DNA of 64,000 nucleotides, taken from a bacterium (GTDB lineage: Bacteria; Auribacterota; Erginobacteria; Erginobacterales; DAOSXE01). The notes under the pieces are model-generated. The model saw nothing but the letters and a program-made list of their open reading frames with translations, had not been told where the DNA came from and made no database searches. A program made the position numbers and the translations under genes. The DNA is taken from positions 1,927-65,926 of the forward strand of contig DAOSXE010000015.1 in NCBI GenBank assembly GCA_035380285.1, read 5' to 3'. Of the stretch, positions 1 through 64,000 are shown one piece after another (the stretch's first letter is position 1; every line of letters starts with the position of its first letter).

Positions 1-531
1 ATCCTCTACCTGCGGCAGCACAAGGGGAAAACCCCGGAAGAAGAGCTCAAGGGGGACCGGCCCCTCGATGAGGTCCCCGCCGACCTCGCCCCCGGTCTGG
101 TGGCGAGCTACTACAACAAGATCAGTCCCGTCGGCGAACCGGTCCGGAGGACCGTGGAAAGCGACGTCTATTTCCGGCTCAACAACGACGAGGAAAAAGT
201 CGAGCGCCTGGGCCTGAAGGCCCCCCTGAGCATCGTCTGGGAGGGCCTGATCCTGATCCCCTCGGACGGCACCTACTATTTCGCCACCGAGTCCGACGAC
301 GGATCCTGGGTCTTCGTGGACGACAAGCTGGTGGTCGACAACGGGGGCAACCACGGCAACCAGTACGTCTCCGGCGAAATCGAGCTCACCGCCGGGTACC
401 ACCGGTTCCGGGTCAAGTACTTCGACAGCGCCTGGGGGGCCTGGATGAAGCTGGTCTGGACTCCCCCCGGGGGCGCGGAGGCTCCCATTCCCGCCGACCG
501 CCTGCTGCACTCGAAAGCTGAGGAGAGCTGA
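1..531 (+). CDS. PA14 domain-containing protein, C-terminal part (5-prime end lies upstream of window)
   Basis: Frame is open from nt 1 in the same frame as ORF 100..531; translation shows PA14-like signature GTYYFATESDDGSWVFVDDKLVVDNGG...GEIELTAGYHRFRVKYF. Confidence 0.6.
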   Translation: MLYLRQHKGKTPEEELKGDRPLDEVPADLAPGLVASYYNKISPVGEPVRRTVESDVYFRLNNDEEKVERLGLKAPLSIVWEGLILIPSDGTYYFATESDDGSWVFVDDKLVVDNGGNHGNQYVSGEIELTAGYHRFRVKYFDSAWGAWMKLVWTPPGGAEAPIPADRLLHSKAEES

Positions 532-556
532 CCCGGACCGGGTGCCGGGAGACGGA

Positions 557-1282
557 TCAGGAATAACGGCCGGCCGCGGCGTTGATCCGGACCCGGAGAA
601 CGTCGCGGAACATCCGCAGGGAATCGCGGACCGGGCTGACGGTCGAGCCCTCGGCGTTGAGCCATTTCACCGGGACCTCGCGGATGCGGTAGCCGAGGCG
701 ACGCGCCAGGTACAGCATCTCCACGTCGAAGCTGAACCCGTCGATCCGGCAACGGGGGGCGATGGACGACATGGCGGCGCGGGTGAAGCATTTGAATCCG
801 CACTGGGTGTCGGCTATCCCGCCGACGGCCACGGCTCGGACCAGCCCGTTGAAGACGCGGCCCATCACCCGGCGGTAGAAGGGCTGGCGGACGACCAGGT
901 CGGAACCGGAAAGGTTGCGGGAGCCGATCACCACGTCGTACCCTTCCTCCAGGAACGGGAAAAATTTCTCCACTTCCTCGATCGGGGTCGAAAGGTCGGC
1001 GTCGGAGAAAAGAACGAATTCGCCGGAAGCCGCGGCGGCGCCTTCCCGGACCGTGTACCCCTTGCCCCGGTTGAGCTTGCGGTCGACCACGGTCAGGGGA
1101 AATCCGGGGGGGCGCCAGGCCTGGGCCGCGGCGGCGGTGGCGTCGGTACTGCCGTCGCTGACCACGATCACCTCCACGGAATAGTCGCGGCCGGAAAAAT
1201 ACCCGCGCAGGCGCTCCAGGGTGGGGACCAGGCGCGCCTCTTCGTTATAGGCGGGCACGACCACGGAGAGACGGACGCTCAC
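557..1282 (-). CDS. family 2 glycosyltransferase (polyprenol-phosphate glycosyltransferase-like)
   Basis: N-terminal LSVVVPAYNEE and downstream SDADL acidic motifs typical of GT-A fold GT2 enzymes; 241 aa. Confidence 0.8.
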   Translation of the reverse strand: MSVRLSVVVPAYNEEARLVPTLERLRGYFSGRDYSVEVIVVSDGSTDATAAAAQAWRPPGFPLTVVDRKLNRGKGYTVREGAAAASGEFVLFSDADLSTPIEEVEKFFPFLEEGYDVVIGSRNLSGSDLVVRQPFYRRVMGRVFNGLVRAVAVGGIADTQCGFKCFTRAAMSSIAPRCRIDGFSFDVEMLYLARRLGYRIREVPVKWLNAEGSTVSPVRDSLRMFRDVLRVRINAAAGRYS

Positions 1283-1782
1283 AGGATCACCCCCTGTTCC
1301 AGTTTCCTGAGCTTGCCCGCGATCAGTTTACGGGAGAAGAACCCGGCCCGGTCGCTGATCAGCACCCCCTCCAGGTGGTCGGTCTCGTGCTGGATGATCC
1401 GCCCGAACAGACCGGAGCCCTCGATCTCCCGGCTCTCCCCCTCCAGACCCCGGTAGCGGATCCGGACGGTGCGGTCGCGCTCGATCTCCACGTAGATCCC
1501 GGGAAGGCTCATGCACCCTTCCTCCGCCGTTTCCCGGCCTTCGCCGCCCAGGATCTCGGGGTTGACGAAGACCTGGAAGCCGGCGCCGTCCTGGGCATCG
1601 AGCACGAATAACCGGCGGGAGTCCCCCACCTGGGTGGCGGCCAGGCCGACCGCCTGGCTGTAGTAGAGGGTGTCGCGCATCCGTTCGACCAGGGCGCGCA
1701 GATCGGAATCGAACCGTTCCACCTCCCGGGCCTTTTCCCGTAGGACCGGGTCCCCGTAAATCCTGATCGGAATCGCATTCAT
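1279..1782 (-). CDS. def: peptide deformylase
   Basis: Motifs GLAATQVG, EGCMSLPG and QHETDHLEG in translation; start placed at internal ATG (MNAIPIR) of ORF 1279..1815. Confidence 0.85.
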   Translation of the reverse strand: MNAIPIRIYGDPVLREKAREVERFDSDLRALVERMRDTLYYSQAVGLAATQVGDSRRLFVLDAQDGAGFQVFVNPEILGGEGRETAEEGCMSLPGIYVEIERDRTVRIRYRGLEGESREIEGSGLFGRIIQHETDHLEGVLISDRAGFFSRKLIAGKLRKLEQGVIL

Positions 1783-2588
1783 CTCGGTTCCTCCGCCGCC
1801 GCGGCGGCTTTCCATCCGACCGTGGCCGCGCCCGCGCCCGGGCGGCGGCGAAACCCGATCGCTCTACACATATACGCCTTGGCCTCCTCGGCGGCGGCGC
1901 GCGCCTCAAGGCCGCGGGCCAGGCCGGCGGCCAGGGCGGCGGAGAAAGTGCATCCGGTGCCGTGGAGCGGCTCCTCGGTCAGACGCGGCGAGCGCAGCCA
2001 GCAGGCCGACTTCCCGTCCCAGAAGAGGTCGTCGGCCGGCCCCGAACCGTGGCCGGCCTTGACTACGACGGCGGCGGCGCCGAAACCGGCTATGGCCCGG
2101 GCGGCGGCCAACATCTCCCCGGCGTCGGCCACCGGGAACCCCGCCAGGATCCGGGCTTCCTCGAGATTGGGAGTGACGACGCGGGCCAGGGGAAGCAGCT
2201 CCGAGATCAGCGTCCGCACGGCTTCCTTTTCCAGGAGCCGATCGCCGGAGGTGGCGACCATGACCGGATCCACCACCAGGTTGGGAAGCTTCAGGGAACG
2301 GATCCGCGCGGCCACCTCCCGGATGATGCCGGCGTTGGCCAGCATCCCGGTCTTGACCGCCGACGGGTGCATGTCCCGCGCCACCGCCTCGATCTGAGCG
2401 CCGACGAAATCCGGCTCCAGGCAGACCACCGCCTCGACCCCTCTCGTGTTCTGAGCGGTGACCGCGGTGACGGCGGTGGTCCCGAAAACTCCGAACGCCT
2501 CGAAGGTCTTGAGATCGGCCTGGATCCCGGCCCCGCCGCCGGAATCGGAACCGGCGATGGTGAGCGCGCTGTACACTTTCTCCGCCAT
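1779..2588 (-). CDS. thiD: hydroxymethylpyrimidine/phosphomethylpyrimidine kinase
   Basis: [21 protein letters not shown] and [13 protein letters not shown] motifs; start placed at internal Met of ORF 1779..2609 whose first codon is probably non-ATG; 1-nt overlap with def. Confidence 0.85.
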
Positions 2589-2742
2589 GACCGCAGAAGA
2601 ATAGGCCAAGGAAGGTGCTTTTTCAAAACAAAACCCTCCCTCCCCGGCAGGCCGGGCGAATACGGCGGGGCATTTCGGCGGAAACGGATAAAAACCGGGG
2701 GCACGTCCGCCCGCGGATTCGCGCGCCGGGGGACGTTTATTT

Positions 2743-3492
2743 TCAGCCGAGCAGGAACCCGCCGGTGTAGCGGACCGACTTCGTGTCCTGAGAGGGCAGG
2801 TTCCAGTCCCGGATCCAGCGGATCGGGCGGGGGCCGCCGCCGCAGACGGGGAACGCGCCGGCGGCCGAACAGAGCGCGTCGACCCAGAAACCGCAGGCCT
2901 CGAGGGCGAACAGCCGCCGGAGGGGCCGACGGCACTCCTCTCCCTCGGCGCACCCCCGCGGACAGACCCGGCACGGCCCGCTGGCGTAGGCGGCGAGGAC
3001 GGCGAAACCTTCCCCGCGCAGGGCTTGCGCCGTCCGGGCGATGAAGGGATGGACCCGGTTCTGGGAGAGTTCGTCCTCGTCCGCTTCCAACTGGACGACG
3101 AGGAAACCGCGGGCGCGGGAGAGAAGCTCCCGCGTCGTTTCGACCGCGGGCGCGTAGGGCGGGCACCCCTTCCACCCCCTCAGGATACCGGGGCAGGAGG
3201 GAATCGTCCCCTCGGCCGTGCGGTAGGGGATGCGGCAGAACCGCTTCACCCGCTCGGCGACGACGGAGGACAGCGGAGGCATCAGCCCGGCCCGGAGAAC
3301 GCCGGGGGCCAGCGCCGGGTCGGCGGCGTGCCGTCGCTCCAGGAGGGCGCCCAGTGCCTCGGCGCGGCGGTCGTAGAAATCCGCGAAGTCCGCGGTGGCT
3401 CCGGCGGCGGAGACGGGGGCGAGCCGCCGGGATTGCCGGATGTATTCCCGCGCCGTGCCGATTTCTCGTCCTCCGTTGTCGGCGACGGGCAC
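2743..3492 (-). CDS. cysteine-rich predicted metal-binding protein (hypothetical)
   Basis: C-terminal ~240 aa of ORF 2743..4251 has protein-like composition with clustered Cys (CRVCPRGC, SCPG); upstream part of that ORF overlaps the next gene and looks like shadow frame; start (GTG) is a guess. Confidence 0.35.
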   Translation of the reverse strand: MPVADNGGREIGTAREYIRQSRRLAPVSAAGATADFADFYDRRAEALGALLERRHAADPALAPGVLRAGLMPPLSSVVAERVKRFCRIPYRTAEGTIPSCPGILRGWKGCPPYAPAVETTRELLSRARGFLVVQLEADEDELSQNRVHPFIARTAQALRGEGFAVLAAYASGPCRVCPRGCAEGEECRRPLRRLFALEACGFWVDALCSAAGAFPVCGGGPRPIRWIRDWNLPSQDTKSVRYTGGFLLG

Positions 3493-3500
3493 GGGCGCCT

Positions 3501-4532
3501 CTAGAAACGGACCCCGGCGAAGCCGGTCACGGTGTTCATCCGGAAGTCGAACGCCTTGTCGAACTTTTCCCGCAGCTCCTCGATTTCGTCCGGGTCGCGG
3601 TCCAGGGCGTTGACCTCGCCGTCCGTACGGAAGTGCAGGTACGCCCCTCCGAAGAACAGATCGACCGCCTCCGAAACCGGGAACTCGATCCGGGCGCTGA
3701 GGCGGTAGGTGTCGAAGTCGATGTCGAGGTCCTTTTCGTGGCGGGTCTTGACGGGGAAATGCTCGGTGGAGCCGTTGTAGGAGAAAAAACCGTAGCGACC
3801 GGAGAGGACCAGGCGCACGCCGTCGGCGGGGCCGAGGGTAAGGTCGCCGCCGGCCCCGAGCACCGGAAGACCGATCCCGCCCCAGCCGTCGGTCTGGCCG
3901 CCGATCACGTACTCCACCGGGGGCTCCTCGTAGACGGTGGTCCCCCGGGGGGGGCCGTCGTCGAGATCGTACTTGCCGAAAATGCCGATCAGCCCCAGGT
4001 AGATCCAGGGAACGAGCGCCACCGATTCCGCGGGTTCGAAGGTGAAGGGGGTGAAAGCAAGATCGATCTCGACCAAACCGGAATCGAGCGAGGCCGTGAA
4101 CTCGTCCCCTTCCGGAATCATCATGTGGTCGTAGCTCTTCCCCCGGTATTCGATGTCGTCGTCGATCCCGATGTAGTAATCGCGGTTGGCCACGGCATCG
4201 GCGTCGGTTCTGAAGTAGGAAGCCTCGAAACTGAGGGTGAAGTATTTCCATTCCTTCTCCACCGCGATGCCGAAGATGGGAACCCGGTCGTTGAGGCCGA
4301 GGTCGTCCAGGGAATACGTGGAACCCTCGCTCTCCCTTCCGATCAGCTCGTAGTACGGGCGGACGGTCTCGGTCACCTCTCCCTCCAGTTCGGAGACCAT
4401 TCCGCCCCCGACCGAAATCAGCCAGCCCCGATCGATCCCGTCGTCGCGGCCCCAGCGAAAAACCCCGGTCCCGGCCCGGGCGGAAGCGGCCCAGCAGCCG
4501 GCGAGGGCGACGGCGAAAAGCAATCTATTCAT
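3501..4532 (-). CDS. secreted hypothetical protein, possible outer-membrane beta-barrel
   Basis: N-terminal signal-peptide-like MNRLLFAVALAGCWAASARA, alternating hydrophobic pattern, C-terminal aromatic residue (ends ...GVRF). Confidence 0.5.
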   Translation of the reverse strand: MNRLLFAVALAGCWAASARAGTGVFRWGRDDGIDRGWLISVGGGMVSELEGEVTETVRPYYELIGRESEGSTYSLDDLGLNDRVPIFGIAVEKEWKYFTLSFEASYFRTDADAVANRDYYIGIDDDIEYRGKSYDHMMIPEGDEFTASLDSGLVEIDLAFTPFTFEPAESVALVPWIYLGLIGIFGKYDLDDGPPRGTTVYEEPPVEYVIGGQTDGWGGIGLPVLGAGGDLTLGPADGVRLVLSGRYGFFSYNGSTEHFPVKTRHEKDLDIDFDTYRLSARIEFPVSEAVDLFFGGAYLHFRTDGEVNALDRDPDEIEELREKFDKAFDFRMNTVTGFAGVRF

Positions 4533-5298
4533 CGGCGTTCTCCCGGTAGGTTTCCAACCGGTCCTCGCCGGGGAAAAATTCCAGGAGTTCGGGCCGGCCG
4601 TCCAGAAGCCGGATCAGCGTGTAGCGTTTGACCCAACAGCCGGTGTTGCCGTACGTCCCCTCCGGGAACGAGGACAGCTCCGGACAGTGGGTGTGCCCGA
4701 GAATAACCAGGTCGTCACCCTCCCGCAGATACTCCCGGGCGCGGACCCGGTAAGCGCCCAAAACCTCTTCGGTGGCCCGGGTAAGCTCGAACCGGCGGCT
4801 GCGGGCGGAGATAAACTCCCCCAACGGCACTCCGGCCGCCGGGGGGAGGAGCCGGTACAGCCGCTGGAGCGCCGGGTTGCGCAGGAGCCGATGGAGAAAA
4901 CGGCTGCCCCGGTCCCCGGGCCGGATCCCGTCGCCGTGCCTGACCCTCACGTTCCTCCCCTGGAGCTTTCCCCGGAACTCCCGGTCGTGGACGGTGACGC
5001 CCACGGTCTCGCTGACGAACGGCCCCAGGGCGAAATCGTGGTTGCCCTGACAGTAGTGGACCTCAACCCCGGCCTCGACCAGAGAGCGGAGGGCGTGGAG
5101 AGGACGGAAATAGTCGGGCCGGACGGCGTAACGGTATTCGATCCAGAAATCGAAGAGGTCGCCGACGATGAAGATCCGGGAGGCTCCCCCGCCCCACTTT
5201 CTCAGAAAGGACTCGAGGGCGGCGCCCCGGCCCTCGCCCCCCTCGATGCCGATGCCCAGGTGGGCGTCCGAAACGAAATAAATCGGCTTTGACGGCAC
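4525..5298 (-). CDS. LpxH-like calcineurin-type metallophosphoesterase (UDP-2,3-diacylglucosamine diphosphatase family)
   Basis: Metallophosphoesterase motifs in order: FVSDAHLG, GDLFDFW, GNHDF, HGD, GHTH. Confidence 0.6.
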   Translation of the reverse strand: MPSKPIYFVSDAHLGIGIEGGEGRGAALESFLRKWGGGASRIFIVGDLFDFWIEYRYAVRPDYFRPLHALRSLVEAGVEVHYCQGNHDFALGPFVSETVGVTVHDREFRGKLQGRNVRVRHGDGIRPGDRGSRFLHRLLRNPALQRLYRLLPPAAGVPLGEFISARSRRFELTRATEEVLGAYRVRAREYLREGDDLVILGHTHCPELSSFPEGTYGNTGCWVKRYTLIRLLDGRPELLEFFPGEDRLETYRENADE

Positions 5299-5397
5299 TG
5301 GTTCGTTCCCCGGCGTTGCCGATACCCGAAAACCGGACCATCCTGCCGGCCCGGCCTGTTATAACCATACCACAGATCGGACGGAAACGCAGGAGAC

Positions 5398-6210
5398 CTA
5401 CTTCAGGTAATAGAGCCGGGGGTTCTCCCCGATCCGCACGCTCAGTTCGATATAGGGCTTGATCGAACTCATGGCGATCTTCCCCATCAGAACCTCCTCC
5501 ACCTGGAAGATCCCGGTGGCGTCGCGCATGTCGATGGCGATTTCCAGGGGTTTGGTCTCTCCCCGCTTGAGCTCGACGCTGGTCACGCTCAGGGCCGAAT
5601 ACGCGTGGATATCCCCCACGGTGGGATCGTGCTTGCGCTTCACCGCCGCCCGGGCGCGGCCGTACTCCATGTCGCAGCCGTCGGATACCAGCATGATCCC
5701 GGATTCGATCGAGTTGACCTTCATGTGGGCCATGTGACCCATGATGCATTCGAAGATATAGGAACGCAGGATGTAGACCTTTCCCTCGTCCGGATAAATA
5801 TCCCGAAGCACTTCGAAGATGAACGGATCCCCGACGCGGGTGGAATTGATCTCGTGGTCCTGGCGCCCGATCGACATGCCCAGATCGTGAAGAAACGCCG
5901 AAACCGTCAGCACCACCTGGGCGTCCTCCACATCGCCCGAACCCTCCCTGACCACGGTGGGGTCGACCCCGGACTCGGCCAGAATGCCCACGATCTTGAG
6001 GGCGTTGAGGGTGGCGATCTTGGCGTGAACCCGGCCGTGGTCGTTGAACCCGTAGCGCTCGACCGAAACCACGTTGCAAAACCCCATCAGCCGCTCCAGC
6101 GCCTTCAGCGAGAGCAGGCGCTCCAGAGCGCGGCGGGCCTTCCCTTCCGATTTCTCCAACAGTTCGACGTCGAGCTTCTTCTCGAACTCGCTCTTCGCGT
6201 ATTCCGCCAT
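5398..6210 (-). CDS. HD-domain metal-dependent phosphohydrolase
   Basis: His...His-Asp pattern (GRVHAK ... AFLHDLGM) in 270-aa product. Confidence 0.55.
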   Translation of the reverse strand: MAEYAKSEFEKKLDVELLEKSEGKARRALERLLSLKALERLMGFCNVVSVERYGFNDHGRVHAKIATLNALKIVGILAESGVDPTVVREGSGDVEDAQVVLTVSAFLHDLGMSIGRQDHEINSTRVGDPFIFEVLRDIYPDEGKVYILRSYIFECIMGHMAHMKVNSIESGIMLVSDGCDMEYGRARAAVKRKHDPTVGDIHAYSALSVTSVELKRGETKPLEIAIDMRDATGIFQVEEVLMGKIAMSSIKPYIELSVRIGENPRLYYLK

Positions 6211-6344
6211 TCTAACCTCCTGAGTCCGTCCGCCGGGACGATCGTGCTCCCGGGCCCGTTCTTCTCCGTTCGATCATAGTATATCCGGGGAGACTCGGCG
6301 GCGCGGGAAAAATTTGCCGGGACGGGGCACGGGTTTTCTGCTTT

Positions 6345-6373
6345 TTGACATTATGGAGGGAAAATGGTAATAT
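6345..6373 (+). promoter_or_regulatory. sigma70-like promoter (TTGACA-17 nt-TAATAT) upstream of the secreted repeat protein gene
   Basis: Consensus -35 TTGACA and -10 TAATAT with 17-nt spacer read directly; GGAGG Shine-Dalgarno a few nt before the ATG at 6412. Confidence 0.45.
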
Positions 6374-6411
6374 TTAAATCAGTCCATTCAATCCTTAACG
6401 GAGGCTCTTTC

Positions 6412-8775
6412 ATGCAAAAGTCTTGGTGGGCAGCAGCGGCGGCAACGGTCCTGATTCTCGCGCCCGGGGAATCCGGGGCGGCCGGCTACGTTCCCGACTA
6501 CTCCACCTACCTGGGCGGCGGCCTCAACGATACCGGCGGCGATATAGCCGTCGAAGACGGTTCCGTCTATGTCTGCGGAATGAGCGCGTCCGCCGATTTC
6601 CCCACCGTCGCACCCTACCAGGCGGGACTGCCCGGGTTCATCAACGCCGTCATCTCCCGTTTCGATTCGGACGGGAACCTGGTCTTTTCCTCCTACCTGG
6701 GAGGCTCGACCATCGACGCCGGTATCGGGGTCGCCGTCGATGAAGGGGCGGTCTGCTTGGTCGGCTATACGATGTCGTTCGATTTCCCCACCGTCGACCC
6801 CTGCCAAGCGAACCTGGAGGGTTTTCTGGACGCTTTCGTGGCTCGTTTCGACTCCGGGGGCGACCTGATCTTTTCTTCCTACCTGGGAGGGTCCGACGAA
6901 GAGCAAGCGTTCGGTGTCGCCGCCTCCGGCGGCGACATCTACATCGCCGGATTCACCACCTCCACCGACTTCCCCGTCGTCGGAGCATGGCAGCCCGCTC
7001 TGGCCGGGGGAACCGACGCCTTCGTCGCCCGGTTCCAATTCAACCCTTCCAGCAGTCTGGCCTATTCCTCCTACCTGGGAGGGACGGGAGACGACAACGC
7101 CGAGGGTATCGCGGTGGATGGAGGCGTGCTTGGAGTAGGCGGCTACACCGATTCCCTCGATTTTCCCACCAGCGACCCGCTGCAGGGCGCCCTGGCGGGA
7201 GGCTGGGACGGATTCGTTTCCGCTATCGACTTAAACCCCTCGGGCAGCCTGGTTTTTTCGTCGTACCTGGGCGGGAGCGAAGACGATTACGTCTTCAGGA
7301 TCGCCGCCGATAACGAAACCCTCTACCTGAGCGGATCGACGGATTCGACCGATTTTCCCACCGTCAACCCATTTCAGGCCTTCCTGGGCGGCAATGCCGA
7401 CGGCTTCGCCGGAGCCATCGCGCTCAACCCCTCGGCCGCCCTGATATTCTCCTCCTATCTGGGCGGCTCCGGCGACGACGACGCCACGGGGCTGGCCGTC
7501 GAAGACGGAGACATCATTCTGACCGGAGACACCGATTCCCAGGATTTTCCCACTGCCCATCCGTTCCAGCCGGGAACGGCCGGTGGCTTCGACGCCTTCG
7601 CCGCCCGCCTGGCTCTCTCCCCCGCCACGGCCTTGGTCTTTTCGTCATACCTGGGGGGAAGCGGGGACGACAGCGCCATGGGTGCCGCCGCCGAAGACGG
7701 CATCATCTATCTGGGGGGCTGGACCGAATCCACCGACTTCCCGACCGTCAACCCCTTCCAAGCCGCGGCGGCGGGAGGGGCCGATTTCTTCGTCTCCCGT
7801 CTGGTACCGGCCCCACCGACCCCGACCCCGACCGCCAGCACCGCACCCACCTGTTCCCCCAGCGCGACGCCGACGGCCGCGCCCTCCTTCTCTCCCACCC
7901 CCTTCCTCCCCTCACCCCCCACCCCCTCCCCGACCCCATACTCCTCGCCGACGCCCGCCGGGCCTCAGCCCACACCTTCCGCGGCACCGGCCACTCCTCC
8001 CTTCCTGGTTCTGGGCGCCGGCGATTATTCCGGCAACGGCCGGAGCGACATCGCCGTTTTCCGCCCCGCCACCGGGGCATGGAAAGTGCGCGGCCTGGGC
8101 ACCACCTACTTCGGCGGCGGCACCGACATCCCGGTTCCCGGAGATTACGACGGCGACGGGGTCACCGACGTCGCCGTCTTCCGCCCTTCCCGCGGTCTAT
8201 GGTGGGCCAAGGGAGTCACTCGGCTTTATTTCAACCTCGGAGACATCGGTCCCGATACCCGACCCGTTCCGGCGGATTACGACGGAGACGGCAGAACCGA
8301 TCCCGGAATCTTCACCGCCGGAGCGGCTCTCTGGGCGGTCAAGGGCGTCAGCCGATTCCACTTCGGCGCGGCCGGCGACCTGCCCGTGCCCGGAGATTAC
8401 GACGGAGACCTGGCCGCCGACGTTGCAGTCTGGCGCCCCGCCACCGGCCTCTGGGCGGTCCGGGGGATAACCAGAAAATTCTACGGGGTCGACGGAGACA
8501 TCCCCGTCCCCGGCACTTACACCTGGTACGGGGGCGGGGGCGGCCCCTTCCGAACCGAATTCGCGGTCTTCCGACCTTCCCGGGGAGTCTGGCTGATCAG
8601 CGGCGGTCCCAAATACTACTTCGGCGTGACCGGCGACCGTCCTCTTCCCGGTAAATACGTCGGGGGCGAACACGACACCCTCGGCATCTTCCGGCCCCCG
8701 ACCGGGCTTTGGGCCTTGCGAAGCATGACCAAGGTCTTCTACGGCCTTTCCGGAGACGATCCGGTTACCCGGTAA
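6412..8775 (+). CDS. secreted beta-propeller-repeat protein with Pro/Thr linker and C-terminal FG-GAP/VCBS-like repeats
   Basis: Signal peptide MQKSWWAAAAATVLILA; about eight repeats of ...FSSYLGGS...DFPT...; PT-rich linker; repeated GDYDGDG..DVAVFRP units; start placed at internal ATG of ORF 6364..8775. Confidence 0.7.
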   Translation: MQKSWWAAAAATVLILAPGESGAAGYVPDYSTYLGGGLNDTGGDIAVEDGSVYVCGMSASADFPTVAPYQAGLPGFINAVISRFDSDGNLVFSSYLGGSTIDAGIGVAVDEGAVCLVGYTMSFDFPTVDPCQANLEGFLDAFVARFDSGGDLIFSSYLGGSDEEQAFGVAASGGDIYIAGFTTSTDFPVVGAWQPALAGGTDAFVARFQFNPSSSLAYSSYLGGTGDDNAEGIAVDGGVLGVGGYTDSLDFPTSDPLQGALAGGWDGFVSAIDLNPSGSLVFSSYLGGSEDDYVFRIAADNETLYLSGSTDSTDFPTVNPFQAFLGGNADGFAGAIALNPSAALIFSSYLGGSGDDDATGLAVEDGDIILTGDTDSQDFPTAHPFQPGTAGGFDAFAARLALSPATALVFSSYLGGSGDDSAMGAAAEDGIIYLGGWTESTDFPTVNPFQAAAAGGADFFVSRLVPAPPTPTPTASTAPTCSPSATPTAAPSFSPTPFLPSPPTPSPTPYSSPTPAGPQPTPSAAPATPPFLVLGAGDYSGNGRSDIAVFRPATGAWKVRGLGTTYFGGGTDIPVPGDYDGDGVTDVAVFRPSRGLWWAKGVTRLYFNLGDIGPDTRPVPADYDGDGRTDPGIFTAGAALWAVKGVSRFHFGAAGDLPVPGDYDGDLAADVAVWRPATGLWAVRGITRKFYGVDGDIPVPGTYTWYGGGGGPFRTEFAVFRPSRGVWLISGGPKYYFGVTGDRPLPGKYVGGEHDTLGIFRPPTGLWALRSMTKVFYGLSGDDPVTR

Positions 8776-8782
8776 GCCCGCG

Positions 8783-8816
8783 GCGCCGCCCGGGGAGGTT
8801 CGTCTCCGGGCGGCGC
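8783..8816 (+). terminator. GC-rich hairpin (11-bp stem) downstream of 6412..8775, no U-tract
   Basis: gcgccgcccgg / ccgggcggcgc perfect inverted repeat with 12-nt loop directly after the stop codon. Confidence 0.25.
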
Positions 8817-8925
8817 GCCGGCGGAAACCCGAAATTTCCTTGCATTTCGGGCCGATCCGTCTATCCTGTTGCGCCCCTGTCCCCGTTTCGACGAGCCGGA
8901 CGGGGCCAACACGCGGAGCAATGCG

Positions 8926-11019
8926 ATGACCAGAGAAATACCAATCGAAAAAGTCCGAAACATCGGGGTCATGGCCCACATCGACGCCGGGAAAACCACG
9001 GTGACGGAACGCATCCTTTTCTTCACCGGCCGCAGCCATAAGATCGGAGAGGTACACGACGGCGAAGCGACCATGGACTGGATGGTTCAGGAACAGGAAC
9101 GCGGGATCACCATCACCTCGGCGGCCACCACCGCCTTCTGGAAAGGCCATAGAATCAACATCATCGATACCCCGGGCCACGTCGACTTCACCGCGGAAGT
9201 CGAGCGTTCGCTCCGGGTCCTGGACGGGACCGTCGCTCTCTTCTGCGCGGTGGGCGGCGTCCAGCCCCAGTCGGAGACGGTATGGCGCCAGGCCGAGAAA
9301 TACATGGTCCCGCGTATCGCCTTCATCAACAAGATGGACCGGATCGGGGCCGATTTCGACGGCGTGGTGAAGGAAATCGAGGTGACCCTGGGGGCCAACC
9401 CGGTTCCGATCGTGATCCCGATCGGGGCGGGCGCGGAATTCGAAGGCGTCGTCGATCTGATCGAGATGAAGGCGATTTTCTACGACGAGGCGCCCGTCGG
9501 GGCGCGGATCCGGGAAGAAGCCGTTCCGGCCGAGCTCAGGGAAAGAGCGGAAGCCGCCCGGGAGTTTTTAGTCGAACGGGTCAGCGAACAGGACGACGCC
9601 CTCATGGAGAAATACGTGGGGGGACAGGAACCCTCCCGGGACGAACTGACGGCGGCCCTGCGCGGGGCCGTCATCCGCGGGGAGGTCATCCCGGTCCTCT
9701 GCGGCGCCGCGTTCAAGAATAAGGGCGTCCGCCGGCTGCTCGACGCCATCGTCGATCTTCTCCCCTCCCCCCTCGACCTGCCCCCGGCCATCGGCACCCG
9801 CAAGGAGGAGAACAAGGAGATCATCCGCCACCCTTCCGAGGACGCCCCGCTGGCCGCCCTGGCCTTCAAGATCATGGCCGACCGGCACCTGGGGAAACTG
9901 ACCTACCTGAGGGTCTACTCGGGGGTGCTCGCCAACGGGTCGTTCGTCTTCAACTCCAACCTGGAAACCAGGCAGCGGGTGGGGCGGATATTCCTCATGC
10001 ACGCCAACAAGCAGCAGGCGGTCGACAATTTGAGAGCCGGCGAGGTGGGGGCGGTGGTCGGCCTGGCCGAGACCAGGACCGGAGACACCGTCTGCGACGA
10101 GGCGCACCCCATCATCCTGGAAAATATCGATTTCCCCGCCCCGGTGATCGGGGTGGCCGTGGCCCCCGCCAGCCGGGCGGACCGGGATCGCCTGGCGGCG
10201 GCCCTGAGCCGCCTGGCCGACGAAGACCCCACCTTCACCGTCCGCACCGAAGAGGAGACGGGCGAAGTGATCATCTCGGGCATGGGCGAACTGCACCTCG
10301 AGGTCATCGTCGATCGGCTCAAGCGCGAATTCAACGTCGCGGTCGAAGTCGGGCAACCCCAGGTCGCCTACCGGGAGACGATCCTGGGGGATATCGAGCA
10401 CCGTTACCGCCACGTCAAGCAGACCGGAGGCCACGGCCAGTTCGCCGACATCATCTTCCGGATCGAGCCGGGCCAACCCGGCGAAGGCTTCCAGTTCTTC
10501 AACGAAATCCGGGGGGGGAACATACCCCGGGAATACATTCCTTCGATCGAACGCGGGGTGGTCGACGCCATGGCCCAGGGACCCTACGCCGGATTTCCCA
10601 TGGTCGACATCGTTTATACCGTCCTGGACGGATCGGCCCACGAAGTCGACTCCTCGGACATGGCCTTCCGCACCTGCGCCGCAGTCGGCTTCAAGGAAGC
10701 CTGCCGCAAGGCGGGCCTGCAGCTTCTGGAACCGATGATGAGCGTGGAGATCGTCACCCCCGAAGAATATATCGGCCCCCTGACCGGGAGCATCTGTTCC
10801 AAGCGGGGAAAGGTAACGAGCCTGATCCACAAGGCCACGCACTGCGTCCTCGCGGGCCAGGTGCCCCTGGCCAACATGTTCGGCTATTCCTCGGAACTGC
10901 GCACCATCACCAGCGGCCGCGGCGATTTTTCCATGCATTTCGAACACTACGCCGCCGTGCCCTTCTCCCTGGCGGAGGAGATCGTGGAACGACGGCGCCG
11001 GGAAGAGAAAATTCCCTGA
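8926..11019 (+). CDS. fusA: translation elongation factor G
   Basis: GTPase motifs [18 protein letters not shown] and full-length EF-G-like architecture (697 aa from internal ATG of ORF 8869..11019). Confidence 0.95.
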
Positions 11020-11088
11020 AGCGGCGGCCGCGAGGGGGCCCGGCGGAAAAAAACCGGCTCCCCGGGGGAGGGAACCGGTCGTGGAGCT
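10915..11088. repeat. 174-bp direct repeat, left copy (putative att site); spans last 105 nt of fusA plus 69 nt downstream
   Basis: Identical nucleotide-for-nucleotide to 21573-21746 (read directly). Confidence 0.9.
11047..11078 (-). terminator. duplicated copy of the tRNA-Ala intrinsic terminator inside the left repeat; positioned to terminate the island operon
   Basis: Same sequence as 21705-21736: on the minus strand an 8-bp stem (one G-U pair) followed by U7. Confidence 0.3.
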
Positions 11089-11281
11089 TTGTCCCTCGAT
11101 CTCAAACTTACTTTGACAACGAAAATGCGCCTACCGGAACATACGATTCGTGAAGTGTGGTTTACTTCACGACCGCGTGCGAGTATCGAGCCGCTCAGCA
11201 CGGGCGCGCAATAACCAGTGTCCTTTACCGTGCTGGCATATCATCACCGCTTTCCAGACCATAAGTACTCACTCGCTGAGT

Positions 11282-12310
11282 CTACGGCACCATCCTCGCG
11301 AAGTAAGGGTAGAGACGAGAGTACCGCTCGTAGTTGCTCATCTTGGCGATACTAACTTCCTCCGAGTCATCACCCTCAGTTAGATACCCTAGAGCGGTAA
11401 CACATACTGTCCCGTCTCCCGTTTCGGTCGGCAGAATTTCTTCGAGCTTCAGACGCTCCTTCGTGCTCAGCACCGGAACATCGATCTCATCGATCAAGCC
11501 CGAAGCAGTCACATAGAGGGGGCTCGTAGCCTTAAAGTGACCAAGCAACGCATCTCGGTTATTCTCCGGACAGAACACCCCTGTTATGCTTAACATAATT
11601 GTACCATCCGAGTACTTTGCCACCTGTAGCGGAAGAAAAGTCTTCGGCTTACTGCAAGCGCTCTCCAGAACCGATAGCACCATATGACTGAGCAACCATG
11701 GGAAGTTCTCCTCTTTGAAGTTCTCCCATGTGAACAGGTCATGGTCATAGGATACTTCTGCGACTGTCATGGCCTTCAGGTAATCATCTCGAAACTCATT
11801 GAAATCTTTCTTCTTGTAGGACGGAAGTATCTGCTGATGGCGCCGAAGCTTGACCTCCCTATATACCGGGGTCTCCGCCATGAGCGTTACCCGCAGCACA
11901 CTCCATTCAAGAGCCTGACGTGCGATACCGGACACTTCTGTCAACTCTTGTCGCCCAGCATCAACGTAATCCACCCACACAATCGTTGGTTTTTCGCTGG
12001 GAAACAGCGTTGACAGGAATTCCTCAAACCGACAGGACAGAAGTTTCACTTTTTTTGAACACTGGTGGAATTTCTGTCGCCTGTACGTCTCACCATCACT
12101 CTCAACCGACACCATGTCAAGGTTCGGGAACACGTTGCTCAGCAACCTGAAGTCTTCAAGAAACGGACCTCCAAACCCGATATACAAATGCTCTTTCAAG
12201 CTATGTGTGAGTTCAAACGTACGCAGCAACTCGACCAAGACCAAGCGATCAATAGCCTTGTTGGATCGCAAATGATATGCTGGATGTTTTGGTTTTCTGA
12301 GCCAGGTCAT
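11282..12310 (-). CDS. hypothetical protein, partner of the GHKL ATPase (4-nt overlap)
   Basis: 342-aa ORF with protein-like composition, last gene of the island gene array; no motif I can assign. Confidence 0.5.
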   Translation of the reverse strand: MTWLRKPKHPAYHLRSNKAIDRLVLVELLRTFELTHSLKEHLYIGFGGPFLEDFRLLSNVFPNLDMVSVESDGETYRRQKFHQCSKKVKLLSCRFEEFLSTLFPSEKPTIVWVDYVDAGRQELTEVSGIARQALEWSVLRVTLMAETPVYREVKLRRHQQILPSYKKKDFNEFRDDYLKAMTVAEVSYDHDLFTWENFKEENFPWLLSHMVLSVLESACSKPKTFLPLQVAKYSDGTIMLSITGVFCPENNRDALLGHFKATSPLYVTASGLIDEIDVPVLSTKERLKLEEILPTETGDGTVCVTALGYLTEGDDSEEVSIAKMSNYERYSRLYPYFARMVP

Positions 12311-13740
12311 TCCCTCGCCTCCTCAAGGATCACGTCAAAGCACCTCGCCCCAACATTGGATGGATTTCTGTCGGGGCTATCAAAGATGTACTGTGAAACA
12401 CGACGCACATCCCTGACAGCACGGGTAAAGACTATTCGCTCCGTCGTCTTCTTCTTGTCCGGTCGCGGTAACACAGGTTTGTACTGTTTGCCTTTCACGG
12501 CACCGCGCGTCGCAGTCATGTGCAATTTCAATGCTCGAGTTCGAATCTCGTCAAGCGTCGCTTTGTGTGTTGATCTCATCTCACATCGAGACTTGGCAAC
12601 GAGATCCTTACCTTTCCATTGGTTAGTGTACTGAGTGAACATCTTTGTTCCCTCAATCATCTTGTCACGCACCTGCAGGTAAAGAGGAGATGAGGCCTCG
12701 ATCCCTCTTTTGGTTGTCGTCATAGGCAAGAGATTCGCGTCATCCGCACTGAATATGACAATCCCCGATATCGCAATGAATTGCATGTGGTATTGCGGCA
12801 CTCCCGAAACTCCCCACCCAGTCAAAGGCGTCTTGTCACAGTAAACTACAGTTCGGTCGTTGCAGATCACAGTCCACCCGGCCTCTGCAGAAGAATACCG
12901 CTCCTTGTAGTTCTCAAGGCCTTCGTCTGCCTCCTCTCGGCTGGGGATCGGGCTCGTGAAACCCACAACAAGGAACACATCAACCCCATCGTGTTTCCCT
13001 TCGTAGATAAAGGGCATTATCGGGTGCTTCGATCTCACCGCTTCCTCCGCGAATAGCAGGCTTATGCTCCTAGGAGTTACCGCCTTTCCGTTGATACGGA
13101 CTTCAAACCCCTTGCCAATGATGTACGCATAGTGCGTCGCTACGGCCTCACGAAACGCTCTCTCAAAGGCTCCGGATTCGAATTCCGTACGCACGGATGA
13201 GTAAATACTTCTGATTTCAAGTGTGGTACCAAGAGTTTCTGCTGGCTTGATCGCGACTACGGGAATCAACCAGTCATCCTCTTTTGATATCCACTGCGGT
13301 GATAGCCGCAAACGGTAAGAACCGTCCTTCGCATGTGTTCTGATTGTGCAGTCCGCTCCCATCTTGAAGATGGCGCGCTTCATCCCAATTCCATACGTAC
13401 CGATGGTTTTTTTCCCCTTGTCTATGTCCGCTTTAATCCGTCCCATGCGAAAGGCGTAGTCATGGTATCTCACCGGTATCCCCCCACAGTTGTCTTCAAT
13501 CCTGAAGCGCGTCCCGTCAAACTCAATACTTGCCCAATATCCCTCGTATGGGAGACGCCTAGAAAGTTGCCGTTTCGTTTCAGCCCGCTGAATACCATCT
13601 ACACAGTTATCCAGCAGATCCAGGATCGCATCCTGAAGCTCGATGTCCCTTGTTAGCATATGTACGAAAAACGACTTGACCGGATTGGCCGGAATGTGTG
13701 GGATCTTCCTAAGATGCATCTGAGTAACCTCCTTATTCAA
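12307..13740 (-). CDS. MORC/MutL-like GHKL-superfamily ATPase (restriction/defence-associated type)
   Basis: Bergerat-fold motifs: N-box LDLLDNCVDG, G1 box EDNCGGIP, G2 box GTYGIGMKRAIF in the N-terminal ~200 aa; ~270 aa C-terminal region unassigned. Confidence 0.7.
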   Translation of the reverse strand: MNKEVTQMHLRKIPHIPANPVKSFFVHMLTRDIELQDAILDLLDNCVDGIQRAETKRQLSRRLPYEGYWASIEFDGTRFRIEDNCGGIPVRYHDYAFRMGRIKADIDKGKKTIGTYGIGMKRAIFKMGADCTIRTHAKDGSYRLRLSPQWISKEDDWLIPVVAIKPAETLGTTLEIRSIYSSVRTEFESGAFERAFREAVATHYAYIIGKGFEVRINGKAVTPRSISLLFAEEAVRSKHPIMPFIYEGKHDGVDVFLVVGFTSPIPSREEADEGLENYKERYSSAEAGWTVICNDRTVVYCDKTPLTGWGVSGVPQYHMQFIAISGIVIFSADDANLLPMTTTKRGIEASSPLYLQVRDKMIEGTKMFTQYTNQWKGKDLVAKSRCEMRSTHKATLDEIRTRALKLHMTATRGAVKGKQYKPVLPRPDKKKTTERIVFTRAVRDVRRVSQYIFDSPDRNPSNVGARCFDVILEEARE

Positions 13741-14914
13741 TAAACTCCTTCATGCGACTAAGTACGCTTTCTGCCAGAATCGGGCTGATGCTATTCCCGA
13801 TCTGTCTAAAGCTGTGCCACTTCGTCGAGTCGAACTGGAACCAGTCGGGGAAGCCCTGCAACCGGGCCGCTTCCCGGGGAGTAATGACGCGCGGCTCTGT
13901 GGGGTGAATTGGCCGAAGGGCTTGGTAGCTTCCATGCTCCGGGTCTGAGCCCGATCTTAGAGTCGGACAGAACCCCTTCCGTGCCAAACGCACAGCTCGC
14001 GAAGGCCCGTCAATGGCTCCCTCCGCCAGCTTGGCGAATCTCTCCAGAACGGTTTTCGTATGCCGTGTACCAAGACAGCCTGAAACGCGGTTCTCGTCTT
14101 GCAAGCGCCTAATCGCCTCCAGATCGCCAACACCCTCTGGTATCTTGTCGCGAATCCTTTCCCAAAACGGGCCGCTGTTGTGAGGCGTTACTGTGCGCCA
14201 ACTCTGGGCTTCTTGCTGCCACTCAGGACTGATCTTCTGGCGAAGACCTAGAAGTGCCGTCCCAACGTTGACTTTCGCGACGTTGGCAGGGGGCGCAAAA
14301 CAATCCTTCGTCAACCCGTTCGCACGCCCCACAACAATACCAATAAAGAACACTCGTTCTCGACTTGTTGCCGCGCCGAAATCCGATGCTTTGAGAATAA
14401 TAGGACCGAGGTTTATGTAGTTAGCCACTCTGGCCAACGCATTCGCGCGAACTTCGTCGAATTGAGAGTCCCGTATGCCTAGCACGTTCTCAGCAATGTA
14501 AAACGTGGGTTGAAGCTCCGCCACCAACCGAAAGAAGTGGTCGAACAGGTTGTTGCGCGCGTCATTTGGTTTGCGGCGACCGATTCGACTAAAACCCTGG
14601 CATGGCGGTCCACCGATAACCCCATCAATTCCGTTGATGTCGATTTGGGCCTTCTCAATAAGTTCTGCGCCTGTGAGTTCAGCAATGTTTGCATCAACGT
14701 ATTCGTATTTAGGGAAGTTCTTCTTGAAAGCGGATTTGGCTTGGGCATTGTTATCCACGGCTGCGGCAATCTGGAAGCCTGCGCGCGCTGCACCGAGAGT
14801 CAACCCTCCCACACCGCAGAACAAGTCAATGACCGTCGGCATACCTTCTGTTCCCTTCGCCGTTTTTCTGTTACCCGTGAAGCTCAGATCCGTCTCTATT
14901 CTTAACTGTATCAA
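13733..14914 (-). CDS. dcm: DNA (cytosine-5)-methyltransferase
   Basis: Motif I DLFCGVGG, motif IV catalytic PPCQGFS, ENV motif, C-terminal QIGNSIS. Confidence 0.9.
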   Translation of the reverse strand: MIQLRIETDLSFTGNRKTAKGTEGMPTVIDLFCGVGGLTLGAARAGFQIAAAVDNNAQAKSAFKKNFPKYEYVDANIAELTGAELIEKAQIDINGIDGVIGGPPCQGFSRIGRRKPNDARNNLFDHFFRLVAELQPTFYIAENVLGIRDSQFDEVRANALARVANYINLGPIILKASDFGAATSRERVFFIGIVVGRANGLTKDCFAPPANVAKVNVGTALLGLRQKISPEWQQEAQSWRTVTPHNSGPFWERIRDKIPEGVGDLEAIRRLQDENRVSGCLGTRHTKTVLERFAKLAEGAIDGPSRAVRLARKGFCPTLRSGSDPEHGSYQALRPIHPTEPRVITPREAARLQGFPDWFQFDSTKWHSFRQIGNSISPILAESVLSRMKEFIE

Positions 14915-15313
14915 TCACAGGCACTCCTCAAATCCATCTTCTGAAAGAATCGCTAGCCTTCCCCCTCTGCGAATCCAAGTGGCTATTCTCTTCACATCTC
15001 GGCCTTCACCAAACGCTGGGGTGCGCCTCCGAACGGCGCATTCCCAAATCACGAGAACACGCCAGCCCATATCTAGCAGTTTGCCTCGCACGCACAAATC
15101 TCGCAATCTGTTGCGTTTAATCTTCTTATTCCAAAACTGCTGATTGCTCTTTGCCTTCGGCCTTCGACCACATTCATGCCCATGCCAGTAGCATCCGTGG
15201 ACGAACACAACAGTCTTATGCCCGGCTAGAACAATGTCAGGTCGGCCCGGTAGATTCCTGGCGTGTAACCGATACCTAAAGCCTTCTCCAAACAGCGTCC
15301 TACGCACCTCCAT
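14915..15313 (-). CDS. vsr: very short patch repair endonuclease
   Basis: LPGRPDIV, FVHGCYWHGHEC and GWRVLVIWECA motifs; lies immediately 5-prime of dcm on the same strand with no gap. Confidence 0.85.
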   Translation of the reverse strand: MEVRRTLFGEGFRYRLHARNLPGRPDIVLAGHKTVVFVHGCYWHGHECGRRPKAKSNQQFWNKKIKRNRLRDLCVRGKLLDMGWRVLVIWECAVRRRTPAFGEGRDVKRIATWIRRGGRLAILSEDGFEECL

Positions 15314-15386
15314 TTCCGGGCCTGTGTTTTTCCCCGATTCGCAGCCATGATCTTGTGCCGAGTCTCAGCATTTACTCGGTCCACCA

Positions 15387-15653
15387 TCAAGACTTCCCTG
15401 CCCTTTTGTCCCGTTGATGCACTTTGTTATGACAAACGATGCACAATGTCTTCAGGTTCCCTTCAATATTTACGCTGCCCTTCACGTGATGCTCGATGTG
15501 ATGCAACTCCAAGTGTCGCGGATCGAACGGGTTCCATTCGTCGTGCGCCCACGCGCAAAACCGGCACTTGTCCCCGTCGCGCCGAAGCAACGGAAGCAAG
15601 CCGAACACACAGTTCAATCGCTTGTCCGACATAGAGATGTGGGGCGACCGCAA
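15387..15653 (-). CDS. small HNH endonuclease
   Basis: CRFC ... HHIEHHVKGSVNIEGNLKTLCIVCHNKVH (HNH motif with flanking Cys pairs); 5-prime end overlaps the end of the preceding gene so true start may be the internal Met (MSDKRL). Confidence 0.6.
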   Translation of the reverse strand: MRSPHISMSDKRLNCVFGLLPLLRRDGDKCRFCAWAHDEWNPFDPRHLELHHIEHHVKGSVNIEGNLKTLCIVCHNKVHQRDKRAGKS

Positions 15654-16720
15654 CCTGCAATCTCACCAACCGCCTGACCGACAACAGCGTATGTGTCATA
15701 GCTCGGTATCCGGAGCATTGGACCGGTGAAAGACGCACAAAGAAGAGGTACTCGTTCGCGTAGATGTGCAGACCCCAAATCTCCTCCGCCAATCTTCACA
15801 CCATGGTCAGCCACTACGAACACCCAATCGCCAGAACGAAGAAAATCCAAGAATGACTGTAGAAAAGCGTCAAACCGCTCAAGGGTTCGCCAGCACGCCG
15901 ATGCATCTCCCATGTGGGCATAACGGTCAAAATCCTCCAGATTGACCATGATAAATGCCTCGTCCTCCGCCGCTGTAACCTCTGCATTCAACAGCTCAAA
16001 GCACTGCTCGTCTCGCTCAGTTCGTACTGCCATATTCGCTGGCAAGGATAGGATTTCCTGCACCTTGCCGTTGACTATCCGTCTCCATCCAAGCGGCACG
16101 AATTTCTGCAGCAGAGACTCTCCATCGATCATCTGAAAGAAGTCACGCCGTAGTTCTTCAACCGGTTCTCCGCCACGCAACGGTCTTGCAAGCACCTTCT
16201 TCACGCATAACTCCGCTGATGCATCCAACATGCAGCGGAGTGCCTGTGCGACTTTATATAGACACTCACGGGGCACGACAATTTCATCTGCACTCACGAC
16301 CACAGTGCTGTCGAGCCCCCTATAGAGCATTATTGCCCCAGTTTGCAAATGTTCGAGCCACAACTCCGGGAGAACATCCCTGCCCCTTCCCTGTTTGTTG
16401 CCAATCAACTTAACTCCACAATTATTGCCAAGCTTCATCAGAACATCACGCGGTAGCGGTTCCGAGGGTATAGGGTGAGGTTGTTTAGTTATCCATCCGA
16501 ACATCTCGCGATGTCCTTCCTCCGATCCCACCGCGACTGACGCTTGTCTCATCACATGTCCACGACCCGTGACCGCAGCATCCAATCCCATATTAAAAAG
16601 GACTGGAAGAACGGAGATTTTGCGGCCGTACTGTTCGCACAGAGTCCCTAGGGTGCTGGTCTCACCGCCGTCAGGAGCAACTCCAAAACCATCTACAACG
16701 ATCACAAAAACGCGCGACAT
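15614..16720 (-). CDS. phosphopentomutase-like metalloenzyme (alkaline phosphatase superfamily)
   Basis: N-terminal FVIVVDGFG, central NLEDFD, C-terminal VVADHG ... HLRERVPLL, matching the DeoB-type motif order. Confidence 0.7.
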   Translation of the reverse strand: MSRVFVIVVDGFGVAPDGGETSTLGTLCEQYGRKISVLPVLFNMGLDAAVTGRGHVMRQASVAVGSEEGHREMFGWITKQPHPIPSEPLPRDVLMKLGNNCGVKLIGNKQGRGRDVLPELWLEHLQTGAIMLYRGLDSTVVVSADEIVVPRECLYKVAQALRCMLDASAELCVKKVLARPLRGGEPVEELRRDFFQMIDGESLLQKFVPLGWRRIVNGKVQEILSLPANMAVRTERDEQCFELLNAEVTAAEDEAFIMVNLEDFDRYAHMGDASACWRTLERFDAFLQSFLDFLRSGDWVFVVADHGVKIGGGDLGSAHLRERVPLLCASFTGPMLRIPSYDTYAVVGQAVGEIAGCGRPTSLCRTSD

Positions 16721-18534
16721 CAGGATTCAAATTTTCTGATTCGCAGGTTAACGAATTCAACAACTTTCCGCCAAAGACTGGCGATTGAAACTTTGCTGCC
16801 AAGCGAGAGTTCTCCTTCATACTGAAGAAGAAGAGGAATGATCGGTATAGTTACCTTTAGCTTGTCCGTAACAGAAATATCAGACTTCAGCACAGTGGAA
16901 GTAACGGAGACCCGTTCTGCGACCTTAGGCAAAATGGCTGAAGATTTTATGGTGTCACAGAGCGTCGCTAACACCTCTCTGGATTCTTCAAGCAGCGCTT
17001 TCATCTCCTCTGTTTCAGGCTCATGGTCCATCGCTGAGACGAATGACTCGACAACAACATCCCGGGCCGTTCTCGCCTCTGATACCGCCTCTGTAGCAGC
17101 GATCTTCCCTGCCATCTGAAGTTGTTCGTATTCCATGACAGACGCGACGACTCTGCCCCGTATCTCTAGGATATCTTCCTCAAGCCGCTGGATGCTTTTG
17201 GGTCGGTCCTCGACTCTCAGGGTATCTTCAGTGCGTTTGAGAAGGACGAAGTCCTTGCGTAGATTATCCCGAATATCTTCCAGCCTCTGTTTCTCTACCG
17301 GTATCCCGTTAGCCACTGTTTCGTCCTTCCTCTCTTCACAGGATCTGGGAACGCCGACGATTCTCCTCACATCGGTCAGAATATCCTTTGGGGCCGATGC
17401 CTCGGAGACAGCGCCAAGAATATGCACCAATGCTGTCACGCTCGAACGTATCCGCTCTGGGTCCGAAAGCAACCCGCGTCCCATTTGAATCATCACGTCC
17501 GCACCAAATGTCTCAACGTTCTGAAATATTTCTTCGAGGAAAATACTTCCCGAAGAAACAGCGAAGCATGGTCTGAGACCATACTGATCGCCCTGTAGCT
17601 TTTCGATTTCCTCCTTCAATATTGCTTGCTCATACGGAAAATCCTGGGTGAACGGCCCTGTGTAGACAGCATCTCCACCTGCAAGTCGCGAAAGTAGGGC
17701 AATTACCTGCTCCGCTAGGTAGTGCGTGCTCTTGCGCGTCAATACACCCCGGCCGATGTTGTTCACAACGAATGCTGTCTGACCATCACACGTATCGATC
17801 ACATGCCTGACAGCCGAAAAACCCATCGCGATACAGTTGAGGGTAAAACCACAAACGCCATGGCGCTGTCCATCCTCGACCAAGCGCAAGGATGTCTCCA
17901 CATCTGCGGTTGCATTCATGAAGTAGCCCAACTTGCGCCCCGTTTTCTCTTGGGCTGCAGTAACTACGGTTTCAATGGCCTGTGCGCGTTGTCCAAATGG
18001 ACTACAACTTGGGGACACGAGCAACTCGTCGTCAATCACGTAGTCAACACCACCCTCCAATGCTCTTTGCACTGTTGGGAGAATATCAGATAGACTCATG
18101 CGCAACCGCGGTTTCAGGATGAGCCCCAGAAGCGGCCGTTGGGAAACACCAAGAAGCTTCCTAATCCCTGATACACCATACCTTGGCCCCTTGTATTCAT
18201 CGAGGCAAACTTTGGGCAATGCCAGATCCACCACGGCAAATCGCTTCAGCGCTGAAAAGACAGAGCAATAGCACACACTCCCTAGGAGCATGGCGAGACC
18301 CGTACCAAGTCCAGCAGAACAAGGCGGCAGGGACAAAAGCACTTCAAGCTCGTTCTTGGATTGATCAATCTCACGAACATCGAGAATCTCTGGGTCTTCG
18401 TGAAATTCACAAGGCTCATCGGTACGTCGCAGCGGAATCGTTCCGGTGCTGCCTAGATCCATCGCAGCGAGGAGTTGCTTCAGCCCCTTCTCACGGTTTT
18501 CTAGGATCATGTGAAGTGTTACAGTTGCATGCAT
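16720..18534 (-). CDS. RuBisCO large-subunit-like protein (RLP) with Lys-to-Ile at the carbamylation position and a ~200-aa C-terminal extension
   Basis: [29 protein letters not shown] parallels the RuBisCO [30 protein letters not shown] signature; [10 protein letters not shown] aligns to [18 protein letters not shown] parallels GHYLNATA; C-terminal region is charged and coiled-coil-like. Confidence 0.7.
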   Translation of the reverse strand: [604 protein letters not shown]

Positions 18535-18543
18535 AATCGATCC

Positions 18544-19113
18544 TTAGTGCTTAACGTCAATGACTTTGCCATCTACAAGAAAGGTTCCGCTCGTCAAGTG
18601 GTACACCTGCGGTATTGCACTTCTCAGTTTTATCTTATCCTCTGAGAACAATTCTTTATCGATATCTGCTGCAACGACCAATCCAACAACAACGTGGTGG
18701 TTTCCTGCCTCCTTGTGCCATTGCAGCTTACATTCCAGATTGACTGCACATTCTGCTATCCGCGCGGGCTTCACCTTGTTCCTCGCATATGGTGTCAATC
18801 CCGTTTCCTCAAACTCATCCACGGCCGGCGGATACTCGTTAGCAGCCTGGTAAAGTTGAGTCAGAATCTTGCTCGTAGGAATTCCTACCACAAACTCGCC
18901 GGTCTTTGAGATATTCTTGAAGGTGTCAGACTTTGGCGAGATACCAAGCGCAACCATCGGGGGGCACGTCGAACACGGCGTGAACATAGCGTAGGGTGCC
19001 AAGTTCTTAACCCCCGCTGTGTCGACCGTTGACACGAGTACAACAGGGGACGGCTGAACCAAGTAGACAACTTTTGCAACTTTGTCTAAGACCTCGATCT
19101 TCTGATACTTCAT
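18544..19113 (-). CDS. flavin reductase-like (FMN-binding split-barrel) protein
   Basis: VVLVSTVD...NLAPYAMFTPCS..PPMVALGI...DTFKNISKTGEFVVGIP pattern typical of flavin reductase family. Confidence 0.7.
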   Translation of the reverse strand: MKYQKIEVLDKVAKVVYLVQPSPVVLVSTVDTAGVKNLAPYAMFTPCSTCPPMVALGISPKSDTFKNISKTGEFVVGIPTSKILTQLYQAANEYPPAVDEFEETGLTPYARNKVKPARIAECAVNLECKLQWHKEAGNHHVVVGLVVAADIDKELFSEDKIKLRSAIPQVYHLTSGTFLVDGKVIDVKH

Positions 19114-21059
19114 CTTGTATCTCCTCTCATCTGATCTACCATTTCAACCAAATCCGCAAAAACAAGGTCTGGCCGGGAATCATGCGTGCGTCGAGCCACA
19201 TCTTCAGCAGTACTTATCCCTCCAAGAACAAGGCAAGCCAACGCTCCAGCCTTTCTGGCTGCTGCTATGTCAGTATCGAGCGAATCCCCAATTACGGCTA
19301 CCTCTTGCGGTTTCATACCCATAAGATGAAGTAGAAGGCGAAGCGAGAAGTCATTTGGTTTCCCCACGACAAAGGGCGATTTGCCAGTTACTGTTTCAAT
19401 TGCAGCCACAATCCAGCCAGTTCCGGGCTTGTCCATACCCGGAGCAGCGAACACACGATCCCGGTCCGTGCATACGAACTCCGCACCCTTCAAAATTGCT
19501 CGCTGGGCTGCCACTAGGTCGGCATATATGAAATCCTTTGAATAGCCAACGACAACTGCGTCAATGTAACCAGTGTGATCATTGGCGGCGATATCCATGC
19601 CACCGCAGGCGAGCAACTCAGGTAGTGCTGGTGCTCCACCCAGCACCAAGCAACACCTGTATCCCTTAGTGCGGCAATACTCGGCAGCGGCAATAGTGGA
19701 CGTCATGATATGCCGCGGGTCCGCTATCACGGCCATCTGGCCGAGTTTGTCTGCTAACTCCTGCTGCCTTCTTACGCTCGTGTTTGTCAAGAAGCCAACT
19801 GTAACGCCAGATTGTCGCAAAATGCGAATGGCCGCGAGGCTGGCTTCTATCGGCTTGTCTCCTTTATAGAGAACACCGTCGAGATCCAGCACAACTCCCC
19901 GTTTTGAAGCCAGATCCCGCAGCTTATCCGTGGACTTTACTGGCACCCTCGGATGGCGTGGCTCGCGTGGGCGTGAACATTGGATCGTATAGAGCGACCT
20001 CACGGCGGTATTCCAGGATAGCTTGTACTCTTCATGGCCGCGCATGAAATCAACTTCCTGTAGCCCGTTATCGCAAGCCCATCGAATCGCTTCACCCAAT
20101 AGCACTAGCCCCGGAGAACAATCGTCTAACGCCAAATCAAAGGATGTGTTCCAGTCATAGTATCTGCCACCACGGATGAAGCCCATCCGATAAGCAACTA
20201 TGTTGCCGTTCAGAAGCAGATGAAAAAGACAGAAATTCCCGGTTCCGGCGAAATCTTTCGCAACGTCATGAATGAAGCCTCTGCGCCTTGTGTCGGCAAA
20301 TGCTTGGACTCCGTGAATACTGTCCCAACGAGTATCATGGAGATCAAATAGACGTTCGAGGGTTTCATGGTCGTAATCCCGGACAACTTGGAGTTCTACC
20401 TTGCCGCGGCGGCGCAGAGCCCGCATCTTGCGGTTCAGCATTCGCCGCCGGTTTCTTGTCCGTGACTTAAGATACTTATCCCAAGAACAACCAAGTTCTA
20501 TATACGGCGCATCCTCTGCCCTGACAATAACCGGTGATAGACCGCAATCTTGAAGTGCACGTGTTACAATGTGCAAGGTGACGTCATCTTGCCGTATGTT
20601 TTGTAGCCTTATTTCATCCCATTCCAAATGGTCGCACATCGCGGCTGCGATGCGGTCGATAGGATCACATGCAAAGGCCGAGAAGACTCCGCCTAGGTAG
20701 TCACTACAACAATCAGAAAGAAGCGTAAGGATCGTATGGGATCCTACGCGTTTGCGCATCAGAGGCAGAATGGCAAGAACGTCATCTCCCAGCGCGGCCC
20801 AGAAGATGGACAATTCCCTGTCAGAACCGAAGTGGCCCCACCAGTACGAAAGCCAACGTGGATCAACCGAGACTGGAAGGTTAGGCTGTTTTTCAAGGAT
20901 CTTAACCCAGTGAGGGTAGATTGCGGACCACTCCTCATTGCTCCTCACAACACCGACCTGGGCCCTACGATAGTCGCGTTCCGTCGACATGTAGTTACGC
21001 AGGGAATATTGCCAACTTGTCTGTGATGCATCCAGCCAGCTATCGCTGCACATCATCAC
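19110..21059 (-). CDS. fusion protein: large N-terminal FemAB/CelD-like acyltransferase-type domain (tentative) plus C-terminal HAD-IIA phosphatase domain
   Basis: C-terminal HAD motifs in order (VVLDLDGVLY, FLTNTS, GKP, IGDSLDTDI) are clear; N-terminal ~370 aa Trp-rich domain assigned by resemblance only. Confidence 0.65.
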   Translation of the reverse strand: MMMCSDSWLDASQTSWQYSLRNYMSTERDYRRAQVGVVRSNEEWSAIYPHWVKILEKQPNLPVSVDPRWLSYWWGHFGSDRELSIFWAALGDDVLAILPLMRKRVGSHTILTLLSDCCSDYLGGVFSAFACDPIDRIAAAMCDHLEWDEIRLQNIRQDDVTLHIVTRALQDCGLSPVIVRAEDAPYIELGCSWDKYLKSRTRNRRRMLNRKMRALRRRGKVELQVVRDYDHETLERLFDLHDTRWDSIHGVQAFADTRRRGFIHDVAKDFAGTGNFCLFHLLLNGNIVAYRMGFIRGGRYYDWNTSFDLALDDCSPGLVLLGEAIRWACDNGLQEVDFMRGHEEYKLSWNTAVRSLYTIQCSRPREPRHPRVPVKSTDKLRDLASKRGVVLDLDGVLYKGDKPIEASLAAIRILRQSGVTVGFLTNTSVRRQQELADKLGQMAVIADPRHIMTSTIAAAEYCRTKGYRCCLVLGGAPALPELLACGGMDIAANDHTGYIDAVVVGYSKDFIYADLVAAQRAILKGAEFVCTDRDRVFAAPGMDKPGTGWIVAAIETVTGKSPFVVGKPNDFSLRLLLHLMGMKPQEVAVIGDSLDTDIAAARKAGALACLVLGGISTAEDVARRTHDSRPDLVFADLVEMVDQMRGDTR

Positions 21060-21572
21060 TCCTGTTACTTGCTTTTTTCTTCCCGGGCGGCGAGATTCTC
21101 CTCAATCATGCGTGACACAATCCAAGAGAGCGAACGCTCCTCTTTCTCCGTCAACTCTTCCAAGATTTCTTAGACTTGCGGGGTAACTCGGACGCTCAGG
21201 AGTTTTATTTTCAGTTCAACCTTGTGCCTTTTCGTAGGGTGTACGACGTCATGCATTTGCATGCTGATTTTAATAATATATGATGTGTATGCTGTGTGAT
21301 GATAGTAGAAAGAAGAAGGATCCGATAAACTGCTTTCTGTATGCCCATTAGTCGATTGATTAGTCCACCCGTCAGATGCTATAAATTGAGGCGCAGGTCA
21401 CGGGACTTTTGGAGTATGCCCAGAAGGAACGTCTGCATCGTGGAGAAGTTTACGGAATTCATGACAGCATGGAAACCGGGCTGACCGGTTTTCAATGCAA
21501 TGATGGATCGGGGAGTCAAATGCGCTGCTCGCGTGGCTCCCTGACCGCTTCGGGCGTAACCCACTCGGCGGG

Positions 21573-21677
21573 GGCCGCGGCGATTTTTCCATGCATTTCG
21601 AACACTACGCCGCCGTGCCCTTCTCCCTGGCGGAGGAGATCGTGGAACGACGGCGCCGGGAAGAGAAAATTCCCTGA
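21573..21677 (+). pseudogene. duplicated 3-prime fragment of fusA (last 34 codons plus stop) created by the repeat; not an independent gene
   Basis: Sequence identical to fusA 10915-11019 but lacks the upstream ~2 kb of the gene. Confidence 0.7.
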
Positions 21678-21704
21678 AGCGGCGGCCGCGAGGGGGCCCG
21701 GCGG

Positions 21705-21736
21705 AAAAAAACCGGCTCCCCGGGGGAGGGAACCGG
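21705..21736 (-). terminator. intrinsic terminator directly downstream of tRNA-Ala
   Basis: On minus strand: ccgguucc / ggagccgg stem (8 bp, one G-U) with 9-nt loop followed by U7, beginning 4 nt after the tRNA 3-prime end. Confidence 0.5.
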
Positions 21737-21739
21737 TCG

Positions 21740-21812
21740 TGGAGCTGAGGGGATTCGAACCCCTGACCCCATGGCTGCCAGCCATGTGCTCTCCCAGCTG
21801 AGCTACAGCCCC
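21740..21812 (-). tRNA. tRNA-Ala (anticodon GGC)
   Basis: Reverse complement folds as cloverleaf: acceptor GGGGCTG/CAGCTCC with G3-U70 alanine identity pair, D-arm GCTC/GAGC, anticodon loop CTGGCAG, T-arm AGGGG-TTCGAAT-CCCCT; CCA not encoded. Confidence 0.9.
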
Positions 21813-21826
21813 GATCAATCGGGTCA

Positions 21827-21854
21827 ACTATAGCCGCGGAGCCGATCTAGTCAA
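21827..21854 (-). promoter_or_regulatory. candidate promoter for tRNA-Ala (TTGACT-16 nt-TATAGT on minus strand)
   Basis: Near-consensus hexamers read on minus strand, -10 ending ~15 nt upstream of tRNA 5-prime end, A/T-rich upstream tract. Confidence 0.4.
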
Positions 21855-21901
21855 ATAAAAACTGCAGCGCCGTTCCCGACGCTGCCCGGGGCCGCGGGTT
21901 G

Positions 21902-21910
21902 TGGTATACT
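21902..21910 (+). promoter_or_regulatory. candidate extended -10 element (TGgTATACT) upstream of the Memo-AMMECR1 gene
   Basis: TGn-TATACT read directly ~17 nt before the ATG at 21927; no clear -35. Confidence 0.25.
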
Positions 21911-21926
21911 CAAAAGGCGGGAACCC

Positions 21927-23465
21927 ATGAACCGGATACTGCCGATAATCTGCTTGAGCGCGGCGATAGCGGGCGGGGGCTGCTCCGCCGAGGATAAGCC
22001 GGCGGCGGGGGCGGGCGAACGGAAGCCGGTCCTGGCGGGCTCCTACTATCCCGCCGACCCCGGCGAACTCAAACGGGAAGTGGATGCCCTGCTTGCCGCC
22101 GCCCCCGAAGTTTCCGTTCCCGGGAGGCTGCTGGCCGTGGTCGCTCCTCACGCCGGTTACGTTTATTCGGGACCCACCGCCGCCGCCGCCTTCAAGGCCG
22201 TGCGGGGGAGGAAGATCGCCACGGTCGTACTCGTCGGCTGCGCCCACCGGGTCGGCTTCCCCGGCGTCTCCGTCCCCGATTTCTCCTCTTACCGGACCCC
22301 CCTGGGGGCGGTGCCGGTCGATTCGGTTCTGGCGGAGCGGATCCGGGCGGCCGCCCCGGAGATTGTCAGCATTCCCGGGGTCCACCGCAGCGAACCCACC
22401 CTGGAGGCGGAGATCCCCTTCATCCAGACGGTGCTCCCCGACGCCCGGATCGTGCCGGTTTTGATCGGGGATGCGCCGCCGGCGGCCTTGGCCGCGCTGG
22501 GAACGGTCCTGGGCGACATTCTCAGGGACGATCCGGAAACGATCGCGGTCTGCAGCACCGATCTCAGCCACTACCCCGGCGTCGAAGACGCGGCCCGGGT
22601 CGACCGGCAGACGCTTGAAGCCGTGGCGGCGCTCGATCCTTCCCGTCTCGACCTGGTCCGGGAGCGCTTCGAAGGCGGGAACGTTCCCAACCTGGTCTGC
22701 GTCATGTGCGGATTCCGGGGGGTCAAGGCCGTCGTTGCCGCGGCCCTCCGGGCCGGGGCCGACGGAGCCGCCGTCATCGCCTACGCCAATTCGGCCGATT
22801 CCCCGGCGGGGAACCCCGACTCCGTGGTCGGTTACGGCGCGGTGGCGATTTACGATTCCGAACGAGACCGAGCGGACAATCAGGAGGAGCAGCCCATGAA
22901 CACCGCCACCGACGCAAATCTCTCGCCGAAGGCCCGGGCGGAACTGCTGAAGACGGCCCGCGAAGCCCTGACCGCGGTCGTCAACGGCAGGCCGCTTCCC
23001 GATTCCCCCATCGACGACCCCGAACTCCAGGGGCACCGGGGCGCGTTCGTCACCCTCAACGAAAACGGGGCCCTGCGCGGGTGCATCGGCCAGTTCACCG
23101 CCGACGAGCCCCTCTACCGGGTGGTGCGCACCATGGCCCGCGAAGCCGCCCTCCACGATCCCCGTTTCGTCCCGGTCTCCCCCGCCGAAGCGGACCGGAT
23201 CGACATCGAAATCTCGGTTCTCTCCCCCATGCGGCGGATCTCCGATCCCCTCCGGGAGGTGGTGCCGGGCAAACACGGCATCTACATCCGGCGGGGGGCG
23301 CGGGGGGGCACCTACCTGCCCCAGGTCGCCACCGAACACCACATGGGACTGGAGGAGTTCCTCTCCTCCTGCTGCGCCCACAAAGCCGGCCTGGCTCCCG
23401 ACGCCTGGAAAGACCCGGAGACGGAGGTCTACGTCTACACCGCCGAGGTCTTCGGCGAGGAGTGA
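21927..23465 (+). CDS. Memo-like / AMMECR1 fusion lipoprotein (AmmeMemoRadiSam-type domains)
   Basis: Lipoprotein-like signal (ICLSAAIAGGGCS); N-terminal AGSYYP and APHAGYVYSG; C-terminal GAFVTLNENGALRGCIG and DPRF. Confidence 0.8.
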   Translation: MNRILPIICLSAAIAGGGCSAEDKPAAGAGERKPVLAGSYYPADPGELKREVDALLAAAPEVSVPGRLLAVVAPHAGYVYSGPTAAAAFKAVRGRKIATVVLVGCAHRVGFPGVSVPDFSSYRTPLGAVPVDSVLAERIRAAAPEIVSIPGVHRSEPTLEAEIPFIQTVLPDARIVPVLIGDAPPAALAALGTVLGDILRDDPETIAVCSTDLSHYPGVEDAARVDRQTLEAVAALDPSRLDLVRERFEGGNVPNLVCVMCGFRGVKAVVAAALRAGADGAAVIAYANSADSPAGNPDSVVGYGAVAIYDSERDRADNQEEQPMNTATDANLSPKARAELLKTAREALTAVVNGRPLPDSPIDDPELQGHRGAFVTLNENGALRGCIGQFTADEPLYRVVRTMAREAALHDPRFVPVSPAEADRIDIEISVLSPMRRISDPLREVVPGKHGIYIRRGARGGTYLPQVATEHHMGLEEFLSSCCAHKAGLAPDAWKDPETEVYVYTAEVFGEE

Positions 23466-23523
23466 ACCCCGGCGGGGCGGCTCCTCCCGGTTCCGGTTTC
23501 ATCTGGATTCCGGGCGGCGAATA

Positions 23524-26214
23524 ATGCGAGAATCCTTTCGTCCGAAACGGATCCCGATGAACCCGCGTAAATCATTCACAATTTCGGCCCTGATAATCGC
23601 GGCCGCGGCCGTCGCCGCCGCCGTGGTCTTTCCCACCGAAACCGCCCGTTTCGACATCCCCGTGGCTTTCACCTTCAGCGGGGAAGACCTGCTGGTCGTC
23701 GAGAAAAACGACAACACCATCCTGCGGCTGCGCGGGTTTTCCCCCGGTGCCCCGATGCACCTGGAGGAGGAGCGGGCCATCGAACCCGACGACGACCGTT
23801 TCTACTACATGGTCAGGGACCTGTATCCGGCCCCCGGGGGGGTCATGGTCCACAGCTACATCTACGACCGTCGGACCACCGACTTTCTGGGCTACCGCTT
23901 CAACCTCTACCGGGATATCGCCCGGGCGCCCGAAACCGTCTTCACCATTTTCCTCAAGGAACCCGACGAATCCCCGGAGCTGCGCTACGCCGCCGGGCCC
24001 GGGGGGCGGCATTATTTCGCCAACAACTGCCGGGGACAACGTTGCGTCTGGCGGCTGCCGGAGGATGCCCGGGGAGTGGTCATGACAAACGGCGTTCCCC
24101 CCGCGGAGATCCAGGAGTTGGGCGACCGCAACGGCGAGTTCGGGTACTGGATGAGCCTCTTCGTCGACCCGGAGGGGACGACATACCTCTCGTCCGGCGA
24201 AGACGACCAGATCGTCCGGTTCGACTCCGAGGGCAAGCGGCTGAGGGCGTGGGGACGACCGGGACGGGAGCGGGGGGAACTTCTGGCCCCGGTGGACGTT
24301 TTCCTGCTGGCGGAGGCTCCGGGAGGGGAACCCCGGTTGACCGTGGCCGGAACCGGCAACCGCGACTGGGTCTGTTTCGACCGTGAGGGGGAACCCGTCC
24401 GGGTCATAGAACCCCTGGAAAAAGGGTATCCTTACATCGATATCCTGGTGGGAAGGATCTTCGATATCGCGGGGAGGAACCTCAGCTACGACCTGGCCAA
24501 CAAGTGCCTGGTCGTCGCGGGTCCGACCTTCGAAGCCGTCGAGGTCTTCCGCAGGCCCGCCCGGCTCCGGACGGTCCTGCTCTGGCTGGGGGCGGGGCTG
24601 CTGGTCCTGCTGATCGCCGCCCGGGACCGCCTGGCCGCCCTCTGGAGACGGAGGAGGATTCCGGTTTTTTTCAAGATCATGCTTATTTTCGCGCCGCTGG
24701 TGGTGGGGGGGTTCCTCATCAGTTCCCGGGCCCGCAAGATCAGCTACCAGGCCTACCTGGAGGAGTCGAGGCTTCGTTCCGCCAACCTGGCCCGGGCGAT
24801 CCTCAACAGCGTCCCCGTCGAGGAACTGGAGAACATCAACCGGCCCGAAGACCGGGGAAGCGAAACCTACGAGAAGATATTCGCCGCCGCCGACCGCCTG
24901 ATCGACCGCAAAAACGTCCCCCAGACTCCGAAGTGGATCATCCATAAGATCGCGGGGGGACGCTATTACTTCGGGATCAACAGCTGGAGAGGCCCCATCT
25001 TCGAGCCTTTCATCGTCCCCGCCCAGCGCAGGATGTTTCTGGACGCGCTGGTGAAGAAGGAGCCGGCCTGGGGGCGGTTCGTCGACGACCAGGGGGAGTG
25101 GGTGAGTTACCTCCTCCCCGTTCTCGATCGGCACGGCGAAGTCATCAACGTCATCGAAATCTACCGGTCCACGGAGGAGATGGCCCGGATAGAACAGGAG
25201 ACCTTGAGCAGGGTCAAGGAAAACGCGGTTCTGATCGTGATCTCCTTCACCCTGCTGGCCCTGGTCTTCTCCTGGCTGTTCGTGCGGCGCCTGAAGCGAC
25301 TGACCGTGGAAACCCGCGAAATCAGCCGGGGCGATTTCAGCCGGCGCGTCGATTCCCGGGCCCGGGACGAGGTCGGCGACCTGGGCCGCGCCTTCAACCA
25401 CATGGCCGAGGACCTGAAGAACTACACCCGGGAACTGGAGAAAACCACCGCGGAGAAGGAAAAGATCCAGAGCGAACTGCGCCTGGCCCACCAGATTCAA
25501 CAGGACATCCTTCCCCACGTTTTTCCCCCGGAGGTGGCTTCACAAAAAGTCGAACTCTTCGGCAGAATGGTGCCGGCCCGGGAGGTGGGAGGCGATTTTT
25601 ACGACTACATCATGATCGACGATCATCACATCGGAGTGGCCATCGCCGACGTTTCCGGGAAAGGGGTTCCCGCCAGCCTCTTCATGATGGTCACCCGGAC
25701 CCTGCTCTTCAGCAACGCCTCCTTCAACCGGGAAGCGGCCGAAACCATCGCCAAGGTCAACCGGCTCCTCTGCCTCAACAACACCTCCTGCACGTTCGTC
25801 ACCCTGTTTTATTTCGTCTGCGACCTGAGGACGGGCCGTTTGGAATACTGCAACGCCGGCCACAACCCGCCGGTGGTGCGCAAGGGCGGGGCCGTCCGCC
25901 TCCTGCGCGAGCCCGGAGAAACGGGGCAGCCGGCCCTGGGGATACTGGAGGATGCGGACTACCGCCAGGGGCGTATGACCCTCGATCCGGGAGACGTTCT
26001 CCTCCTCTACACCGACGGGGTCACCGAGTGGCACAACCGCGACAACGAGCTCTTCGGAGAAGAACGGCTGCTGCGGGCGGTGGCCGAAGCGGGCGACCTC
26101 CCCGCCCGCGACCTGGCCGCGACGGTTTTCGCCAAGCTGGAGGCCTTCGGGGGGGAAGTCGAGCAGTTCGACGACACCACGATGCTGGTTTTCAGATACC
26201 TGGGACATCCCTGA
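23524..26214 (+). CDS. membrane sensor PP2C-type (SpoIIE/RsbU-like) serine phosphatase with periplasmic domain and HAMP linker
   Basis: N-terminal hydrophobic segment, large extracytoplasmic region, second TM, HAMP-like segment (GDLGRAFNHMAEDL), then VGGDFYDY ... DVSGKG ... YTDGVTE. Confidence 0.8.
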   Translation: MRESFRPKRIPMNPRKSFTISALIIAAAAVAAAVVFPTETARFDIPVAFTFSGEDLLVVEKNDNTILRLRGFSPGAPMHLEEERAIEPDDDRFYYMVRDLYPAPGGVMVHSYIYDRRTTDFLGYRFNLYRDIARAPETVFTIFLKEPDESPELRYAAGPGGRHYFANNCRGQRCVWRLPEDARGVVMTNGVPPAEIQELGDRNGEFGYWMSLFVDPEGTTYLSSGEDDQIVRFDSEGKRLRAWGRPGRERGELLAPVDVFLLAEAPGGEPRLTVAGTGNRDWVCFDREGEPVRVIEPLEKGYPYIDILVGRIFDIAGRNLSYDLANKCLVVAGPTFEAVEVFRRPARLRTVLLWLGAGLLVLLIAARDRLAALWRRRRIPVFFKIMLIFAPLVVGGFLISSRARKISYQAYLEESRLRSANLARAILNSVPVEELENINRPEDRGSETYEKIFAAADRLIDRKNVPQTPKWIIHKIAGGRYYFGINSWRGPIFEPFIVPAQRRMFLDALVKKEPAWGRFVDDQGEWVSYLLPVLDRHGEVINVIEIYRSTEEMARIEQETLSRVKENAVLIVISFTLLALVFSWLFVRRLKRLTVETREISRGDFSRRVDSRARDEVGDLGRAFNHMAEDLKNYTRELEKTTAEKEKIQSELRLAHQIQQDILPHVFPPEVASQKVELFGRMVPAREVGGDFYDYIMIDDHHIGVAIADVSGKGVPASLFMMVTRTLLFSNASFNREAAETIAKVNRLLCLNNTSCTFVTLFYFVCDLRTGRLEYCNAGHNPPVVRKGGAVRLLREPGETGQPALGILEDADYRQGRMTLDPGDVLLLYTDGVTEWHNRDNELFGEERLLRAVAEAGDLPARDLAATVFAKLEAFGGEVEQFDDTTMLVFRYLGHP

Positions 26215-26345
26215 TGGCGGGAGAAACGCGGCCGGAGTACACTAAAGGCGGGGAGCGGGGCGCCGGGAGCCGGGAATGAAGCGGACCGAACGCCGATCGA
26301 ACACGCCGGGGACCCAACCCGGCGACGAAGAGAAACGAGGCTAGC

Positions 26346-27425
26346 GTGGGGGCGAAACGTCTCAAGGCCGATCCCGAAAGCATCGATTTCATTTTGGCGG
26401 CCAGTCTCCTGGCCCGTCAGCAGCGGGGCAACCACGCGGGATACTACGCGCTGGCGGCGCTGAGCCGGCTGTTGGAAAAAAACCTTCCCGGAGAGACGGG
26501 GCCGATCGAGGCCATGAACATCCGGCGGCGGCTGGACCGCCTGATCGGAGAAACCGAGTTCCCCGCCGAAATCGCCGCCAAGGTCTACGAGAACTGGAGA
26601 CCGATCCGGCCCTTCCTGGAGAAAAAAATCAGCATGGTACCCTCCCACCGCATGCGCCGGATCCGGCTTTTCGTCGAGTTGGTGGCATGGGTTTTCGAAA
26701 ACTACGCCCGGGTACCGGTCTCCGAAGTCGTCCGGGAGATGACCGTGGCCGACCTCGCCCGCCTGGAGCAGGGTTTCGGGTTCAAAGTCAGGGAGACCAA
26801 ACAAAAGAAACGGGAATTCCAGGGCTTCGCTCTCGCCGACTTCGACGACCTGCTCCGAATGCGCAAGCGCCTGGACGAGGCCGCGGGCGCCCTGGGCGGC
26901 TTGCTGGGCGACCGGGGAGGCCTCAGGCTGGGCCCCAGCCTGAGCGCGGTCGATTACACCAGTTCCTGGGTGGCCCTGACCTGGTGGGACAACCCCTTGG
27001 GCGAACCGGACGGCGAAGCCGGGTTTCGGGTCATGGCCACCACGGAAACGATCACCGCCGGCTTTTTCCTGGGCGCCGAGAGTACCCGCACCCGGGAGCG
27101 TTATTACCGGCGCCTGGGATCGGGCGAACTCGCCGGCTCCCTGGAGCGGTTCGCGGGAGCGGGGGGAACGTTCTTCGACTTTTTCTGGACCTGCAACCAG
27201 GACGAACGCCGTCCCATCGACGCGCCGGAGCAACTCCGGCCCAAGATAGAGGAGACACTGGCGGAACTCGCCTCCCTCCCCCCTCCCTACCCCGATACCC
27301 CGCTGCTGCCGGGCTGGGCCTGGACCCGTGAAGAAGCGGCGGGAATGCGGGAGCGCATCCTCCCCCTGGCCGCCGGGGCCTTCGGCCCCTGCGCCGCCTT
27401 AACGGCGGCCCTGGCCGGTCAGTAA
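26346..27425 (+). CDS. hypothetical protein
   Basis: 359-aa ORF with GTG start and protein-like composition; no recognisable motif. Confidence 0.4.
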   Translation: MGAKRLKADPESIDFILAASLLARQQRGNHAGYYALAALSRLLEKNLPGETGPIEAMNIRRRLDRLIGETEFPAEIAAKVYENWRPIRPFLEKKISMVPSHRMRRIRLFVELVAWVFENYARVPVSEVVREMTVADLARLEQGFGFKVRETKQKKREFQGFALADFDDLLRMRKRLDEAAGALGGLLGDRGGLRLGPSLSAVDYTSSWVALTWWDNPLGEPDGEAGFRVMATTETITAGFFLGAESTRTRERYYRRLGSGELAGSLERFAGAGGTFFDFFWTCNQDERRPIDAPEQLRPKIEETLAELASLPPPYPDTPLLPGWAWTREEAAGMRERILPLAAGAFGPCAALTAALAGQ

Positions 27426-28066
27426 CTGCCCCCGGAGAGTTTGAAGAGCCAGAAATCGGTGGGAACGGTCAGTTCTTTCTCCTCCTCGCCGGGAACGTCC
27501 TTGACCTCCAGCACTTCCCGCTTCGGAAACCAGAACTCCCTTCCCTCGGAAACGAGACAATAGGCGCGATCGGTTTCCCGGAGGATCCGGGCGCGCGCGG
27601 CGGTGAAGGCCTGGTCGTCCTCGCTCGGGTTTTCCAGGCGGCGGAGTTTGAAGTTGTAGTAGTTTTTCTGGATGACGAACCGGCAGCGGTCGTCCTCGAT
27701 CGGTTCGATCTCGGAAAAACAGACCCGGGGCAGAAACATCTCCCGGCCGTCGATTTCGACGCAGAGGGCGTCCTGTTCCTCCCTGACCAGGCGCCCGACG
27801 ACCTCGACCACATCTCCCAGGATCGAACCTTTGACCCCGGTGGCCTTCTCTTTCAGCCCCCTCATTTCCGCCCGCTTGGCCTCGAGGACCGATTCGAGGA
27901 TTTCCATCTCGTAGATGCCCTGCTCCGCCCGCAGACAGGAACGCACGGCTTCTTCGGGAATCCAGACCTTGCCTCCCCCCAGGTCGACCAGGCTGGCTTC
28001 CTCGGTGCGGATCAATACCTTGAGACGGAGACGGACGTAGCGTTCTTCCTCGGGCATCGAGATCAT
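27419..28066 (-). CDS. hypothetical protein (last gene of the secretion operon)
   Basis: Protein-like C-terminal 215 aa of ORF 27419..28393 starting at internal ATG (MISMPEE); upstream part of that ORF is Arg/Gly-rich shadow. Confidence 0.4.
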   Translation of the reverse strand: MISMPEEERYVRLRLKVLIRTEEASLVDLGGGKVWIPEEAVRSCLRAEQGIYEMEILESVLEAKRAEMRGLKEKATGVKGSILGDVVEVVGRLVREEQDALCVEIDGREMFLPRVCFSEIEPIEDDRCRFVIQKNYYNFKLRRLENPSEDDQAFTAARARILRETDRAYCLVSEGREFWFPKREVLEVKDVPGEEEKELTVPTDFWLFKLSGGSY

Positions 28067-28131
28067 CCCCCCGACGGTTTCCGGGTTTACCCGAAGCCCA
28101 TGGTAGCAGAAGCCGGCGCCGGGACCAAGTC

Positions 28132-31100
28132 CTACCGAAGCTCGGAGTAAGGGCTTTCGGGAACCACCTGGTTCTCCAGATCGGAAACGGGGCGGAAGGT
28201 GGTGACCACCGCGCCCGGGGAATAGCGGTGAAGGCGGATCTCCTGGTCCCACGCCCCGGATTTCCCCCAGCGCAGATCGGGGTCGGGATCGGCCCAGGTT
28301 TCGGCGGGAACGTGCCCGGCATGATCCACTCCGGTCCACGTCACCTCCAGCTCCGTCCCTCCCACCGTCAGCACCATCCCGTCGTCGATCCACCGGTAGT
28401 CGCCCTGCAGGTGCCAGCGCACGATCCCCTGGCCGGGAAGGGTATCCTTGACTTCGATTCTCCTGTCTCCGGTCTTGTAGAGAACTACCTCGCGGCGCCA
28501 GCTCAGCGCTCCGACCGTGGAAACGGTGACGCTGCGGGACAGTTCGGAAGTGTCTTCCCAGGTCTCGGCCGCCGCCGGCGGGTAGGTGCCGCCGGTCTCG
28601 ACCAGGTTATGGAGTTTGAACGACGGATTGGAGTAGTTCATGGTCACCCCGGTGACGAACTCCTCGGGACCGACCCCCAGGCTGAGGATATCGTTGCCGA
28701 AGCCGTACCGGTCCTGGCCGCTGCCGGCGACCTGGGCGCCGAGGTCGAGCATGAGGAAAAGGGCGTCGGACCCGGACCCCGACCGGTGGATGACCTTGTC
28801 CGGGGTATCCACCAGTTGCGCCAGGGACTCGTCGTAGACTCCCGCCAACGATTGTCCCGGCATCATCGGCCGGGAGAGCACGCCCCCGGGGCAGTCCCCG
28901 TCGGCGGGCGCCTCGGGAACGAGATCTTCGTTCAGGAACCAGTAGAGGTAGACGGGGTTCATGTACACGGCGAACGGCCCCATCTGGGTGCCGGGGTAAC
29001 CGTAATCGTTGCGGCCGTAGGCCACCACTTCATGGCCCCGCGCGTACTCGAAGGCCTGCTGCAGAAGCCATTTGGCCCGCGCCGCGGCGGACCGGTGCTC
29101 GGGCACGTCATCGTCCAAAACCGCGGTGGCGGCGGCCAGGACTTCGAGGAAACGGTCGGTGAAGGCCTGCAGGTAATCCTGCCCGTAGGCGGGCATGAAC
29201 CCGTTGGGAGGGAAGGTCTCGATCAGGAGACAGACCTGGCGGTAGAAGTTGTCCCGCCACCTCTTGCCTTCCCCGTCCTCCACCGGGATCTCCATCCGGT
29301 TGGAGTAAAGGGCGACCCGCAGCATTTCCCGGATGAAGAGCCCCTGCCAATAGCGCGAGTTTTCGGGCAGGGTCCAGGTGTCGTCGTAACTGAGGAGCCG
29401 GTTGGCCCAGGCAATCATCTCCCGGCCCGGCTCTCCGCCGACGATATACCCCACCACCGCGTTGAGTCCGCAGACCGTCCCCTGCGCATAGTTCCCGGTA
29501 GAAGCGACTTCGCGGCGGTCCAGGGCCAGGCGGACGAATTTCTTCTCGATCTCGGCGCGCTCGGCCGACGAGAAAATCCCGGAGGCGGCCAGGGCCAGGT
29601 AGGCCTCGGCGACGTCGGAGATGCCCCGGGAGGTGGAGGTTCCGCCCCAGTCGAAGGAGGAATCCCGGACCAGGGCCAGCAGGTTCTCGCGAAAATAGTC
29701 GGCGCAGGGCCGGTACCCGGTCGCCAGATAGATGAAAGCGGTGTTGGGGAGATAGTCGTAAAGCGCGAACCGGGCGTCGGACGCCCCCAGGTTGCCGTCG
29801 AAGTTCTTGAAGTAGCACCCGGTGGCGAAATCGATCCAGTCGGCATAGTCCTCCACGGTCAGGCTGGAAATAAACGAGGCCCTCAGGGGGGAGGCCGGGG
29901 AATAATTGCCGTTGGTTTTTCCGGGGGTGCCGAAGTTGGTGGTGGTGCCCACGCTGTAGGTGGAACTGCTCAGCGCCCGGGCCCAGTTGGACTTGGTGGA
30001 ACCGCTCACGTCGGGGTCGAGACGCTCCATCGAAAATCCTTCCTGGGTGGTCACGAACCAGCCGGCGGAACTGCAGTCCACCGTATCGATGGTCTTACCG
30101 GAGTCGTCCTTCAAGACCAGCTTGTCCCCGCTGCCGCCGCACGTCAGCGTACTGGTGGCCTGGGCCCGGGCGCCGTTGGCCTGAACCGGAACGCTCAGGG
30201 CGCTGTTGGCGACGACCACGTAGAACGCCCCCACCGGGAGTTCGTAGCTCTTGAGCGAGATGCTCCAGTTTTCGGAATCGTTGTTCAGGGTCCAGTTTTC
30301 CACCTGCTGGGCGGCATCCCCGTAATTGGCGATCTCGATCCAACAGTAGGTGGGCTGATTCAGGGTGCCGGCGTAATTGATCTCGTTGATGACCAGCTGG
30401 CTGCTGCCGCCGCTGGAAGTGGGAGCCGGCACGGGAGTGGGAGTGGGGATGGGGGTGGGGGGAGGCGTGGGGGTGGTGAGGGTGACCCCGAACCAGGTCC
30501 GGTAAGCTTCCTTGTAGGTTTCCTGGAGGAGTCCGTAGGCCAGGGTCTGCCCTTCCGGCCGATACGGTTCCGGCGGCTCCAGGTCCTGAAGATCGTATTC
30601 CGCCTCCGCCGCGGCCGAGGCCCCGGCGGCCGCGCCGGATACCGGGGTGGGAACGACCGGGGGAAGCCAGCCCGCGCGGGCGAAGGGAGTGGGAGTGGGG
30701 GTGGCCCCGAACGTGTTCAAGTCCTCTATGTCGGGGGCGTACCAGACATGAACGCCGCCGTCTCCGGAAGCGGCGAAGACCATGTCGTCCTCCACCGCCA
30801 GCCCCTGCAGCGGGGCGCCCCCGGCTTCCAGCCTGCGCGCCAGGCGGAACCCGGGCAACTCCCAGACATAGAGGGAGCCGTCGTGACAGGAGGCGTAGAG
30901 AAACCCCCGGGCGGCGGCGGCGCCCGTAACCTGGTCCCGGCAGTCGTCGAGGATTTTCAGGGGAGCGAACTCCAGGGACCAGACATAGACATTCCCGTCC
31001 GAGGAGGAAAGGTATATCCGGTCGGCGTCGGTCGCCACCGAGTTCAGGTCGCTTTCGGCGCCGGCCAGCTCCGCCAGGGGCGCTCCGGTGGTCCGGTCCC

Positions 31101-33924
31101 AGACGTAGAGCGAGTACTCCGAGCCGCCGGTGGCGGCGTAAAGCCGTCCGGCGGCGGCGTCGACCGCCGTCACCCAGCCCCGGGACACCTGCCATTCTTC
31201 CTGCTGCTGAAACCCGTTCCGGTTCCAGGCGTAAACCCGGCGGCCGGTGGTGCCGGCGTAGACCATGCCGCCGTAAGCCGCCACTCCCTCCACCGGATCT
31301 CCGATGCTGGTCTCGCCGCGCAGGGAGCGCACCGGTTTCAGGGCAAGCCGGTCCCATACGTAGACGTTCCCGTCGTCGCTGCCGCCGTAGATGTAGCGGT
31401 CGTCGGCGGCGACCGAGATTATGGCCCCGGCGTTGGGGTAGGAGCAGCGGGAGCGGCGGCTGAAATCGTCGCGGTCCCAGATATAGACGTTGCCGTCCTC
31501 GTTCCCCCCTACCACCGAGCGGGAATCGGCCCAGACGGCCTCCATCCAACCGCTTCCGCCCTCGAGCACCGCCACTTCTTCGAACGGCGCGGGGGTGACG
31601 CTGGGCACGGCCAGCAACTGGGGCGCCGGGGTCGGAGAAAAGGGCGGAGTCCCCGCCGGCGCCGCCCCGCCGGAGGGGGAAACCGTGGGAACGGGGGTCG
31701 GGGAGCCGGGCGGCGTGGAGGCCGGGGTGACGGCGGCGGTCGGCGTCGGCGCGGGGGCTTCCGGGGACGGGGAAGGAACCGACTTCGCCGGCACCTGCAG
31801 CCAACGGTCGTAGTAGGTGTTCCCCTCGACGTCCACGTACCATTCGCGGTCGACGGCGTCGATAACGGGGGGGGGATACACGGCGGTGCGGCCGGCCGCC
31901 GCCCGGGTCGGGAGCTCGGTCAGGATTTCGAAGGAAACGTCCAGATAATCGCCTTCGGCTACGATAAAAGCGGGGTCGGTCCCCAGTTGGAGCTTGACCA
32001 TGACCGGCGCGGCGGGGACGGCGGTGCGGTCGGTGTAGGCGGTGAATTCCTGACAGTAGTCGTAGGTGCGCGCCAGCCACTCCCCGTTGTCGGCCCGGGC
32101 GACGATCCATTTCCAGCCCTTCTGCCCGGCGGCGCGGGTCTCCTTGAGATCGAGATCGGTCACCCGGCTCAGGGAGAGAGGAACGGCGCCGTACTCCGGG
32201 GTCGGAGTGGCGCTGGCGCTGGGGGTGGCGCTGGGGGTCGGGGTCTTGTACCCCTCCGGCGTCGGAGTCGGAGTCGGCGTGGGCGGGCTGGGGGTGGGGG
32301 TATGGTAACCGAAAGGAGTCGGCGTCGCGGTGGGCGCGGGAGTGGGAGTGGTCGGCGGAGTCGGAGTCGGTTCCGGGGTCGGGGTGGGGCGCGAAGAGAC
32401 CGGGGAACACAGCTCTTCGTCGCTGTAGCAGATGCCGTCCCTTCCCAGCCAGAAACGGGACGAGGCCGGAGCGCCCGGGGGCAGGTAGATCCTGGTCTGG
32501 GCGACTTGGGCCTCCCCTTCTTCGAGATAGAAGTACTGGAGGTCCAGGTAATCGCCGGCTTCGATCCGGGGATCCTCGGAATCCTTCTTGATGACCAGCG
32601 AAAGCACCGCGTCCGCGTCCAGCTTGGGCCCGGGACCGGCAAAGGAGTTGAGGCTGTCCTTGACCGAGGCCAGGGGCACATCCTCGCCCGGGGCCTCCAG
32701 GCGGTATTCCCACCCCCAACTCAGGGAGGCGCGGGGCCGGGCGATGGAGAGCGTGTTGATCTGAAACGCCGCCAGGGGGGTGGCGCAGTAGGCCGGAGTC
32801 GGCGACGGCGACGGGGGAACCGTCGGCGTCGGCGCCGCCTGACAGAGGGAGACGTCCCGGTAGAGGACCCCCGTGGAATCGGGGTACCCGACCAGAGGAG
32901 CGGTCGGGTCCAGGTCCAGGGCAGGCAGGGCGATGCTGACGGCGGAACTTCCGGAACCGGTGGCGTAATCGATCTCCAGGGTGTCCCCGGGCTCGATCAC
33001 GATGTTCCCGGAGTACCCGGGATTTTTTATGATGGTCAGGCGCAGGGGGCGGTCGTCGGTGAAAACGGCGGCGACCCGCATCTGGTTGAGGTTGTCGGTG
33101 ACGTAGGCCAGGGTGGTCCTGCCGTCGGCGGTCTGGAGCAGATAGCCCCACCCGTCGGTTGAGGTGCTCCGGGGGTGGGAGAGGCTGAGGGCGTTGATCC
33201 ACCGGGCCCGGAGGGGTTCGCGGCCGGAGCAGTAATCGGGGGTGGGGGTCGGCGTGCCCGGAATCCGGGTGGGCGGGGGCGTCGGCGTCGTCAGGTAGGG
33301 CGTCGGGGAGGTCGGCCAGATGCCGAAGGCTTCGAAATAGAACTGCCGGTAGGCTTCGTCGAGGAGGGACCGGGCCAGGGTCCCGTTCTCTTCCCGGTAA
33401 GGATTCCGCGGGTAGACGGATACCCGGCGCTCGGCGCCTTCGGGCGTGGTGATGACGACGACGATCTCCTCGCTTTCGTCCCGGTGCAATCCGCCCCGGG
33501 CGGCCGCGGCCGCGGCCGCGGTCGGACCCGGGCTGGGGGTGGGGATCCGGCTGGGCGTGGGCACCGGCGTGGGCGGCGTGGCCAGGACCACGCCGAACGC
33601 CTGGAAATAAAACTCCTTGAAGCCCCGGCCGAGCAGGGAATAGTCCAGGCTCCGGTTTTCGGGCCGGTAGTCCTCCCGGGGCTCCACCATCGTCTCGCGG
33701 GTCTCCCCCGAGGGCTCGACCACGACCACGTCCACCTTCTCCGCGCCCCCGCCGTGGAGCCCCAGGCCGGCCTCGCGGGAGGCGCCCGGAACTCCCGGCA
33801 CCCGGAAGACCCGGCCGGGAGAGGGCGAGGGAGACGGCGTCGGGGACTCGGCGCCCTCGCTCCGGAGAGGGGACAGGGCCGCGGCCAGGAGCGCCCAGGC
33901 GAAAAAGAGCGGCCGCGCCTTCAC
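28132..33924 (-). CDS. giant secreted multidomain protein (1930 aa): Pro/Thr linkers, beta-propeller repeats, lamin-tail-like domain, C-terminal heparinase II/III-like region
   Basis: Signal peptide MKARPLFFAWALLAAALSPL; many PTPTP linkers; repeated DGNVYVWD-type blades; LVINEINY...WIEIANYGD segment; ~600-aa C-terminal region of helical-then-beta character; start overlaps the upstream stop (ATGA). Confidence 0.75.
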   Translation of the reverse strand: MKARPLFFAWALLAAALSPLRSEGAESPTPSPSPSPGRVFRVPGVPGASREAGLGLHGGGAEKVDVVVVEPSGETRETMVEPREDYRPENRSLDYSLLGRGFKEFYFQAFGVVLATPPTPVPTPSRIPTPSPGPTAAAAAAARGGLHRDESEEIVVVITTPEGAERRVSVYPRNPYREENGTLARSLLDEAYRQFYFEAFGIWPTSPTPYLTTPTPPPTRIPGTPTPTPDYCSGREPLRARWINALSLSHPRSTSTDGWGYLLQTADGRTTLAYVTDNLNQMRVAAVFTDDRPLRLTIIKNPGYSGNIVIEPGDTLEIDYATGSGSSAVSIALPALDLDPTAPLVGYPDSTGVLYRDVSLCQAAPTPTVPPSPSPTPAYCATPLAAFQINTLSIARPRASLSWGWEYRLEAPGEDVPLASVKDSLNSFAGPGPKLDADAVLSLVIKKDSEDPRIEAGDYLDLQYFYLEEGEAQVAQTRIYLPPGAPASSRFWLGRDGICYSDEELCSPVSSRPTPTPEPTPTPPTTPTPAPTATPTPFGYHTPTPSPPTPTPTPTPEGYKTPTPSATPSASATPTPEYGAVPLSLSRVTDLDLKETRAAGQKGWKWIVARADNGEWLARTYDYCQEFTAYTDRTAVPAAPVMVKLQLGTDPAFIVAEGDYLDVSFEILTELPTRAAAGRTAVYPPPVIDAVDREWYVDVEGNTYYDRWLQVPAKSVPSPSPEAPAPTPTAAVTPASTPPGSPTPVPTVSPSGGAAPAGTPPFSPTPAPQLLAVPSVTPAPFEEVAVLEGGSGWMEAVWADSRSVVGGNEDGNVYIWDRDDFSRRSRCSYPNAGAIISVAADDRYIYGGSDDGNVYVWDRLALKPVRSLRGETSIGDPVEGVAAYGGMVYAGTTGRRVYAWNRNGFQQQEEWQVSRGWVTAVDAAAGRLYAATGGSEYSLYVWDRTTGAPLAELAGAESDLNSVATDADRIYLSSSDGNVYVWSLEFAPLKILDDCRDQVTGAAAARGFLYASCHDGSLYVWELPGFRLARRLEAGGAPLQGLAVEDDMVFAASGDGGVHVWYAPDIEDLNTFGATPTPTPFARAGWLPPVVPTPVSGAAAGASAAAEAEYDLQDLEPPEPYRPEGQTLAYGLLQETYKEAYRTWFGVTLTTPTPPPTPIPTPTPVPAPTSSGGSSQLVINEINYAGTLNQPTYCWIEIANYGDAAQQVENWTLNNDSENWSISLKSYELPVGAFYVVVANSALSVPVQANGARAQATSTLTCGGSGDKLVLKDDSGKTIDTVDCSSAGWFVTTQEGFSMERLDPDVSGSTKSNWARALSSSTYSVGTTTNFGTPGKTNGNYSPASPLRASFISSLTVEDYADWIDFATGCYFKNFDGNLGASDARFALYDYLPNTAFIYLATGYRPCADYFRENLLALVRDSSFDWGGTSTSRGISDVAEAYLALAASGIFSSAERAEIEKKFVRLALDRREVASTGNYAQGTVCGLNAVVGYIVGGEPGREMIAWANRLLSYDDTWTLPENSRYWQGLFIREMLRVALYSNRMEIPVEDGEGKRWRDNFYRQVCLLIETFPPNGFMPAYGQDYLQAFTDRFLEVLAAATAVLDDDVPEHRSAAARAKWLLQQAFEYARGHEVVAYGRNDYGYPGTQMGPFAVYMNPVYLYWFLNEDLVPEAPADGDCPGGVLSRPMMPGQSLAGVYDESLAQLVDTPDKVIHRSGSGSDALFLMLDLGAQVAGSGQDRYGFGNDILSLGVGPEEFVTGVTMNYSNPSFKLHNLVETGGTYPPAAAETWEDTSELSRSVTVSTVGALSWRREVVLYKTGDRRIEVKDTLPGQGIVRWHLQGDYRWIDDGMVLTVGGTELEVTWTGVDHAGHVPAETWADPDPDLRWGKSGAWDQEIRLHRYSPGAVVTTFRPVSDLENQVVPESPYSELR

Positions 33925-34481
33925 TTGCGTTCCGCCCCCTGGTTTTTGAGGGGCTCGGCCGAAATGATCGTCGCCTCGACGTCGAGCAGGTCGTCGTTCT
34001 TGCGGTTGAGAGCCACGGTCAGTTCCCGGATCACCTGGCTGCCTCCGTTCTGGTACTCGACGGCGTAGAGAAAGTCCACCAGTTGATCCAGGGGGACCCC
34101 CGCCAGCTCCACCTGCAGCTCCACCACCTTATACAGGTCGTGCACGGTCCGGTTGCGGGTGTTCATCTTGGTCAGTTCGGCCGCCGGGGCCTTCTCCGCG
34201 GCCAATTTCTCGATCAGGCCCTGATTCAGCACGGTTTCGCCGCCCACCCCGCCCATGCCCCGGAGGATCTGGTCGGTTTTGGACCGCAAGACCGCGTACT
34301 TGCGGTGGAGACGTTCCATCTTCTGCAGGGAGATCTCCTGCTCTTCGATCCGTTCGTTGACGCCGACCCATTGGTCCCAGAGCGAACCTTCCCGCAGGAA
34401 AAGAAACCAGACCACGGCGATGAGAAGAAACCCGCCGCCGCCGACGAGCACCGTCCGTTTTTCCCGTTGCTTGAGGGCCAT
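33921..34481 (-). CDS. type II secretion GspM-like protein
   Basis: Single N-terminal TM (LVGGGGFLLIAVVWFLFL) plus ~150-aa periplasmic domain, positioned after the GspL-like gene. Confidence 0.5.
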   Translation of the reverse strand: MALKQREKRTVLVGGGGFLLIAVVWFLFLREGSLWDQWVGVNERIEEQEISLQKMERLHRKYAVLRSKTDQILRGMGGVGGETVLNQGLIEKLAAEKAPAAELTKMNTRNRTVHDLYKVVELQVELAGVPLDQLVDFLYAVEYQNGGSQVIRELTVALNRKNDDLLDVEATIISAEPLKNQGAERK

Positions 34482-34484
34482 CCG

Positions 34485-36113
34485 TTACTCCTGGCGGATA
34501 AGGGGAATGGTGTAGGTGAACTCGACCGTCACCGTCTTCGCCCCGTCTTTCCTGGTCTTGGCCGGGCTTTCCTTGAGTTGGTCGCCGATGAACAGCGCCG
34601 AGGACTGAATCGCCTTCTTGATCAGTTCGGCGGTGCCGTAATTCTCGGTGCGGGCCCGCAAGCGGACACGGTCCTGGTTGATGTCGAGTTCGACCACCTG
34701 GACCTTGAGCTTGTCGGGAATGACCCGGCTCAGTTCCAGGAGGGCGTCCAATCCGGAAATGCTGCTGAACTCCCGGTAGTAATCGAAATTATCCCGCATC
34801 TCCTTCAGGGAATCCTCCATGGCCTGCAGCTCGCGGCCCCGGGCCTGCTGGGCCTGTTCGGGGAAAGCCGAAGCCAGAATTCCGGAGATGCGGGCCTGGA
34901 GAGCGGCCGATTCCGTCTCCTTCGCCCCCATCCTCAGGTGCAGGGAAACGGCGAACGCGGCCAAGAGGCCCAGAATCAACCCCAAGGTGATCAGAAGGCG
35001 CCGGCGGACCGCTCCCCACGAACCCGCCCAGGTCAACTCCTCCTTGCGGAAATTCACCCGCCGGCCCTCCCGGCCCACGGCGAACGAGGCCATCCCCATC
35101 GCTTCCCCGGCCCCGGGGAGGCGGTGCTTTCCTTCCCTGACGCCCGTCCAGGGATCGGCCGGCTGCGAGGCGCCCCCCGCCAGCCGCTCCAGGGACTCCC
35201 GCAACCCGGGGAGGTCCGCGCCCCCTCCGGTCAGGAGCAGCCGGTCCGGCGGCCGGCCCCCGGTCGCGGCGCCGGCGGTGTGCAGGGTCCGGGAAATCTC
35301 GGCTTCGAAACGGGCCAGACAGGCGCTCACGGCCGCTTCCACCTTCCCGGCTTCGGGGGCGCCCAGGCCGACCCCGCGTTTGAGGCTCTCGGCTTCGGGA
35401 AACGGGGCCCCCGTCTCCTTCATGACGGCGGCGGTGACGGTATCGCCCCCCCAGGTGAAACTTCGCAGCAGCACCAGGCGCCCGTCCTGGAAGAACCCGG
35501 CCGAGGTGTGCGCGGCCCCGACCTCGAGCAGGGCGGTCACGCCGGAGTCGAGAATCTGCCCTCCCCGGCGGCAGGCGTCGGCGAGACCGGGGAAATCGAC
35601 TCCGATCCCGGCGGGGTCGATCCCGGCCTCGGCCAGAAGTTCCAGTTGGCCGGCCAGGAAATCCTTGCGGGCGGCGACCATCATCACCCTGGTCTTGCCC
35701 TCTTCCAGGACTTCCTGAGGCCAGAAGTCGATGACCACCTGGTCCAACGGGAAGGGTATGTGCAGTTCCGCCTCCGAGGAGATGACCTGTTCGATCAGGT
35801 TGAGGCGGGTGAAGGGGACGACCAGGCTGCGCAGGAAAACCCGGTGCAGGGGCAGGGCACAGACGGTCACTTCCGCCCGGGGCGCCTTCGGGGAAAAAAG
35901 CTCGCGCAGCGCCGCGGCCGTTTCTTCCCGTCCCGGCGCCGCGGGGGCGGTCCGGGCGATCGCGGCGGAGCGGGCCCAGGAAACCCGCGGAAGCCGGCCC
36001 CGGGCGCGGCGGGCCACCACCGCGCGAACGGCGGTGGTGCCGATGTCGATCCCCAGCGCGCTGCCGGGGATATCGGCCCGCTGCCTCATTTTTTCCAAGA
36101 AGTCTTTCATCAT
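34485..36113 (-). CDS. type II secretion GspL / PilM-PilN-like assembly protein
   Basis: N-terminal actin-like ATPase-fold motif (LGIDIGTTAVRAVV), central TM, periplasmic C-terminal domain. Confidence 0.6.
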   Translation of the reverse strand: MMKDFLEKMRQRADIPGSALGIDIGTTAVRAVVARRARGRLPRVSWARSAAIARTAPAAPGREETAAALRELFSPKAPRAEVTVCALPLHRVFLRSLVVPFTRLNLIEQVISSEAELHIPFPLDQVVIDFWPQEVLEEGKTRVMMVAARKDFLAGQLELLAEAGIDPAGIGVDFPGLADACRRGGQILDSGVTALLEVGAAHTSAGFFQDGRLVLLRSFTWGGDTVTAAVMKETGAPFPEAESLKRGVGLGAPEAGKVEAAVSACLARFEAEISRTLHTAGAATGGRPPDRLLLTGGGADLPGLRESLERLAGGASQPADPWTGVREGKHRLPGAGEAMGMASFAVGREGRRVNFRKEELTWAGSWGAVRRRLLITLGLILGLLAAFAVSLHLRMGAKETESAALQARISGILASAFPEQAQQARGRELQAMEDSLKEMRDNFDYYREFSSISGLDALLELSRVIPDKLKVQVVELDINQDRVRLRARTENYGTAELIKKAIQSSALFIGDQLKESPAKTRKDGAKTVTVEFTYTIPLIRQE

Positions 36114-36131
36114 CTTCGCGTCGCCGCCGGC

Positions 36132-37409
36132 CTACTCGCTTTCCGTCGTCGGTATCCAGGGGGATTCCACTTTCCACCGGAGAATGACCATCCGCTCGTC
36201 CAGGCGGTGGACCAGGGCCCGCACCCGGCAGGTGGCGCGGGGGGGGCGTCCGGGAGAGTCTTCTCCGCCCGGGCTTCCCCCGACCCGTCCCTCGGATATG
36301 ATTGTAAAAAAATCGCTTTCGACCTTGAACCGCTTTTCCAAACCCGGCGGCAGATCGCAGTCCAGTTCGCCCAGCGACGTTTCGTCCAGCTCCTCGAAAG
36401 GAAGCTCGTCCCGGGCCTGGGCCAGGCACTGGGCCGCGTCCAAGGCGTCGTCCTCGTATTCCTCCCCCAAACTCCTCAGTCCCAGGGCGATCACCGGGAC
36501 CGAGGCGGTGTTAAGGTTGATATAGCCGTCAGAGTATACTGTAAAGTACGAACGAAACCCCGAAAATGGTTCATCTTCGCCGGAAGGTTCGGACTCCTCG
36601 GAGCCTTCCGCGCCCTCCAGCCGGATTTCCTCCGGGGCCGGCCCCAGAAACAGGTACCGGGTCATATCCTTGATCAGACTGATCTCCCCCGGCGTTTCCA
36701 TCGGGGCTTTCTTGATCGTGTACCCGGGATCGCCGAGGCTGTAATCGCTCTTCCCCCGGTCGTTGGACGTGATCCAGTTGGCCAGATTTCCGGAAATGTC
36801 CTCGGCGTTCTCCAACTCCAGGTACTCGAAAAACCAGGTGAGAACGTCGACCATCTTCTCTTCCTCGGGCCAGGGGTCGTCCTCGTCCCGGTCGGTCCCC
36901 TCCCCTCCCGGTTCGGGGTCGGGGCTGGTCCCGGTAACGGTCGATCCCTCGTCCCCCCCACCCTCCCCTTCGTCCTTGCTCTCCCCCTCCAGTTTGGAGA
37001 TCAGACCGGTGACCTCCTTGACCCCTTTTTCTTCCTTGATGAGGAGGTTGATGTTGAACTTGCGGTCCTCGTCGACGACGGCGAAGGCGAAACCGCCCCG
37101 GCCCAGCTCGACTTCGGACTGGGCCACGGCCCAGGGATCGATCAGCGAGTCGTAGGGCTTGGCTTCCATCTCCCCCTGCGCTTCCCCCGATTCCTCCAGG
37201 TCGCTGAGCTTGTCCTGCGCCAGCAGGTCCATGGCTTGAGCCACCCCGGCTCGGGCCAGGCAGTACGCTTCTTCGCTGTCGCGGAAGGCGGAGGCCATCC
37301 GGGCGTCGAGGCTGATCAGGTAGGAAAACTGCAGCACCAGGACGGCCAGAACCGCCGCCATGAAAACCACGACCATCAGCACCGCGCCGTTCTGGGAGGA
37401 AACGCGCAT
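36132..37409 (-). CDS. type II secretion GspK-like minor pseudopilin
   Basis: N-terminal hydrophobic pilin-like segment and large acidic periplasmic domain; start at internal ATG (MRVSSQ) overlapping upstream stop (TGATG). Confidence 0.55.
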   Translation of the reverse strand: MRVSSQNGAVLMVVVFMAAVLAVLVLQFSYLISLDARMASAFRDSEEAYCLARAGVAQAMDLLAQDKLSDLEESGEAQGEMEAKPYDSLIDPWAVAQSEVELGRGGFAFAVVDEDRKFNINLLIKEEKGVKEVTGLISKLEGESKDEGEGGGDEGSTVTGTSPDPEPGGEGTDRDEDDPWPEEEKMVDVLTWFFEYLELENAEDISGNLANWITSNDRGKSDYSLGDPGYTIKKAPMETPGEISLIKDMTRYLFLGPAPEEIRLEGAEGSEESEPSGEDEPFSGFRSYFTVYSDGYINLNTASVPVIALGLRSLGEEYEDDALDAAQCLAQARDELPFEELDETSLGELDCDLPPGLEKRFKVESDFFTIISEGRVGGSPGGEDSPGRPPRATCRVRALVHRLDERMVILRWKVESPWIPTTESE

Positions 37410-38095
37410 CACCGATCCTCCTCCGGCGGCGCCTTGCTCCCTCCGGCCGGAACCCAGGCGGCGACGGAAAACCGCCGGACATCCTCCTCTTCGTCGGAGG
37501 GACCGAAGCCGACGGTGACCTTGACCGCCGTGGGCAGCGCCTCTTCCTCGAGGATATCCCATTCGTCCTGCCAGGCTTCCTCCTCGGGGCTGTAGTATTT
37601 GAAATCGAGGGAGCGGACGCCCTCCGCCAGTATCATCTCCTCCCCGCCCTCGAACGGTTCGTCCAGGCTGTAGCAGGGAGCGACCTTGGCCATGAGCTTG
37701 TCTTCTTCCCGATAGTAGGAAATCTCCCAGGTGTCGTAACCGGGGGTGTCCTCCCGACCGGAGCGGAGGAAGGTGGTGGTGATGAAGCTGATCCGGTCCG
37801 ACTCGAAACCGCCCGCCCAGAGATCGTCGGTCAGAAATAGGTTTTTAACGTCGTCTTCGTCCTCTCCCGCATAAAAAGGAACGTAGATGCCGCTCAATTC
37901 CCGCTCCAGCCCCCCCAGCACCACCCGCGCCGCCTGGTAGGCGTCGGAACCGGTGCGGTAGCGGCGGCTGGAGCCGACCACGGTGGAAAAGGACCAGTAG
38001 ACCGAGGAAAGGATCACCGCGGTGAGGGCGGCGGCGATCAACAGTTCCAGAATGGTGAACCCGGCTTGCCCCGGGGAGGCGGCGCTCTTATTCAA
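37409..38095 (-). CDS. GspJ-like pseudopilin
   Basis: Prepilin-type N-terminus GFTILELLIAAALTAVIL. Confidence 0.6.
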   Translation of the reverse strand: MNKSAASPGQAGFTILELLIAAALTAVILSSVYWSFSTVVGSSRRYRTGSDAYQAARVVLGGLERELSGIYVPFYAGEDEDDVKNLFLTDDLWAGGFESDRISFITTTFLRSGREDTPGYDTWEISYYREEDKLMAKVAPCYSLDEPFEGGEEMILAEGVRSLDFKYYSPEEEAWQDEWDILEEEALPTAVKVTVGFGPSDEEEDVRRFSVAAWVPAGGSKAPPEEDR

Positions 38096-38507
38096 CCGGC
38101 TTCTCCTCGGGTTCCGGGTATTCGAGGTTGACGATATAGGTGGAGAAGGCGACCTTCCTCCCCTCTTCCTCCCCTCCCTCGGGGAACGAAACCCCCTCGA
38201 CCTGGGCCAGGGATTCGGCCACCTCGCCGACCGCCGCCTTCCAGCGCAGATGTTCCCATTCCTCCACGACCCCGCCGTAGTCGCCCTGGGCGGCGGGAAG
38301 TCCGATCGCCTCCACCGTCGCCAGAGCGGAAGCGGCCGCCAGCGTTTCTCCGGTGCGTTCCTTGGATCGGGCGAAATTCTTCAGGACCGAACCGTGGGTG
38401 AGCAGGAGGGGGGAGAGGGATATCCCCAGCAGAGCGACCGCGACCATGACCTCGATCAGGGTAAACCCCCGGGCCCCGGGAAACGACTTCTCAGCCCTTG
38501 ATCTCAA
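38088..38507 (-). CDS. GspI-like pseudopilin
   Basis: Prepilin-type N-terminus GFTLIEVMVAVALLGI. Confidence 0.55.
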   Translation of the reverse strand: MRSRAEKSFPGARGFTLIEVMVAVALLGISLSPLLLTHGSVLKNFARSKERTGETLAAASALATVEAIGLPAAQGDYGGVVEEWEHLRWKAAVGEVAESLAQVEGVSFPEGGEEEGRKVAFSTYIVNLEYPEPEEKPVE

Positions 38508-38967
38508 CCTCGCTTCTCCCCACGTACGGTTTGAGGTTGATGATGTAGCGGCGGCCGAAATCGTCGGCGCTGCGCAGCACGATCTCGGCCCCGTCCGAAT
38601 TTCCGCCGGGATAGAAGTAGATCGGGGAGGAGACCGTTCCCGAGAGCCGCAGCCCCTCGGGGATGGCCTGGGGGGCGCCCAGCCGGCCCGGGACCGTTTC
38701 CTGGGAACCGTCGGCGCCCAGGCGCCCCAACCGGAAGGTCTTGTCGTTGCGGTCGAGGTAGACCAGGTAGATCCGGCCCTCGAGGACGGCTCGGGCCCGG
38801 GCGTAGTCCAGGGTGCCGGCCAGCCGCCGGGTGAACCCCACCGCCTTGCGGGAAGAGATCAGCCCGGTGAACCGGGGGAAAACCACCAGGGCCAGCACTC
38901 CGATCAGGGCGGCCACGATCGCCAGTTCCAGGAGGGTGAACCCCCGGTTTTCGGGGCGGCGGCGCAT
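38491..38967 (-). CDS. GspH-like pseudopilin
   Basis: Prepilin-type N-terminus GFTLLELAIVAALIGVL. Confidence 0.55.
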   Translation of the reverse strand: MRRRPENRGFTLLELAIVAALIGVLALVVFPRFTGLISSRKAVGFTRRLAGTLDYARARAVLEGRIYLVYLDRNDKTFRLGRLGADGSQETVPGRLGAPQAIPEGLRLSGTVSSPIYFYPGGNSDGAEIVLRSADDFGRRYIINLKPYVGRSEVEIKG

Positions 38968-38988
38968 GACGTCGAGGGCTCCCCGGCC

Positions 38989-39408
38989 TCAGTTGGCGAT
39001 ATCCTGGTTCTCGCCTTCGCCGCCGGGGGACGCGTCCTTGCCGTAGGAGACGATGGTGTAATCGGCTCCCTCGGCCCCGCCTTTCGTGTAGATGTAGGCG
39101 TTCCCCCAGGGATCCTTGGGAATCTCCTGCTTCTTCAGGTAGGGCCCCGACCACCCGTCCGTGCTTCCCTCGGCCCGGACCAGGCCGTCGAGACTGCCGG
39201 GATAGTCGTAGACGTCGGCGTAGTACATCTCCAAGGCGTCGGCGAACGCCTGGATCTGGGCCTGGGCGGCGGCCTGCTTTCCCCGCCCGATGCGCTTCAT
39301 GAAAGCCGCCCCCACCACCGCGGTCAGGAGCCCGATGATGGCGATCACCACCATCAGCTCGACCAGGGTGAACCCCGCGGACCGTTGTCGTGCGTTCTTT
39401 CTTTTCAT
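38989..39408 (-). CDS. gspG: type II secretion major pseudopilin GspG
   Basis: GFTLVELMVVIAIIGLL prepilin N-terminus and DPWGNAYIY signature. Confidence 0.85.
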   Translation of the reverse strand: MKRKNARQRSAGFTLVELMVVIAIIGLLTAVVGAAFMKRIGRGKQAAAQAQIQAFADALEMYYADVYDYPGSLDGLVRAEGSTDGWSGPYLKKQEIPKDPWGNAYIYTKGGAEGADYTIVSYGKDASPGGEGENQDIAN

Positions 39409-39500
39409 GCTACCTCCCCCCGGCGCCGGAGAGAGACCCGGAGGGTTTCCCCGCCGCGCTCCCGGCGCCGGTTTTCGTTTTGTTCGTCACGAGCGTCTTC

Positions 39501-40721
39501 CTAGATCTGAATATCGGACATCTGCAGAATCGGCAGCAGGATGGAGATGACGATAAATCCCACCACCACCCCCATGAACAGGATCATGATCGGCTCCAGC
39601 ACCGTGGTCAGAACGCTGACCGAAGCCTCGACCTCGTCTTCGTAGGCCTGGGCCATCTTGAAGAGCATGTCCTCCAGAGCCGCGCTCGACTCCCCTACCG
39701 AGAGCATGTGCACCACGATCGGGGGGAACACCCGGCTCTGCCGGAAAGGCTCGGCGATGGATTTCCCGGCCCTGACCGCGTCCTTGGCCTGTTCGATGGC
39801 CTCTCCCACCGCCTGGTTGTTGACGATGTTCTTGACGATGTCGAAGGAGTGCAGGAGCGGCGTCCCGCTGGAGAGGAGGATGCCCAGCGTGCGGCTGAAA
39901 CGGACGATGGTGAGCTTGCGGAAAATGGGGCCGAAGATGGGGATCTTGAGCTTCCAGCAGTCCACCAGGTACCGGGCCCGCTTGCCCCGGGACCAGACCC
40001 GGTAGATCAGATATACCCCCCCCAGGACCAGGAGAATCAACCACCAGTATTCCTGGACGAGCGTGCTGGCGTTGATCAGGATCCGGGTGGGCAACGGCAG
40101 CGCCTTCTCGGTGTCCTCGAAGAGGACGATGATGGTGGGGACGACCTTGATCAGGAGAAACGCCACCACGAGCACGCCCACCATGGATACCACCACCGGG
40201 TAGAGCATGGCCCCCCGGACGGTGCTGCGCAGCTTGAGGTTCTTCTCCGCCAGGTCCGCCAGACGGCCCAGCACCATCTCCAGCGCCCCCGCGGTTTCGC
40301 CGGCCTTGACCATGTTGACGTAGAGGGGGGAAAAAATCCGGGGATGCTCGGCCAGGGCGTCGGCGAAGGTGGAGCCGGCGTTGACCTGGTCCCGGATCTG
40401 GATCACCACCCGCTTGAGGGGGTTGCCTTCGAACTGTTCGATCAGGGCGCTCAGGGAGGGGACCAAAGGCATCCCCGCCCCAACCAGGGTGGAGAGCTGG
40501 CGGGTGAAGACGGAGACGTCGGAGGCCTTGATCCTCCCCAGGATGCGGGAGACGTTGACCTCGCTCTGCAGCCCGATCTTCTCCTCGCTGCGGACGATCT
40601 CGGTCGGGTAGAGGGCCTGGCGCCGGAGTTTGGTGCGGGCGTCGGCCGGGGAATCGGCGTCGATGATCCCCGTCACCTGGCTCCCTTTCCCGTTCAATGC
40701 CTTGTATTCGAAAACCGCCAT
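39501..40721 (-). CDS. gspF: type II secretion inner-membrane platform protein GspF
   Basis: 406 aa with two GspF-type repeats and three hydrophobic segments. Confidence 0.85.
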   Translation of the reverse strand: MAVFEYKALNGKGSQVTGIIDADSPADARTKLRRQALYPTEIVRSEEKIGLQSEVNVSRILGRIKASDVSVFTRQLSTLVGAGMPLVPSLSALIEQFEGNPLKRVVIQIRDQVNAGSTFADALAEHPRIFSPLYVNMVKAGETAGALEMVLGRLADLAEKNLKLRSTVRGAMLYPVVVSMVGVLVVAFLLIKVVPTIIVLFEDTEKALPLPTRILINASTLVQEYWWLILLVLGGVYLIYRVWSRGKRARYLVDCWKLKIPIFGPIFRKLTIVRFSRTLGILLSSGTPLLHSFDIVKNIVNNQAVGEAIEQAKDAVRAGKSIAEPFRQSRVFPPIVVHMLSVGESSAALEDMLFKMAQAYEDEVEASVSVLTTVLEPIMILFMGVVVGFIVISILLPILQMSDIQI

Positions 40722-40758
40722 CCGTCTTCCCGTCCCGTTCGCCGGGCCGCTCCCGGCT

Positions 40759-42486
40759 TCAGACCTCGATGATATCTTCCTGCGTGACCCGGATCACTTC
40801 CTCGACGGTCGTCTCTCCGCTCACGACCTTGCGGGCCCCGTCCATTCTCAGGGTGCGCATCCCCCGCTTGAGGGCGGCGCGCTTGATCGTGCCCACGTCC
40901 ACCCGCTCCACCACCATCCGCCTGATCTCGTCGTCGACCAGCAGCAGTTCGAATATGGCCGAACGCCCCATGTAGCCGGAATGAAAACACTTCTCGCATC
41001 CCTTTCCCCGTACCAGGGGGCGCCCCTCGAGCTGGTCGAGGGCGAGGCCGATGCTTTTGAGTTCCTCCTCGCTGGGCGCGTAGGACTCACCGCAGTGGGG
41101 GCAGATGGTGCGGACCAGGCGCTGGGCCATGATCCCCACCACCGAGGAAGAGACCAGGTAGGGCTCGACTCCCATGTCGATCATCCTGGTGATGGCCCCG
41201 GCGGCGTCGTTGGTGTGGAGGGTGCTGAAGACCAGGTGGCCGGTCAGCGAAGCCTGGATGGCGATTTCGGCGGTCTCGGTGTCGCGCATCTCGCCGACCA
41301 GGACGATATCCGGGTCCTGGCGGAGAATCGAGCGCAACCCGTTGGCGAAGGTGAGGTTGATCTTGGGAGCGACCTGGATCTGCCCGATCCCGGGCAGCTG
41401 GTACTCCACCGGGTCCTCGATGGTGATGATGTTCTTGTCCAGGGAGTTCATCTCGTGCAGAGCGGCGTAGAGCGTGGTGGTCTTTCCCGACCCCGTGGGC
41501 CCGGTCACCAGGATGATGCCGTGGGTGAGTTTCAACAGCCGGCGCAGGAGCTTAAGGCCGTCGTCGCCCAGCCCCAGATCGTGGAGCCCGAACAACTGGC
41601 TGGACTTGTCCAGGAGCCTCAACACGATCCGTTCCCCGAACGAAACCGGGATGACCGAGACCCGGATATCGATCTCCCGGTCGGTGATCCGGATCTTGAT
41701 CCTGCCGTCCTGGGGGAGGCGCTTCTCGGCGATGTTGAGGTTGGCCATGATCTTGACGCGGGAGATGATCGAGGACTGGTACTGTTTGGGCGGGCTGAGG
41801 ACCTCGTAGAGAACGCCGTCGATCCGGTAGCGGACCCGCAGGTCCTTTTCGAAGGGTTCGATGTGGATATCGCTGGCCCGGGCCTTGACCGCCTCGAAGA
41901 TGATCAGGTTGATCAATTTGATCACCGGGGCCTTGGCGGCGATGTCCAGAAGGTCCTCGGCGGCGTCGGTGATGGTCACCATCTCCGGAGCGTCTTCGTC
42001 TTCCTCCAGCCCCTCCAACATGGCCTCGGCGGCGCCGTCGGCGTGTCCGTAGCAGCGGTTGGCGATCCGGACGATCTCCTCGGGCACCGAGACGATCACG
42101 TCCAGGTTGCGGTCGAGAAGAAGGCGGAGGTCGTCCAGAGGCTGAACGTCGAGGGGGTCGGCCATCGCCACCTTGACCGTTCCGTCGGCGGACGCACCCA
42201 GGGGGATAAGCCGGTTGGCCAGAAGAAAATTGAGCGGGACCCGGGAGACCAGCGCCTTGTCCACGCGCTCCTCGGTCAGGTGCTCCTCGAAGGGGAACCC
42301 CAGGCATTCGGCCAGGGCCCGGCGGACCTGGCTGTCCCGAACCAACCCGGCTTCGATCAGTTCCTCGGTCAGCGACCGGCTTTCGCCCGGAGACCATTTA
42401 TCCAGAACCTTGTCCAGAGCCGGCCGGGCGAGGGCGCCGGCGCCGACCAGCTTCTCGGCTACTTCCTTTTCCAGAACCTCGTTCAT
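40759..42486 (-). CDS. gspE: type II secretion ATPase GspE
   Basis: Walker A GPTGSGKTTT, Asp box, tetracysteine CPHCG...CEKCFHSG near C-terminus. Confidence 0.9.
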   Translation of the reverse strand: MNEVLEKEVAEKLVGAGALARPALDKVLDKWSPGESRSLTEELIEAGLVRDSQVRRALAECLGFPFEEHLTEERVDKALVSRVPLNFLLANRLIPLGASADGTVKVAMADPLDVQPLDDLRLLLDRNLDVIVSVPEEIVRIANRCYGHADGAAEAMLEGLEEDEDAPEMVTITDAAEDLLDIAAKAPVIKLINLIIFEAVKARASDIHIEPFEKDLRVRYRIDGVLYEVLSPPKQYQSSIISRVKIMANLNIAEKRLPQDGRIKIRITDREIDIRVSVIPVSFGERIVLRLLDKSSQLFGLHDLGLGDDGLKLLRRLLKLTHGIILVTGPTGSGKTTTLYAALHEMNSLDKNIITIEDPVEYQLPGIGQIQVAPKINLTFANGLRSILRQDPDIVLVGEMRDTETAEIAIQASLTGHLVFSTLHTNDAAGAITRMIDMGVEPYLVSSSVVGIMAQRLVRTICPHCGESYAPSEEELKSIGLALDQLEGRPLVRGKGCEKCFHSGYMGRSAIFELLLVDDEIRRMVVERVDVGTIKRAALKRGMRTLRMDGARKVVSGETTVEEVIRVTQEDIIEV

Positions 42487-42504
42487 CGCCTTTCTCCCGC
42501 CGGC

Positions 42505-44937
42505 CTACTGGCGCAAGCGCGCGGTCCCCCGTTTCGTCTCTTCCTCGTCGGGGCGGCCGAAGGTTACCCGGGGCAGGTTGTTGAGGAACCCCAGGGCGCT
42601 CCCGGAATCGGTTTCGGCCGGAACCGCCTCCGGCGGTTTTTCTTCGGAAGCGGCCGTCTCCGGTGCCGGTTCCGCGGGGGCGGAAACTTCCTCCGGCGCC
42701 GGTTTCGCCTCGGAAACGGCGGCTTCCGGGGCCTCGCCCGCGGGGGGCGCGGCCTCCGATTTCTCCTCGTACGCGGCCGCGGGAGCGGGCTCTTCCTCCT
42801 CCCCGGCGGCCGCCCGTTCTTCCCGGAGGACCCGGTCGAAGAAGGCGGAACCGGAATTCTCTTCCCGGTAGATGCTCTTGAGTTCGTCGAGGCGCTCCTG
42901 CTGCTTGCGCCGCGCCTCTTCTTCCCGCAGCCGGGTCTCGTTTTCGTCCTCGGAGAGGCGCAGGTCGATATAGGGCATTTCGTGCCGTTTCATCGCGGTC
43001 AGATCGGCGATCTGCTGGGTGGTTTTGACCACCCGGGGCGTGATGAAGACCAGGAGGTTGCGCTTGGCGGTGGTGTTGGTCTCCCAGCGGAAGAGATATC
43101 CCAGCAGGGGGATGTCGCCGAGGAAGGGGATCTTGTCCTCGGTCTGGGTCTTTTCGTCCTGGATCAGGCCGGAGATCACGATGGTGTGGTTGTCCTTGAC
43201 GATGACGTTGGTTTCGGTGATGCGCTTGTAGGTTTCCGGGGTCAGGTAGTACCCCGACACCGATTGACCGATGATCGACGAAATCTCCTGGCTGATCTCG
43301 AGCCGGACCATGCGGTCGCGGCTGATGTGGGGGGTGATCTTGAGTTTGATCCCCACGTCCTTATACTCGATGTCCTGATAATCGTTGTTGTTGTCGTTGC
43401 TGTTGATCTCGATCTTGCTCACGTAGGGGATGTTCTTGACCACTTCGATCGACGCTTCCTCGTTGTCCATGGTCAGGACCTGGGGAGTGGAGAGGATATC
43501 GACGTCCTGGTTGGTCTGAAGGGCATGGATGAGCACGGCCAGGTCGGGGATGCTGGTGCCGGTGCCCGCCATCTTCTGAACGAACCCCATGGTCCCCCCG
43601 GAAAGGCCGCTGGTGACGATGGCGGTGGGATCGGAGGCCTGAGCGGCGAGCATGGAGGAGAGGGCGTTCCCGCTGGAAGACCAGCTCGAACCTCCGTAGC
43701 CCTGGGCGTTGCTGCGGCCGGCGCCCATGGAAGAATAACCCTGCCCGGTGGGAAGCCCCTGGGTCTGCCCCTCGTTGCCGATCGACTGGATCTCGACGCC
43801 GAGTTCGAAGGACTTGTCGTAAGCGACTTCGGCGATCAGGACCTCGACCAGGACCTGGTCGCGCATGATGTCCAGCTGCTTGATGATGTTCTGCAGGGAG
43901 GCGTAATCCTCGGGGGTGGCGTCGATGATCAGGGAGTTGGTGGCCTTGTCTTCGCTGATGAGGGGGACGACCTCCCCTCCCGTGGTTTTGCGCTTGCCGA
44001 TGACGTTGTTGAGGACCTTGGATATCTCTTCGGCGTCGGAGTTCCGGAGAAAATAAACGTGGATGTTGGTGCGTTCGGTTTCGACGTCGAGCTTCTTGAT
44101 CAGTTCGATGACCTGGCGGGTGTCTTCGGAGTTGGCGAGGATGATCAGGGAGTTGGTCCGTTCGTCGGCGATGAGCTTGAGAGTCGATTCCGTGGGCTGC
44201 AGCTGCTGGCGGTTGCGGCGGCGGGGGGTGGGGGGCGTCCCCGGAACCGTTCCGGCTTCCTCGATGACCTGGGTCAGTTCCGCCGCCAGGGTCTCGGCGG
44301 CGGCGTAGCGCAGGGGCAACACCGTGATTCGGGTCTCGTAGCCGGGAACGTCGAGTTCCTTGATGATCTTGACCAGCCGGTGGATGTTGGAGGAAACGTC
44401 GGTCACGATCAGGGTGTTGGTCATGGGATAGGGGATGACGCTGGCCTCCTTGGAGAAGAGCGGCCCCAGGGCGGCCCGGACCTTCTCGACCTCGGCGTAC
44501 TCCAGGGGAATGAGCTGCGTGATCAGGGTGTCTTCGGGCACGATCTGTTCCAGGTTGTCGCCGACCGCGGTCTGGATGTTCCTCTGGCTGCCCAGGCGCT
44601 TGGTCGAGACCTTGATCACTTTCCCCGAGGGGACGGCGGTGAACCCGCGCACTTCCAGGATCGATTCGAAGACCTTGTAGGCCTCGTCCAGGGGGATCAT
44701 GGTGGGGGAGATGACGGTCACCGTGCCCCGGACGTCGTTGTCGACGATGAAGTTCTTCCCGGTCAGATCGCTGATGTACTTGATGACCAGCCGGATGTCG
44801 ACGTTGTCGAAATCCATGCTGACCATGCCTTCGTCGTCCGCCGGCTGCTGCGCCCGGACCGGCCTCCCGGGAAAAGCCAGTCCCAGGAGGCAAAGAAGGA
44901 GGACGGGTAGTGTGCGGATTCCGTGGTTTTTTCTCAT
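42505..44937 (-). CDS. gspD: type II secretion secretin GspD with Ala/Glu/Pro-rich C-terminal extension
   Basis: Signal peptide, N-domain repeats, secretin core (VPFLGDIPLLGYLFR), ~150-aa low-complexity tail. Confidence 0.9.
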   Translation of the reverse strand: MRKNHGIRTLPVLLLCLLGLAFPGRPVRAQQPADDEGMVSMDFDNVDIRLVIKYISDLTGKNFIVDNDVRGTVTVISPTMIPLDEAYKVFESILEVRGFTAVPSGKVIKVSTKRLGSQRNIQTAVGDNLEQIVPEDTLITQLIPLEYAEVEKVRAALGPLFSKEASVIPYPMTNTLIVTDVSSNIHRLVKIIKELDVPGYETRITVLPLRYAAAETLAAELTQVIEEAGTVPGTPPTPRRRNRQQLQPTESTLKLIADERTNSLIILANSEDTRQVIELIKKLDVETERTNIHVYFLRNSDAEEISKVLNNVIGKRKTTGGEVVPLISEDKATNSLIIDATPEDYASLQNIIKQLDIMRDQVLVEVLIAEVAYDKSFELGVEIQSIGNEGQTQGLPTGQGYSSMGAGRSNAQGYGGSSWSSSGNALSSMLAAQASDPTAIVTSGLSGGTMGFVQKMAGTGTSIPDLAVLIHALQTNQDVDILSTPQVLTMDNEEASIEVVKNIPYVSKIEINSNDNNNDYQDIEYKDVGIKLKITPHISRDRMVRLEISQEISSIIGQSVSGYYLTPETYKRITETNVIVKDNHTIVISGLIQDEKTQTEDKIPFLGDIPLLGYLFRWETNTTAKRNLLVFITPRVVKTTQQIADLTAMKRHEMPYIDLRLSEDENETRLREEEARRKQQERLDELKSIYREENSGSAFFDRVLREERAAAGEEEEPAPAAAYEEKSEAAPPAGEAPEAAVSEAKPAPEEVSAPAEPAPETAASEEKPPEAVPAETDSGSALGFLNNLPRVTFGRPDEEETKRGTARLRQ

Positions 44938-45016
44938 GCGGTTTCCCCTGCTCGATGTTGGCTCTGTAATCGGCTTCGTTTCCCGGGCCCGCGCGGGCGC
45001 CCGTTGCCGATTCGTT

Positions 45017-45970
45017 TCATTGCGTCGGATCCAGTTCCTGGTCCTGGACCAGATATTCCAATTGAACGTGCCGGTCCCCCCGGAGGACGTCGACGACCAC
45101 CGTCTGCGCGTCCTGGATCTTGAGGAGGATGTCCATGGCTTCCTGTTTGCCGGTGATGGTCAACCCGTTGACTTCCTGGATCACGTCCCCCTCCCTCACC
45201 CCCAGCTTGTAGGCCAGGTGCTCCCGGGGCAGGACGACGATCTCGTAACCGGAGGCCGGCCCCCGGGTCCGCCCCTGGGGCGGATACCAGGGACGGCACC
45301 CCACCGTCCGCAGGGAGCCGATGACGTCGTCGGGGACCAGCCGGAAGTTCTCCCCCCCGCGGGCCAGCTTCTCCAGCATCTTCTCGTTGACCAGCTTCCA
45401 CATCCCCCGGCGGCTGACCAGCCAGCGGTTCGGCCCCAGTTTCTTGAAGACCCGGGAAAAATGGAGCCGGTTTTCCGGGACCGGGATGTGGCCGATGAAC
45501 GACGAGATCACGTGGCGGCGGCCGTTGTTCTCCAGGGTGACGTCGATGCGGTCGATTTCGACCACCCGCCAGCCCCGGATGACGTCGTCGAGGCGGTAGA
45601 TCTTCTGGGTCTTGCTGGCCAGGTCCTCGATGATCGCCCAGCTGCGGCGGGGATCGTCGAAGACCGAGGTTCCCTTGAGTTCGAGGCGGGGCGGCGGCGC
45701 CGTCGGGGGCGGCGGGGTCGGGGGCGCTTTTTCCTCGGGCGGCTGGAACTTGGTCTGCCAGAGGTTGCGCGCGAGGATGGCGCCGTAGTAGCCGGGGCCG
45801 GGAGCCGAAGCTTCCCCCCCGGAGCCGCCGTCGTGCTCGTAGGTCACCGACGCGCCCACCTCGCCGGCGCGGGGCGGAACGACGATGGTCCAGATCAGAT
45901 ACCCCACGCCGGCGGCCAGGACGATCCCCAGGAAGTAATTGACGAAGCTGATGTAGCGGCGCGGTATCAC
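45017..45970 (-). CDS. GspC-like protein with C-terminal PDZ domain
   Basis: N-terminal TM, Pro-rich linker, PDZ-like GDVIQEVNGLTITGKQEAMDILL at the C-terminus; directly upstream of gspD. Confidence 0.6.
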   Translation of the reverse strand: MIPRRYISFVNYFLGIVLAAGVGYLIWTIVVPPRAGEVGASVTYEHDGGSGGEASAPGPGYYGAILARNLWQTKFQPPEEKAPPTPPPPTAPPPRLELKGTSVFDDPRRSWAIIEDLASKTQKIYRLDDVIRGWRVVEIDRIDVTLENNGRRHVISSFIGHIPVPENRLHFSRVFKKLGPNRWLVSRRGMWKLVNEKMLEKLARGGENFRLVPDDVIGSLRTVGCRPWYPPQGRTRGPASGYEIVVLPREHLAYKLGVREGDVIQEVNGLTITGKQEAMDILLKIQDAQTVVVDVLRGDRHVQLEYLVQDQELDPTQ

Positions 45971-46713
45971 TCCCCCCCCTCCGTCCCGGCGGCGGCCGAG
46001 GCCGCGCGCTCGCGGCGGACCCGCCGCGCCAGTTCGTCGACCTGGAACGCGGGGGGGAGCAGGACCGCTTCGCCCTCCCGCTTGCGGCCGGCATTGAGCA
46101 GGAACCGGAAATCGCCGTGGAGGTCCCTGACCAGCTCGCGGTAGCGGGACCCGGGGGAGAGCGTCCGGGTGAGGGAGAGGGCCCGCCCCTGAAGGTCGCG
46201 GGAAACGATGTCCTCCAGCAGTTCGTCCCAGGTCCCGTAGCCGCCGGCCTCCAACCGGTCCAGGACCTCCTCCACCTGCTCCAGGTAGTCGACCAGGACC
46301 GCGTCCGGGTCGCGGACGGGCGACGGGGAAAACGTCAGGGCCTCGGTGAAGGAGGGAGCCGGCCGGCGGACGAGGAAAAACCAGCCCGTCCCGGCCAGCA
46401 CGACGACGGCGGCGGCCGCCGCCGCCACCCGCGCCAGGGGAAGAATCGGAAAGACCGGGGGCTTTTTAAGTTCCTGTTCCAGCCGCTCCACCACGGCGTG
46501 GTCGGCGGCGGGGGAGAACACGGGGGGAGCGGCGGGGAGAGACTCCCAGGCCCGGGAGAGTTCCTCGCGGTAAGCCCGGCAGCCGGGGCAGTCCTCGAGG
46601 TGCTCGCGGACCCGCTCGGAAAAGCAGTCGGGCCCCGCGATCCCCAGGATCCGGTCCCGCAGGAGTTCCCGCACGGATCGACAATTCTCAGGTTGTTTCT
46701 TCATTCCCTTCAT
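45967..46713 (-). CDS. anti-sigma factor (zinc-finger type, HxxxCxxC)
   Basis: N-terminal HLEDCPGC motif, central TM; overlaps the end of the ECF sigma gene. Confidence 0.6.
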   Translation of the reverse strand: MKGMKKQPENCRSVRELLRDRILGIAGPDCFSERVREHLEDCPGCRAYREELSRAWESLPAAPPVFSPAADHAVVERLEQELKKPPVFPILPLARVAAAAAAVVVLAGTGWFFLVRRPAPSFTEALTFSPSPVRDPDAVLVDYLEQVEEVLDRLEAGGYGTWDELLEDIVSRDLQGRALSLTRTLSPGSRYRELVRDLHGDFRFLLNAGRKREGEAVLLPPAFQVDELARRVRRERAASAAAGTEGGE

Positions 46714-47290
46714 CGAGGTAGCGGCTCAGGCGCAGGCGGAGGTGCTCCAGGGCGTAATGCAGCCGCGACCTCACCGTCCCCGGCGGGACTCCGGTAACTT
46801 CGGCGATTTCACGGTAGGTCAGCCCGTTGATGCGGTTCAAAACAACCACCTCGCGGTGCGCCGCGCTCAATTCCCGCAATTCCCGGTCCAGCATTTCCCG
46901 GAACTCGGCGGCGGCGGCCTCGTCGCCGGGGCCGGGCCCCGGATATTCCAGCAGGTCCCCGTGGGTCGTTCCTTCCTCCTCTTCGGACGTCAAAGGCGCG
47001 TCCAGGGACCAGGTCCGTTTGCGTTTCATGCTCCTCAATTCGTCGCGGCAACGGTTGGCGGCGATGGCATAGAGCCAGGTCTTGAATTTTTTCCCCGCCC
47101 GGAACTTCGGCGCTCCGCGAAACACCCGTATGAACGTATCCTGATAAGCCTCCTGGGCCCGGTGGTAGTCCCGGATCATTCCCACCATGAACGCCATCAG
47201 GGGATCCCGGTAGCGTCCCATCAGCTCTTCCAATGCGCCCGTGTCTCCGCCGGCGCAGCGTTCGATCAGTTTCTCGTCGGTTTCAATCAT
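46688..47290 (-). CDS. ECF-family RNA polymerase sigma factor
   Basis: Sigma-70 region 2 (DTFIRVF ... WLYAIAANRCRDE) and region 4 (LTYREIAEVTGVPPGTVRSRL). Confidence 0.9.
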   Translation of the reverse strand: MIETDEKLIERCAGGDTGALEELMGRYRDPLMAFMVGMIRDYHRAQEAYQDTFIRVFRGAPKFRAGKKFKTWLYAIAANRCRDELRSMKRKRTWSLDAPLTSEEEEGTTHGDLLEYPGPGPGDEAAAAEFREMLDRELRELSAAHREVVVLNRINGLTYREIAEVTGVPPGTVRSRLHYALEHLRLRLSRYLDEGNEETT

Positions 47291-47436
47291 CTCTTACTAC
47301 GCCCGAAGACGGCAACCGGTTCATCCCTGAAGAGAAGCGGGCGGGTTTTTCTTCCCTTCGCGAAGAAAATCAGTATCTTATGGCTTCAATCGGCTTTTGT
47401 TAATCTAATTATACCCGAACCGGAAAGGACTTCGTC

Positions 47437-48066
47437 ATGACCAGTTCCTACCGACTGATCCTGGCCTCCGTCTCCCCCCGCCGCAATCAGCTTCTGCGGA
47501 GCGCGGGACTCCGCTTCGAGACCCGCCCGGCCCGGACCGACGAAGCGACCTTTCCCGGCCGGCCGGCCCGGACGGTGGAATACAACTCCCGTATCAAGGC
47601 CGAGGCCGTCGCGGAAACCGATCCCGGGGCGATCGTCATCGGCTCCGACACCGTGGTCTTCCGCCGGGAGATTCTGGGGAAACCCGCCGACCTCCGGGAA
47701 GCCCGGCGGATGCTGGCCGAACTGGGGGGCAAAAGCCACAGCGTCTTCACCGGGGTGACCGTGATCTTCCCCCGTCCCCGGGAAACGGTCACGGGTTGCA
47801 GCGAAAGCCGGGTCCGGTTCAAGCCCCTCGACGACGAGACCATCGACCGTTACTTCGCCCTGGTCGATCCGCTGGACAAGGCCGGGGCCTACGCCGTTCA
47901 GGAGCACGGCGAACTCCTCATCGACCGGGTCGAGGGCTCCTACTCGACCGTGATCGGGCTCCCCCTGGAGTCCCTGGTCTCGATTCTCGAACGACACCCC
48001 GGATCGGGCCTTCCCGCCGACGGACTGAAACGGCTGGTCGCCGAACTGGGCAACCCCTTCGGCTGA
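47437..48066 (+). CDS. maf: Maf-family nucleoside triphosphate pyrophosphatase
   Basis: LILASVSPRR ... GSDTVV ... AYAVQE motifs. Confidence 0.85.
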   Translation: MTSSYRLILASVSPRRNQLLRSAGLRFETRPARTDEATFPGRPARTVEYNSRIKAEAVAETDPGAIVIGSDTVVFRREILGKPADLREARRMLAELGGKSHSVFTGVTVIFPRPRETVTGCSESRVRFKPLDDETIDRYFALVDPLDKAGAYAVQEHGELLIDRVEGSYSTVIGLPLESLVSILERHPGSGLPADGLKRLVAELGNPFG

Positions 48067-48133
48067 CCCGAACTCCGGGGGAAGGCGGAAAGAGGCATGA
48101 CTTGAAGCCGACGTTCGAAGGATATCGCGAACA

Positions 48134-48952
48134 ATGACGCCGCAGGCGATCGCGGGGCTGGCGGCGGCGGCGCTCGTCGCGGCGGCGGCGGGCCGCGCCG
48201 CGGAGTATCGGGACGGGACGTTCTTCGGAATGGCCCGTGACCAATCCTCGAAAACCTCGATCAAGCTTGAGGTGACGGTTCGACAGGGCAGAATCCGCGA
48301 CATCGTCTTTCTGCAAACGCCTTCGTATCGGAAAAACCAGGCCGAAGCCGAGTTGATGCGCCAGCGGATCCTGGCGTCCCAGGAGACCGGCGTCCTTGCC
48401 ACCGCCATGACCACCGCCCCTTCGCGCCTGGTCCGGGAAGCGGTCGCGGACGCGCTCTCCCGCGCGGACCCGGCGCCCGAGGCGTGGAGCGGGCCCGCGG
48501 AAACCGGCCCGAGAATCGAAATCGACACCACGCTGGGAACCATGGAAGCGGTCCTCTACCCGGCCCTGGCGCCCCTGACGTCGGAGAAGTTCCTTGCCCT
48601 CGTCCGGGAAGGATATTATGATAAATGGATAGTGCGAAAGACGATCGCCCGGACCCTGCTCCAGGTCGCTCCCGGAACCGGGAGCCGGGTGGAGGGGGGA
48701 GTTCAGGCACTGGAGCCGCCGGCCGCGGGGGCCGGTTTCGATCGGGTGGGAATGATCGGAATATCGCGCGACGAGGTCCCGGGGTTCGTGGTCAACGCCG
48801 CCAGGGCGCCGTGGTTGGACGGGCAGTACGTGATCGTGGGAAGAATAACCCGAGGGTTCAAGATCATCGCCGAGATCGCCTTGAACGGGGGGACCCTCGG
48901 GGAAAACACGGAGATAACGAGCATCCGCCCGGCCGGGGCCGCGCGGGATTGA
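48134..48952 (+). CDS. cyclophilin-like peptidyl-prolyl isomerase domain protein with N-terminal extension
   Basis: C-terminal FVVNAARAPWLDGQYVIVGRITRGFKII resembles the cyclophilin FFI...WLDG.HVVFG segment; N-terminal part unassigned. Confidence 0.5.
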   Translation: MTPQAIAGLAAAALVAAAAGRAAEYRDGTFFGMARDQSSKTSIKLEVTVRQGRIRDIVFLQTPSYRKNQAEAELMRQRILASQETGVLATAMTTAPSRLVREAVADALSRADPAPEAWSGPAETGPRIEIDTTLGTMEAVLYPALAPLTSEKFLALVREGYYDKWIVRKTIARTLLQVAPGTGSRVEGGVQALEPPAAGAGFDRVGMIGISRDEVPGFVVNAARAPWLDGQYVIVGRITRGFKIIAEIALNGGTLGENTEITSIRPAGAARD

Positions 48953-48953
48953 G

Positions 48954-50414
48954 ATGAAAGCACGGGCCATCATCGCAGGGATTCTGGCGGGAACGCTCGG
49001 GGGCGCCGCGGCGGTTCCGGGGTTCACCGTGAAAACCGGCGAAAACGGCGGATTCGCCCATTGGGGCGACGGCGGCGGCACCATATTCTACGAAGTGGCG
49101 GACCCAACCGAGGCGATCGGAGACCGGGAACTGAACCGTATCGAAACCGCCTTCCAGACCTGGGCCGCGCCTGCTCACGGAACCGTCCGTTTCGTCTTCA
49201 CCGGCCGCACCCGCAGGCCGCGGGCCGAAAAAGACGACCGCAACCTCCTGGTCTGGCGGAAAGATTGGCCCTACGGGGCCGACAACCTGGCGATGACCAC
49301 CACCTGGATGAACCCGGAAACCGCCGCCATCGACGAAGTGGACATCGAGTTCAACGCCCGCGACTACGACTGGACGGACGGCGGACCGGTCGATCTTCTC
49401 ACCGTCGCCCTCCACGAAATCGGCCACCTGCTCGGCCTCGGACATTCCTTCTACGCCGAAGCGGCGATGCACGACTCCCTGCCGCCGGAACATCCGATCA
49501 AGCGGACGCTGAGCCGCGACGACCTCGACGCCGTGGCGTTTCTCTACCCGGTGCGGAACTGTCATTTCTCGGTCTATCCCCTCGCCCCCGCCCGCCGGAG
49601 CCGGGCCGAGGTCTCCCGGCTCCCCGGGCCCGGCTCACCGTCCTTTCAGCGTTCGATCGCCCTGGCCGCCGTCGACGCCGACCGCGACGGCGTCGTCGAC
49701 CAGGTCGCGGCGGCTTGGAACGGCGCCAATGGGCGCCCCCGGTTCGAAGTCCGGGATTTCCGGCCCGACGGCCCCGGCCGTTATCCCCTGGTCCTGGGGC
49801 CCGTCGCTCCTCCCGAACTGAAGGGAGTGCGGGCCTTGGCCGGGGTCGACCTCGACGGCGACGGTTTTGTCGCCGAACTGGCCGCCGTCACCGGCGACGG
49901 GGAACGGGAGACGGTGCGGTTCTTCGATCTTCTCGATCCGGCCGGGGGCCCGGCGGCCGAACTCGATCTGGGACGTTCCCCCGCCTGCAACGTGGTGGGG
50001 ATCGCCGCTCTCAACGTCCCCGGGGAAGCGGCGCTGGCGATCCTGCGGGCCGAGCGCGACGGTTTCCTGCTGGAAATCGTCCCCCTTCCGGACCCCGGCG
50101 AAAAACGGCGCGCGGAACCGACCGCCAGCCTGCGCCTTCCCGGCTTCGGGAACGGTTCGCGTCTGCTGGGGATAGCTTCATCCCCCGACGCCGACGTCCG
50201 GGAACTGCTCTTTCTGGAGTACTCGCCGGAAGACGGCGCCTGGATACACGGTTTCGACCTGGAAAGGGATCTTTCGGGAGCCGTGACGGACCTTTCCTAT
50301 AATTCGTCGTTCCCCGCCGGGGAAGAATCCGGCGCCCTGCTCTACCGGATGGCGGTGATGGATCCCGACCGCGACGGCTGGGCCGACGAGCTGGTCATCC
50401 TCGGCGTTCACTGA
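48954..50414 (+). CDS. matrixin-like zinc metalloprotease with C-terminal FG-GAP/VCBS-like repeats
   Basis: HEIGHLLGLGHS (HExxHxxGxxH) zinc-binding motif; signal peptide; repeated D.DGDG units. Confidence 0.7.
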   Translation: MKARAIIAGILAGTLGGAAAVPGFTVKTGENGGFAHWGDGGGTIFYEVADPTEAIGDRELNRIETAFQTWAAPAHGTVRFVFTGRTRRPRAEKDDRNLLVWRKDWPYGADNLAMTTTWMNPETAAIDEVDIEFNARDYDWTDGGPVDLLTVALHEIGHLLGLGHSFYAEAAMHDSLPPEHPIKRTLSRDDLDAVAFLYPVRNCHFSVYPLAPARRSRAEVSRLPGPGSPSFQRSIALAAVDADRDGVVDQVAAAWNGANGRPRFEVRDFRPDGPGRYPLVLGPVAPPELKGVRALAGVDLDGDGFVAELAAVTGDGERETVRFFDLLDPAGGPAAELDLGRSPACNVVGIAALNVPGEAALAILRAERDGFLLEIVPLPDPGEKRRAEPTASLRLPGFGNGSRLLGIASSPDADVRELLFLEYSPEDGAWIHGFDLERDLSGAVTDLSYNSSFPAGEESGALLYRMAVMDPDRDGWADELVILGVH

Positions 50415-51241
50415 TCTTCCCGGGCGGGAGCGCCTAGCTCCAGATACGAACAGGCTTCGGGCAGAAACCGCTCGATCTCCCGGATCCGGTCGGCGGTGGC
50501 GGGGTGGGTGGCCAAAAACTCCGGAGGTTCGGTCCCGGGGGCACGCATCATCCTCTTCCAGAAAGGGACCGCCTCCCGGGGATCGTATCCGGCCCGGGCG
50601 GTCAGGATGAGGCCGATCCGGTCGGCCTCGTACTCCTGGGTGCGGCTGTAGGGCAGAAGAATGCCGATCCTGCTTCCGAGGCCGTACGCGGCCAGGGCCA
50701 GCGCCCGGGTGGTCTCCGGCTCGTCCTCCAGAGCCGCGGCGAGGGCGACGGCCCCCATTTCCGCCAGGAGCAGCTGGCTGAGGCGCTCGTTGCCGTGGCC
50801 GGCGATGGCGTGCGCGATCTCGTGACCGATAACCACCGCCAGGCCGTCGACGTTTTCGGTGTAGGGCAGTATCCCGGTATAGACGGCGATCTTGCCCCCC
50901 GGAAGACACCAGGCGTTGGCGGTCTCGTCGTCCTCGATGAGGGTGAACCTCCATTGATATCCGGCGATCCGTTCCCCGTAGCCGAGTTCGCGCAGGAAAT
51001 CCTCGGCGGCGGCGGCCAGGCGCTTGCCCACCCTTCTCACCTGCCCCGAAGCCCGGGGGTCCGTGGAGATCTCCGACTGGGAGAGAATCTCCCGGTAGGA
51101 CGCGATCCCCAGCCGTTGCACCTCGTCGTCGGAGAAAAGGCTGAGCTGGCTGCGGCCGGTGTGGGGGACGGTGGCGCAGCCGATAAGCGCGGCGGCCATG
51201 GATGCCGCCGCCGGAAAAAGCGACCGGGCGAGACGGTTCAC
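50408..51241 (-). CDS. M48-family zinc metallopeptidase (lipoprotein)
   Basis: HEIAHAIAGH and downstream EYEADRIG; lipoprotein-type signal (AALIGCAT). Confidence 0.8.
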   Translation of the reverse strand: MNRLARSLFPAAASMAAALIGCATVPHTGRSQLSLFSDDEVQRLGIASYREILSQSEISTDPRASGQVRRVGKRLAAAAEDFLRELGYGERIAGYQWRFTLIEDDETANAWCLPGGKIAVYTGILPYTENVDGLAVVIGHEIAHAIAGHGNERLSQLLLAEMGAVALAAALEDEPETTRALALAAYGLGSRIGILLPYSRTQEYEADRIGLILTARAGYDPREAVPFWKRMMRAPGTEPPEFLATHPATADRIREIERFLPEACSYLELGAPAREDQ

Positions 51242-53019
51242 GGGAAAACCGCTCCTTCCCCGGCGGGGCGGACCCGGAAAACGCGCGCCCCCACCCCTTC
51301 GCCCGGGTCGAAACGTTCGGCGATCGGATAGAAGCTCGTCAACGAGGCCGGTTCGTAATTAAGCCGGTACAGCAGGGTTTTTTTCAGATCGCTCAGTTTC
51401 CGGATGTGAGCGGGCTGGGGGCCGATGACGGTATTGCCCCGAATGGCGAAGCGGTCGTGGAGAGGGTCGACCGCCGTCACCGCGAAACAACGGGTGTTGA
51501 TTTCGAGAAGATCGACTCCGCGCTCCCGCAACCGCCTCCAGGCCGAATCCTCGTCCAACCAATATACCCGGTTGACGTCCACGTCGATCCGTTCGGGGGT
51601 GGTCAAGGGCCGCAGGGAAGTCACGGCCCGGATGAAGAAACCCTGATTCCACGGGGCGAAAATCACCTCTCCCGGGCGGGTGAGGGGCGCCAGGCTCCGA
51701 TAGAGTTCATATTCCACCTGGGAGCTGCTGGTTCCGGCCGTGCTCCAGCACCAGAACGCGGACAACGCCGCCGGGACCAGAAACCACGCGTACCGCCAGG
51801 CGCGGCGGGGCAGGAAGAAAAACCAGACCCAGACCGGCGCGGCGGCCGCCTGGATGCGGGTGGCCCACAGCGACGCCAGGGAAGGCCCGCCCGCGAAGAA
51901 AACGGCTGCGAAGGGCATCTCCAGCCCCAGGAAGGAGGCCGCGGACGGTGCCAGCAGGTTGAGGGCGACGAAACCCAGACCGGCGGCGGCCGCGGCCAGA
52001 CCGGGACCGAGACCGATGCCGGCCAGGGCGACGCCGGCCAGGGCGGCCAGGGCCGGATCGAGAAGACGCGCACCCCGGTTGACCGCGAAGGCGACGGCGG
52101 CGGCGGTGAGCGCCACCACCGCGGGGAAAAACTCCCGGCGGGCGGCGGAGCGGTACAGGCCCCAGGGAACCAGGAAAAGAAAGAGCCCGTAGCGGTTCCA
52201 CAGCCCGTTGGGCGGGAAAGGCTGAAGGTCACCCACCCCGATCCTCACCTGGGCGGCGAGGTCGATGCCGCGGACCCGGGCGGCCAGGGGGGCCAGCCAT
52301 TCCAGAAGGCGGGCCTGAAAGAGCAGCCCGAGCCCGGCCAGGAGCAGGACCAGGCCGGCGAAATACAGAAACGGACCGAAGCGGCGGCGAGAAGACCGTC
52401 CCAGGGCGCGCGCGGGAACGTACAAAAGCGCCGCCAGAAGCCCCCCGGCCGCCAACGGCCCCACCATGAGGCCGGCCCCGAGCGCAAGCACCGCGGTCGC
52501 CCCCCAGAAGAGCCGGCTCCCGCCCCGTTCCCAGGCGGCGACGGCCCCCAAAAACACGAGGGTCAGTGGCAGCCCGGCCAGGTCGTGGGAGAAGTTGGCC
52601 AGGCAGAGGGTGAGCGGAGCGGGAAGAAAGGCGAAAACCAGGCCCGCCCACCACCCCGACTCCCTCCCGGCGCAGCGGCCGACCCACACCGCCACCAGCA
52701 GCGCCGTCAGGGAAGACAGGAGCACGCCGGTCAGAACCACGGCGGCATAGAGGGGGGCTCCTCCGAAAAACAGCCCGGGAAACCGCAGCAGCCAGAACGT
52801 CGGATCGAACGGAGAGAGACGCTCGCTTCCCCCGGCCACGCCGTAATAGTACCAAATCTCGATCAGATGAGACGCCTGCCAGCCGTTGCGCAGAAAGAAA
52901 GCCGCGTTGAGAACGGCGCGGACGGCGAAAGCGGCCGCGAAGACGGTCCACCAAGGGAACCGCCTATCGTCATCCGGCCGTTCGAGCCCGGGAAACGCTG
53001 TCGGATTCGTCTTCTTCAT
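51238..53019 (-). CDS. polytopic membrane protein, possible GT-C-type glycosyltransferase
   Basis: 593 aa with ~12 hydrophobic helices and C-terminal soluble domain; family assignment tentative. Confidence 0.45.
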   Translation of the reverse strand: MKKTNPTAFPGLERPDDDRRFPWWTVFAAAFAVRAVLNAAFFLRNGWQASHLIEIWYYYGVAGGSERLSPFDPTFWLLRFPGLFFGGAPLYAAVVLTGVLLSSLTALLVAVWVGRCAGRESGWWAGLVFAFLPAPLTLCLANFSHDLAGLPLTLVFLGAVAAWERGGSRLFWGATAVLALGAGLMVGPLAAGGLLAALLYVPARALGRSSRRRFGPFLYFAGLVLLLAGLGLLFQARLLEWLAPLAARVRGIDLAAQVRIGVGDLQPFPPNGLWNRYGLFLFLVPWGLYRSAARREFFPAVVALTAAAVAFAVNRGARLLDPALAALAGVALAGIGLGPGLAAAAAGLGFVALNLLAPSAASFLGLEMPFAAVFFAGGPSLASLWATRIQAAAAPVWVWFFFLPRRAWRYAWFLVPAALSAFWCWSTAGTSSSQVEYELYRSLAPLTRPGEVIFAPWNQGFFIRAVTSLRPLTTPERIDVDVNRVYWLDEDSAWRRLRERGVDLLEINTRCFAVTAVDPLHDRFAIRGNTVIGPQPAHIRKLSDLKKTLLYRLNYEPASLTSFYPIAERFDPGEGVGARVFRVRPAGEGAVFP

Positions 53020-53109
53020 GGTCCGGACGGCGCCGGCATCCGGGCGCCGGGGCGCTCCCGGCGCCCGGATGCCAGTATACCAGAGAATGACCCGCGCGCG
53101 GGCACGGGC

Positions 53110-53847
53110 TCATCGGGGAAAATCGTAGAAAAACCGGTCCGCCAACCGGTCCGCTCCCCCCCTCAACGCCGCCCCGACCAGCCAGGGGCGGCGAAGCAGG
53201 TACCAATCGCCGAAATAATCGAACTTGCGGCAGGAGGTGGTGATAAAGGCCCGGTACAGGGTCCGGAATCTTCGGCCGGTGCGACGGCCGTGGGCGCGCA
53301 GCCGACGGGCAAAGTCGATATCCTCGCCTACGCGGCGACCGGGATCGAAACCGCCCACGGCTTCGAAATCGCGGCGGCGGCACCAGAACAGACCCGCCGA
53401 AAGCCCGATCGGGACCGAACAGTAGATGAGAAGCCCGGTCAGCGCGATTCCCAGGGAAAGCCGTTCGGGCCGGATCATGACGCCGCCCCCGACGCACCGG
53501 GGGTTTCGCAACTTCCGTTCGATCTCGGAGAGCATGTTGTCGGACATGACGCTGTCGGCATCGACGGTCACCAGGATCTTCCCGCGGGCGAGACGGGCCC
53601 CGGCGTTGCGGACCAGGGAAAGGTTCCGGGCGTTTTCGACCGCCACCTGCGCTCCTCGGGCCCGGGCGATCTCCCCGGTCCCGTCGGTGCACCGGTTGCA
53701 GACCACGATGGTTTCCACCGCGCCCGGGCAGGCGCGCGAGGCGCGGGCGGTGGCATCGAGGCAGGCGCCGATCCGCTCGCTCTCGTCCCGGGCGGGAACC
53801 ACAACGGAAAAAAGAGGCGCGAAGGTTTGTGCGGGAACGGCCGTCAA
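53110..53847 (-). CDS. family 2 glycosyltransferase
   Basis: FSVVVPARDE, VDADSV motifs of GT-A fold. Confidence 0.8.
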   Translation of the reverse strand: MTAVPAQTFAPLFSVVVPARDESERIGACLDATARASRACPGAVETIVVCNRCTDGTGEIARARGAQVAVENARNLSLVRNAGARLARGKILVTVDADSVMSDNMLSEIERKLRNPRCVGGGVMIRPERLSLGIALTGLLIYCSVPIGLSAGLFWCRRRDFEAVGGFDPGRRVGEDIDFARRLRAHGRRTGRRFRTLYRAFITTSCRKFDYFGDWYLLRRPWLVGAALRGGADRLADRFFYDFPR

Positions 53848-54842
53848 TTATCCCGAGGCTCGCCGCCGGGCCTGAAGAGGTCGAGGAAACGGTCCTCGTA
53901 TTCCTCGTAGATTCCCCAGTGATCGAGTTCGGCCTTGAGGTGAGCCGCCAGGGCCAGATCCCGTTCCACCTGCTTGAACAGCTCCTCGATCCGGGCGATT
54001 ACTTCCCCCGGCACCGGCTCGTCCTCGTCCCATTCCTCGTCGTCGGAATAGGCCAAACCTTCCTCCCCCTCATCCATTTCCTCGAAATCCTCGTCGTCCA
54101 TGGGCATCAACGAGGCCATGGTCTCCTGGGCTTTCTTCCCCATTTCCGCCACTTCCTGATCGAAACGGACGATCGCTTCTTCGAACCCCCCGGCTCCGAA
54201 GGGCAGGTTGAGAAACTTGGTCAGAACCTGAAGCAGCGTCCTGGACGTGCGGGGGTTTTCGAAATTGATCGTATAATAGGGGACTTCCCCCAGAAGACAC
54301 ATGCCGGGCAGGTTTTCCCGGGCGGCGGCGCCCAGGAGGAGGCCGTTCAGCCCGCTGATCTGCCCGGTCTTGAGCAGGCGCATTCCCGCCTGGCGCAGGT
54401 GGTCGCGGAGTTCGGGGCTGTTGGCCACCCCCCAGAAACCGGGGGTCTCCCGATGCTGGATGGGGCTGGGAGCGGCGGCGAAGGTTATGATCCGGTACAC
54501 CCCCATCCGCCGGGCCAGGCCGATCGCTTCGGCGGCCATCCGGGCCTGATGGGAAACGTCGGGCTGGGCGTCCCCGGAGAGGAGGATGAGGTCACCCCCG
54601 GAATAAACGTTCTTCCAAAAATAAAAATTGGTTTCCGGAAGGTTGGGGACACGGGCCAGACCGGCATCGACCTCGATGCTGTTGGGGGCGAAATAGTCCT
54701 CGGCGTGAACGTAGGCAAAACGCTCAGCTCCCAGAACCTCGATCAGATACGAGACGATCTGGGAGGCCACGTACCCCATCCCCGGCCATGCGGCCAGGAG
54801 TTGGGGGTGCTTGAGACGAGGATTTTTCAGATAAGTGATCAT
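53844..54842 (-). CDS. PAC2-family protein
   Basis: MITYLKNPRLKHPQLLAAWPGMGYVA N-terminus and acidic C-terminal tail; start at internal ATG of ORF 53844..54917. Confidence 0.6.
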   Translation of the reverse strand: MITYLKNPRLKHPQLLAAWPGMGYVASQIVSYLIEVLGAERFAYVHAEDYFAPNSIEVDAGLARVPNLPETNFYFWKNVYSGGDLILLSGDAQPDVSHQARMAAEAIGLARRMGVYRIITFAAAPSPIQHRETPGFWGVANSPELRDHLRQAGMRLLKTGQISGLNGLLLGAAARENLPGMCLLGEVPYYTINFENPRTSRTLLQVLTKFLNLPFGAGGFEEAIVRFDQEVAEMGKKAQETMASLMPMDDEDFEEMDEGEEGLAYSDDEEWDEDEPVPGEVIARIEELFKQVERDLALAAHLKAELDHWGIYEEYEDRFLDLFRPGGEPRDN

Positions 54843-54856
54843 CGACGTTCGCCGTT

Positions 54857-55069
54857 TCAGAAGAACCAGAGCAGGAAGGCAAGGACCGCCGACCCGACCA
54901 GAAGCGCTCCCAGCCAATGTCTCCAGCCGTACAGCAGACCGGTGAGCGGGCCGACCGGCTCTTCCAGCAGCTCCCCGCAGTAGATGCAGTTCAGGTTTTC
55001 GTCCGGGGTGGGCTGGCCGCAGTGAGGACAGCGCACCAGCCCCGGTCCGGGGTCATTTCCCCTTCTCAA
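54857..55069 (-). CDS. small zinc-ribbon membrane protein
   Basis: CPHCG ... CIYCG double Cys pair followed by one hydrophobic helix; 70 aa. Confidence 0.4.
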   Translation of the reverse strand: MRRGNDPGPGLVRCPHCGQPTPDENLNCIYCGELLEEPVGPLTGLLYGWRHWLGALLVGSAVLAFLLWFF

Positions 55070-56414
55070 GCTTCTCGGCCTGGCGTTCGTAATCCCTGGC
55101 CGCGGCCTCGTGTCCCCGGGCGCGGCTGATCCGGGCCACCAGTTTCAGGGCCTCGATCTTATCCCGGAGAAACGAACCCTCGGCGGTCTTGGTCGCGGCC
55201 CGGGCCAGCTGGACCGCGCTTTCGGACATGCCCCGCTTGAACTGGGCCTCGGCCATATTGACCAGGACCAGGGTGTTGCCGGGGAAAGTCACCAGCAGCT
55301 GCTCCAGGACTTCCTTGGCCGCGGCCAGGTCTTTTTTCTTCTCCAGTTCGAGGGCGAGCCCGGTCAGGCAACCGAAGACGTCCAGGTTCTTCCCCAGAGC
55401 TTCGCGGATACGTCCGTGAACCCCGAGCTTGAATTCGTCTCCCAGGCCCCGGTAGGCGGCTTCCAGGATGCTGTGGGCGTGAAGAACCTCCATGGGGTAG
55501 TAGAACGGGGTTTCCGAGAGACCGTCTTCGGTCAGTTCCGCGGCTTTCTTGAATTCGCCCTTTTTCAGGCGATATTCCCCCATGGCCAGCTTGGAACGGG
55601 AATCCCAGGGCTCGCGCTTCTGCTTCTGGATGGCGCGGATCCGGTCCAGCCAATCCTTGGCCTCGTCCAGCTTCTCCTCCAAAAGGCAGAGTTCGGCCAG
55701 CTGGATCATGGCTTGATAGGATTCGGGCTCCGTTTTCAGGATCCTGTTGAAGGTGCGGCGGGCGGAGGCGTAATCGCCGAGGTCGAGGTAGGCCAACCCG
55801 ATCCACTTGACCGCGTCCATGTCGTCTTTCCTGATCTTCACCGCCTGCGTCAGGAATTCGATCGCGTCCTTTTTTCTGCCCACTTTCATGTAAAGACGCC
55901 CCAGGTCCTTGATCCGCCGGTGGGTGGCGCCGAAAACCCGGATCGCTTCCTTGAGGTTCTGAATCCCCTGCTGATGTTCGTCCATGACGAAATAGAGCTC
56001 GTAGAGGGCCGCGTACGAGCGCTCCTTCAGGGGACTGGTCCGGGGTATGTCCTTGAAGACGGCGACGGCCTCGGGAAGCTTTCCCCTCCGTTTATATATC
56101 CGGGCCAGGCGCACGTGCGCCGACCAGCTCTCCCCTTCCTTGACCAACTGCTTGTAGAGATCCACGGCGGAAGCCGATTTCCCCATCTCCTCATACACGC
56201 CGGCCAGCTGTTCCCGGATGAGCCGGTCCCGGGGAAAGACCGAGAGCGCCAGCTTCAGCACCGCCACCGCCTGCTCGTGCTCGCCCCGGCGGGCGAGCAG
56301 CGTGGCCAGGTGTTTATACGGCCCGTCCAGGCTGGGCCGATCGACGATTCGGTCCCGGACCTCGCGTTCCTTGGCCCCCTTCAATTTCAATTCCAGATCC
56401 TTGATCGTTTTCAT
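55053..56414 (-). CDS. tetratricopeptide-repeat protein
   Basis: Multiple 34-residue TPR-like units (A..Y...G.Y..A pattern) throughout. Confidence 0.8.
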   Translation of the reverse strand: MKTIKDLELKLKGAKEREVRDRIVDRPSLDGPYKHLATLLARRGEHEQAVAVLKLALSVFPRDRLIREQLAGVYEEMGKSASAVDLYKQLVKEGESWSAHVRLARIYKRRGKLPEAVAVFKDIPRTSPLKERSYAALYELYFVMDEHQQGIQNLKEAIRVFGATHRRIKDLGRLYMKVGRKKDAIEFLTQAVKIRKDDMDAVKWIGLAYLDLGDYASARRTFNRILKTEPESYQAMIQLAELCLLEEKLDEAKDWLDRIRAIQKQKREPWDSRSKLAMGEYRLKKGEFKKAAELTEDGLSETPFYYPMEVLHAHSILEAAYRGLGDEFKLGVHGRIREALGKNLDVFGCLTGLALELEKKKDLAAAKEVLEQLLVTFPGNTLVLVNMAEAQFKRGMSESAVQLARAATKTAEGSFLRDKIEALKLVARISRARGHEAAARDYERQAEKLEKGK

Positions 56415-56520
56415 CCTGACCCCCTTGGACGGTTGCAACTTTGATTTTCAGGATAGCGCAGCCCGAAGAAGCCAGGGAAGCAAAAAGCCTCGGCCCGGCG
56501 TTCGCGGCGTCGGCGACCGG

Positions 56521-56558
56521 GGCGCGGGAGGCGGGGCCGGGGCCCCGCCTCCCGCGCC
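56521..56558 (-). terminator. perfect 18-bp GC-rich inverted repeat after the kinase-fusion gene (no U-tract)
   Basis: ggcgcgggaggcggggcc / ggccccgcctcccgcgcc read directly, just past the stop codon of 56568..57932. Confidence 0.3.
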
Positions 56559-56567
56559 GGGGAGAGG

Positions 56568-57932
56568 TCAATACTCGTAGACGCTCCCGCCGATGAATTC
56601 CCGCAGAAGGGAATCGGCGGGGATGACGGAATCGTCCTCGAGAACGTCGACCTGTTCCAGCCAGTCGAGGCAGCGACGGGCCCGGGCATGGGCATCCTCG
56701 CGGCCCGGAGAGGCAGCGAACGCCTCCACCGCCCGGCGCAGGCTCTCGTACGTGTATTTCTTATGTACGGGAAGCTCGTACGGCAGATAGCCGTTGATGA
56801 CCGCGTCGGCCTCCTTGATGAAGGGAACGATGTACTTTTTTTCGGAATCCCGGACGTAATGCCAGTGTCCCACCGTCATTTCCGGGGAGTAGTTGCGGTG
56901 GAGGTTGTCCCGGACCATCCGCCGCAGGAGCCGGATGTCGGTCCAGGGAACGAAGTTCCCGTCACTGCCGGTCAGCTGACAGATCGCCTCGATATACACC
57001 CGGAACTGGCTTTTGCGGGGTACGCCCCGGGTCACCTGGTCGTGGAGGCCGTGGAGCCCCTCGACCACCAGGATTTCCCCGGGTGCGAGCTGCATCGTCT
57101 TGCCCGTTTCCTCGCGGCGGCCGGTTTTGAAGTTATAGACCGGCACCACCGTTTCTTTCCCGGCCAGGAGATCCTTAAGGTTCCTGTTGATGGTGGCGAT
57201 GTCCAGGGCCCCGGGCGTTTCGAAATCATAGTCGCCGTATTCGTCCCGGGGCTGGTCCTTGAGGTTCCAGAAATAATTGTCCAGGGCCAGAAGCTGCAGT
57301 TTTTCGCCCGCGGTCCGCAAGGCCTCGCAGATCTTCATCGTGGTCGTGGTCTTGCCCGAAGAACTCGGTCCGGCCACGATCACGAGCCTGATCCGGTCCC
57401 GGTGGGAGAGGATCTCGCCCGCGATTTTCCAGATCGCGCCCTCGTAGGCGCGGTTCACGTCGCGGATGACCTCCCCGTACCCTCCGAAAGCGAGTCTCCG
57501 GTTGATCCCCTCGATGCTGTCGACGTCGCGTTCACGGTTCCAGGACCGCGACCGGGTCACGATTTCCATGCGGTAGAGCTCTTCCCAGGTCACCCCCGGC
57601 GAGGAAGCCTGCTTCGGAGAGGGCTTCGTGCCCGCGCTCTTCTTCGCCGCCGTCTTTTTCGCGACCGCTCGCTTGACCGCGGTTTTCTTCGGGGACACCT
57701 TCTTCGCGGCGGTTTTTTTGACCGCGGCTTTCTTCGGGGGCGCCTTCTTCGCGGCGGTTTTTTTGACCGCGGCTTTCTTCGGGGGCGCCTTCTTCACGGC
57801 GGTTTTTTTGACCGCGCTCTTCTTCGCCGCCGTCTTTTTCGCGACCGCCTGCTTGACCGCGGCCTTCTTGGGGGCGGCCTTCTTCGGGGCCGCTTTCTTC
57901 TTGGTCGGCATCAATACCTCCTGGATGCTCAT
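56568..57932 (-). CDS. histone H1-like Lys/Ala-repeat N-terminal tail fused to a uridine-kinase/phosphoribulokinase-family P-loop domain
   Basis: N-terminal ~100 aa of KKAAPKKAAVKK repeats; then Walker A VIVAGPSSSGKTTT and LALDNYF motif. Confidence 0.7.
   Translation of the reverse strand: MSIQEVLMPTKKKAAPKKAAPKKAAVKQAVAKKTAAKKSAVKKTAVKKAPPKKAAVKKTAAKKAPPKKAAVKKTAAKKVSPKKTAVKRAVAKKTAAKKSAGTKPSPKQASSPGVTWEELYRMEIVTRSRSWNRERDVDSIEGINRRLAFGGYGEVIRDVNRAYEGAIWKIAGEILSHRDRIRLVIVAGPSSSGKTTTTMKICEALRTAGEKLQLLALDNYFWNLKDQPRDEYGDYDFETPGALDIATINRNLKDLLAGKETVVPVYNFKTGRREETGKTMQLAPGEILVVEGLHGLHDQVTRGVPRKSQFRVYIEAICQLTGSDGNFVPWTDIRLLRRMVRDNLHRNYSPEMTVGHWHYVRDSEKKYIVPFIKEADAVINGYLPYELPVHKKYTYESLRRAVEAFAASPGREDAHARARRCLDWLEQVDVLEDDSVIPADSLLREFIGGSVYEY
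57620..57911. repeat. coding tandem repeats (45-bp unit duplicated, plus shorter copies) encoding the Lys/Ala tail
   Basis: cttcgcggcggtttttttgaccgcggctttcttcgggggcgcc occurs twice in tandem; related units flank it. Confidence 0.7.
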
Positions 57933-57954
57933 CCGCTACGGCTGCAGAAGGGTA

Positions 57955-57987
57955 CGCCCGGGCGGCCGCAGCCGGGCCGCCCGGGCG
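57955..57987 (-). terminator. 13-bp GC-rich hairpin between the two histone-like genes
   Basis: cgcccgggcggcc / ggccgcccgggcg with 7-nt loop, downstream of the stop at 58031. Confidence 0.25.
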
Positions 57988-58030
57988 TTGACCCGCGCCC
58001 GGCGGGCGCGGGAACTGTGCGTACTCGGTG

Positions 58031-58303
58031 TTACTTTTTCTTGGCAGACTTTTTGGCGGCTTTCTTCGGAGCCGCTTTCTTGGCCACTGCCTTCTTGGGG
58101 GCGGCCTTCTTGGCGACGGCCTTCTTCGGGGCCGCTTTCTTGGCCACGGCCTTCTTGGGGGCGGCCTTCTTCACCGCGGCTTTCTTCGGGGCCGCTTTCT
58201 TGGCCGCGGCCTTCTTCGGCGCCGCTTTCTTGGCGGCGGCCTTCTTCGGCGCCGCTTTCTTGGCGGCGGCCTTCTTCGGGGCGGCTTTCTTCTGGGCGGG
58301 CAT
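58031..58303 (-). CDS. histone H1-like nucleoid protein (Lys/Ala repeat)
   Basis: 90-aa product composed almost entirely of KKAAPKKAAA decapeptide repeats; start at internal ATG (MPAQKK) of ORF 58031..58345. Confidence 0.7.
   Translation of the reverse strand: MPAQKKAAPKKAAAKKAAPKKAAAKKAAPKKAAAKKAAPKKAAVKKAAPKKAVAKKAAPKKAVAKKAAPKKAVAKKAAPKKAAKKSAKKK
58040..58290. repeat. 30-bp periodic coding repeat (KKAAPKKAAA units)
   Basis: About eight near-identical 30-nt units read directly. Confidence 0.7.
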
Positions 58304-58430
58304 CGTCTGCCTCCTTGGTGTTGCCATGGCTGCCGAAACCCTCACCCGGACAGCGACAGCCGCTCCGCCCGGGCGGGCCGGCCGGACACGAAAACCGGCC
58401 GGACCCTACTATTCTCTTTCTTGGCGCCAA

Positions 58431-58459
58431 GTTTTATTCCTTCCCCGCATGTTGTCAAC
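58431..58459 (-). promoter_or_regulatory. candidate promoter for the histone-like gene (TTGACA-17 nt-TAAAAC on minus strand)
   Basis: Hexamers read on the minus strand ~130 nt upstream of the start codon. Confidence 0.25.
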
Positions 58460-58675
58460 ATTGATTTCGCATCGATTTTTTAAAAGCGGCGGCCGGGGCG
58501 CGAACCCGGGCGCGCGACGACGACCGGGCGCGGGGGCGGAGCGGGGAGCGGACTCGGACGGCGAACGGCGGGGGCGGCGGGGCGGGGCCGACTTTTTCTC
58601 GACAACAACGCGCCGGCTGGTAAAAGATATCTCTTGGAAAACGAACCGAGAAAATCCCATCGGGAAACATCGAGG

Positions 58676-59056
58676 ATGAAAATCACCGCCATCGTCGCCC
58701 GCGGACGCGACGCCGGGACCAGGTTCGAGGAGGTCGAACTCGAAGAACACGAAATCGACGAGGGACCGGGCTCGCCGGTTTTGAGCGCCACCGAGCGCCT
58801 CCCGGCCGGGCGCGCCACCTTCATGAACATCCCCCGGGGGTGGCGCTGGGATTGGCACTCCTCTCCTACCCGGGATTTCGTCTACGTGGTCGAGGGGCAG
58901 GTCACCGTCACCGTGGGAACGCGAGGAGCCGAGGAGAGCCGATCTTTCGGACCCGGAGAACTGTTCTGTTTCGACGACCCCGTGGGGCGGGGCCATCGGA
59001 CGACGGTGGACCGGGCCAGCCGCCTGGTGCACATCCAGGGACTGAAGGATTCCTGA
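58676..59056 (+). CDS. cupin-fold small protein
   Basis: 126 aa from internal ATG (MKITAIV); beta-rich with conserved Gly/His spacing; assignment tentative. Confidence 0.45.
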   Translation: MKITAIVARGRDAGTRFEEVELEEHEIDEGPGSPVLSATERLPAGRATFMNIPRGWRWDWHSSPTRDFVYVVEGQVTVTVGTRGAEESRSFGPGELFCFDDPVGRGHRTTVDRASRLVHIQGLKDS

Positions 59057-59161
59057 GGCGGCGGGGGGGCCCGGCGCGGCTTTGCCGCTTGAGCGCGCGG
59101 CCGGAAAGCCGTAGTATCGGAGCCGGGGGCCGAAACCAGAGCCGCATCCGGAGAATAAAAA

Positions 59162-59872
59162 ATGTACGACTTTCTCTTGCCCGATCACTGGGTCTTGATC
59201 CTCCGCATCCTGGCGGCGGCCGTCCTGGGTGGAGCCGTCGGTTTCGAACGCGAACTGCACGGGCGCGCCGCCGGGCTCCGAACTCATCTCCTGGTCAGTA
59301 CCGGCGCCGCCGCCTTCACGATCCTCTCCACCCACGTCGCCGAATTCGGAGTGGCGTGGGGAGGCGGGTTCAGCAGGGTCACCGATCCGGGCCGGATCGC
59401 CGCCCAGATCGTTACCGGCATCGGATTCCTCGGAGCCGGAGCCATCATCAAGGAGGGGTTCACGGTCCGGGGTCTGACCACCGCCGCCTGCCTGTGGGTG
59501 GCGGCCGCGATCGGCATGGCCAGCGGGGCCGGTTTCCTTCTCATCGCCGCGGCGGTGACGGCCATCTCCCTGGGCGCCCTGATCGGGCTGAATTATTTCG
59601 AAAAACTCCACCACCGGGACATCTACCGCGACCTGACCGTCGTTCTCCCCAACGACGCCGACGTCACCGGTCTCATCAACCTGGTGAAGAGAAAGCAGAT
59701 CAGGATCCTGTTTTTCGATTTCACCCGCGACTACCTGACCCACACCACCACCGCCCAGATGTCGCTCAAGCTTTCCCACCGGGGCCAGGCGGAGCAGTTG
59801 TCCCACGACATCATCATCTCCCTGGAAACGAGCGGCATCCCCCTGAAATCGATCACGTGGTCGCATCCGTAA
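59162..59872 (+). CDS. MgtC/SapB-family membrane protein
   Basis: N-terminal hydrophobic domain with GFERE ... AGLRTH motif and soluble C-terminal domain. Confidence 0.85.
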   Translation: MYDFLLPDHWVLILRILAAAVLGGAVGFERELHGRAAGLRTHLLVSTGAAAFTILSTHVAEFGVAWGGGFSRVTDPGRIAAQIVTGIGFLGAGAIIKEGFTVRGLTTAACLWVAAAIGMASGAGFLLIAAAVTAISLGALIGLNYFEKLHHRDIYRDLTVVLPNDADVTGLINLVKRKQIRILFFDFTRDYLTHTTTAQMSLKLSHRGQAEQLSHDIIISLETSGIPLKSITWSHP

Positions 59873-59978
59873 CCTCCCCCGCCGGGAAGACGGGAGGGAG
59901 GAGGCGAAGCGCGGACGAAGGTTCCGAAGGCCGGTCGCGGCCGGGTTCCGGAGCCGAAAGAAATTGCAAGGAGCGGTT

Positions 59979-60248
59979 ATGAAACACGAGGAGCTCAACC
60001 GGCGCCTGGAAGACCTGCACCGGGAACTGGCGGGCAGCGCGGAGCTGGACGAAGAGACCCGAAAGAACGTGCAGACCCTGATGGGCGACATATCCCGGCT
60101 CATGGACGGGAACGCCCGAAACGACGGCGGCGGGGGGTCCCCGATAGAAGCCGTCGAATCCCAGATCCGGGCGCTGGAGGTGCAACACCCGAAGCTGGCG
60201 GCCGCCCTGGGGCGCATCGTGGACATGCTCAGCGGCATGGGCATCTAA
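59979..60248 (+). CDS. small hypothetical protein
   Basis: AAGGAG Shine-Dalgarno 8 nt before ATG (MKHEEL); 89 aa. Confidence 0.35.
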   Translation: MKHEELNRRLEDLHRELAGSAELDEETRKNVQTLMGDISRLMDGNARNDGGGGSPIEAVESQIRALEVQHPKLAAALGRIVDMLSGMGI

Positions 60249-60254
60249 ACCCTT

Positions 60255-61034
60255 ATGCGCGGCCCCATGCTCGTCGCCCACCGGGGGGCCTCGGCCGCGG
60301 CCCCCGAAAACACCCTGGCCGCGGTGCGGGCGGCCTGGGAGGCGGGGGCCGACGCCGTTGAAGGCGATTTCCGCCTGACGCGGGACGGGGTCGTCGTCTG
60401 CATCCACGACGCCACCACCGCCCGCACCGCCGACATCGATCTGACCGTGGCCGCGGCGCCCCTGGCCCGGCTGCGGGAAGCGGACGTCGGCAGCGGCAAG
60501 GGACGGCGCTGGGCCGGAGAACGCATCCCCACCATCGACGAAGTCCTGGACGCCGTGCCCGCGGACAAGACCATCCTGATCGAGATCAAGGACGGCCCCG
60601 GTCTCGTCGTCCCCGTCGCCCGCGCCCTCAAGCGGGCGCTCCTGCCCCCCGAGCGCGCCGTGATCATCGCATTCGATCCCGCCGTGATCCGCCGGGCCCG
60701 GGAGGTCATGCCCGCGACGCGGCGCTACTGGCTGACCGGCCCCGAGGGATGCCGGACGGCGGAGGCGCTGGCCGGGTTCCTGGAGAAGATCGGCGCCGAC
60801 GGAGCCGGGTGCCGTGTTCACCGGGGAATCGACCGGCGGTTCGCGGCGGCGCTGCGGAAAAGAGGCAAGGAGCTGAACGTCTGGACCGTCGACCGGGCCG
60901 ACGCCGCCCGGCGGCTGGCCGCGGCCGGGGTCGATTCCATCTCCACCAACCGCCCGGGCCCGATCGGAGAGGCCCTGGAAGCGGCCGGCCTGCGAAAGGC
61001 GCGCCCCGGGGGCCCCGGAGACTCAGGAGGCTGA
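60255..61034 (+). CDS. glycerophosphodiester phosphodiesterase
   Basis: VAHRGASAAAPENTLAA ... GADAVEGDFRLTRDGVVVCIHD. Confidence 0.85.
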   Translation: MRGPMLVAHRGASAAAPENTLAAVRAAWEAGADAVEGDFRLTRDGVVVCIHDATTARTADIDLTVAAAPLARLREADVGSGKGRRWAGERIPTIDEVLDAVPADKTILIEIKDGPGLVVPVARALKRALLPPERAVIIAFDPAVIRRAREVMPATRRYWLTGPEGCRTAEALAGFLEKIGADGAGCRVHRGIDRRFAAALRKRGKELNVWTVDRADAARRLAAAGVDSISTNRPGPIGEALEAAGLRKARPGGPGDSGG

Positions 61035-62039
61035 AATCGACCCGGCCCGGGGCGGTGGGGTCGCCGCCGCGGCGCGGTAGAGGGAGACCACGGCCCCGAT
61101 CACCCGGCGGCTCTCCGACAAGGGGTAGCGGGGGGGAGCGTCGTCCAGGATCGATTCCTCCATCGCCTCCACTTCGCAGAGATACGGATCGACCTCCTCG
61201 GTTTCGATGATCTCCTCGCGGTCGTCGGGGAAGACCCGGATGATCCCGCTGGTTTTCCCGTCGAGGTTGGGCTGGAAGGGGTTGGGGAGGATCAGGCGCC
61301 CTCCCTCCCCCACCACCTCGGCCCCGACCCGGTAGGGGAGGCAAAACCCGCAGTCGAACTGGACCAGGGTCCCCGAAGCCATCAGGAACTGGCCGGCGAA
61401 GAGGCAATCGACCCCCGCGGCGTTGTGCTTCATGGCGCCCGCGAATTCCACGACACGGGAGGCGTCCAGGCCCAAAGCCAGAGAGACGGGGTAGACGCCC
61501 ACGTCCCAGAGACACCCGCCCCCCAGTTCGGGGCACAGCCGGATATTCCCGGAGTCCTCGGACAGGGTGAAGGAATAATGGGCGCGGATCAGGCGCAACC
61601 TCCCCACGGCGCCGTCCTCGACCAGTTCGCGAAGGGAGAGAAACTGGGGGTGCATGCGGTACGCCATCCCCTCCATCAAAACCCGGCCGGCGGCGCGGGC
61701 GGCCGTTTCCAGTTCCCGGAGCCGGGCCGGGTCGAGGACCAGGGGTTTTTCGCAGAGAACGTGCTTGCCCGCCGTCAGGGCCCGGAGGGTCCATTCGTAG
61801 TGCAGGCTGTTGGGAAGCGGGATGTAGACGGCGTCGATCCCGTCGGATTCGATCAGCTCCCGGTAGGAGCCCGCCACCCGGGGGATGTTCCAGAAGGAGG
61901 CGAACTCCTCGGCCCGGGATCGATCCCTCCCCGCCACCGTCACCAGCTCGGAACGCTCCGAAGTCGCGAGCGCCGGAATCAACCGGCGGTTGACCCGGGC
62001 CGTGGAAACGATCCCCCAACGCACCTTGTCGCCGTTCAT
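61023..62039 (-). CDS. Gfo/Idh/MocA-family oxidoreductase
   Basis: N-terminal Rossmann segment VRWGIVSTARV and EKPL motif. Confidence 0.85.
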   Translation of the reverse strand: MNGDKVRWGIVSTARVNRRLIPALATSERSELVTVAGRDRSRAEEFASFWNIPRVAGSYRELIESDGIDAVYIPLPNSLHYEWTLRALTAGKHVLCEKPLVLDPARLRELETAARAAGRVLMEGMAYRMHPQFLSLRELVEDGAVGRLRLIRAHYSFTLSEDSGNIRLCPELGGGCLWDVGVYPVSLALGLDASRVVEFAGAMKHNAAGVDCLFAGQFLMASGTLVQFDCGFCLPYRVGAEVVGEGGRLILPNPFQPNLDGKTSGIIRVFPDDREEIIETEEVDPYLCEVEAMEESILDDAPPRYPLSESRRVIGAVVSLYRAAAATPPPRAGSISAS

Positions 62040-63232
62040 GCCCGCACCTCCCTTGACTCTCCCGCGGAAATAAGCAGGCGCACTCCCTCCCGCGCGATTT
62101 CCAGTTCTTCATCGTTGGGAACGACCAGGATCCGGATCCGGGAAACGGAAGCGGCGACGTCGGCGCACCGGCTTCCGTCGGCCCGGCGGTTCAACTCCGG
62201 ATCGAGCCGCACCCCCGCGAACTCCAGCCCCCGGCAGGCTTCTTCCCTGACCGCCGGGAGCGTCAAACCGACCTCGTCGGTGAAGATCAAGGCGTCCGCG
62301 CCGCCGAGCAGGGCCAGGTAACCTCCTATATAGAGCCGGAGACGGTGGAAGTAGGCGGCGACGGCCAGAGCGGCGTCGGGAAGGCGACGGCGGCCGAGCA
62401 GGTCGCCGAGATCGCCGGAATCCCCGGAGAGCCCCAGCAGCCCGGACTCCCGGTTCAAGATCCGGGACACCCGGCCGGGCGACAATCCGGATCGGACCAG
62501 GGCCAGGACCGCCTCCGGGTCGATATCCCCGCTGCGGGTGGCCATCACCAGCCCCTGGAGCGGGGAGAATCCCATGGAAGTGTCGAGCGGACGGCCGGCG
62601 GCGATCGCCGCCGCGCTGGACCCGCCCGTCCCCAGGTGGCAGGCGACCAGGCGCAGCTCGTCTTCCCGTCTCTGCAGGAAACGGGCGGCGGCGGCGACCA
62701 CCGACCGATAGGACAAGCCGTGGAAGCCGAACTTGCGCAAACCGCAGCGGCGGGCGAGATCGCGGGGCACGGCGTAGACCGCGGCCTGGGGCGGCAGCCC
62801 GGCGTGGAAGGAGGTGTCGAAACAGGCGTACTGGGGAAGACCGGGGTAGCGGTCCCGCGCGGCTTCGATCACCGCCAGCGAGAGGGGGTTGTGGAGGGGG
62901 GCCAGGGACAGGCCTTCCCGCAGCCGTTCCAGGGTTTCGGGTCCGATGAGGGCCGGAGCCGGAAAGGCCGTTCCGCCGTGGACGACACGGTGCCCGACCG
63001 CGTCCGGTTCCAGCCCCCGGGACCGCAGCTCCCGGAATACCTCCCCGGCCGCGGACCGGTGGCCGCGGCTATCGGCATCCGCAGGGAGAGACCGGCCCCG
63101 GTCGCCTTTTGCGGAAGGGCCGATCCCTCCGACCCGGCCGGAAGCGGAAGCCACGGGGTCCCCCTCCCCCCGGGTTTCGAAGAGTTTCCAGGAGAGGGAC
63201 GAGGAGCCGCAGTTGAGAACCAGGATATCCAT
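62036..63232 (-). CDS. ackA: acetate/propionate kinase
   Basis: MDILVLNCGSSSLSWKLFE and CHLGTGGSSAAAIAAGRPLDTSMGFSPLQGLVMATRSGDIDP; start at internal ATG of ORF 62036..63583. Confidence 0.85.
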   Translation of the reverse strand: MDILVLNCGSSSLSWKLFETRGEGDPVASASGRVGGIGPSAKGDRGRSLPADADSRGHRSAAGEVFRELRSRGLEPDAVGHRVVHGGTAFPAPALIGPETLERLREGLSLAPLHNPLSLAVIEAARDRYPGLPQYACFDTSFHAGLPPQAAVYAVPRDLARRCGLRKFGFHGLSYRSVVAAAARFLQRREDELRLVACHLGTGGSSAAAIAAGRPLDTSMGFSPLQGLVMATRSGDIDPEAVLALVRSGLSPGRVSRILNRESGLLGLSGDSGDLGDLLGRRRLPDAALAVAAYFHRLRLYIGGYLALLGGADALIFTDEVGLTLPAVREEACRGLEFAGVRLDPELNRRADGSRCADVAASVSRIRILVVPNDEELEIAREGVRLLISAGESREVRA

Positions 63233-63458
63233 AGCCGAACCGGGGCAAGCATATCCTTTCCGCCCCCGGGGGAGAACCTTTTTCAGGTGGTGTCTCCCCC
63301 CCCCGCCGGACCGGGAAAAGCGAATTTTATTGCGGGACGAATCCGGTCCATTATAATCACAAAAAAATCCGTTAAACCATTTCCGAAACGGCGGGGAGGA
63401 TCTCCTGTCCTCCCGGTCCCCCCCTTCCTCGGCGAAGCGCAGGGGGAAAGGATCGATA

Positions 63459-64000
63459 ATGAATTCATTGCTGCGAAACTGCGGGATCGTATTGTTCTCT
63501 TTAACCGCGGCCGCGGGGACGGCCCGGGCCCTGGAGGTCGAGTTGACCGGGGCGGAAACGGTCAGCCGCTGCGAGGCCGACACCTACTACATCTCCGTCG
63601 GGAACCCCGCCTGGACCGCCCACACCGCGGAGAACATCGTCCTGGTCGACACGGTCCCCCCCGACGGATTCGTCTTCCAGAACGATTCCGCCTCCATCAC
63701 CACCCCCCAGGGCTCCCTGTCCGGAAGCGGGGCCAACCCGGGGATTTCCGGGAGTGACCTGACCTGGGACCTGAACGCCCTTTTCGGATCCAGCATCACC
63801 CTGGCGCCCGGCGACACCCTGGATATCGAGTTCGCCCTGGAGATCGACTGCGACGGCAACAGCGGCCAGAACGACCTGACGGTCAGCTACGACTTCCCGT
63901 TCCCCGTGCCCCAGTCCGATACCGAGGCTCTCTTCATCACGGTGATGCCCGGGGACATCAACCTCCTCAAGACCCCGGTGACCCAGGAGGCCGGGATGGG
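63459..64000 (+). CDS. secreted hypothetical protein, 3-prime partial (runs off window)
   Basis: GGGGGAAAGG Shine-Dalgarno before ATG; signal peptide MNSLLRNCGIVLFSLTAAAGTARA; frame open to end of window. Confidence 0.45.
   Translation, partial: MNSLLRNCGIVLFSLTAAAGTARALEVELTGAETVSRCEADTYYISVGNPAWTAHTAENIVLVDTVPPDGFVFQNDSASITTPQGSLSGSGANPGISGSDLTWDLNALFGSSITLAPGDTLDIEFALEIDCDGNSGQNDLTVSYDFPFPVPQSDTEALFITVMPGDINLLKTPVTQEAGM

Follow-up and report, generated by a model that had tools for sequence, protein, structure and literature searches.

A compositionally foreign, recombinase-less island with defence-type cargo framed by a 174-bp host-type direct repeat between fusA and tRNA-Ala

How did a block of foreign genes that encodes no recombinase come to lie between fusA and a tRNA-Ala gene, framed by two perfect copies of a long direct repeat, and what does it carry? 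These questions are raised by a locus of an uncultured bacterium within a window of 64,000 nt, which is the whole stretch of DNA that was analysed (positions are counted from its first letter).

The direct repeat R and its host setting

Sequence self-comparison revealed a direct repeat of 174 nt (hereafter R), located at 10915-11088 and 21573-21746 with 100% identity, which is the only long repeat within 9000-24000. In the 64-kb window, exactly two occurrences of a 45-nt piece of R were counted, against none expected from shuffles. The repeat copies, the ends of the island and the neighbouring host genes are as follows:

8926-11019, plus strand: host fusA, intact (EF-G, 697 aa)
10915-11088, plus strand: left copy of R, made of the last 105 nt of intact fusA, a spacer of 62 nt and 7 nt equal to the tRNA-Ala 3' end
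11089-11281, no strand: left non-coding end of the island (193 nt, 51% G+C)
21065-21262, minus strand: small, putative ribbon-helix-helix-like gene with an in-frame TAA at 21170-21172
21263-21572, no strand: right non-coding end of the island, whose junction with R is abrupt
21573-21746, plus strand: right copy of R, duplicating the fusA 3' end and the spacer, without function
21739/21740-21812, minus strand: tRNA-Ala(GGC), intact, with a promoter-like site at 21854->21827

The stop codon of fusA is found at 11017-11019, and the remaining 69 nt of the left copy lie downstream of it. As the tRNA-Ala(GGC) gene is on the minus strand, the last 7 nt of R (TGGAGCT) correspond to its 3' end, and the right copy is contiguous with this gene. 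The identity of the two repeats, the 105 + 69 nt make-up of the left one and the continuity of the right one with the tRNA had all been described in the initial annotation, and were found again here. On its minus strand, the left copy encodes an intrinsic terminator (stem 11080->11052, then a T-run) located downstream of the island operon, and the right copy carries the corresponding stem (21738->21710) directly downstream of tRNA-Ala. R ends abruptly on both sides.

The G+C content of R is host-like (0.667, versus 0.515 in the island). The fusA 3' end, with 35 codons, and a non-conserved spacer containing the terminator of the tRNA account for 167 of its 174 nt, and the conserved tRNA contributes only 7 nt. 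The anticodon loop and the T-loop, which are the usual crossover positions for integration at tRNA sites, are both absent from R. Consisting of a host-type fusA end, a spacer with terminator and 7 nt of tRNA, R is therefore not a typical tRNA att site. The initial annotation had described the layout as the one that site-specific integration at a tRNA 3' end should produce; the position and the repeats agree with this superficially, but the host-type sequence of R, the exclusion of both loops and the 167 nt outside the tRNA do not. R has a single inverted repeat, namely the terminator hairpin, which is rich in G+C, has an 11-7-11 structure and lies 8 nt from the tRNA end; its geometry would also suit the core site of a tyrosine recombinase. 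No dif-like site was detected in R with the Escherichia coli or Bacillus subtilis dif consensus, even with 11 mismatches, although neither consensus may represent the dif of this lineage; the flanking 28-bp dif-like sites of an IMEX (Xer/dif-dependent integrative element) are thus not found in R. An extended, diverged fusA fragment beside the right copy was also looked for and rejected, the upstream codons being unrelated. The 7-nt overlap of R with the tRNA could be the remnant of an att core or simply microhomology.

A foreign island without recombinase genes

The 10,484 bp between the copies of R form a single minus-strand gene array. Their G+C content is 0.515, versus 0.658 and 0.660 in the flanks, in line with the lower G+C noted initially (51% versus 66%). 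The G+C content at third codon positions is 0.51-0.59 in 8 of the 9 island genes and 0.70 in the 82-codon HNH gene, versus 0.78-0.85 in host genes, and the tetranucleotide correlation is 0.17-0.30 between island and host, versus 0.96-0.98 between host segments. The island is recently acquired, compositionally foreign DNA that arrived by horizontal transfer. Public gene calls comprise nine co-directional minus-strand genes, the number given in the initial annotation, to which one disrupted small gene (21065-21262) must be added; we read its sequence pattern as that of a probable ribbon-helix-helix protein, and no such gene is present upstream of related cassettes. Its nonsense codon and a frameshift in vsr (see below) are lesions in two small island genes, neither of which is a mobility gene.

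The left non-coding end has no host homology and no significant repeat. On the right, an AT-rich stretch (21200-21400, about 40% G+C) shows weak promoter-like sites on the minus strand, and the segment of about 170 nt that comes after it has 57-62% G+C and no recognisable function. The only Rfam match in this end is to the tRNA end itself. Terminal inverted repeats, partial copies of R and tRNA fragments were sought inside the island and gave chance-level matches only, and neither the island nor its right end showed DNA-level similarity to plasmid and phage collections.

No integrase, excisionase or transposase domain was detected in the nine genes by Pfam, NCBIfam, PADLOC and PHROGs scans of the island ORFs, which bears out the initial statement that no recombinase lies between the repeats. 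The small ORFs of both non-coding ends were also listed and read by eye, and the island showed no traces of genes for an integrase, a relaxase or transfer functions. According to Pfam labels, no integrase, excisionase or transposase is encoded in about 10 kb on either side of the island, and none is found among 20 further likely genes at 34-64 kb of the window. Integrative elements that target tRNA genes duplicate the tRNA from the anticodon loop or the T-loop to the 3' end. With the tyrosine-integrase islands and prophages of this class, the present island shares the location at a tRNA 3' end, the foreign composition, the direct repeats and the intact tRNA that it abuts. It differs from them in that it encodes no integrase of the tyrosine or serine type, and in its repeat, which joins 7 nt of tRNA to 167 nt of downstream host DNA.

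Defence-type cargo

The cargo, which the initial annotation had left aside, is in our opinion the more interesting part of the island. It consists of a restriction-modification (RM)-like module and of a four-gene cassette around a RuBisCO-like protein:

11282-12310, minus strand: PF20553 (Methyltransf_35) protein, 342 aa, conserved partner of the GHKL ATPase
12307-13740, minus strand: GHKL (HATPase_c_3) ATPase, 470-477 aa, of the MORC/paraMORC-like kind
13733-14914, minus strand: Dcm, C-5 cytosine DNA methyltransferase
14915-15387, minus strand: Vsr mismatch endonuclease (the annotated 132-aa ORF is 14915-15313)
15387-15653, minus strand: small stand-alone HNH nuclease, 81-88 aa, overlapping the 3' end of the upstream gene
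15614-16720, minus strand: phosphopentomutase-like metalloenzyme, 368 aa, fourth cassette gene
16720-18534, minus strand: RuBisCO-like protein, 604 aa, with a recognisable barrel, third cassette gene
18544-19113, minus strand: flavin reductase-like protein, 189 aa, second cassette gene
19110-21059, minus strand: fusion of a GNAT/FemAB-like domain (Acetyltransf_6) and a HAD-IIA phosphatase, 647-649 aa, with an intact HAD motif DLDGV, first cassette gene

The RM-like module comprises the HNH nuclease, the frameshifted Vsr, Dcm, the GHKL ATPase and the PF20553 protein of methyltransferase fold. The canonical N-terminus of Vsr (MVDRVNAETRHKIMAANRGK) is encoded upstream in another frame, and a frameshift at an A-run near 15325-15335 therefore truncates or inactivates the protein, which has a length of 157-161 aa in relatives. 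The HNH gene is absent from related copies of either module. The vsr-dcm-GHKL-PF20553 operon recurs at 50-61% identity in two other loci (L031 and L032); a SIR2-like gene is its neighbour in one related operon, and OLD-TOPRIM and UvrD genes in another. The GHKL-PF20553 pair is also found within a DISARM locus and a Pf prophage. A confident AlphaFold model predicts a class I SAM-methyltransferase fold for the PF20553 protein, and neither this protein nor the GHKL ATPase has a relative of solved structure by sequence. MORC/paraMORC-like GHKL ATPases have been predicted to be parts of restriction-modification systems (Iyer, Abhiman & Aravind 2008, PMC2292703). As in these predicted systems, a DNA methyltransferase (Dcm), a GHKL ATPase and a nuclease of the Vsr superfamily are encoded in one conserved operon, in the left half of the island. 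However, no classical restriction endonuclease was identified in the island module, which differs further by its frameshifted Vsr, its extra HNH gene and a PF20553 partner whose methyltransferase fold is a model prediction.

The four-gene cassette encodes, in this order, the GNAT-HAD phosphatase, the flavin reductase, the 604-aa RuBisCO-like protein and the phosphopentomutase-like enzyme. RuBisCO forms I-III have a carbamylatable Lys201 in the motif KDDE, together with Lys175/Lys177 and His294/His327. In the island protein, the carbamylated lysine is replaced by isoleucine (IDDE versus KDDE) and K177 by arginine (KPK to KPR), in contrast to a bona fide RuBisCO; by our reading of the alignment, the catalytic histidines are probably replaced as well. 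The IDDE motif is found in 9 of 9 members of the roughly 600-aa family and in a shorter relative (P0010). The protein carries a helical, coiled-coil-like C-terminal tail of about 220 aa, which ends in a conserved KLxLxxPIIPxLLxY motif, and is encountered very rarely (about 10 clusters among 5.8 billion). The closest known systems are Form IV RuBisCO-like proteins (MtnW-type enolase with the HAD phosphatase MtnX) and the archaeal type III RuBisCO nucleoside pathway. In common with these, the island protein has the fold of the RuBisCO large subunit, and it is co-encoded with a HAD phosphatase and a phosphopentomutase-like enzyme. The two co-encoded enzymes suggest a chemistry on a phosphorylated pentose. 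In contrast to both systems, the island protein has lost the carbamylated lysine and, on the alignment, apparently the histidines, has the helical tail of about 220 aa, belongs to a fixed cassette with the GNAT-HAD fusion and the flavin reductase, and is a member of a family located in defence or mobile-element neighbourhoods and not in metabolic operons.

Indeed, both parts of the cargo recur beside defence or mobility genes in unrelated metagenomic lineages. In unrelated uncultured lineages, the neighbours of the cassette include type III RM, a GmrSD/HEC-05-like gene, Cas10, DruA, HerA, a conjugative coupling protein and insertion sequences, and in another genome two contigs apparently place the cassette together with conjugation-type genes, namely a TrwB/TraG coupling protein and DUF932. 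The four cassette proteins have no match in PADLOC-DB v2, the RuBisCO-like protein was found neither on viral contigs nor in PHROGs, and no literature linking RuBisCO-like proteins to defence was found. It is conceivable, although we would not presume it, that the cassette is a new anti-phage or other conflict system, acting via a phosphorylated nucleoside-derived pentose or a small molecule derived from it and spread on mobile or defence islands, with the present island moving without a recombinase of its own through host-derived R. The cassette is rare and uncharacterised, and is a more novel lead than the mobile element itself.

Assemblies and origin of the island

The initial annotation had offered three origins for the island, namely mobilisation in trans, loss of an integrase and homologous recombination on the 174-bp segment. 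The last one fits the sequence best, and some probability is kept for the two others. The reading that we prefer, tentatively, is that a recombinase-less island with defence-type cargo may have been inserted by single-crossover (Campbell-type) recombination of its circular form on host-derived R, with a decayed integrative element as the main rival.

Whether the duplication might be an artefact of assembly, the possibility on which the initial annotation had made its proposal depend, was considered on the basis of other assemblies. The island sequence is 100% identical in at least 10 independent assemblies and is present in all sampled populations. Different assemblies provide three long contigs, of 30.6, 76.7 and 159.7 kb, that contain it; the fetched loci of the 30.6- and 76.7-kb contigs span both junctions and that of the 159.7-kb contig spans the tRNA-side junction, which is also crossed by two further contigs. 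These long contigs and independent assemblies make a simple artefact unlikely. An ambiguity of another kind would consist of an empty fusA-R-tRNA site and a separate 10,658-bp circle (island plus R), which give the same k-mer graph and would have been joined by the assemblers. Indeed, the contigs of most short-read assemblies end inside R at exactly k bases, as expected from a two-in/two-out graph, and two contigs are exactly one island unit plus k long (L005, 10966-21746, 10,658 + 123; L006, 10915-21602, 10,658 + 30). However, one missing host link in the k-mer graph yields the same lengths, so that these two contigs are at most suggestive of a circle. In addition, the island has no replication gene and fusA is not joined directly to the tRNA in any contig, and these points, like the long contigs spanning the junctions, speak against an ambiguity that we consider highly improbable. 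All known members of the lineage belong to a single near-clonal population. The FusA 90% cluster has three members, all from this population, and the only relative in the genome collection (56% identical Memo-AMMECR1) has kept tRNA-Ala beside the Memo-AMMECR1 gene, with a thioredoxin-like gene in place of fusA. No empty site, circular junction or island-free relative was found for this lineage; the fusA-R-tRNA pattern had no match in the metagenome collection, in which the 45-nt piece of R, known from JGI contigs, had none either, so that this collection does not contain the samples concerned and its two negatives carry no information. Since neither an empty site nor a close relative was found, the mechanism of insertion is inferred, and this applies to the circular intermediate as well as to a crossover in R and to an origin by aberrant excision.

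CIMEs (cis-mobilizable elements) are decayed ICEs or IMEs that keep attL and attR and have lost the genes for integration and transfer (PMC5704250). The island could, with a probability that we place on the low side, be a decayed element of this type, derived from an ICE, an IME or a prophage-like element with its own tyrosine recombinase and with an att site within R, one candidate being the 11-7-11 terminator hairpin (8 nt away from the tRNA end); a related element may still move the island in cis or in trans. As in CIMEs, direct repeats are found at the 3' ends of a housekeeping gene and of a tRNA, without integration or transfer genes, and the copies of R would be the putative att sites; the hairpin has the arm-spacer-arm geometry of recombinase core sites, and the link of the same RuBisCO-like cassette with conjugation-type genes in another genome points in the same direction. 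The tRNA-side end of the island, where an integrase would normally sit, is non-coding over 310-510 nt, includes the small regulator gene that is disrupted, and fits a deletion scar. However, CIMEs share their att sites with a known family of ICEs or IMEs and often keep remnants of them, and neither was identified here, the island having no mobility-gene remnants and no match in the plasmid and phage collections; no second element is known to use the R site. Moreover, perfect identity over 174 nt is more than site-specific recombinases require, and a foreign element of 51% G+C is not expected to share 167 nt of non-conserved sequence of host composition. The abrupt boundaries of R, the absence of anything R-like inside the island and the lack of a recombinase would also suit a long target-site duplication, in which linear DNA, without an R-bearing circle, is captured where the fusA/tRNA-Ala region suffers a staggered break or a fork stalls, and 174 nt become duplicated by fill-in or template switching. 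This event has no direct evidence in its favour and leaves unexplained why R ends exactly 7 nt inside the tRNA, and to our knowledge target duplications of 174 nt are not an outcome of bacterial insertion pathways; we regard it as improbable.

For the single-crossover insertion that we prefer, the circular form of the island would bear its own 174-bp version of the segment with the fusA 3' end, the terminator and the tRNA 3' end, host-derived and identical to that of the chromosome, and a crossover between this copy and the chromosomal R would convert fusA-R-tRNA into fusA-R-island-R-tRNA. Both fusA and tRNA-Ala would remain intact, and tRNA-Ala and the island operon would each end at their own copy of the terminator. 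An element of 51% G+C could not have brought R-type sequence from another host, and R was thus copied from this lineage. The most economical source of the host segment would be an aberrant, specialised-transduction-like excision of an ancestral element located at the tRNA-Ala 3' end, which would have gained 167 nt of host flank on one side and lost the tRNA-proximal end, where the integrases of such elements usually sit, on the other. With host functions, recombination between the copies of R could excise the island or amplify it.

Aberrant excision followed by homologous re-insertion is known from specialised transduction and F-primes, lambda dgal heterogenotes being an example. In these, one step likewise gives host flank and the loss of genes at the other end, and homologous re-insertion leaves the host segment duplicated on both sides; the analogy is mechanistic only, and the island encodes neither phage nor conjugative functions. 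A precedent is found in E. coli, where the microcin H47 island (13 kb) has extensive direct repeats and no recombinase, and still excises and integrates; its imperfect repeats act as att sites in many strains, and RecA-independent excision and integration have been demonstrated experimentally (PMC3191183, PMC5426353). The present island resembles it in its small size, its long flanking direct repeats and the lack of a self-encoded recombinase (PMC3191183), the mobility of the H47 island being attributed to host functions. It differs in its perfect repeats, which consist of host sequence from a gene, a terminator and a tRNA, and in that its mobility is a prediction.

In summary, this locus provides a clean example of a recombinase-less island framed by a long host duplication in which the 3' ends of a gene and of a tRNA enclose a terminator, and its layout points to recombination on captured host DNA and not to an att/integrase pair. 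Such an insertion can spare both neighbouring genes and their terminator. If the cassette proves to be defensive, it would bring a new enzyme fold, and probably a new chemistry, into phage defence.

A host-derived repeat framing a foreign island

Positions 10915-11088 and 21573-21746 of the window are identical over 174 nt (100% identity, start-to-start spacing of 10,658 nt) and form its one long direct repeat, designated R; scanning the window for a 45-nt piece of R gave exactly two matches, against none in 100 shuffles. The left copy begins on a codon boundary, 105 nt ahead of the stop codon of fusA (11017-11019), and extends 69 nt past it. With its final 7 nt (TGGAGCT), the right copy reaches into a tRNA-Ala(GGC) and covers the 3' end of the acceptor stem, as judged from the position of this tRNA (21739/21740-21812, minus strand), the single one placed by both ARAGORN and Rfam. 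R takes in 35 codons of fusA, a non-conserved spacer with the intrinsic terminator of tRNA-Ala and just 7 nt of the tRNA, and its identity ends sharply on either side. What is unusual about the element is that this block, made up of a gene end, a terminator and a tRNA end, derives from the host. The G+C content of R (66.7%) is host-like, unlike that of the island, and the composition of the 10,484 bp enclosed by the two copies is clearly foreign.

Composition of the island and of the host sequence
G+C: island 51.5%; host flanks 65.8% and 66.0%
GC3 of genes: island 0.51-0.59 (HNH gene, 82 codons, 0.70); host 0.78-0.85
Tetranucleotide correlation: island versus host segments 0.17-0.30; host versus host segments 0.96-0.98

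Repeat, tRNA and composition analyses confirmed throughout the anatomy described in the initial annotation, namely a perfect 174-bp repeat, the fusA end, the tRNA 3' end and a low-GC interior. Both fusA and tRNA-Ala are intact despite the insertion. The terminator was duplicated along with R, one copy per transcription unit, so that transcription of tRNA-Ala still stops at its own terminator ahead of the island, and the island operon reaches the other copy before antisense read-through into fusA. All island genes lie on the minus strand in one array, which ends about 200 nt short of the terminator in the left copy of R.

Features of the island in transcription order
AT-rich promoter-like region, minus
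21065-21262, minus, small ribbon-helix-helix-like gene with an in-frame TAA at 21170-21172
GNAT/FemAB-like domain fused to a HAD-IIA phosphatase (GNAT-HAD), minus
Flavin reductase, minus
16720-18534, minus, RuBisCO-like protein (604 aa)
Phosphopentomutase-like metalloenzyme, minus
15387-15653, minus, small HNH nuclease
14915-15387, minus, Vsr
Dcm, minus
GHKL ATPase, minus
PF20553 protein, minus

The ribbon-helix-helix-like gene has no counterpart upstream of related cassettes. The HNH nuclease (81 aa, stand-alone), whose gene shares 19 nt with the end of the phosphopentomutase-like gene, has the HNH domain of IscB as its best named match, and the related copies of either module lack it.

Domain searches of the island genes yielded no integrase, excisionase, transposase, relaxase or replication domain, which bears out the earlier claim that no recombinase lies between the repeats. 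Such domains were likewise found neither in the genes about 10 kb either side (Pfam labels) nor in 20 further likely genes at 34-64 kb, whose products are of host type (a type II secretion system, a sigma factor, Maf, peptidases and the like). A host gene at 56568-57932 (minus) encodes a histone H1-like HC2 N-terminal region fused to a phosphoribulokinase/uridine kinase domain.

Assembly support and population

The 174-bp duplication could, according to the initial annotation, have been an assembly artefact. Against this, the window is 100% identical to contigs of at least 10 independent assemblies, comprising two NCBI MAGs (unclassified 'bacterium'), four JGI metagenomes, ENA assemblies and Logan assemblies of SRA runs. 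The island is present in three long contigs: the loci fetched from the 30.6- and 76.7-kb contigs cross both junctions, and that from the 159.7-kb contig crosses the tRNA-side junction, as do two further contigs. The observation is real and was correctly described. Two strain variants, both with the island, occur in the samples and differ in the length of a giant LTD-domain protein of the WD40/beta-propeller type (28132-33924, minus), which has 1930 or 1867 aa depending on the sample; no other strain-level difference was noticed, and the population is otherwise near-clonal.

Most short-read contigs end within R at exactly k bases (141, 123, 127 or 30), which is the expected behaviour of a de Bruijn graph at a two-in/two-out repeat; an integrated island and an empty site with a free circle (island plus R) would give the same graph. 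Two contigs, L005 (10966-21746) and L006 (10915-21602), measure exactly one island unit (10,658 nt) plus the assembler k (123 and 30, respectively). A circular or tandemly amplified form would fit, and is a lead rather than evidence, because the same contigs result when one host link drops out of the graph. No contig among the retrieved assemblies joins fusA directly to the tRNA. Neither an empty site nor a close relative was found; the DNA scan of the metagenome collection also missed a control 45-nt sequence known from several JGI contigs (retrieved via the protein index), so its negative results for this organism are no evidence of absence.

Arrival of the island

R is copied from this host lineage, because a foreign element of 51% G+C cannot bring 167 nt of the host's non-conserved sequence. 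Crossover in tRNA genes usually takes place in the anticodon loop or the T-loop. Both loops of tRNA-Ala are outside R, and the layout thus does not show classical integration by a tRNA integrase. The initial interpretation is partly right: the recombinase-less island stands, and the layout of integration at a tRNA 3' end holds only superficially.

The simplest process giving the observed order, fusA-R-island-R-tRNA, would be the entry into the chromosome, by a single crossover, of a circle that carried the island and R. This circle could have originated in one step if an ancestral element located at the tRNA-Ala 3' end was excised aberrantly, gaining host flank and losing the tRNA-proximal end, the usual position of the integrase. 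By analogy, specialised transducing phages and F-primes form by aberrant excision and re-insert by homology. The main rival explanation is that the island is a CIME, i.e. a decayed integrative element, cis-mobilizable, with retained att sites (PMC5704250): the terminator hairpin is the only inverted repeat of R, and its 11-7-11 geometry would fit a recombinase core site; in addition, the tRNA-proximal end of the island resembles a scar. As a mobile element, this recombinase-less island framed by long repeats is of a kind already known. The small microcin H47 island of Escherichia coli, with extensive flanking repeats and without a recombinase, still excises and integrates experimentally (PMC3191183, PMC5426353). 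It is a precedent for the present island, both being recombinase-less with long flanking repeats, although excision and integration were shown for H47 whereas the present island is known from sequence.

Defence-type cargo and the RuBisCO-like cassette

The cargo of the island is of defence type. Vsr, Dcm, the GHKL ATPase and the PF20553 protein are encoded by a conserved four-gene operon that recurs in other metagenomes at 61% and 50% identity; one related copy lies two genes from a SIR2-like gene and the other near OLD-TOPRIM and UvrD-helicase genes, which we read as Gabija-like. The operon agrees with the MORC/paraMORC class of predicted restriction-modification systems (Iyer, Abhiman and Aravind, PMC2292703); a reference cited in that paper is quoted for contacts of the Vsr N-terminus with MutL-type GHKL proteins. 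Here, vsr is frameshifted at an A-run near 15325-15335: the canonical N-terminus (MVDRVNAETRHKIMAANRGK) lies in another frame than the 132-aa ORF, and Vsr proteins of related operons have 157-161 aa. This lesion is real, since the sequence is identical in all assemblies. The PF20553 protein has a class I SAM-methyltransferase fold in a confident AlphaFold model (pLDDT 90.8). A GHKL-PF20553 pair, whose PF20553 partner is annotated 'O-methyltransferase', lies within a DISARM locus of the Microvirga terrae plasmid pR24_2 (L034, 7013-9427), between an MmeI-like methylase and drmA, and Pseudomonas phage PfAC20 (L035, 280-3711; filamentous Pf prophage) carries a cytosine methyltransferase together with a related GHKL gene and its neighbour, which has no annotation. 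The GHKL and PF20553 proteins both have PHROG families, and as a pair they resemble a mobile add-on to methylation-based defence systems.

The RuBisCO large-subunit barrel is recognisable in the 604-aa protein, whose active site is remodelled. In all members of its family, the carbamylated lysine is replaced by isoleucine (IDDE versus KDDE; alignments A1 and A3); KPR stands in place of KPK, and the catalytic histidines appear, in our reading of the alignment, to be replaced. The C-terminus comprises about 220 residues of low-confidence helices with a terminal conserved KLxLxxPIIPxLLxY motif; this tail with its invariant PIIP-containing motif could serve in oligomerisation, or in membrane or effector contact. 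The family is very rare: a search of 5.8 billion proteins gave about 10 clusters. Equally rare is the GNAT-HAD fusion, whose HAD motif DLDGV is intact. The same four genes (GNAT-HAD, flavin reductase, RuBisCO-like protein, phosphopentomutase-like enzyme) occur in the same order in every lineage found (to 32% identity), wherever the contig covers them. The cassette enzymes look intact, and jointly they suggest chemistry on a phosphorylated pentose. Comparisons, from general knowledge and NCBIfam names, are the pair of MtnW enolase and MtnX phosphatase, and the archaeal nucleoside-RuBisCO route with 2-phosphoglycolate phosphatase. A shorter relative (426 aa, likewise IDDE) in a Zixibacteria MAG (GCA_028700875.1; L030, 2200-7500) adjoins a stand-alone HAD-IIA phosphatase, a thymidylate kinase, a NUDIX hydrolase and a tyrosine integrase, a neighbourhood that hints at a tie to nucleotide metabolism and mobility.

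The four cassette proteins had no match in PADLOC and PHROGs, the RuBisCO-like protein is encoded by no viral contig searched, and a literature search found no paper tying RuBisCO-like proteins to defence. A role of the cassette in defence is suggested by its neighbours, which include (i) type III RM genes, a GmrSD/HEC-05-like gene, IS481-type fragments and Cas10, (ii) DruA, HerA, DUF932 and a TrwB/TraG coupling protein, (iii) an IS66 transposase and a radical SAM enzyme, and (iv) an HD-CE protein and a DUF4145 protein. What could prove new in the island is the RuBisCO-like cassette.

Follow-up and report, generated by a model that had tools for sequence, protein, structure and literature searches.

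The nine genes at positions 11,282 to 21,059 of the window, the 64,000-nucleotide stretch of DNA that was analysed, are the cargo of one recently inserted, integrase-less island of 10.66 kb, on which two autonomous modules lie side by side. One is a four-gene cassette with a RuBisCO-like protein (RLP), here called cassette A. The other, module B, has the order (HNH)-Vsr-Dcm-GHKL-PF20553; it is widespread and linked to Dcm, and it belongs to the MORC/paraMORC type of restriction-modification modules. We consider it somewhat probable that cassette A is a rare mobile module for inter-genome conflict, directed against phages or plasmids, and we propose that this undescribed module acts on nucleotide- or NAD-derived pentose phosphates.

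The island and its nine-gene array

The island is 10,658 bp long with 51.5% GC, and sharp boundaries set it off from flanks and a genome of 66% GC. It is bracketed, between fusA and a tRNA-Ala gene, by 174-bp direct repeats that are 100% identical and are spaced 10,658 nucleotides apart. The left copy (10,915 to 11,088), which marks the island boundary, comprises the 3' end of fusA, a terminator-bearing spacer and 8 nucleotides that are the counterpart of the tRNA-Ala 3' end formed in the right copy (21,739 to 21,746). The right copy (21,573 to 21,746) overlaps the 3' end of the tRNA-Ala(GGC) gene (21,739 to 21,812, minus strand), which is the landmark of integration. There is no integrase gene in the island. 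The same nine-gene array is present in six assemblies, and this finding, the step in GC content and the perfect repeats together argue for a single imported island.

The island may be in partial decay. The Vsr gene is frameshifted, and a ribbon-helix-helix (CopG-type) ORF upstream of the array on the minus strand (21,065 to 21,262; RHH_1, E 6e-6, 26.4 bits against a cutoff of 20.5) is broken by an in-frame TAA and ends 5 nucleotides before the start of the first cassette gene. This ORF is probably a decayed regulator.

All nine tightly packed minus-strand ORFs listed in the earlier note were found at their coordinates with their domain assignments intact, and their co-directional arrangement with overlapping or abutting junctions is borne out. 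The GNAT-HAD and flavin-reductase-like genes overlap by 4 nucleotides, a 9-nucleotide gap separates the latter from the RLP gene, and the RLP gene overlaps the phosphopentomutase-like (PPM) gene by 1 nucleotide, which in turn overlaps the HNH gene by 19-40 nucleotides. There is no gap between Vsr and Dcm, an 8-nucleotide overlap between Dcm and GHKL (a 13-nucleotide gap if the start preferred by gene callers is used), and a 4-nucleotide overlap between GHKL and the PF20553 gene. The 73-nucleotide gap between HNH and Vsr is only apparent and results from a -1 frameshift within the Vsr gene, whose ancestral start at 15,387 overlaps the HNH stop by 1 nucleotide. No convincing internal terminator occurs within the array, and the strong one, a terminator-like hairpin with a 12-bp stem and a T-run (11,052 to 11,080, minus strand), lies within the left repeat some 200 nucleotides downstream of the last gene. 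Thus, co-transcription of the nine genes is plausible.

The RuBisCO-like protein cassette

Cassette A has the order GNAT-HAD, flavin-reductase-like, RLP of about 600 amino acids and phosphopentomutase-like, all on the minus strand. The first gene (19,110 to 21,059) encodes a fusion of 647-649 amino acids in which an Acetyltransf_6 domain (FemAB/CelD-type GNAT) is joined to a HAD-IIA phosphatase with intact HAD motifs I-IV (TIGR01460, 125.9 bits against a cutoff of 100.15). The second (18,544 to 19,113) encodes a 189-amino acid FMN-binding split-barrel protein with a match to the Flavin_Reduct domain, and it is located directly upstream of the RLP gene in every cassette A locus, as well as in three loci with a short RLP (L014, L102 and L105). 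The PPM protein (15,614 to 16,720; 368 amino acids) was assigned by domain match to the Metalloenzyme/alkaline-phosphatase superfamily, and its score with PRK05362 is 146 bits, which is under the cutoff of 256. Full-length alignment with the B. cereus phosphopentomutase reveals that Ser replaces Thr as the nucleophile and that the DHG, HxRE and DFD metal motifs are retained.

The RLP (16,720 to 18,534) has 604 amino acids, wherein RuBisCO_large matches residues 121-377 and is followed by a helical C-terminal extension of some 220 amino acids that closes in the conserved tail KLKxTIPIIPLLLxY. The active site retains K175 and D203/E204. Among its substitutions are K177 to R, K201 to I, H294/R295 to NN and H327 to Y, and K334 is absent. 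The protein therefore lacks the carbamylated lysine (K201) and four other carboxylase residues (H294, R295, H327 and K334), and as judged from its sequence carboxylation would be excluded. Motifs that are invariant in the family include KPR, IDDEL, NNIGRG, GxDAVYTGP and SSG. The structure model of the RLP is poor (pLDDT 63.8), and therefore permits no statement on the pocket. The invariant motifs of the RLP, the metal ligands and Ser nucleophile of PPM and the intact HAD motifs suggest that the enzymes of the cassette are active.

Cassette A is very rare, with 13 homologues among 5.8 billion proteins and 10 full-length clusters among 1.84 billion representatives. The gene order is conserved, without module B, in L007-L009 (58% identity), L012 (38%), L013 (32%), L098 (33%) and L099 (35%), and at L010/L011 (46%) a contig end cuts the locus so that FlavRed-RLP-PPM alone is visible. 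The earlier impression that this is not a described system was right, in that no cassette A protein has a PADLOC match; a literature search also found no paper on the cassette.

Proposed role of the cassette

Our proposal of a defence role for cassette A is a guilt-by-association argument built on some six contexts. Its neighbours elsewhere include a Type III MTase (4e-228), a Type III REase, HEC-05/GmrSD_N, Cas10, HerA and DruA (5e-179), and HD-CE proteins adjoin it in L013 and L099. In L098 it is carried on a plasmid backbone, and in the window it borders module B. The RLP of L099 has an inserted TIR_2 domain (E 9e-32), which follows the barrel and precedes the conserved tail and whose catalytic Glu aligns to that of AbTIR; among cassette A RLPs this insertion is present in that one lineage only. 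A related RLP, P0232, carries an N-terminal TIR_2 and is followed by His_Phos_1 and a DUF4062-NACHT-TPR protein. Relatives with a short RLP, located on integrase- or TraG-bearing elements, associate it and an FMN-binding protein with Tmk-like kinases and with small proteins of hydrophobic character. These fusions within the cassette clade, the NACHT-TPR neighbour and the occurrence in defence islands resemble TIR immunity (Thoeris and AbTIR-type NADases), and the use of a few metabolic enzymes on nucleotide-derived molecules resembles metabolite-based defences such as viperins and NAD+/nucleotide depletion. Unlike these systems, however, the cassette has no ThsA/ThsB, SLOG, Macro or viperin components, and the copy in the window has no TIR domain. 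In the literature that could be searched, no RuBisCO-superfamily protein is described in TIR- or metabolite-based defence. Viral contigs yielded no cassette, which is neutral for the defence reading.

The earlier note had suggested a small-molecule defence system for all nine genes; this is the best reading for the four-gene cassette by itself, but not for the joined halves. In the working that we propose, in which we infer substrates, products, trigger and defence phenotype alike, the mutase would convert pentose 5-phosphates and pentose 1-phosphates, released from nucleotides or from NAD-derived ADP-ribose, into one another. The flavoprotein and the non-carboxylating RLP, which keeps K175, the metal pair D203/E204 and a single phosphate site, would then perform redox chemistry and the enolisation or isomerisation of a phospho-keto-sugar, and the HAD phosphatase and GNAT domains would complete the product. 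As the outcome, either a pool needed by the invader might be drained irreversibly, or a small molecule with inhibitory action might be made. The C-terminal extension of the RLP might serve as a regulatory or effector-docking arm, being the site of TIR insertion in one lineage.

A possible but less probable alternative is that cassette A has no immune role and is mobile cargo of a metabolic or biosynthetic kind that happens to be carried by islands and plasmids, such as a new RLP-based route for pentose-phosphate salvage or catabolism or a secondary-metabolite pathway. Each of the four proteins is an enzyme whose catalytic motifs are intact, and the copy in the window, like most members of the cassette, has no recognisable sensor or effector domain. 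In addition, the L098 cassette simply resides on a plasmid backbone with ParA, a resolvase and G39P, and in the distantly related locus L102 the neighbours are an amidase and a SAM-methyltransferase, an arrangement resembling plain small-molecule metabolism. The nearest chemical precedent is methionine salvage by MtnW and MtnX, where an RLP and a HAD-type phosphatase act together on a phospho-keto-pentose. However, NCBIfam matches to MtnW are weak (105 bits against an equivalog cutoff of 409), the metal-binding lysine is lost, MtnK, MtnA, MtnB and MtnD are missing and the genomic context is different. The cassette also resembles the archaeal pentose-bisphosphate (NMP/AMP degradation) pathway in that the RLP barrel is closest to form III RuBisCOs, a nucleoside-pentose enzyme (the phosphopentomutase-like protein) accompanies it, and the HAD-IIA domain has the TK1734 2-phosphoglycolate phosphatase family as its best NCBIfam match. 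Unlike that pathway, it has an RLP devoid of the five carboxylase residues, lacks AMP phosphorylase and R15P isomerase, includes a flavoprotein and a GNAT domain as well as the 220-amino acid RLP extension, and rides on mobile or defence islands. Weighing against metabolic cargo are the two independent TIR fusions in this RLP clade and its neighbouring NACHT-TPR protein, the repeated location among bona fide defence genes and the lack of a salvage-route kinase, isomerase or transporter, while extreme rarity, patchiness and strict gene order typify mobile conflict cassettes rather than housekeeping salvage.

It is very improbable that cassette A makes a DNA or nucleotide hypermodification precursor that shields the DNA of its element, although this would explain the neighbouring restriction systems, and the hypermodification pathway raised in the earlier note gained no specific support. 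Genes of restriction-modification type adjoin the cassette in the window and in L007-L009, ThyA-like, radical-SAM and UDG-SocA genes are near it in L099, and Tmk-like kinases are near the short-RLP variants. However, DNA glycosylases, transglycosylases, DNA-binding proteins and nucleotidyl-transfer enzymes are all missing from the conserved cassette, each context has a different restriction system next to it, and the TIR and NACHT links indicate immunity and not self-marking.

Module B and its independence from the cassette

The last gene of the array (11,282 to 12,310) encodes a 342-amino acid protein that the earlier note had left as unknown, and it proves to be a strong member of PF20553 (Methyltransf_35; E 2e-53). 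Its AF2 model (pLDDT 87.5) has SAM-MTases as Foldseek matches, and thus it is predicted to adopt a class I SAM-methyltransferase fold. Preceding it on the same strand are genes for a GHKL/MORC-like ATPase (12,307 to 13,740; HATPase_c_3, 470-477 amino acids), whose sequence includes the Bergerat motifs LLDNCVD, DNCGG and GTYGIG, and for the C5 cytosine DNA methyltransferase Dcm (13,733 to 14,914; 393 amino acids), which has PCQ and ENV motifs (MTase_II 2.7e-89 in PADLOC; TIGR00675 144.9 bits, cutoff 100.65). The Vsr endonuclease gene (14,915 to 15,387) carries its -1 frameshift in the GGGGAAAAAC run near 15,327-15,335. As called (14,915 to 15,313; 132 amino acids), Vsr lacks the conserved N-terminal residues, about 25 in number, and the profile is matched only from position 26-28. 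The reconstructed 157-amino acid protein aligns without gaps to the Vsr of L017 (62% identity), and the frameshifted sequence is identical in six assemblies. A small HNH nuclease of 81-88 amino acids (15,387 to 15,653; HNH domain match) overlaps the PPM gene at its 3' end and also overlaps the ancestral start of Vsr.

The GHKL ATPase is present in all 80 of the PF20553-bearing loci, which come from many phyla, and lies directly upstream in 78; the two are obligate partners. Dcm is found in 61 of these loci and Vsr in 32, and HNH, found in only one, is an accessory gene. The combination of GHKL ATPase, cytosine methylase and Vsr, here with HNH, matches the neighbourhood theme that has been described for MORC/paraMORC restriction-modification modules (Iyer, Abhiman & Aravind 2008, PMC2292703). 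Like these and like Mza (MutL-Z1-AIPR-Dcm), module B is laterally mobile and integrates at hotspots, but unlike them it pairs its ATPase with PF20553 rather than with a helicase, with Z1/AIPR or with an RE-fold nuclease, and its score with the MzaB model is 15.5 bits against a cutoff of 850. PADLOC returned no match for the GHKL or PF20553 proteins, and no experimental characterisation was found. Dcm may label self DNA, Vsr may mend the T:G mismatches arising from Dcm methylation, and the inseparable pair of ATPase and methyltransferase-fold protein may form an ATP-driven component that reads DNA.

The earlier note had joined the two halves into one system and had asked whether their order recurs; each half does recur, always without the other, an outcome that the note itself had listed among those counting against a joined system. 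RLP, PPM, flavin-reductase and GNAT-HAD genes are absent from all 80 PF20553 loci, including the nearest relative of module B (L109, 61% identity), which consists of Vsr-Dcm-GHKL-PF20553 only, and module B is absent from all six other contexts of cassette A, including its closest relative L007-L009. The two halves are therefore independent. The very improbable reading that the sugar-phosphate enzymes supply a small molecule or DNA modification to the Dcm/Vsr/HNH/GHKL part is suggested by nine co-directional genes, a module junction with zero intergenic space, one terminator after the last gene, identical GC in both halves and the movement of the entire array as one island, but is largely refuted by these contexts and by the rarity of HNH, the sole junction gene. 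For the pairing, the nearest fit is the suggestion that unrelated metabolic genes share an operon with a restriction-modification-like module; the "metabolic" half, however, is no ordinary salvage pathway. With the same GC and a PPM/HNH overlap of 19-40 nucleotides, the two modules have travelled together, and they could cooperate in this one island.

The island and its nine genes

There are nine ORFs on the minus strand between positions 11282 and 21059 of the window, as the earlier note described, and the overlaps between their start and stop codons match its figures. Its domain calls are likewise upheld by Pfam, NCBIfam and PADLOC. Cassette A (15614-21059) comprises a HAD-IIA phosphatase with a fused GNAT domain (Acetyltransf_6), a flavin-reductase-like protein, a RuBisCO-like protein (RLP) of 604 aa with a RuBisCO large-subunit barrel, and a phosphopentomutase-like (PPM-like) metalloenzyme. 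Module B (11282-15653) comprises a small HNH nuclease (Pfam, PADLOC), Vsr (Pfam, NCBIfam), Dcm (Pfam, NCBIfam, PADLOC), a HATPase_c_3 ATPase of the GHKL or MORC-like type (Pfam), and a last protein that had been left without a family but is a strong member of PF20553, Methyltransf_35 (Pfam, E 2e-53).

These genes are located in a trough of about 11 kb where the GC content is 51.5%, compared with 66% in the genome. The inserted unit measures 10,658 bp, and the array is bracketed by two identical copies of a 174-bp direct repeat (10915-11088 and 21573-21746) that consists of the 3' end of fusA and the final 8 nt of tRNA-Ala(GGC) with, between them, a spacer in which a strong terminator hairpin is found. 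Islands of the tRNA-targeting integrative class insert beside the 3' end of a tRNA between direct repeats and encode an integrase; here tRNA-Ala and the perfect 174-bp repeats are present, and no integrase gene is encoded in the 10,658-bp island. Circular-like contigs with a period of exactly 10,658 bp are present in two independent assemblies (loci L005 and L006, whose ends overlap by 123 and 30 nt). They may represent an excised circle, or merely a cycle in the assembly graph made by such repeats.

On the coding strand, the sole convincing terminator is the repeat-borne hairpin about 200 nt past the last gene, and therefore one long transcript across all nine genes is plausible from the sequence. 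A promoter and terminator scan of the island gave counts no better than those of shuffles, with the exception of this terminator, and thus neither proves nor disproves a single transcript. Immediately upstream of the first gene, at a distance of 5 nt, is an ORF for a ribbon-helix-helix (RHH) protein (CopG/RHH_1; 21065-21262, minus strand) that is broken by an in-frame TAA. We rejected this protein as a conserved upstream regulator of cassette A, given that it is specific to the window island and that other cassettes are preceded by unrelated small ORFs instead. Two of these other loci, L013 and L098, have in common a small hydrophobic peptide (~35 residues) in the place of the RHH protein.

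The 73-nt gap reported earlier between the HNH and Vsr genes is an artefact of a -1 frameshift in Vsr, located in a GGGGAAAAAC run near 15327-15335 (window 15313-15387). The conserved N-terminal 20 codons (MVDRVNAETRHKIMAANRGK) are found in another frame from 15387, where they overlap the HNH stop codon by 1 nt, and the repaired protein of 157 aa can be aligned over its whole length to a homologue (62% identity). Every one of the six independent assemblies of the island has this same sequence, which marks the frameshift as a real mutation rather than a sequencing error; the gene is either a pseudogene or encodes a truncated Vsr. The broken RHH ORF and the frameshifted Vsr show that decay may be under way in parts of the island.

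Two modules in juxtaposition

The earlier note had proposed that the nine genes form one system. A scan for PF20553 in one genome per species, covering 100,044 species, yielded 80 loci, and all ORFs of these loci were searched with the nine proteins of the window. The loci span many phyla and include members of Omnitrophota, Planctomycetota, Nitrospirota, Chloroflexota, cyanobacteria, Pseudomonas, Enterobacter and Pasteurella, among others. A GHKL ATPase homologue is present in all 80, directly upstream of the PF20553 gene and on the same strand in 78, while homologues of Dcm are found in 61, of Vsr in 32 and of HNH in a single locus. None of the 80 carries a homologue of the GNAT-HAD, flavin reductase, RLP or PPM-like proteins. 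The nearest relative of module B (L109, 61% identity) has the order Vsr-Dcm-GHKL-PF20553 with a SIR2-like gene nearby and no other window genes.

The gene order and orientation of cassette A are kept in six other contexts, and none of these contains any module B gene. Full cassettes are present in L007-9 (RLP 58% identical to that of the window), L012 (38%), L099 (35%, with a TIR insertion in the RLP), L098 (33%) and L013 (32%), and the cassette of L010/L011 (46%) is cut at a contig end and visible only in part. By a refutation criterion that the earlier note itself had set, these reciprocal data, from the 80 PF20553 loci, the six cassette A contexts and L109, led us to reject a single nine-gene system, as the two halves never occur together in these other loci. 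Because each module recurs without the other, the array is a juxtaposition of two autonomous modules that are joined only in the window island. Equal GC content and the lack of a spacer at their junction indicate that the modules travelled together. That such a tempting nine-gene 'operon' proves to be a juxtaposition is a useful caution for the mining of defence islands.

The invariant core of module B is a GHKL ATPase and a PF20553 protein with a methyltransferase fold, usually accompanied by Dcm, and this analysis thereby defines Dcm-GHKL-PF20553 as a widespread three-gene core. In the window, the GHKL gene is immediately upstream of the PF20553 gene, whose product scores 181.9 bits (Pfam cutoff 27) and is modelled by AlphaFold (pLDDT 87.5) with a class I SAM-methyltransferase fold. 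Dcm scores 144.9 bits against TIGR00675 (cutoff 100.65), and Vsr reaches 110.3 bits against TIGR00632 (cutoff 97.85), though its N-terminus is in another frame. The motifs of Dcm (PCQ, ENV), the GHKL ATPase (Bergerat) and the HNH nuclease are intact in sequence.

PADLOC returned no match for the GHKL or PF20553 proteins, and its collection has no model for the core. The Mza system was rejected, with MzaB at 15.5 bits (cutoff 850) and the Z1 and AIPR domains absent from the island. A literature search found no experimental work on the GHKL-PF20553 core or on Methyltransf_35, and a paper on WASA in V. cholerae deals with other GHKL systems. Neighbourhoods of prokaryotic MORC and paraMORC ATPases with cytosine methylases, Vsr and HNH endonucleases have been interpreted as restriction-modification loci (Iyer, Abhiman and Aravind 2008, PMC2292703). 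Module B has the same theme of GHKL ATPase, cytosine methylase, Vsr and HNH, and in that sense it belongs, as a new member, to a known, predicted kind. Perhaps restriction works with Dcm marking self DNA and the ATPase and PF20553 pair reading that mark.

In many PF20553 loci, Dcm adjoins an additional GHKL ATPase that is more distant in sequence (E 1e-17 to 1e-40), and this two-ATPase variant, which combines Dcm-GHKL2 with GHKL-PF20553, is found in L037, L047, L059, L060, L065, L069 and L074. In eight cyanobacterial loci (L050, L053, L056, L062, L064, L067, L071 and L075), GHKL-PF20553 is present and no Dcm or Vsr homologue is detected in the stretch covered, up to 10 kb on each side. Here the two proteins may function by themselves or with a different methylase.

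The enzymes of cassette A

There are only 13 homologues of the RLP at E<=1e-5 among 5.8 billion proteins, and when 1.84 billion cluster representatives were searched exhaustively with a profile, just ten clusters of full-length forms (562-608 aa) were found. The GNAT-HAD fusion is found in cassette A loci only. The RLP matches the RuBisCO large-subunit family PF00016 (E 2.7e-24, 86.4 bits, cutoff 30.1), and its barrel is nearest to archaeal form III RuBisCO. It scores below every equivalog cutoff for characterized RLPs (MtnW 105 of 409 bits, OiaX 92 of 700 bits) and obtains 140.7 bits against TIGR03326, where the cutoff is 497.

Active-site residues were read from an alignment to the RuBisCO of T. 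kodakarensis. K175 and D203/E204 are kept, as are the SSG and QMGxG phosphate-site motifs. However, K177 is replaced by R, the carbamylated K201 of the KDDE motif by I167, H294/R295 by N258/N259 and H327 by Y291, and the region of the K334 loop is deleted. With K201, H294/R295 and H327 replaced and the K334 loop absent, the protein cannot be a carboxylase, which excludes a bona fide RuBisCO of forms I-III and the archaeal AMP pathway. It is a RuBisCO barrel with a non-carboxylase active site, that is, an RLP or 'form IV' protein. The replacements are invariant throughout the family (KPR, IDDEL, NNIGRG, GxDAVYTGP), which argues for an active enzyme of a different reaction rather than for decay.

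A helical extension of ~220 aa follows the barrel and ends in a strongly conserved tail, KLKxTIPIIPLLLxY. The AlphaFold model of the RLP, derived from an alignment of 10 sequences, is poor (pLDDT 63.8). BLAST detected no homology linking this C-terminal extension to the small proteins encoded after short RLPs, nor any linking the ~500-aa partners of short RLPs to the GNAT or PPM-like proteins.

The PPM-like, HAD and flavin proteins also look active. The full length of the PPM-like protein can be aligned with the phosphopentomutase of B. cereus; the metal motifs are kept, with Ser in place of the Thr nucleophile, and the protein scores 146 bits against the DeoB equivalog PRK05362 (cutoff 256). 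The HAD domain is assigned to the HAD-IIA phosphatases by TIGR01460 (125.9 bits, cutoff 100.15), has motifs I-IV intact (DLDGV, TNTS, GKP, GDSLDTD) and finds its best PDB matches in the Pho2/NagD family. The flavoprotein resembles the FMN-binding protein 1EJE.

Contexts, fusions and possible role of cassette A

A search of PADLOC-DB v2 gave no match at E<=0.01 for any of the four cassette A proteins, and a known defence system was rejected as its identity. Thoeris and related TIR signalling do not apply, as Pfam detects no TIR domain in the window, where such domains belong to relatives only, and PADLOC finds no match to ThsA or ThsB. Cassette A is like the archaeal pentose-bisphosphate pathway in its form-III-like barrel, pentose enzyme and TK1734-like phosphatase, like MtnW/MtnX methionine salvage in combining an RLP and a HAD phosphatase, and like TIR-based immunity through the fusions of its relatives and its own genomic context, but it fails the defining tests of all three. 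In the searchable literature, where absence is no proof, we came across neither cassette A itself nor an RLP-TIR fusion nor any RLP described in a defence setting, and no relevant paper linked RLPs with anti-phage activity or phosphopentomutase. On HD-CE, that literature yielded nothing but medical papers on other subjects. With the defining tests failed and no description found, we rate cassette A as outside every described kind of system. For this part of the array, the view that it is not a described system therefore stands.

Wherever its flanks are visible, cassette A is located in defence or mobile DNA. Its neighbours are a Type III methyltransferase (PADLOC 4e-228) with a restriction endonuclease, a DUF262/HEC-05 protein and Cas10 in L007-9; HerA and DruA (5e-179) in L010; HD-CE phosphohydrolase proteins in L013 and L099, the latter fused to a GHKL domain; a plasmid backbone of ParA, resolvase and G39P in L098; and module B in the window. 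Also near the L099 cassette are a PDDEXK_2 protein and a trio of ThyA-like, radical-SAM and UDG-SocA genes. No relatives of cassette A were found in the viral contigs scanned.

Like the contexts, domain fusions point to conflict, and they provide the most telling evidence. In L099 (3360-5648), the cassette RLP has 762 aa and carries a TIR_2 domain (residues 419-540, E 9e-32) between the barrel and the conserved tail, and the catalytic Glu of this domain aligns with that of AbTIR-type NADases. A close relative of this RLP, P0143, is without the insertion. P0232, a more distantly related RLP that is likewise without K201, has TIR_2 fused at its N-terminus, and its operon continues with a His_Phos_1 phosphatase or mutase and a DUF4062-NACHT-TPR STAND NTPase (L103 1873-5180; L104 262-4964). 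This operon resembles an NLR-type immune locus, with an RLP as one component. A HIRAN/SymE-like gene is found upstream of it.

In L014, L102, L105 and L107, the gene immediately preceding that of a short RLP of the same clade (~430 aa) encodes an FMN-binding split-barrel protein (Flavin_Reduct or PNPOx). In the operons of L014 (2908-7467), L105 (2-4557) and L107 (1705-5446), next after the RLP comes a protein of 113-131 aa whose termini are hydrophobic, and nearby is a ~500-aa CxxC...CxxC protein of no assigned family. In L014 and L105, a HAD gene is present upstream, Tmk-like kinases and NUDIX are in the vicinity, and the loci belong to elements that bear an integrase or TraG.

The partners that recur beside these RLPs comprise a mutase or phosphatase for pentose phosphates (PPM, His_Phos_1 or HAD), an FMN protein, nucleotide kinases and NUDIX proteins, and TIR NADases. 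These associations suggest that the RLP acts on a pentose or keto-pentose in phosphorylated form, with nucleotides as its source or else the ADP-ribose freed from NAD+ by TIR domains. A putative pathway would begin with a mutase step and a flavin-dependent redox step, proceed through an enolization or isomerization catalysed by the RLP, and end with dephosphorylation or acylation. The outcome could be an inhibitory small molecule. Alternatively, a pool on which an invader depends could be irreversibly drained, and this would make an attractive answer to the NAD+-reconstitution pathways of phages. Perhaps the RLP extension serves as a regulatory or effector arm.

About six contexts and two fusion lineages underlie the proposed defence role of cassette A. 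Beyond this, we tentatively entertain the possibility that an RLP branch without K201 was recruited to prokaryotic immunity, where, partnered by an FMN protein and by mutases or phosphatases of phospho-sugars, it would act on pentose phosphates derived from NAD+ or nucleotides. The substrate might be, for example, ribose phosphate freed by TIR NADases, and the result either an antiviral metabolite or an irreversible sink that blocks the rebuilding of NAD+ or nucleotides by phage. The four-gene cassette of the window would then be a TIR-less, island-borne form of this pathway. The main rival, a less likely but still substantial one, is that cassette A is new metabolic or biosynthetic cargo with no immune function. 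It is favoured by the distant relative in L102, which is flanked by an amidase and a methyltransferase, and is to be weighed against the TIR fusions and the defence or mobile DNA around the cassettes.

Hosts deploy TIR and SIR2 NADases and phages deploy NAD-reconstitution pathways, and cassette A could tie into this arms race over NAD+ and ADP-ribose. Should it serve in defence or conflict, it would represent the first immune role of a RuBisCO-family protein and a new metabolite-based immunity built from pentose-phosphate enzymes. It would also give a biological setting to an uncharacterized RLP clade with a distinctive, strictly conserved active site. The question of what else the RuBisCO fold can catalyse would thereby become open to direct testing with four small genes.

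Two other RLPs without K201, P0189 and P0194, have N-terminal extensions of ~260-320 aa with no Pfam match, which may constitute another class of RLP fusion. A related protein, P0011, is annotated as a 'transcriptional regulator'. Elsewhere in the window, and unrelated to these findings, positions 57632-58299 hold tandem 15/30/45-nt repeats of the GCGGCCTTCTTCGGG type, whose minus strand would encode a Lys/Ala-rich, histone-H1-like repeat.

Follow-up and report, generated by a model that had tools for sequence, protein, structure and literature searches.

The dcm gene in the window, by which we mean the whole 64,000-nucleotide stretch of bacterial DNA analyzed, belongs, judging from gene content across genomes, to a conserved and horizontally mobile cassette of three genes, the other two encoding a MORC-like GHKL ATPase and a PF20553 (Methyltransf_35) protein. 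We favor, with moderate confidence, the view that this cassette is a methylation-linked candidate defense system resembling restriction-modification (R-M), whose accessory genes have decayed in the window. It is not a classical restriction system, because vsr is frameshifted and the small HNH gene is a truncated leftover. The original prediction had read dcm, vsr and the HNH ORF as an orphan methylation-repair module or a compact R-M system.

The dcm gene

The dcm, vsr and HNH ORFs all lie on the minus strand, and their coordinates were confirmed. The dcm gene (13733..14842, minus strand) encodes a C5-cytosine DNA methyltransferase of 369 aa from ATG 14842, in an ORF that reaches TTG 14914. 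The protein is intact and keeps every catalytic motif. It matches Pfam DNA_methylase (PF00145, E 7.8e-56, profile positions 2-323 of 324) and TIGR00675 dcm (E 4.3e-42), and it aligns over its full length with PDB 3g7u (E 1.3e-113). DLFCGVGG, GGPPCQGFS, ENV, RE..RLQGFPD and GNS are seen in the protein, and the 3g7u alignment displays DLFCGVGG, GGPPCQGFS, AENV, REAARLQGFPDWF and GNS; motifs I, IV, VI, VIII, IX and X occur in that sequence, and a variable target-recognition region separates VIII from IX. The Pfam, TIGR00675 and 3g7u matches and the catalytic motifs bear out the earlier statement that the C5-methyltransferase motifs are unambiguous. The statement that vsr precedes dcm without a gap was correct as to the order but not as to the gap. 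A zero gap needs the TTG at 14914, whereas homology to all relatives begins at ATG 14842, which leaves about 72 nt between the end of vsr and the probable start of dcm.

Conservation of the cassette

Homologues of the GHKL gene were found at 524 places in GTDB species genomes, and the counts given here come from the best 80 of these loci, which represent many bacterial phyla and one archaeon. A PF20553 gene adjoins the GHKL gene in all 80 of these best loci. Dcm adjoins the GHKL-PF20553 pair in 73 of the same 80 and is immediately upstream on the same strand in 64; the order of Dcm and the pair is mostly fixed, with gaps of tens of bases. Since these 80 are the nearest relatives, the association with Dcm may be weaker family-wide. 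A T:G repair gene is facultative, being Vsr in 39 of the 80 loci and an HhH-GPD glycosylase in 12, with none in the remaining 29. Unsupervised clustering of the neighboring ORFs yielded no further conserved partner beyond the HhH-GPD glycosylase (12 loci), and no nuclease gene or family was conserved among the neighbors of the 80 loci. Other flanking genes are heterogeneous (200 Pfam families among 129 neighbors).

The protein distances of GHKL and PF20553 are strongly correlated (rho 0.81, Mantel p 0.002) versus 0.15 for GHKL and Dcm, a comparison that uses whole proteins and says nothing on the target-recognition regions of Dcm versus the pair. The GHKL and PF20553 genes are an obligate, co-evolving pair. 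The Dcm proteins of the 80 loci, which share 36% identity or more with the window Dcm, all belong to a single 3g7u-like family, in which class-A Dcm pairs with Vsr and class-B Dcm with HhH-GPD. This pattern indicates that the 3g7u-like Dcm family travels with a facultative Vsr or HhH-GPD gene and is exchanged among GHKL-PF20553 pairs. With two strictly conserved partners, the window Dcm is not an orphan.

The GHKL ATPase and the PF20553 protein

The GHKL gene (12307..13719, minus strand; the ORF reaches TTG 13740) encodes a predicted ATPase of 470 aa with a MORC-type GHKL+S5 architecture and a helical C-terminus of ~130 aa. Bergerat-fold ATP-binding motifs are followed by an S5-fold transducer domain; the folds matched are MORC3, SMCHD1 and MORC2, and the sequence matches to MORC3/4 are weak (E 0.003-0.02). 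The PF20553 gene (11282..12310, minus strand) starts 4 nt inside the GHKL stop and encodes a protein with a class-I SAM-methyltransferase fold of the Trm1/RsmD type. The Rossmann-like seven-strand fold, the glycine-rich SAM loop and the acidic residue after strand 2 are all present, and the G-rich loop and acidic residues are conserved. Its motif IV is an unusual WxDY versus (D/N)PP(Y/F), and a viral fold search with the protein returned generic methyltransferases only.

No conserved nuclease motif was found in the GHKL family, whose alignment has no invariant D/E/H after residue 340, or in the PF20553 family. The suggestion that the restriction activity might reside in the GHKL pair is the part of the original prediction that is borne out, insofar as GHKL and PF20553 are the conserved neighbors of Dcm, but neither carries a recognizable nuclease motif, which makes any restriction mechanism a conjecture. 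Scans of the nine proteins of the surrounding island against PADLOC-DB 2.0.0 (2023) and NCBIfam gave no defense-system model for GHKL or PF20553. The PADLOC matches were to Dcm (generic MTase_II, DruM and DrmMII), to Vsr and, weakly, to a ZorE-like HNH; the remaining seven island proteins gave no match.

Prophage and defense settings

The trio is also carried by prophages. In P2-like prophages of E. coli it occupies the gpA-gpQ interval, in 46 of 5426 complete E. coli genomes (about 1%), and none of these copies has a repair gene. The gpA-gpQ locus is an experimentally supported P2 defense hotspot (PMC9122126). Rousset et al. catalogued the trio, and the systems they tested did not include it. 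In the Pseudomonas Pf prophage PfAC20 the trio sits at the accessory end. In a DISARM operon, an inserted GHKL-PF20553 pair separates drmMI from drmA, and its partner there is an N6-adenine methylase. A role in R-M systems, alongside Dcm and Vsr, was predicted for MORC/paraMORC GHKL proteins (Iyer et al. 2008, PMC2292703), and the trio was nowhere described in the literature that we searched.

These settings bear on whether Dcm belongs to the system at all. The GHKL-PF20553 pair could be an autonomous two-gene system (for example of an abortive-infection, toxin-antitoxin-like or type IV-like modification-dependent sensor kind) that merely tends to insert beside DNA methyltransferase genes, with Dcm-Vsr a separate orphan unit. 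The strict linkage and co-evolution of the pair next to an exchangeable Dcm fit this proposal, as do the DISARM insertion, seven cyanobacterial loci in which the pair stands among housekeeping genes with no adjacent DNA methyltransferase, and the behavior of Dcm and its repair gene as a sub-module of their own (class B with HhH-GPD, class A with Vsr). We nevertheless regard it as rather unlikely, given that Dcm is immediately adjacent in 73 of the 80 loci, mostly in one order, that the Dcm proteins are a single family and not random methylases, and that prophages bear all three genes jointly.

The low-GC island and the disrupted vsr gene

The cassette forms the 3' half of a low-GC island of 10.5 kb, which holds nine genes, all on the minus strand and tightly packed, with overlapping stops and starts. 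The island is bounded by a perfect 174-bp direct repeat. The left copy (10915..11088) contains the 3' end of fusA, a terminator hairpin and 8 nt of the 3' end of tRNA-Ala, and the right copy (21573..21746) abuts tRNA-Ala(GGC) at 21739-21812. Neither a terminator nor a good promoter was found in the island interior, and an Rfam search returned tRNA only. We compared the island with copies in other assemblies (NCBI, JGI, ENA, Logan), for which 10 contigs were retrieved of 13 on record. Nine further contigs are 100% identical across the island and a tenth is one 2-nt indel apart; at least four contigs run across both island junctions. The same sequence in ten separately assembled contigs rules out an assembly artefact behind the island or the vsr frameshift. 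As the copies are all identical, they permit no inference on selection acting on the HNH and vsr remnants in the lineage.

The vsr gene (14915..15389, minus strand), for a very-short-patch repair endonuclease, is disrupted and spread over two ORFs (15226-15390 and 14915-15313). Its homology is clear from Pfam (PF03852, E 4.1e-21) and TIGR00632 (E 6.5e-32, 110 bits versus a cut-off of 97.85), and to that extent the description of the Vsr motifs as unambiguous held; an intact gene is not what the window contains, the frameshift having been missed. The 132-aa Vsr ORF matches the profile only from position 26-28 on, and the absent N-terminus (MVDRVNAETRHKIMAANRGK) is found in the other frame, at 15226-15390. 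Translating all three frames and aligning them with intact Vsr proteins (L011, L014, L016 and L039) placed a 1-nt deletion inside the GGGGAAAAA run (15327..15335, minus strand), with the first ~25 codons in a different frame from the remainder and no single intact frame through the N-terminal segment. With one G added to the run (15335-15327), the sequence encodes a Vsr of 157 aa, colinear with the intact homologues. All 10 retrieved contigs (13 on record) share the deletion, and its presence in separate assemblies rules out a sequencing error. Read in the upstream frame, the run spells G_GGA_AAA (15334-15328), which has the form of a -1 slippery heptamer, and a -1 shift there would recover the ancestral ...ANRGKNTGPEMEVRR... 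exactly. The sequence 3' of the heptamer shows no stimulatory structure (z +0.98; 173 of 200 shuffles fold equally well), which leaves programmed -1 frameshifting as a formal possibility only. The vsr gene is thus inactivated, or crippled at best, by a fixed 1-nt deletion.

The state of vsr weakens the reading of the locus as an orphan methylation-repair module, as do the two strictly conserved partners of Dcm. A broader form of that reading is a methylation-and-repair module with no part in defense, in which a solitary epigenetic or anti-restriction Dcm has a private repair pathway, and Vsr or HhH-GPD, a dedicated MutL-like GHKL protein and its partner fix T:G mismatches and other side products of C5 methylation. 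We consider this account unlikely. The repair gene is absent from 29 of the 80 loci and from every E. coli P2 copy, and in the window the pair is intact while vsr is broken. In DISARM the pair accompanies an N6-adenine methylase, and in cyanobacteria it is found without a methylase. The best structural matches are to MORC and SMCHD1, not MutL, repair offers no evident task for a subunit with a SAM-methyltransferase fold, and the locations are phage-defense hotspots.

The small HNH ORF

An HNH ORF (15387..15653, minus strand; 81 aa from ATG 15632 or 88 aa from TTG 15653) was found upstream of vsr, overlapping the end of the phosphopentomutase-like gene (15614-16720, minus strand) as first described. 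It matches Pfam HNH (E 3.4e-6), contains the core CxxC...HH...N...CxxCH...H and keeps all the invariant columns (C30, C33, H51, H52, N62, N66, C71, C74, H75 and H79). Its homology to the family is limited to residues ~15-76, which correspond to the last ~62 residues of the family members, the nuclease core, and it matches profile positions 50-111 only. Other family members are either 102-136 aa long or ~310-330 aa with two winged helices and the HNH domain, and the window ORF is 5'-truncated relative to every homologue. It lacks the upstream block GRPDLGVGVYVLQADRQSPEHDRxIPDDVRREV conserved in the 102-136 aa forms and the winged-helix DNA-binding repeats of the full-length members (relatives of 300-335 aa), and the lost N-terminus is not encoded in the other frames. 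We conclude from these alignments that the ORF is what is left of the 3' part of a winged-helix-HNH nuclease gene, which was severed where it now meets the phosphopentomutase-like gene. The family itself belongs to another Dcm-linked module, made up of Dcm, HNH_2 (PF13391), an 84-aa protein and the small HNH protein. The C-terminal HNH of the winged-helix-HNH nucleases and of the HNH protein in this module is 63-76% identical to the window core. Unlike that module, the window copy has nothing upstream of the core, and the HNH_2 and 84-aa partners, which we sought in the window, are absent.

A compact type II R-M system, with the 81-88 aa HNH protein as the cognate endonuclease of Dcm, was part of the original prediction. 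The ββα-Me core is undamaged, both CxxC pairs included, the frame is open, the stop overlaps the vsr start, and HNH relatives adjoin Dcm genes, one being fused to a Dcm. We nonetheless hold this to be very improbable, considering the truncation, the parts missing in every frame and the absent companions. Only one of the 80 homologous modules (the best 80 of 524 GHKL places) has a relative of this HNH nearby, so the ORF is not conserved in homologous islands, an outcome that the original prediction had itself named as refuting it, and with 79 of the 80 modules devoid of it there is no linked, conserved cognate restriction endonuclease.

We give scarcely any credence to the idea that all nine co-oriented island genes are one system, in which the metabolic enzymes (a RuBisCO-like protein, the phosphopentomutase-like enzyme, a flavin reductase and a GNAT-HAD enzyme) would supply the methylase/GHKL part with a nucleotide or sugar-phosphate compound or use one up. 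The tight minus-strand packing without internal terminator or good promoter speaks for it, but the four metabolic genes are near none of the 80 GHKL loci, and the two halves meet in the truncated HNH gene, as is typical of a recombination joint. Besides identical copies, the RuBisCO-like protein had no close relatives in the metagenomes scanned.

Comparison with known systems

The cassette resembles the MORC/paraMORC R-M operons (PMC2292703), in which a GHKL+S5 ATPase stands beside a cytosine methylase, often with Vsr, and which are sporadic and laterally mobile; the window GHKL fold, closest to eukaryotic MORC3, MORC2 and SMCHD1, agrees with this likeness. Those operons mainly have SF-II helicases and recognizable endonucleases (RE-fold, HNH or fused RecB-like), whereas the cassette has no conserved helicase or nuclease and its constant partner is the PF20553 protein. 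A second likeness is to the HEF_HK/Response_reg_2 duplet (Bellieny-Rabelo et al. 2021, PMC8011034), with its upstream C5-methylase, HATPase_c_3 GHKL protein and tightly linked partner. In those loci the partner is small, Vsr is often downstream and the commonest nearby nuclease is HNH_2 (PMC8011034). However, PF19191 and PF19192 were undetected here even at E<=5, and the cassette partner has a SAM-methyltransferase fold of 310-345 aa and not a receiver-like domain.

As in the Dcm-Vsr pair of E. coli, a C5-methylase gene and a Vsr T:G endonuclease gene lie in the same orientation. The E. coli vsr overlaps the dcm 3' end, while the window vsr precedes dcm and is frameshifted, and its dcm has two further obligate neighbors. 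BREX and DISARM combine a self-marking methyltransferase with ATPase effectors and no defined nuclease, as the cassette would. Unlike them, the window has no PglZ, BrxC/L, DrmA/B/C or DrmD, and only the generic DrmMII and DruM models match Dcm; the PADLOC scan found none of the signature components of DISARM, BREX, Druantia or Mza (DrmA/B, PglZ/BrxC, DruA-E, MzaA-E). Mza also has a GHKL ATPase, the MutL-like MzaB, but the NCBIfam MzaB match is 15.5 bits against a cut-off of 850, and the other Mza components are absent.

Proposed function

In the candidate defense system that we favor, Dcm would put a 5mC mark on host DNA, and an ATP-driven dimer of the MORC-like protein, together with the SAM-binding PF20553 subunit as a base-flipping reader or second modifier, would act on unmarked DNA. 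Interference would probably be by DNA clamping or compaction or by recruitment of a host nuclease, in a BREX-like manner; an endonuclease of its own is unlikely because no nuclease is conserved. Vsr would be dispensable, merely limiting the C-to-T mutational cost of 5mC. Dcm and the pair do not diverge together, a difficulty for this view if the pair has to recognize the sequence motif of the methylase. A more specific and tentative version, of which we are doubtful, makes the pair a nuclease-free effector that reads DNA methylation. The SAM-binding, base-flipping subunit of methyltransferase fold would load the MORC-type ATPase onto DNA without the Dcm mark, which would then be silenced or trapped.

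A Dcm-Vsr pair with a small HNH ORF is in itself ordinary, and here two of the three genes have decayed; a short HNH ORF beside a methylase should not be called a restriction enzyme by default. The noteworthy unit is the trio of Dcm, MORC-like ATPase and PF20553 protein, which occurs on prophages, in ~1% of complete E. coli genomes and in species-level genomes by the hundred, and is placed in a validated defense hotspot, yet without a PADLOC-DB 2.0.0 (2023) model or a description in the literature searched. If the trio defends, it would be another case of methylation-based immunity without restriction, with no recognizable nuclease. It would also offer an experimental handle on the role of prokaryotic MORC-like ATPases, a question that dates from the 2008 prediction and touches on how eukaryotic MORC/DNA-methylation silencing arose. 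Should the nuclease-free reading be true, the trio would be a direct bacterial counterpart, and possibly an ancestor, of the eukaryotic MORC-dependent silencing tied to cytosine methylation.

Results

A 10.5-kb segment (~11089-21572) has a GC content of 0.50-0.53, as against ~0.65 on either flank, and is delimited by perfect 174-bp direct repeats (10915-11088 and 21573-21746). Each repeat is made up of 105 nt from the 3' end of fusA, a strong terminator hairpin and 8 nt from the 3' end of tRNA-Ala; the neighbours of the island are fusA on the left (8869-11019, plus strand) and tRNA-Ala(GGC) on the right (21739-21812). No integrase or transposase was found within the island, and its layout resembles the product of a Campbell-type single crossover via the 174-bp host-derived segment. 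Thirteen contigs with the island are on record and we retrieved ten, which stem from several samples: nine (NCBI MAGs and JGI, ENA and Logan assemblies) carry the island with 100% identity at the same chromosomal place, and the tenth differs from the window island only by a single 2-nt indel. Since the same island recurs in separate assemblies, several of which span both junctions, we consider it real. The ten contigs offered no usable sequence variation within this lineage, which occurs in digester samples such as JGI 3300009775 and 3300025702.

The island contains nine closely packed minus-strand genes, which in transcription order encode a GNAT (Acetyltransf_6)-HAD fusion (19110-21059), a flavin reductase (18544-19113), a RuBisCO-like protein of 604 aa (16720-18534), a phosphopentomutase-like metalloenzyme (15614-16720), a small HNH ORF (15387-15653), Vsr (14915-15389), Dcm (13733-14914 as an ORF extending to TTG), a GHKL ATPase (12307-13740) and a PF20553 'putative O-methyltransferase' (11282-12310). 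The RuBisCO-like gene shares its operon with the phosphopentomutase-like, flavin reductase and GNAT-HAD (phosphoglycolate-phosphatase-like) genes. Its product has a C-terminal extension of ~220 aa and is not a carboxylase, because the carbamylated-lysine motif has IDDE in place of KDDE and Arg stands at the position of K177. The only close relatives found were identical copies; in one contig (L006, ENA ERZ795057 NODE_3395, 3487-5299) the 2-nt indel splits the gene into ORFs of 300 and 299 aa.

The original prediction saw in dcm, vsr and the HNH ORF an orphan methylation-repair module or compact restriction-modification (R-M) system, and of these three ORFs only dcm proved to be intact. From its sequence the identity of Dcm is unambiguous (Pfam E 7.8e-56; full-length match to PDB entry 3g7u, E 1.3e-113), and with every signature motif present the enzyme looks catalytically competent. 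The homology shared with all relatives starts at ATG 14842 and not at TTG 14914, placing the likely start of dcm ~72 nt from the vsr stop. The homology of Vsr is also clear, but its 132-aa ORF aligns only from profile position 26-28 onwards and the N-terminus (MVDRVNAETRHKIMAANRGK) was found in a different reading frame of the DNA. Adding one G to the GGGGAAAAA run at 15335-15327 yields a 157-aa Vsr colinear with the intact Vsr of related loci, for example that of locus L011 (MVDRVDKQTRHRIMRANRGKNTGPEV...). The deletion is present in every retrieved assembly and is therefore a fixed mutation. In the upstream frame the mutated site reads G_GGA_AAA, at which a -1 slip would exactly recreate the ancestral sequence; no stimulatory structure was found 3' of this site, and we therefore treat vsr as disrupted.

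The ββα-Me zinc-finger core is complete in the HNH ORF, which overlaps the phosphopentomutase-like gene at the 3' end of the latter. Its close homologues are few, 102-136 aa long, and all carry, N-terminal to the core, a conserved block (GRPDLGVGVYVLQADRQSPEHDRxIPDDVRREV) which is missing from the window ORF and is not encoded in any other window frame. Searching 1.8 billion representatives with a profile gave 113 relatives at E<1e-10, many of them proteins of 300-335 aa with two winged-helix repeats followed by a C-terminal HNH; one is fused to Dcm and another has an Mrr_N domain. The window ORF matches profile positions 50-111 only, and judged by this homology it is a remnant. The homology breaks off at the stop codon of the phosphopentomutase-like gene, and the HNH thus marks the recombination joint between the 'metabolic' and methylase halves of the island. 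Where its context could be read, the small HNH form sits in another module, made up of Dcm, HNH_2 (PF13391, ~258 aa), an 84-aa protein and HNH; neither the HNH_2 nor the 84-aa protein was found in the window. This small module recurs (L092, 5499-8011; L093, 3841-6353; L011, 12664-14162) as a C5-methylase, a 258-aa HNH_2, a conserved protein of 84-126 aa with no Pfam match and an HNH of 111-123 aa. In L011 a Vsr-Dcm-GHKL-PF20553 cassette immediately precedes the last three of these genes.

Full-length homologues of the GHKL protein, ~470 aa long, number in the thousands. We scanned one genome per GTDB species with a GHKL profile, confirmed 524 places and analysed the best 80 loci, which come from Planctomycetota, Chloroflexota, Acidobacteriota, Latescibacterota, Desulfobacterota, Nitrospirota, Cyanobacteria, Pseudomonas, Verrucomicrobiota and one methanogen. 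The PF20553 gene follows the GHKL gene in all of these best 80 (median gap ~8 nt), and a Dcm of the window's family adjoins in 73; in 64 of these dcm is the next gene upstream and has the same orientation. The four metabolic island genes occur in none of the 80, and although the nine island genes are closely packed on one strand, their reading as a single system is poorly supported. A compact R-M system with HNH fares no better; the core of the HNH is complete, but such an HNH lies near only one of the best 80 loci (L011), as a separate profile search of these loci confirmed.

Vsr is present in 39 of the best 80 loci, either upstream of dcm as in the window or downstream of PF20553. Blind clustering of neighbouring ORFs in the 80 loci recovered a sole further recurrent partner, an HhH-GPD/EndoIII-like glycosylase, in 12 loci, whose Dcm belongs to a subclass that is more divergent (36-41% identity with the window Dcm). 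In these loci, including L012, L023, L025, L030, L034, L047, L050, L052, L054, L056 and L070, the glycosylase gene stands upstream of dcm in place of vsr, and its product has a 4Fe-4S cysteine motif. HhH-GPD appears to be a non-orthologous replacement of Vsr, and from these counts T:G repair is an optional accessory, for which one or the other of two analogous enzymes is used. One of two main rival explanations is a private 5mC-damage repair module in which a MutL-like ATPase would help Vsr.

Genes flanking the module differ from locus to locus (200 Pfam families in 129 flanking proteins), as is typical of a mobile cassette that is self-contained. The distances of GHKL correlate strongly with those of PF20553 (rho 0.81, Mantel p 0.002), whereas Dcm distances are not correlated with those of GHKL (rho 0.15), indicating an obligate GHKL-PF20553 pair with an exchangeable Dcm(+repair) sub-module. 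The C-terminal ~130 residues of GHKL are helical, without an invariant Asp, Glu or His, and no recognisable nuclease was found in GHKL, PF20553 or any conserved neighbour.

P2-like prophages of E. coli carry the trio in the interval flanked by gpA (replication) and gpQ (portal), one variant occurring in 46 of 5426 complete genomes. Its proteins have the accessions WP_029401229 (Dcm), WP_029401228 (PF20553) and WP_029401227 (GHKL), with strain 7/2 (NZ_CP023820, 2425283-2428798) as an example. PGAP annotates the genes of the trio as DNA cytosine methyltransferase, O-methyltransferase and ATP-binding protein, and identities to the window proteins are 48-50% for Dcm, 26-27% for PF20553 and 38-42% for GHKL. 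The gpA-gpQ locus, which holds old and tin in phage P2, is a hotspot of anti-phage systems (Rousset et al., PMC9122126); precisely this gene order appears, under the same accessions, in Table S5 of that study, and the trio was not among the systems tested. A more distant trio (GHKL and Dcm 31-39% identical, PF20553 recognised by Pfam) occupies the accessory end of the filamentous Pseudomonas prophage PfAC20 (L095, PP058144, 280-3711), where GHKL, PF20553 and Dcm are the first three genes, beside the repressor/excisionase region. On the Microvirga terrae plasmid pR24_2 (L094, NZ_CP102847, 5980-8394) the pair interrupts a DISARM operon: it is inserted between drmMI, which encodes the MmeI-like methylase, and drmA, with no C5-methylase nearby. 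Filamentous cyanobacteria (L073, L077, L082, L084, L086, L087 and L089) carry a lone pair, and its neighbours are housekeeping genes (GH31 glycosidase, NADH dehydrogenase subunit, ABC transporter).

Discussion

Defence is the most likely role of the cassette, given the trio in the gpA-gpQ hotspot and at the accessory end of PfAC20, the pair in a DISARM operon, and two earlier publications. Iyer et al. (PMC2292703) predicted that MORC and paraMORC ATPases function in R-M systems with Dcm and Vsr, and Bellieny-Rabelo et al. (PMC8011034) described a parallel architecture of C5-methylase, HATPase_c_3 protein, small partner and Vsr, although the partner domains of that system are not detectable in the window. 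Beyond the composition that we observed, we infer that Dcm would mark resident DNA, and that a MORC-like dimer with the SAM-binding PF20553 subunit would act on unmarked DNA. As the cassette has no nuclease, interference by ATP-driven clamping or compaction, or by recruitment of host nucleases, would be more likely than cleavage by the cassette itself. Counting against an R-M-like model, Dcm does not diverge in step with the pair, and seven cyanobacterial loci have the pair without an adjacent methylase. The second main rival is an autonomous two-gene system merely nesting beside methylases; against it, Dcm adjoins the pair in most of the best 80 loci.

The one part of the original interpretation that still stands is its proposal of the GHKL pair as functional partner. 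The window holds a degraded representative of a variant of the paraMORC-type, methylase-linked cassettes; this variant is widespread and has been catalogued but not characterised. The interest of the finding lies in the trio, rather than in the Dcm-Vsr-HNH picture.
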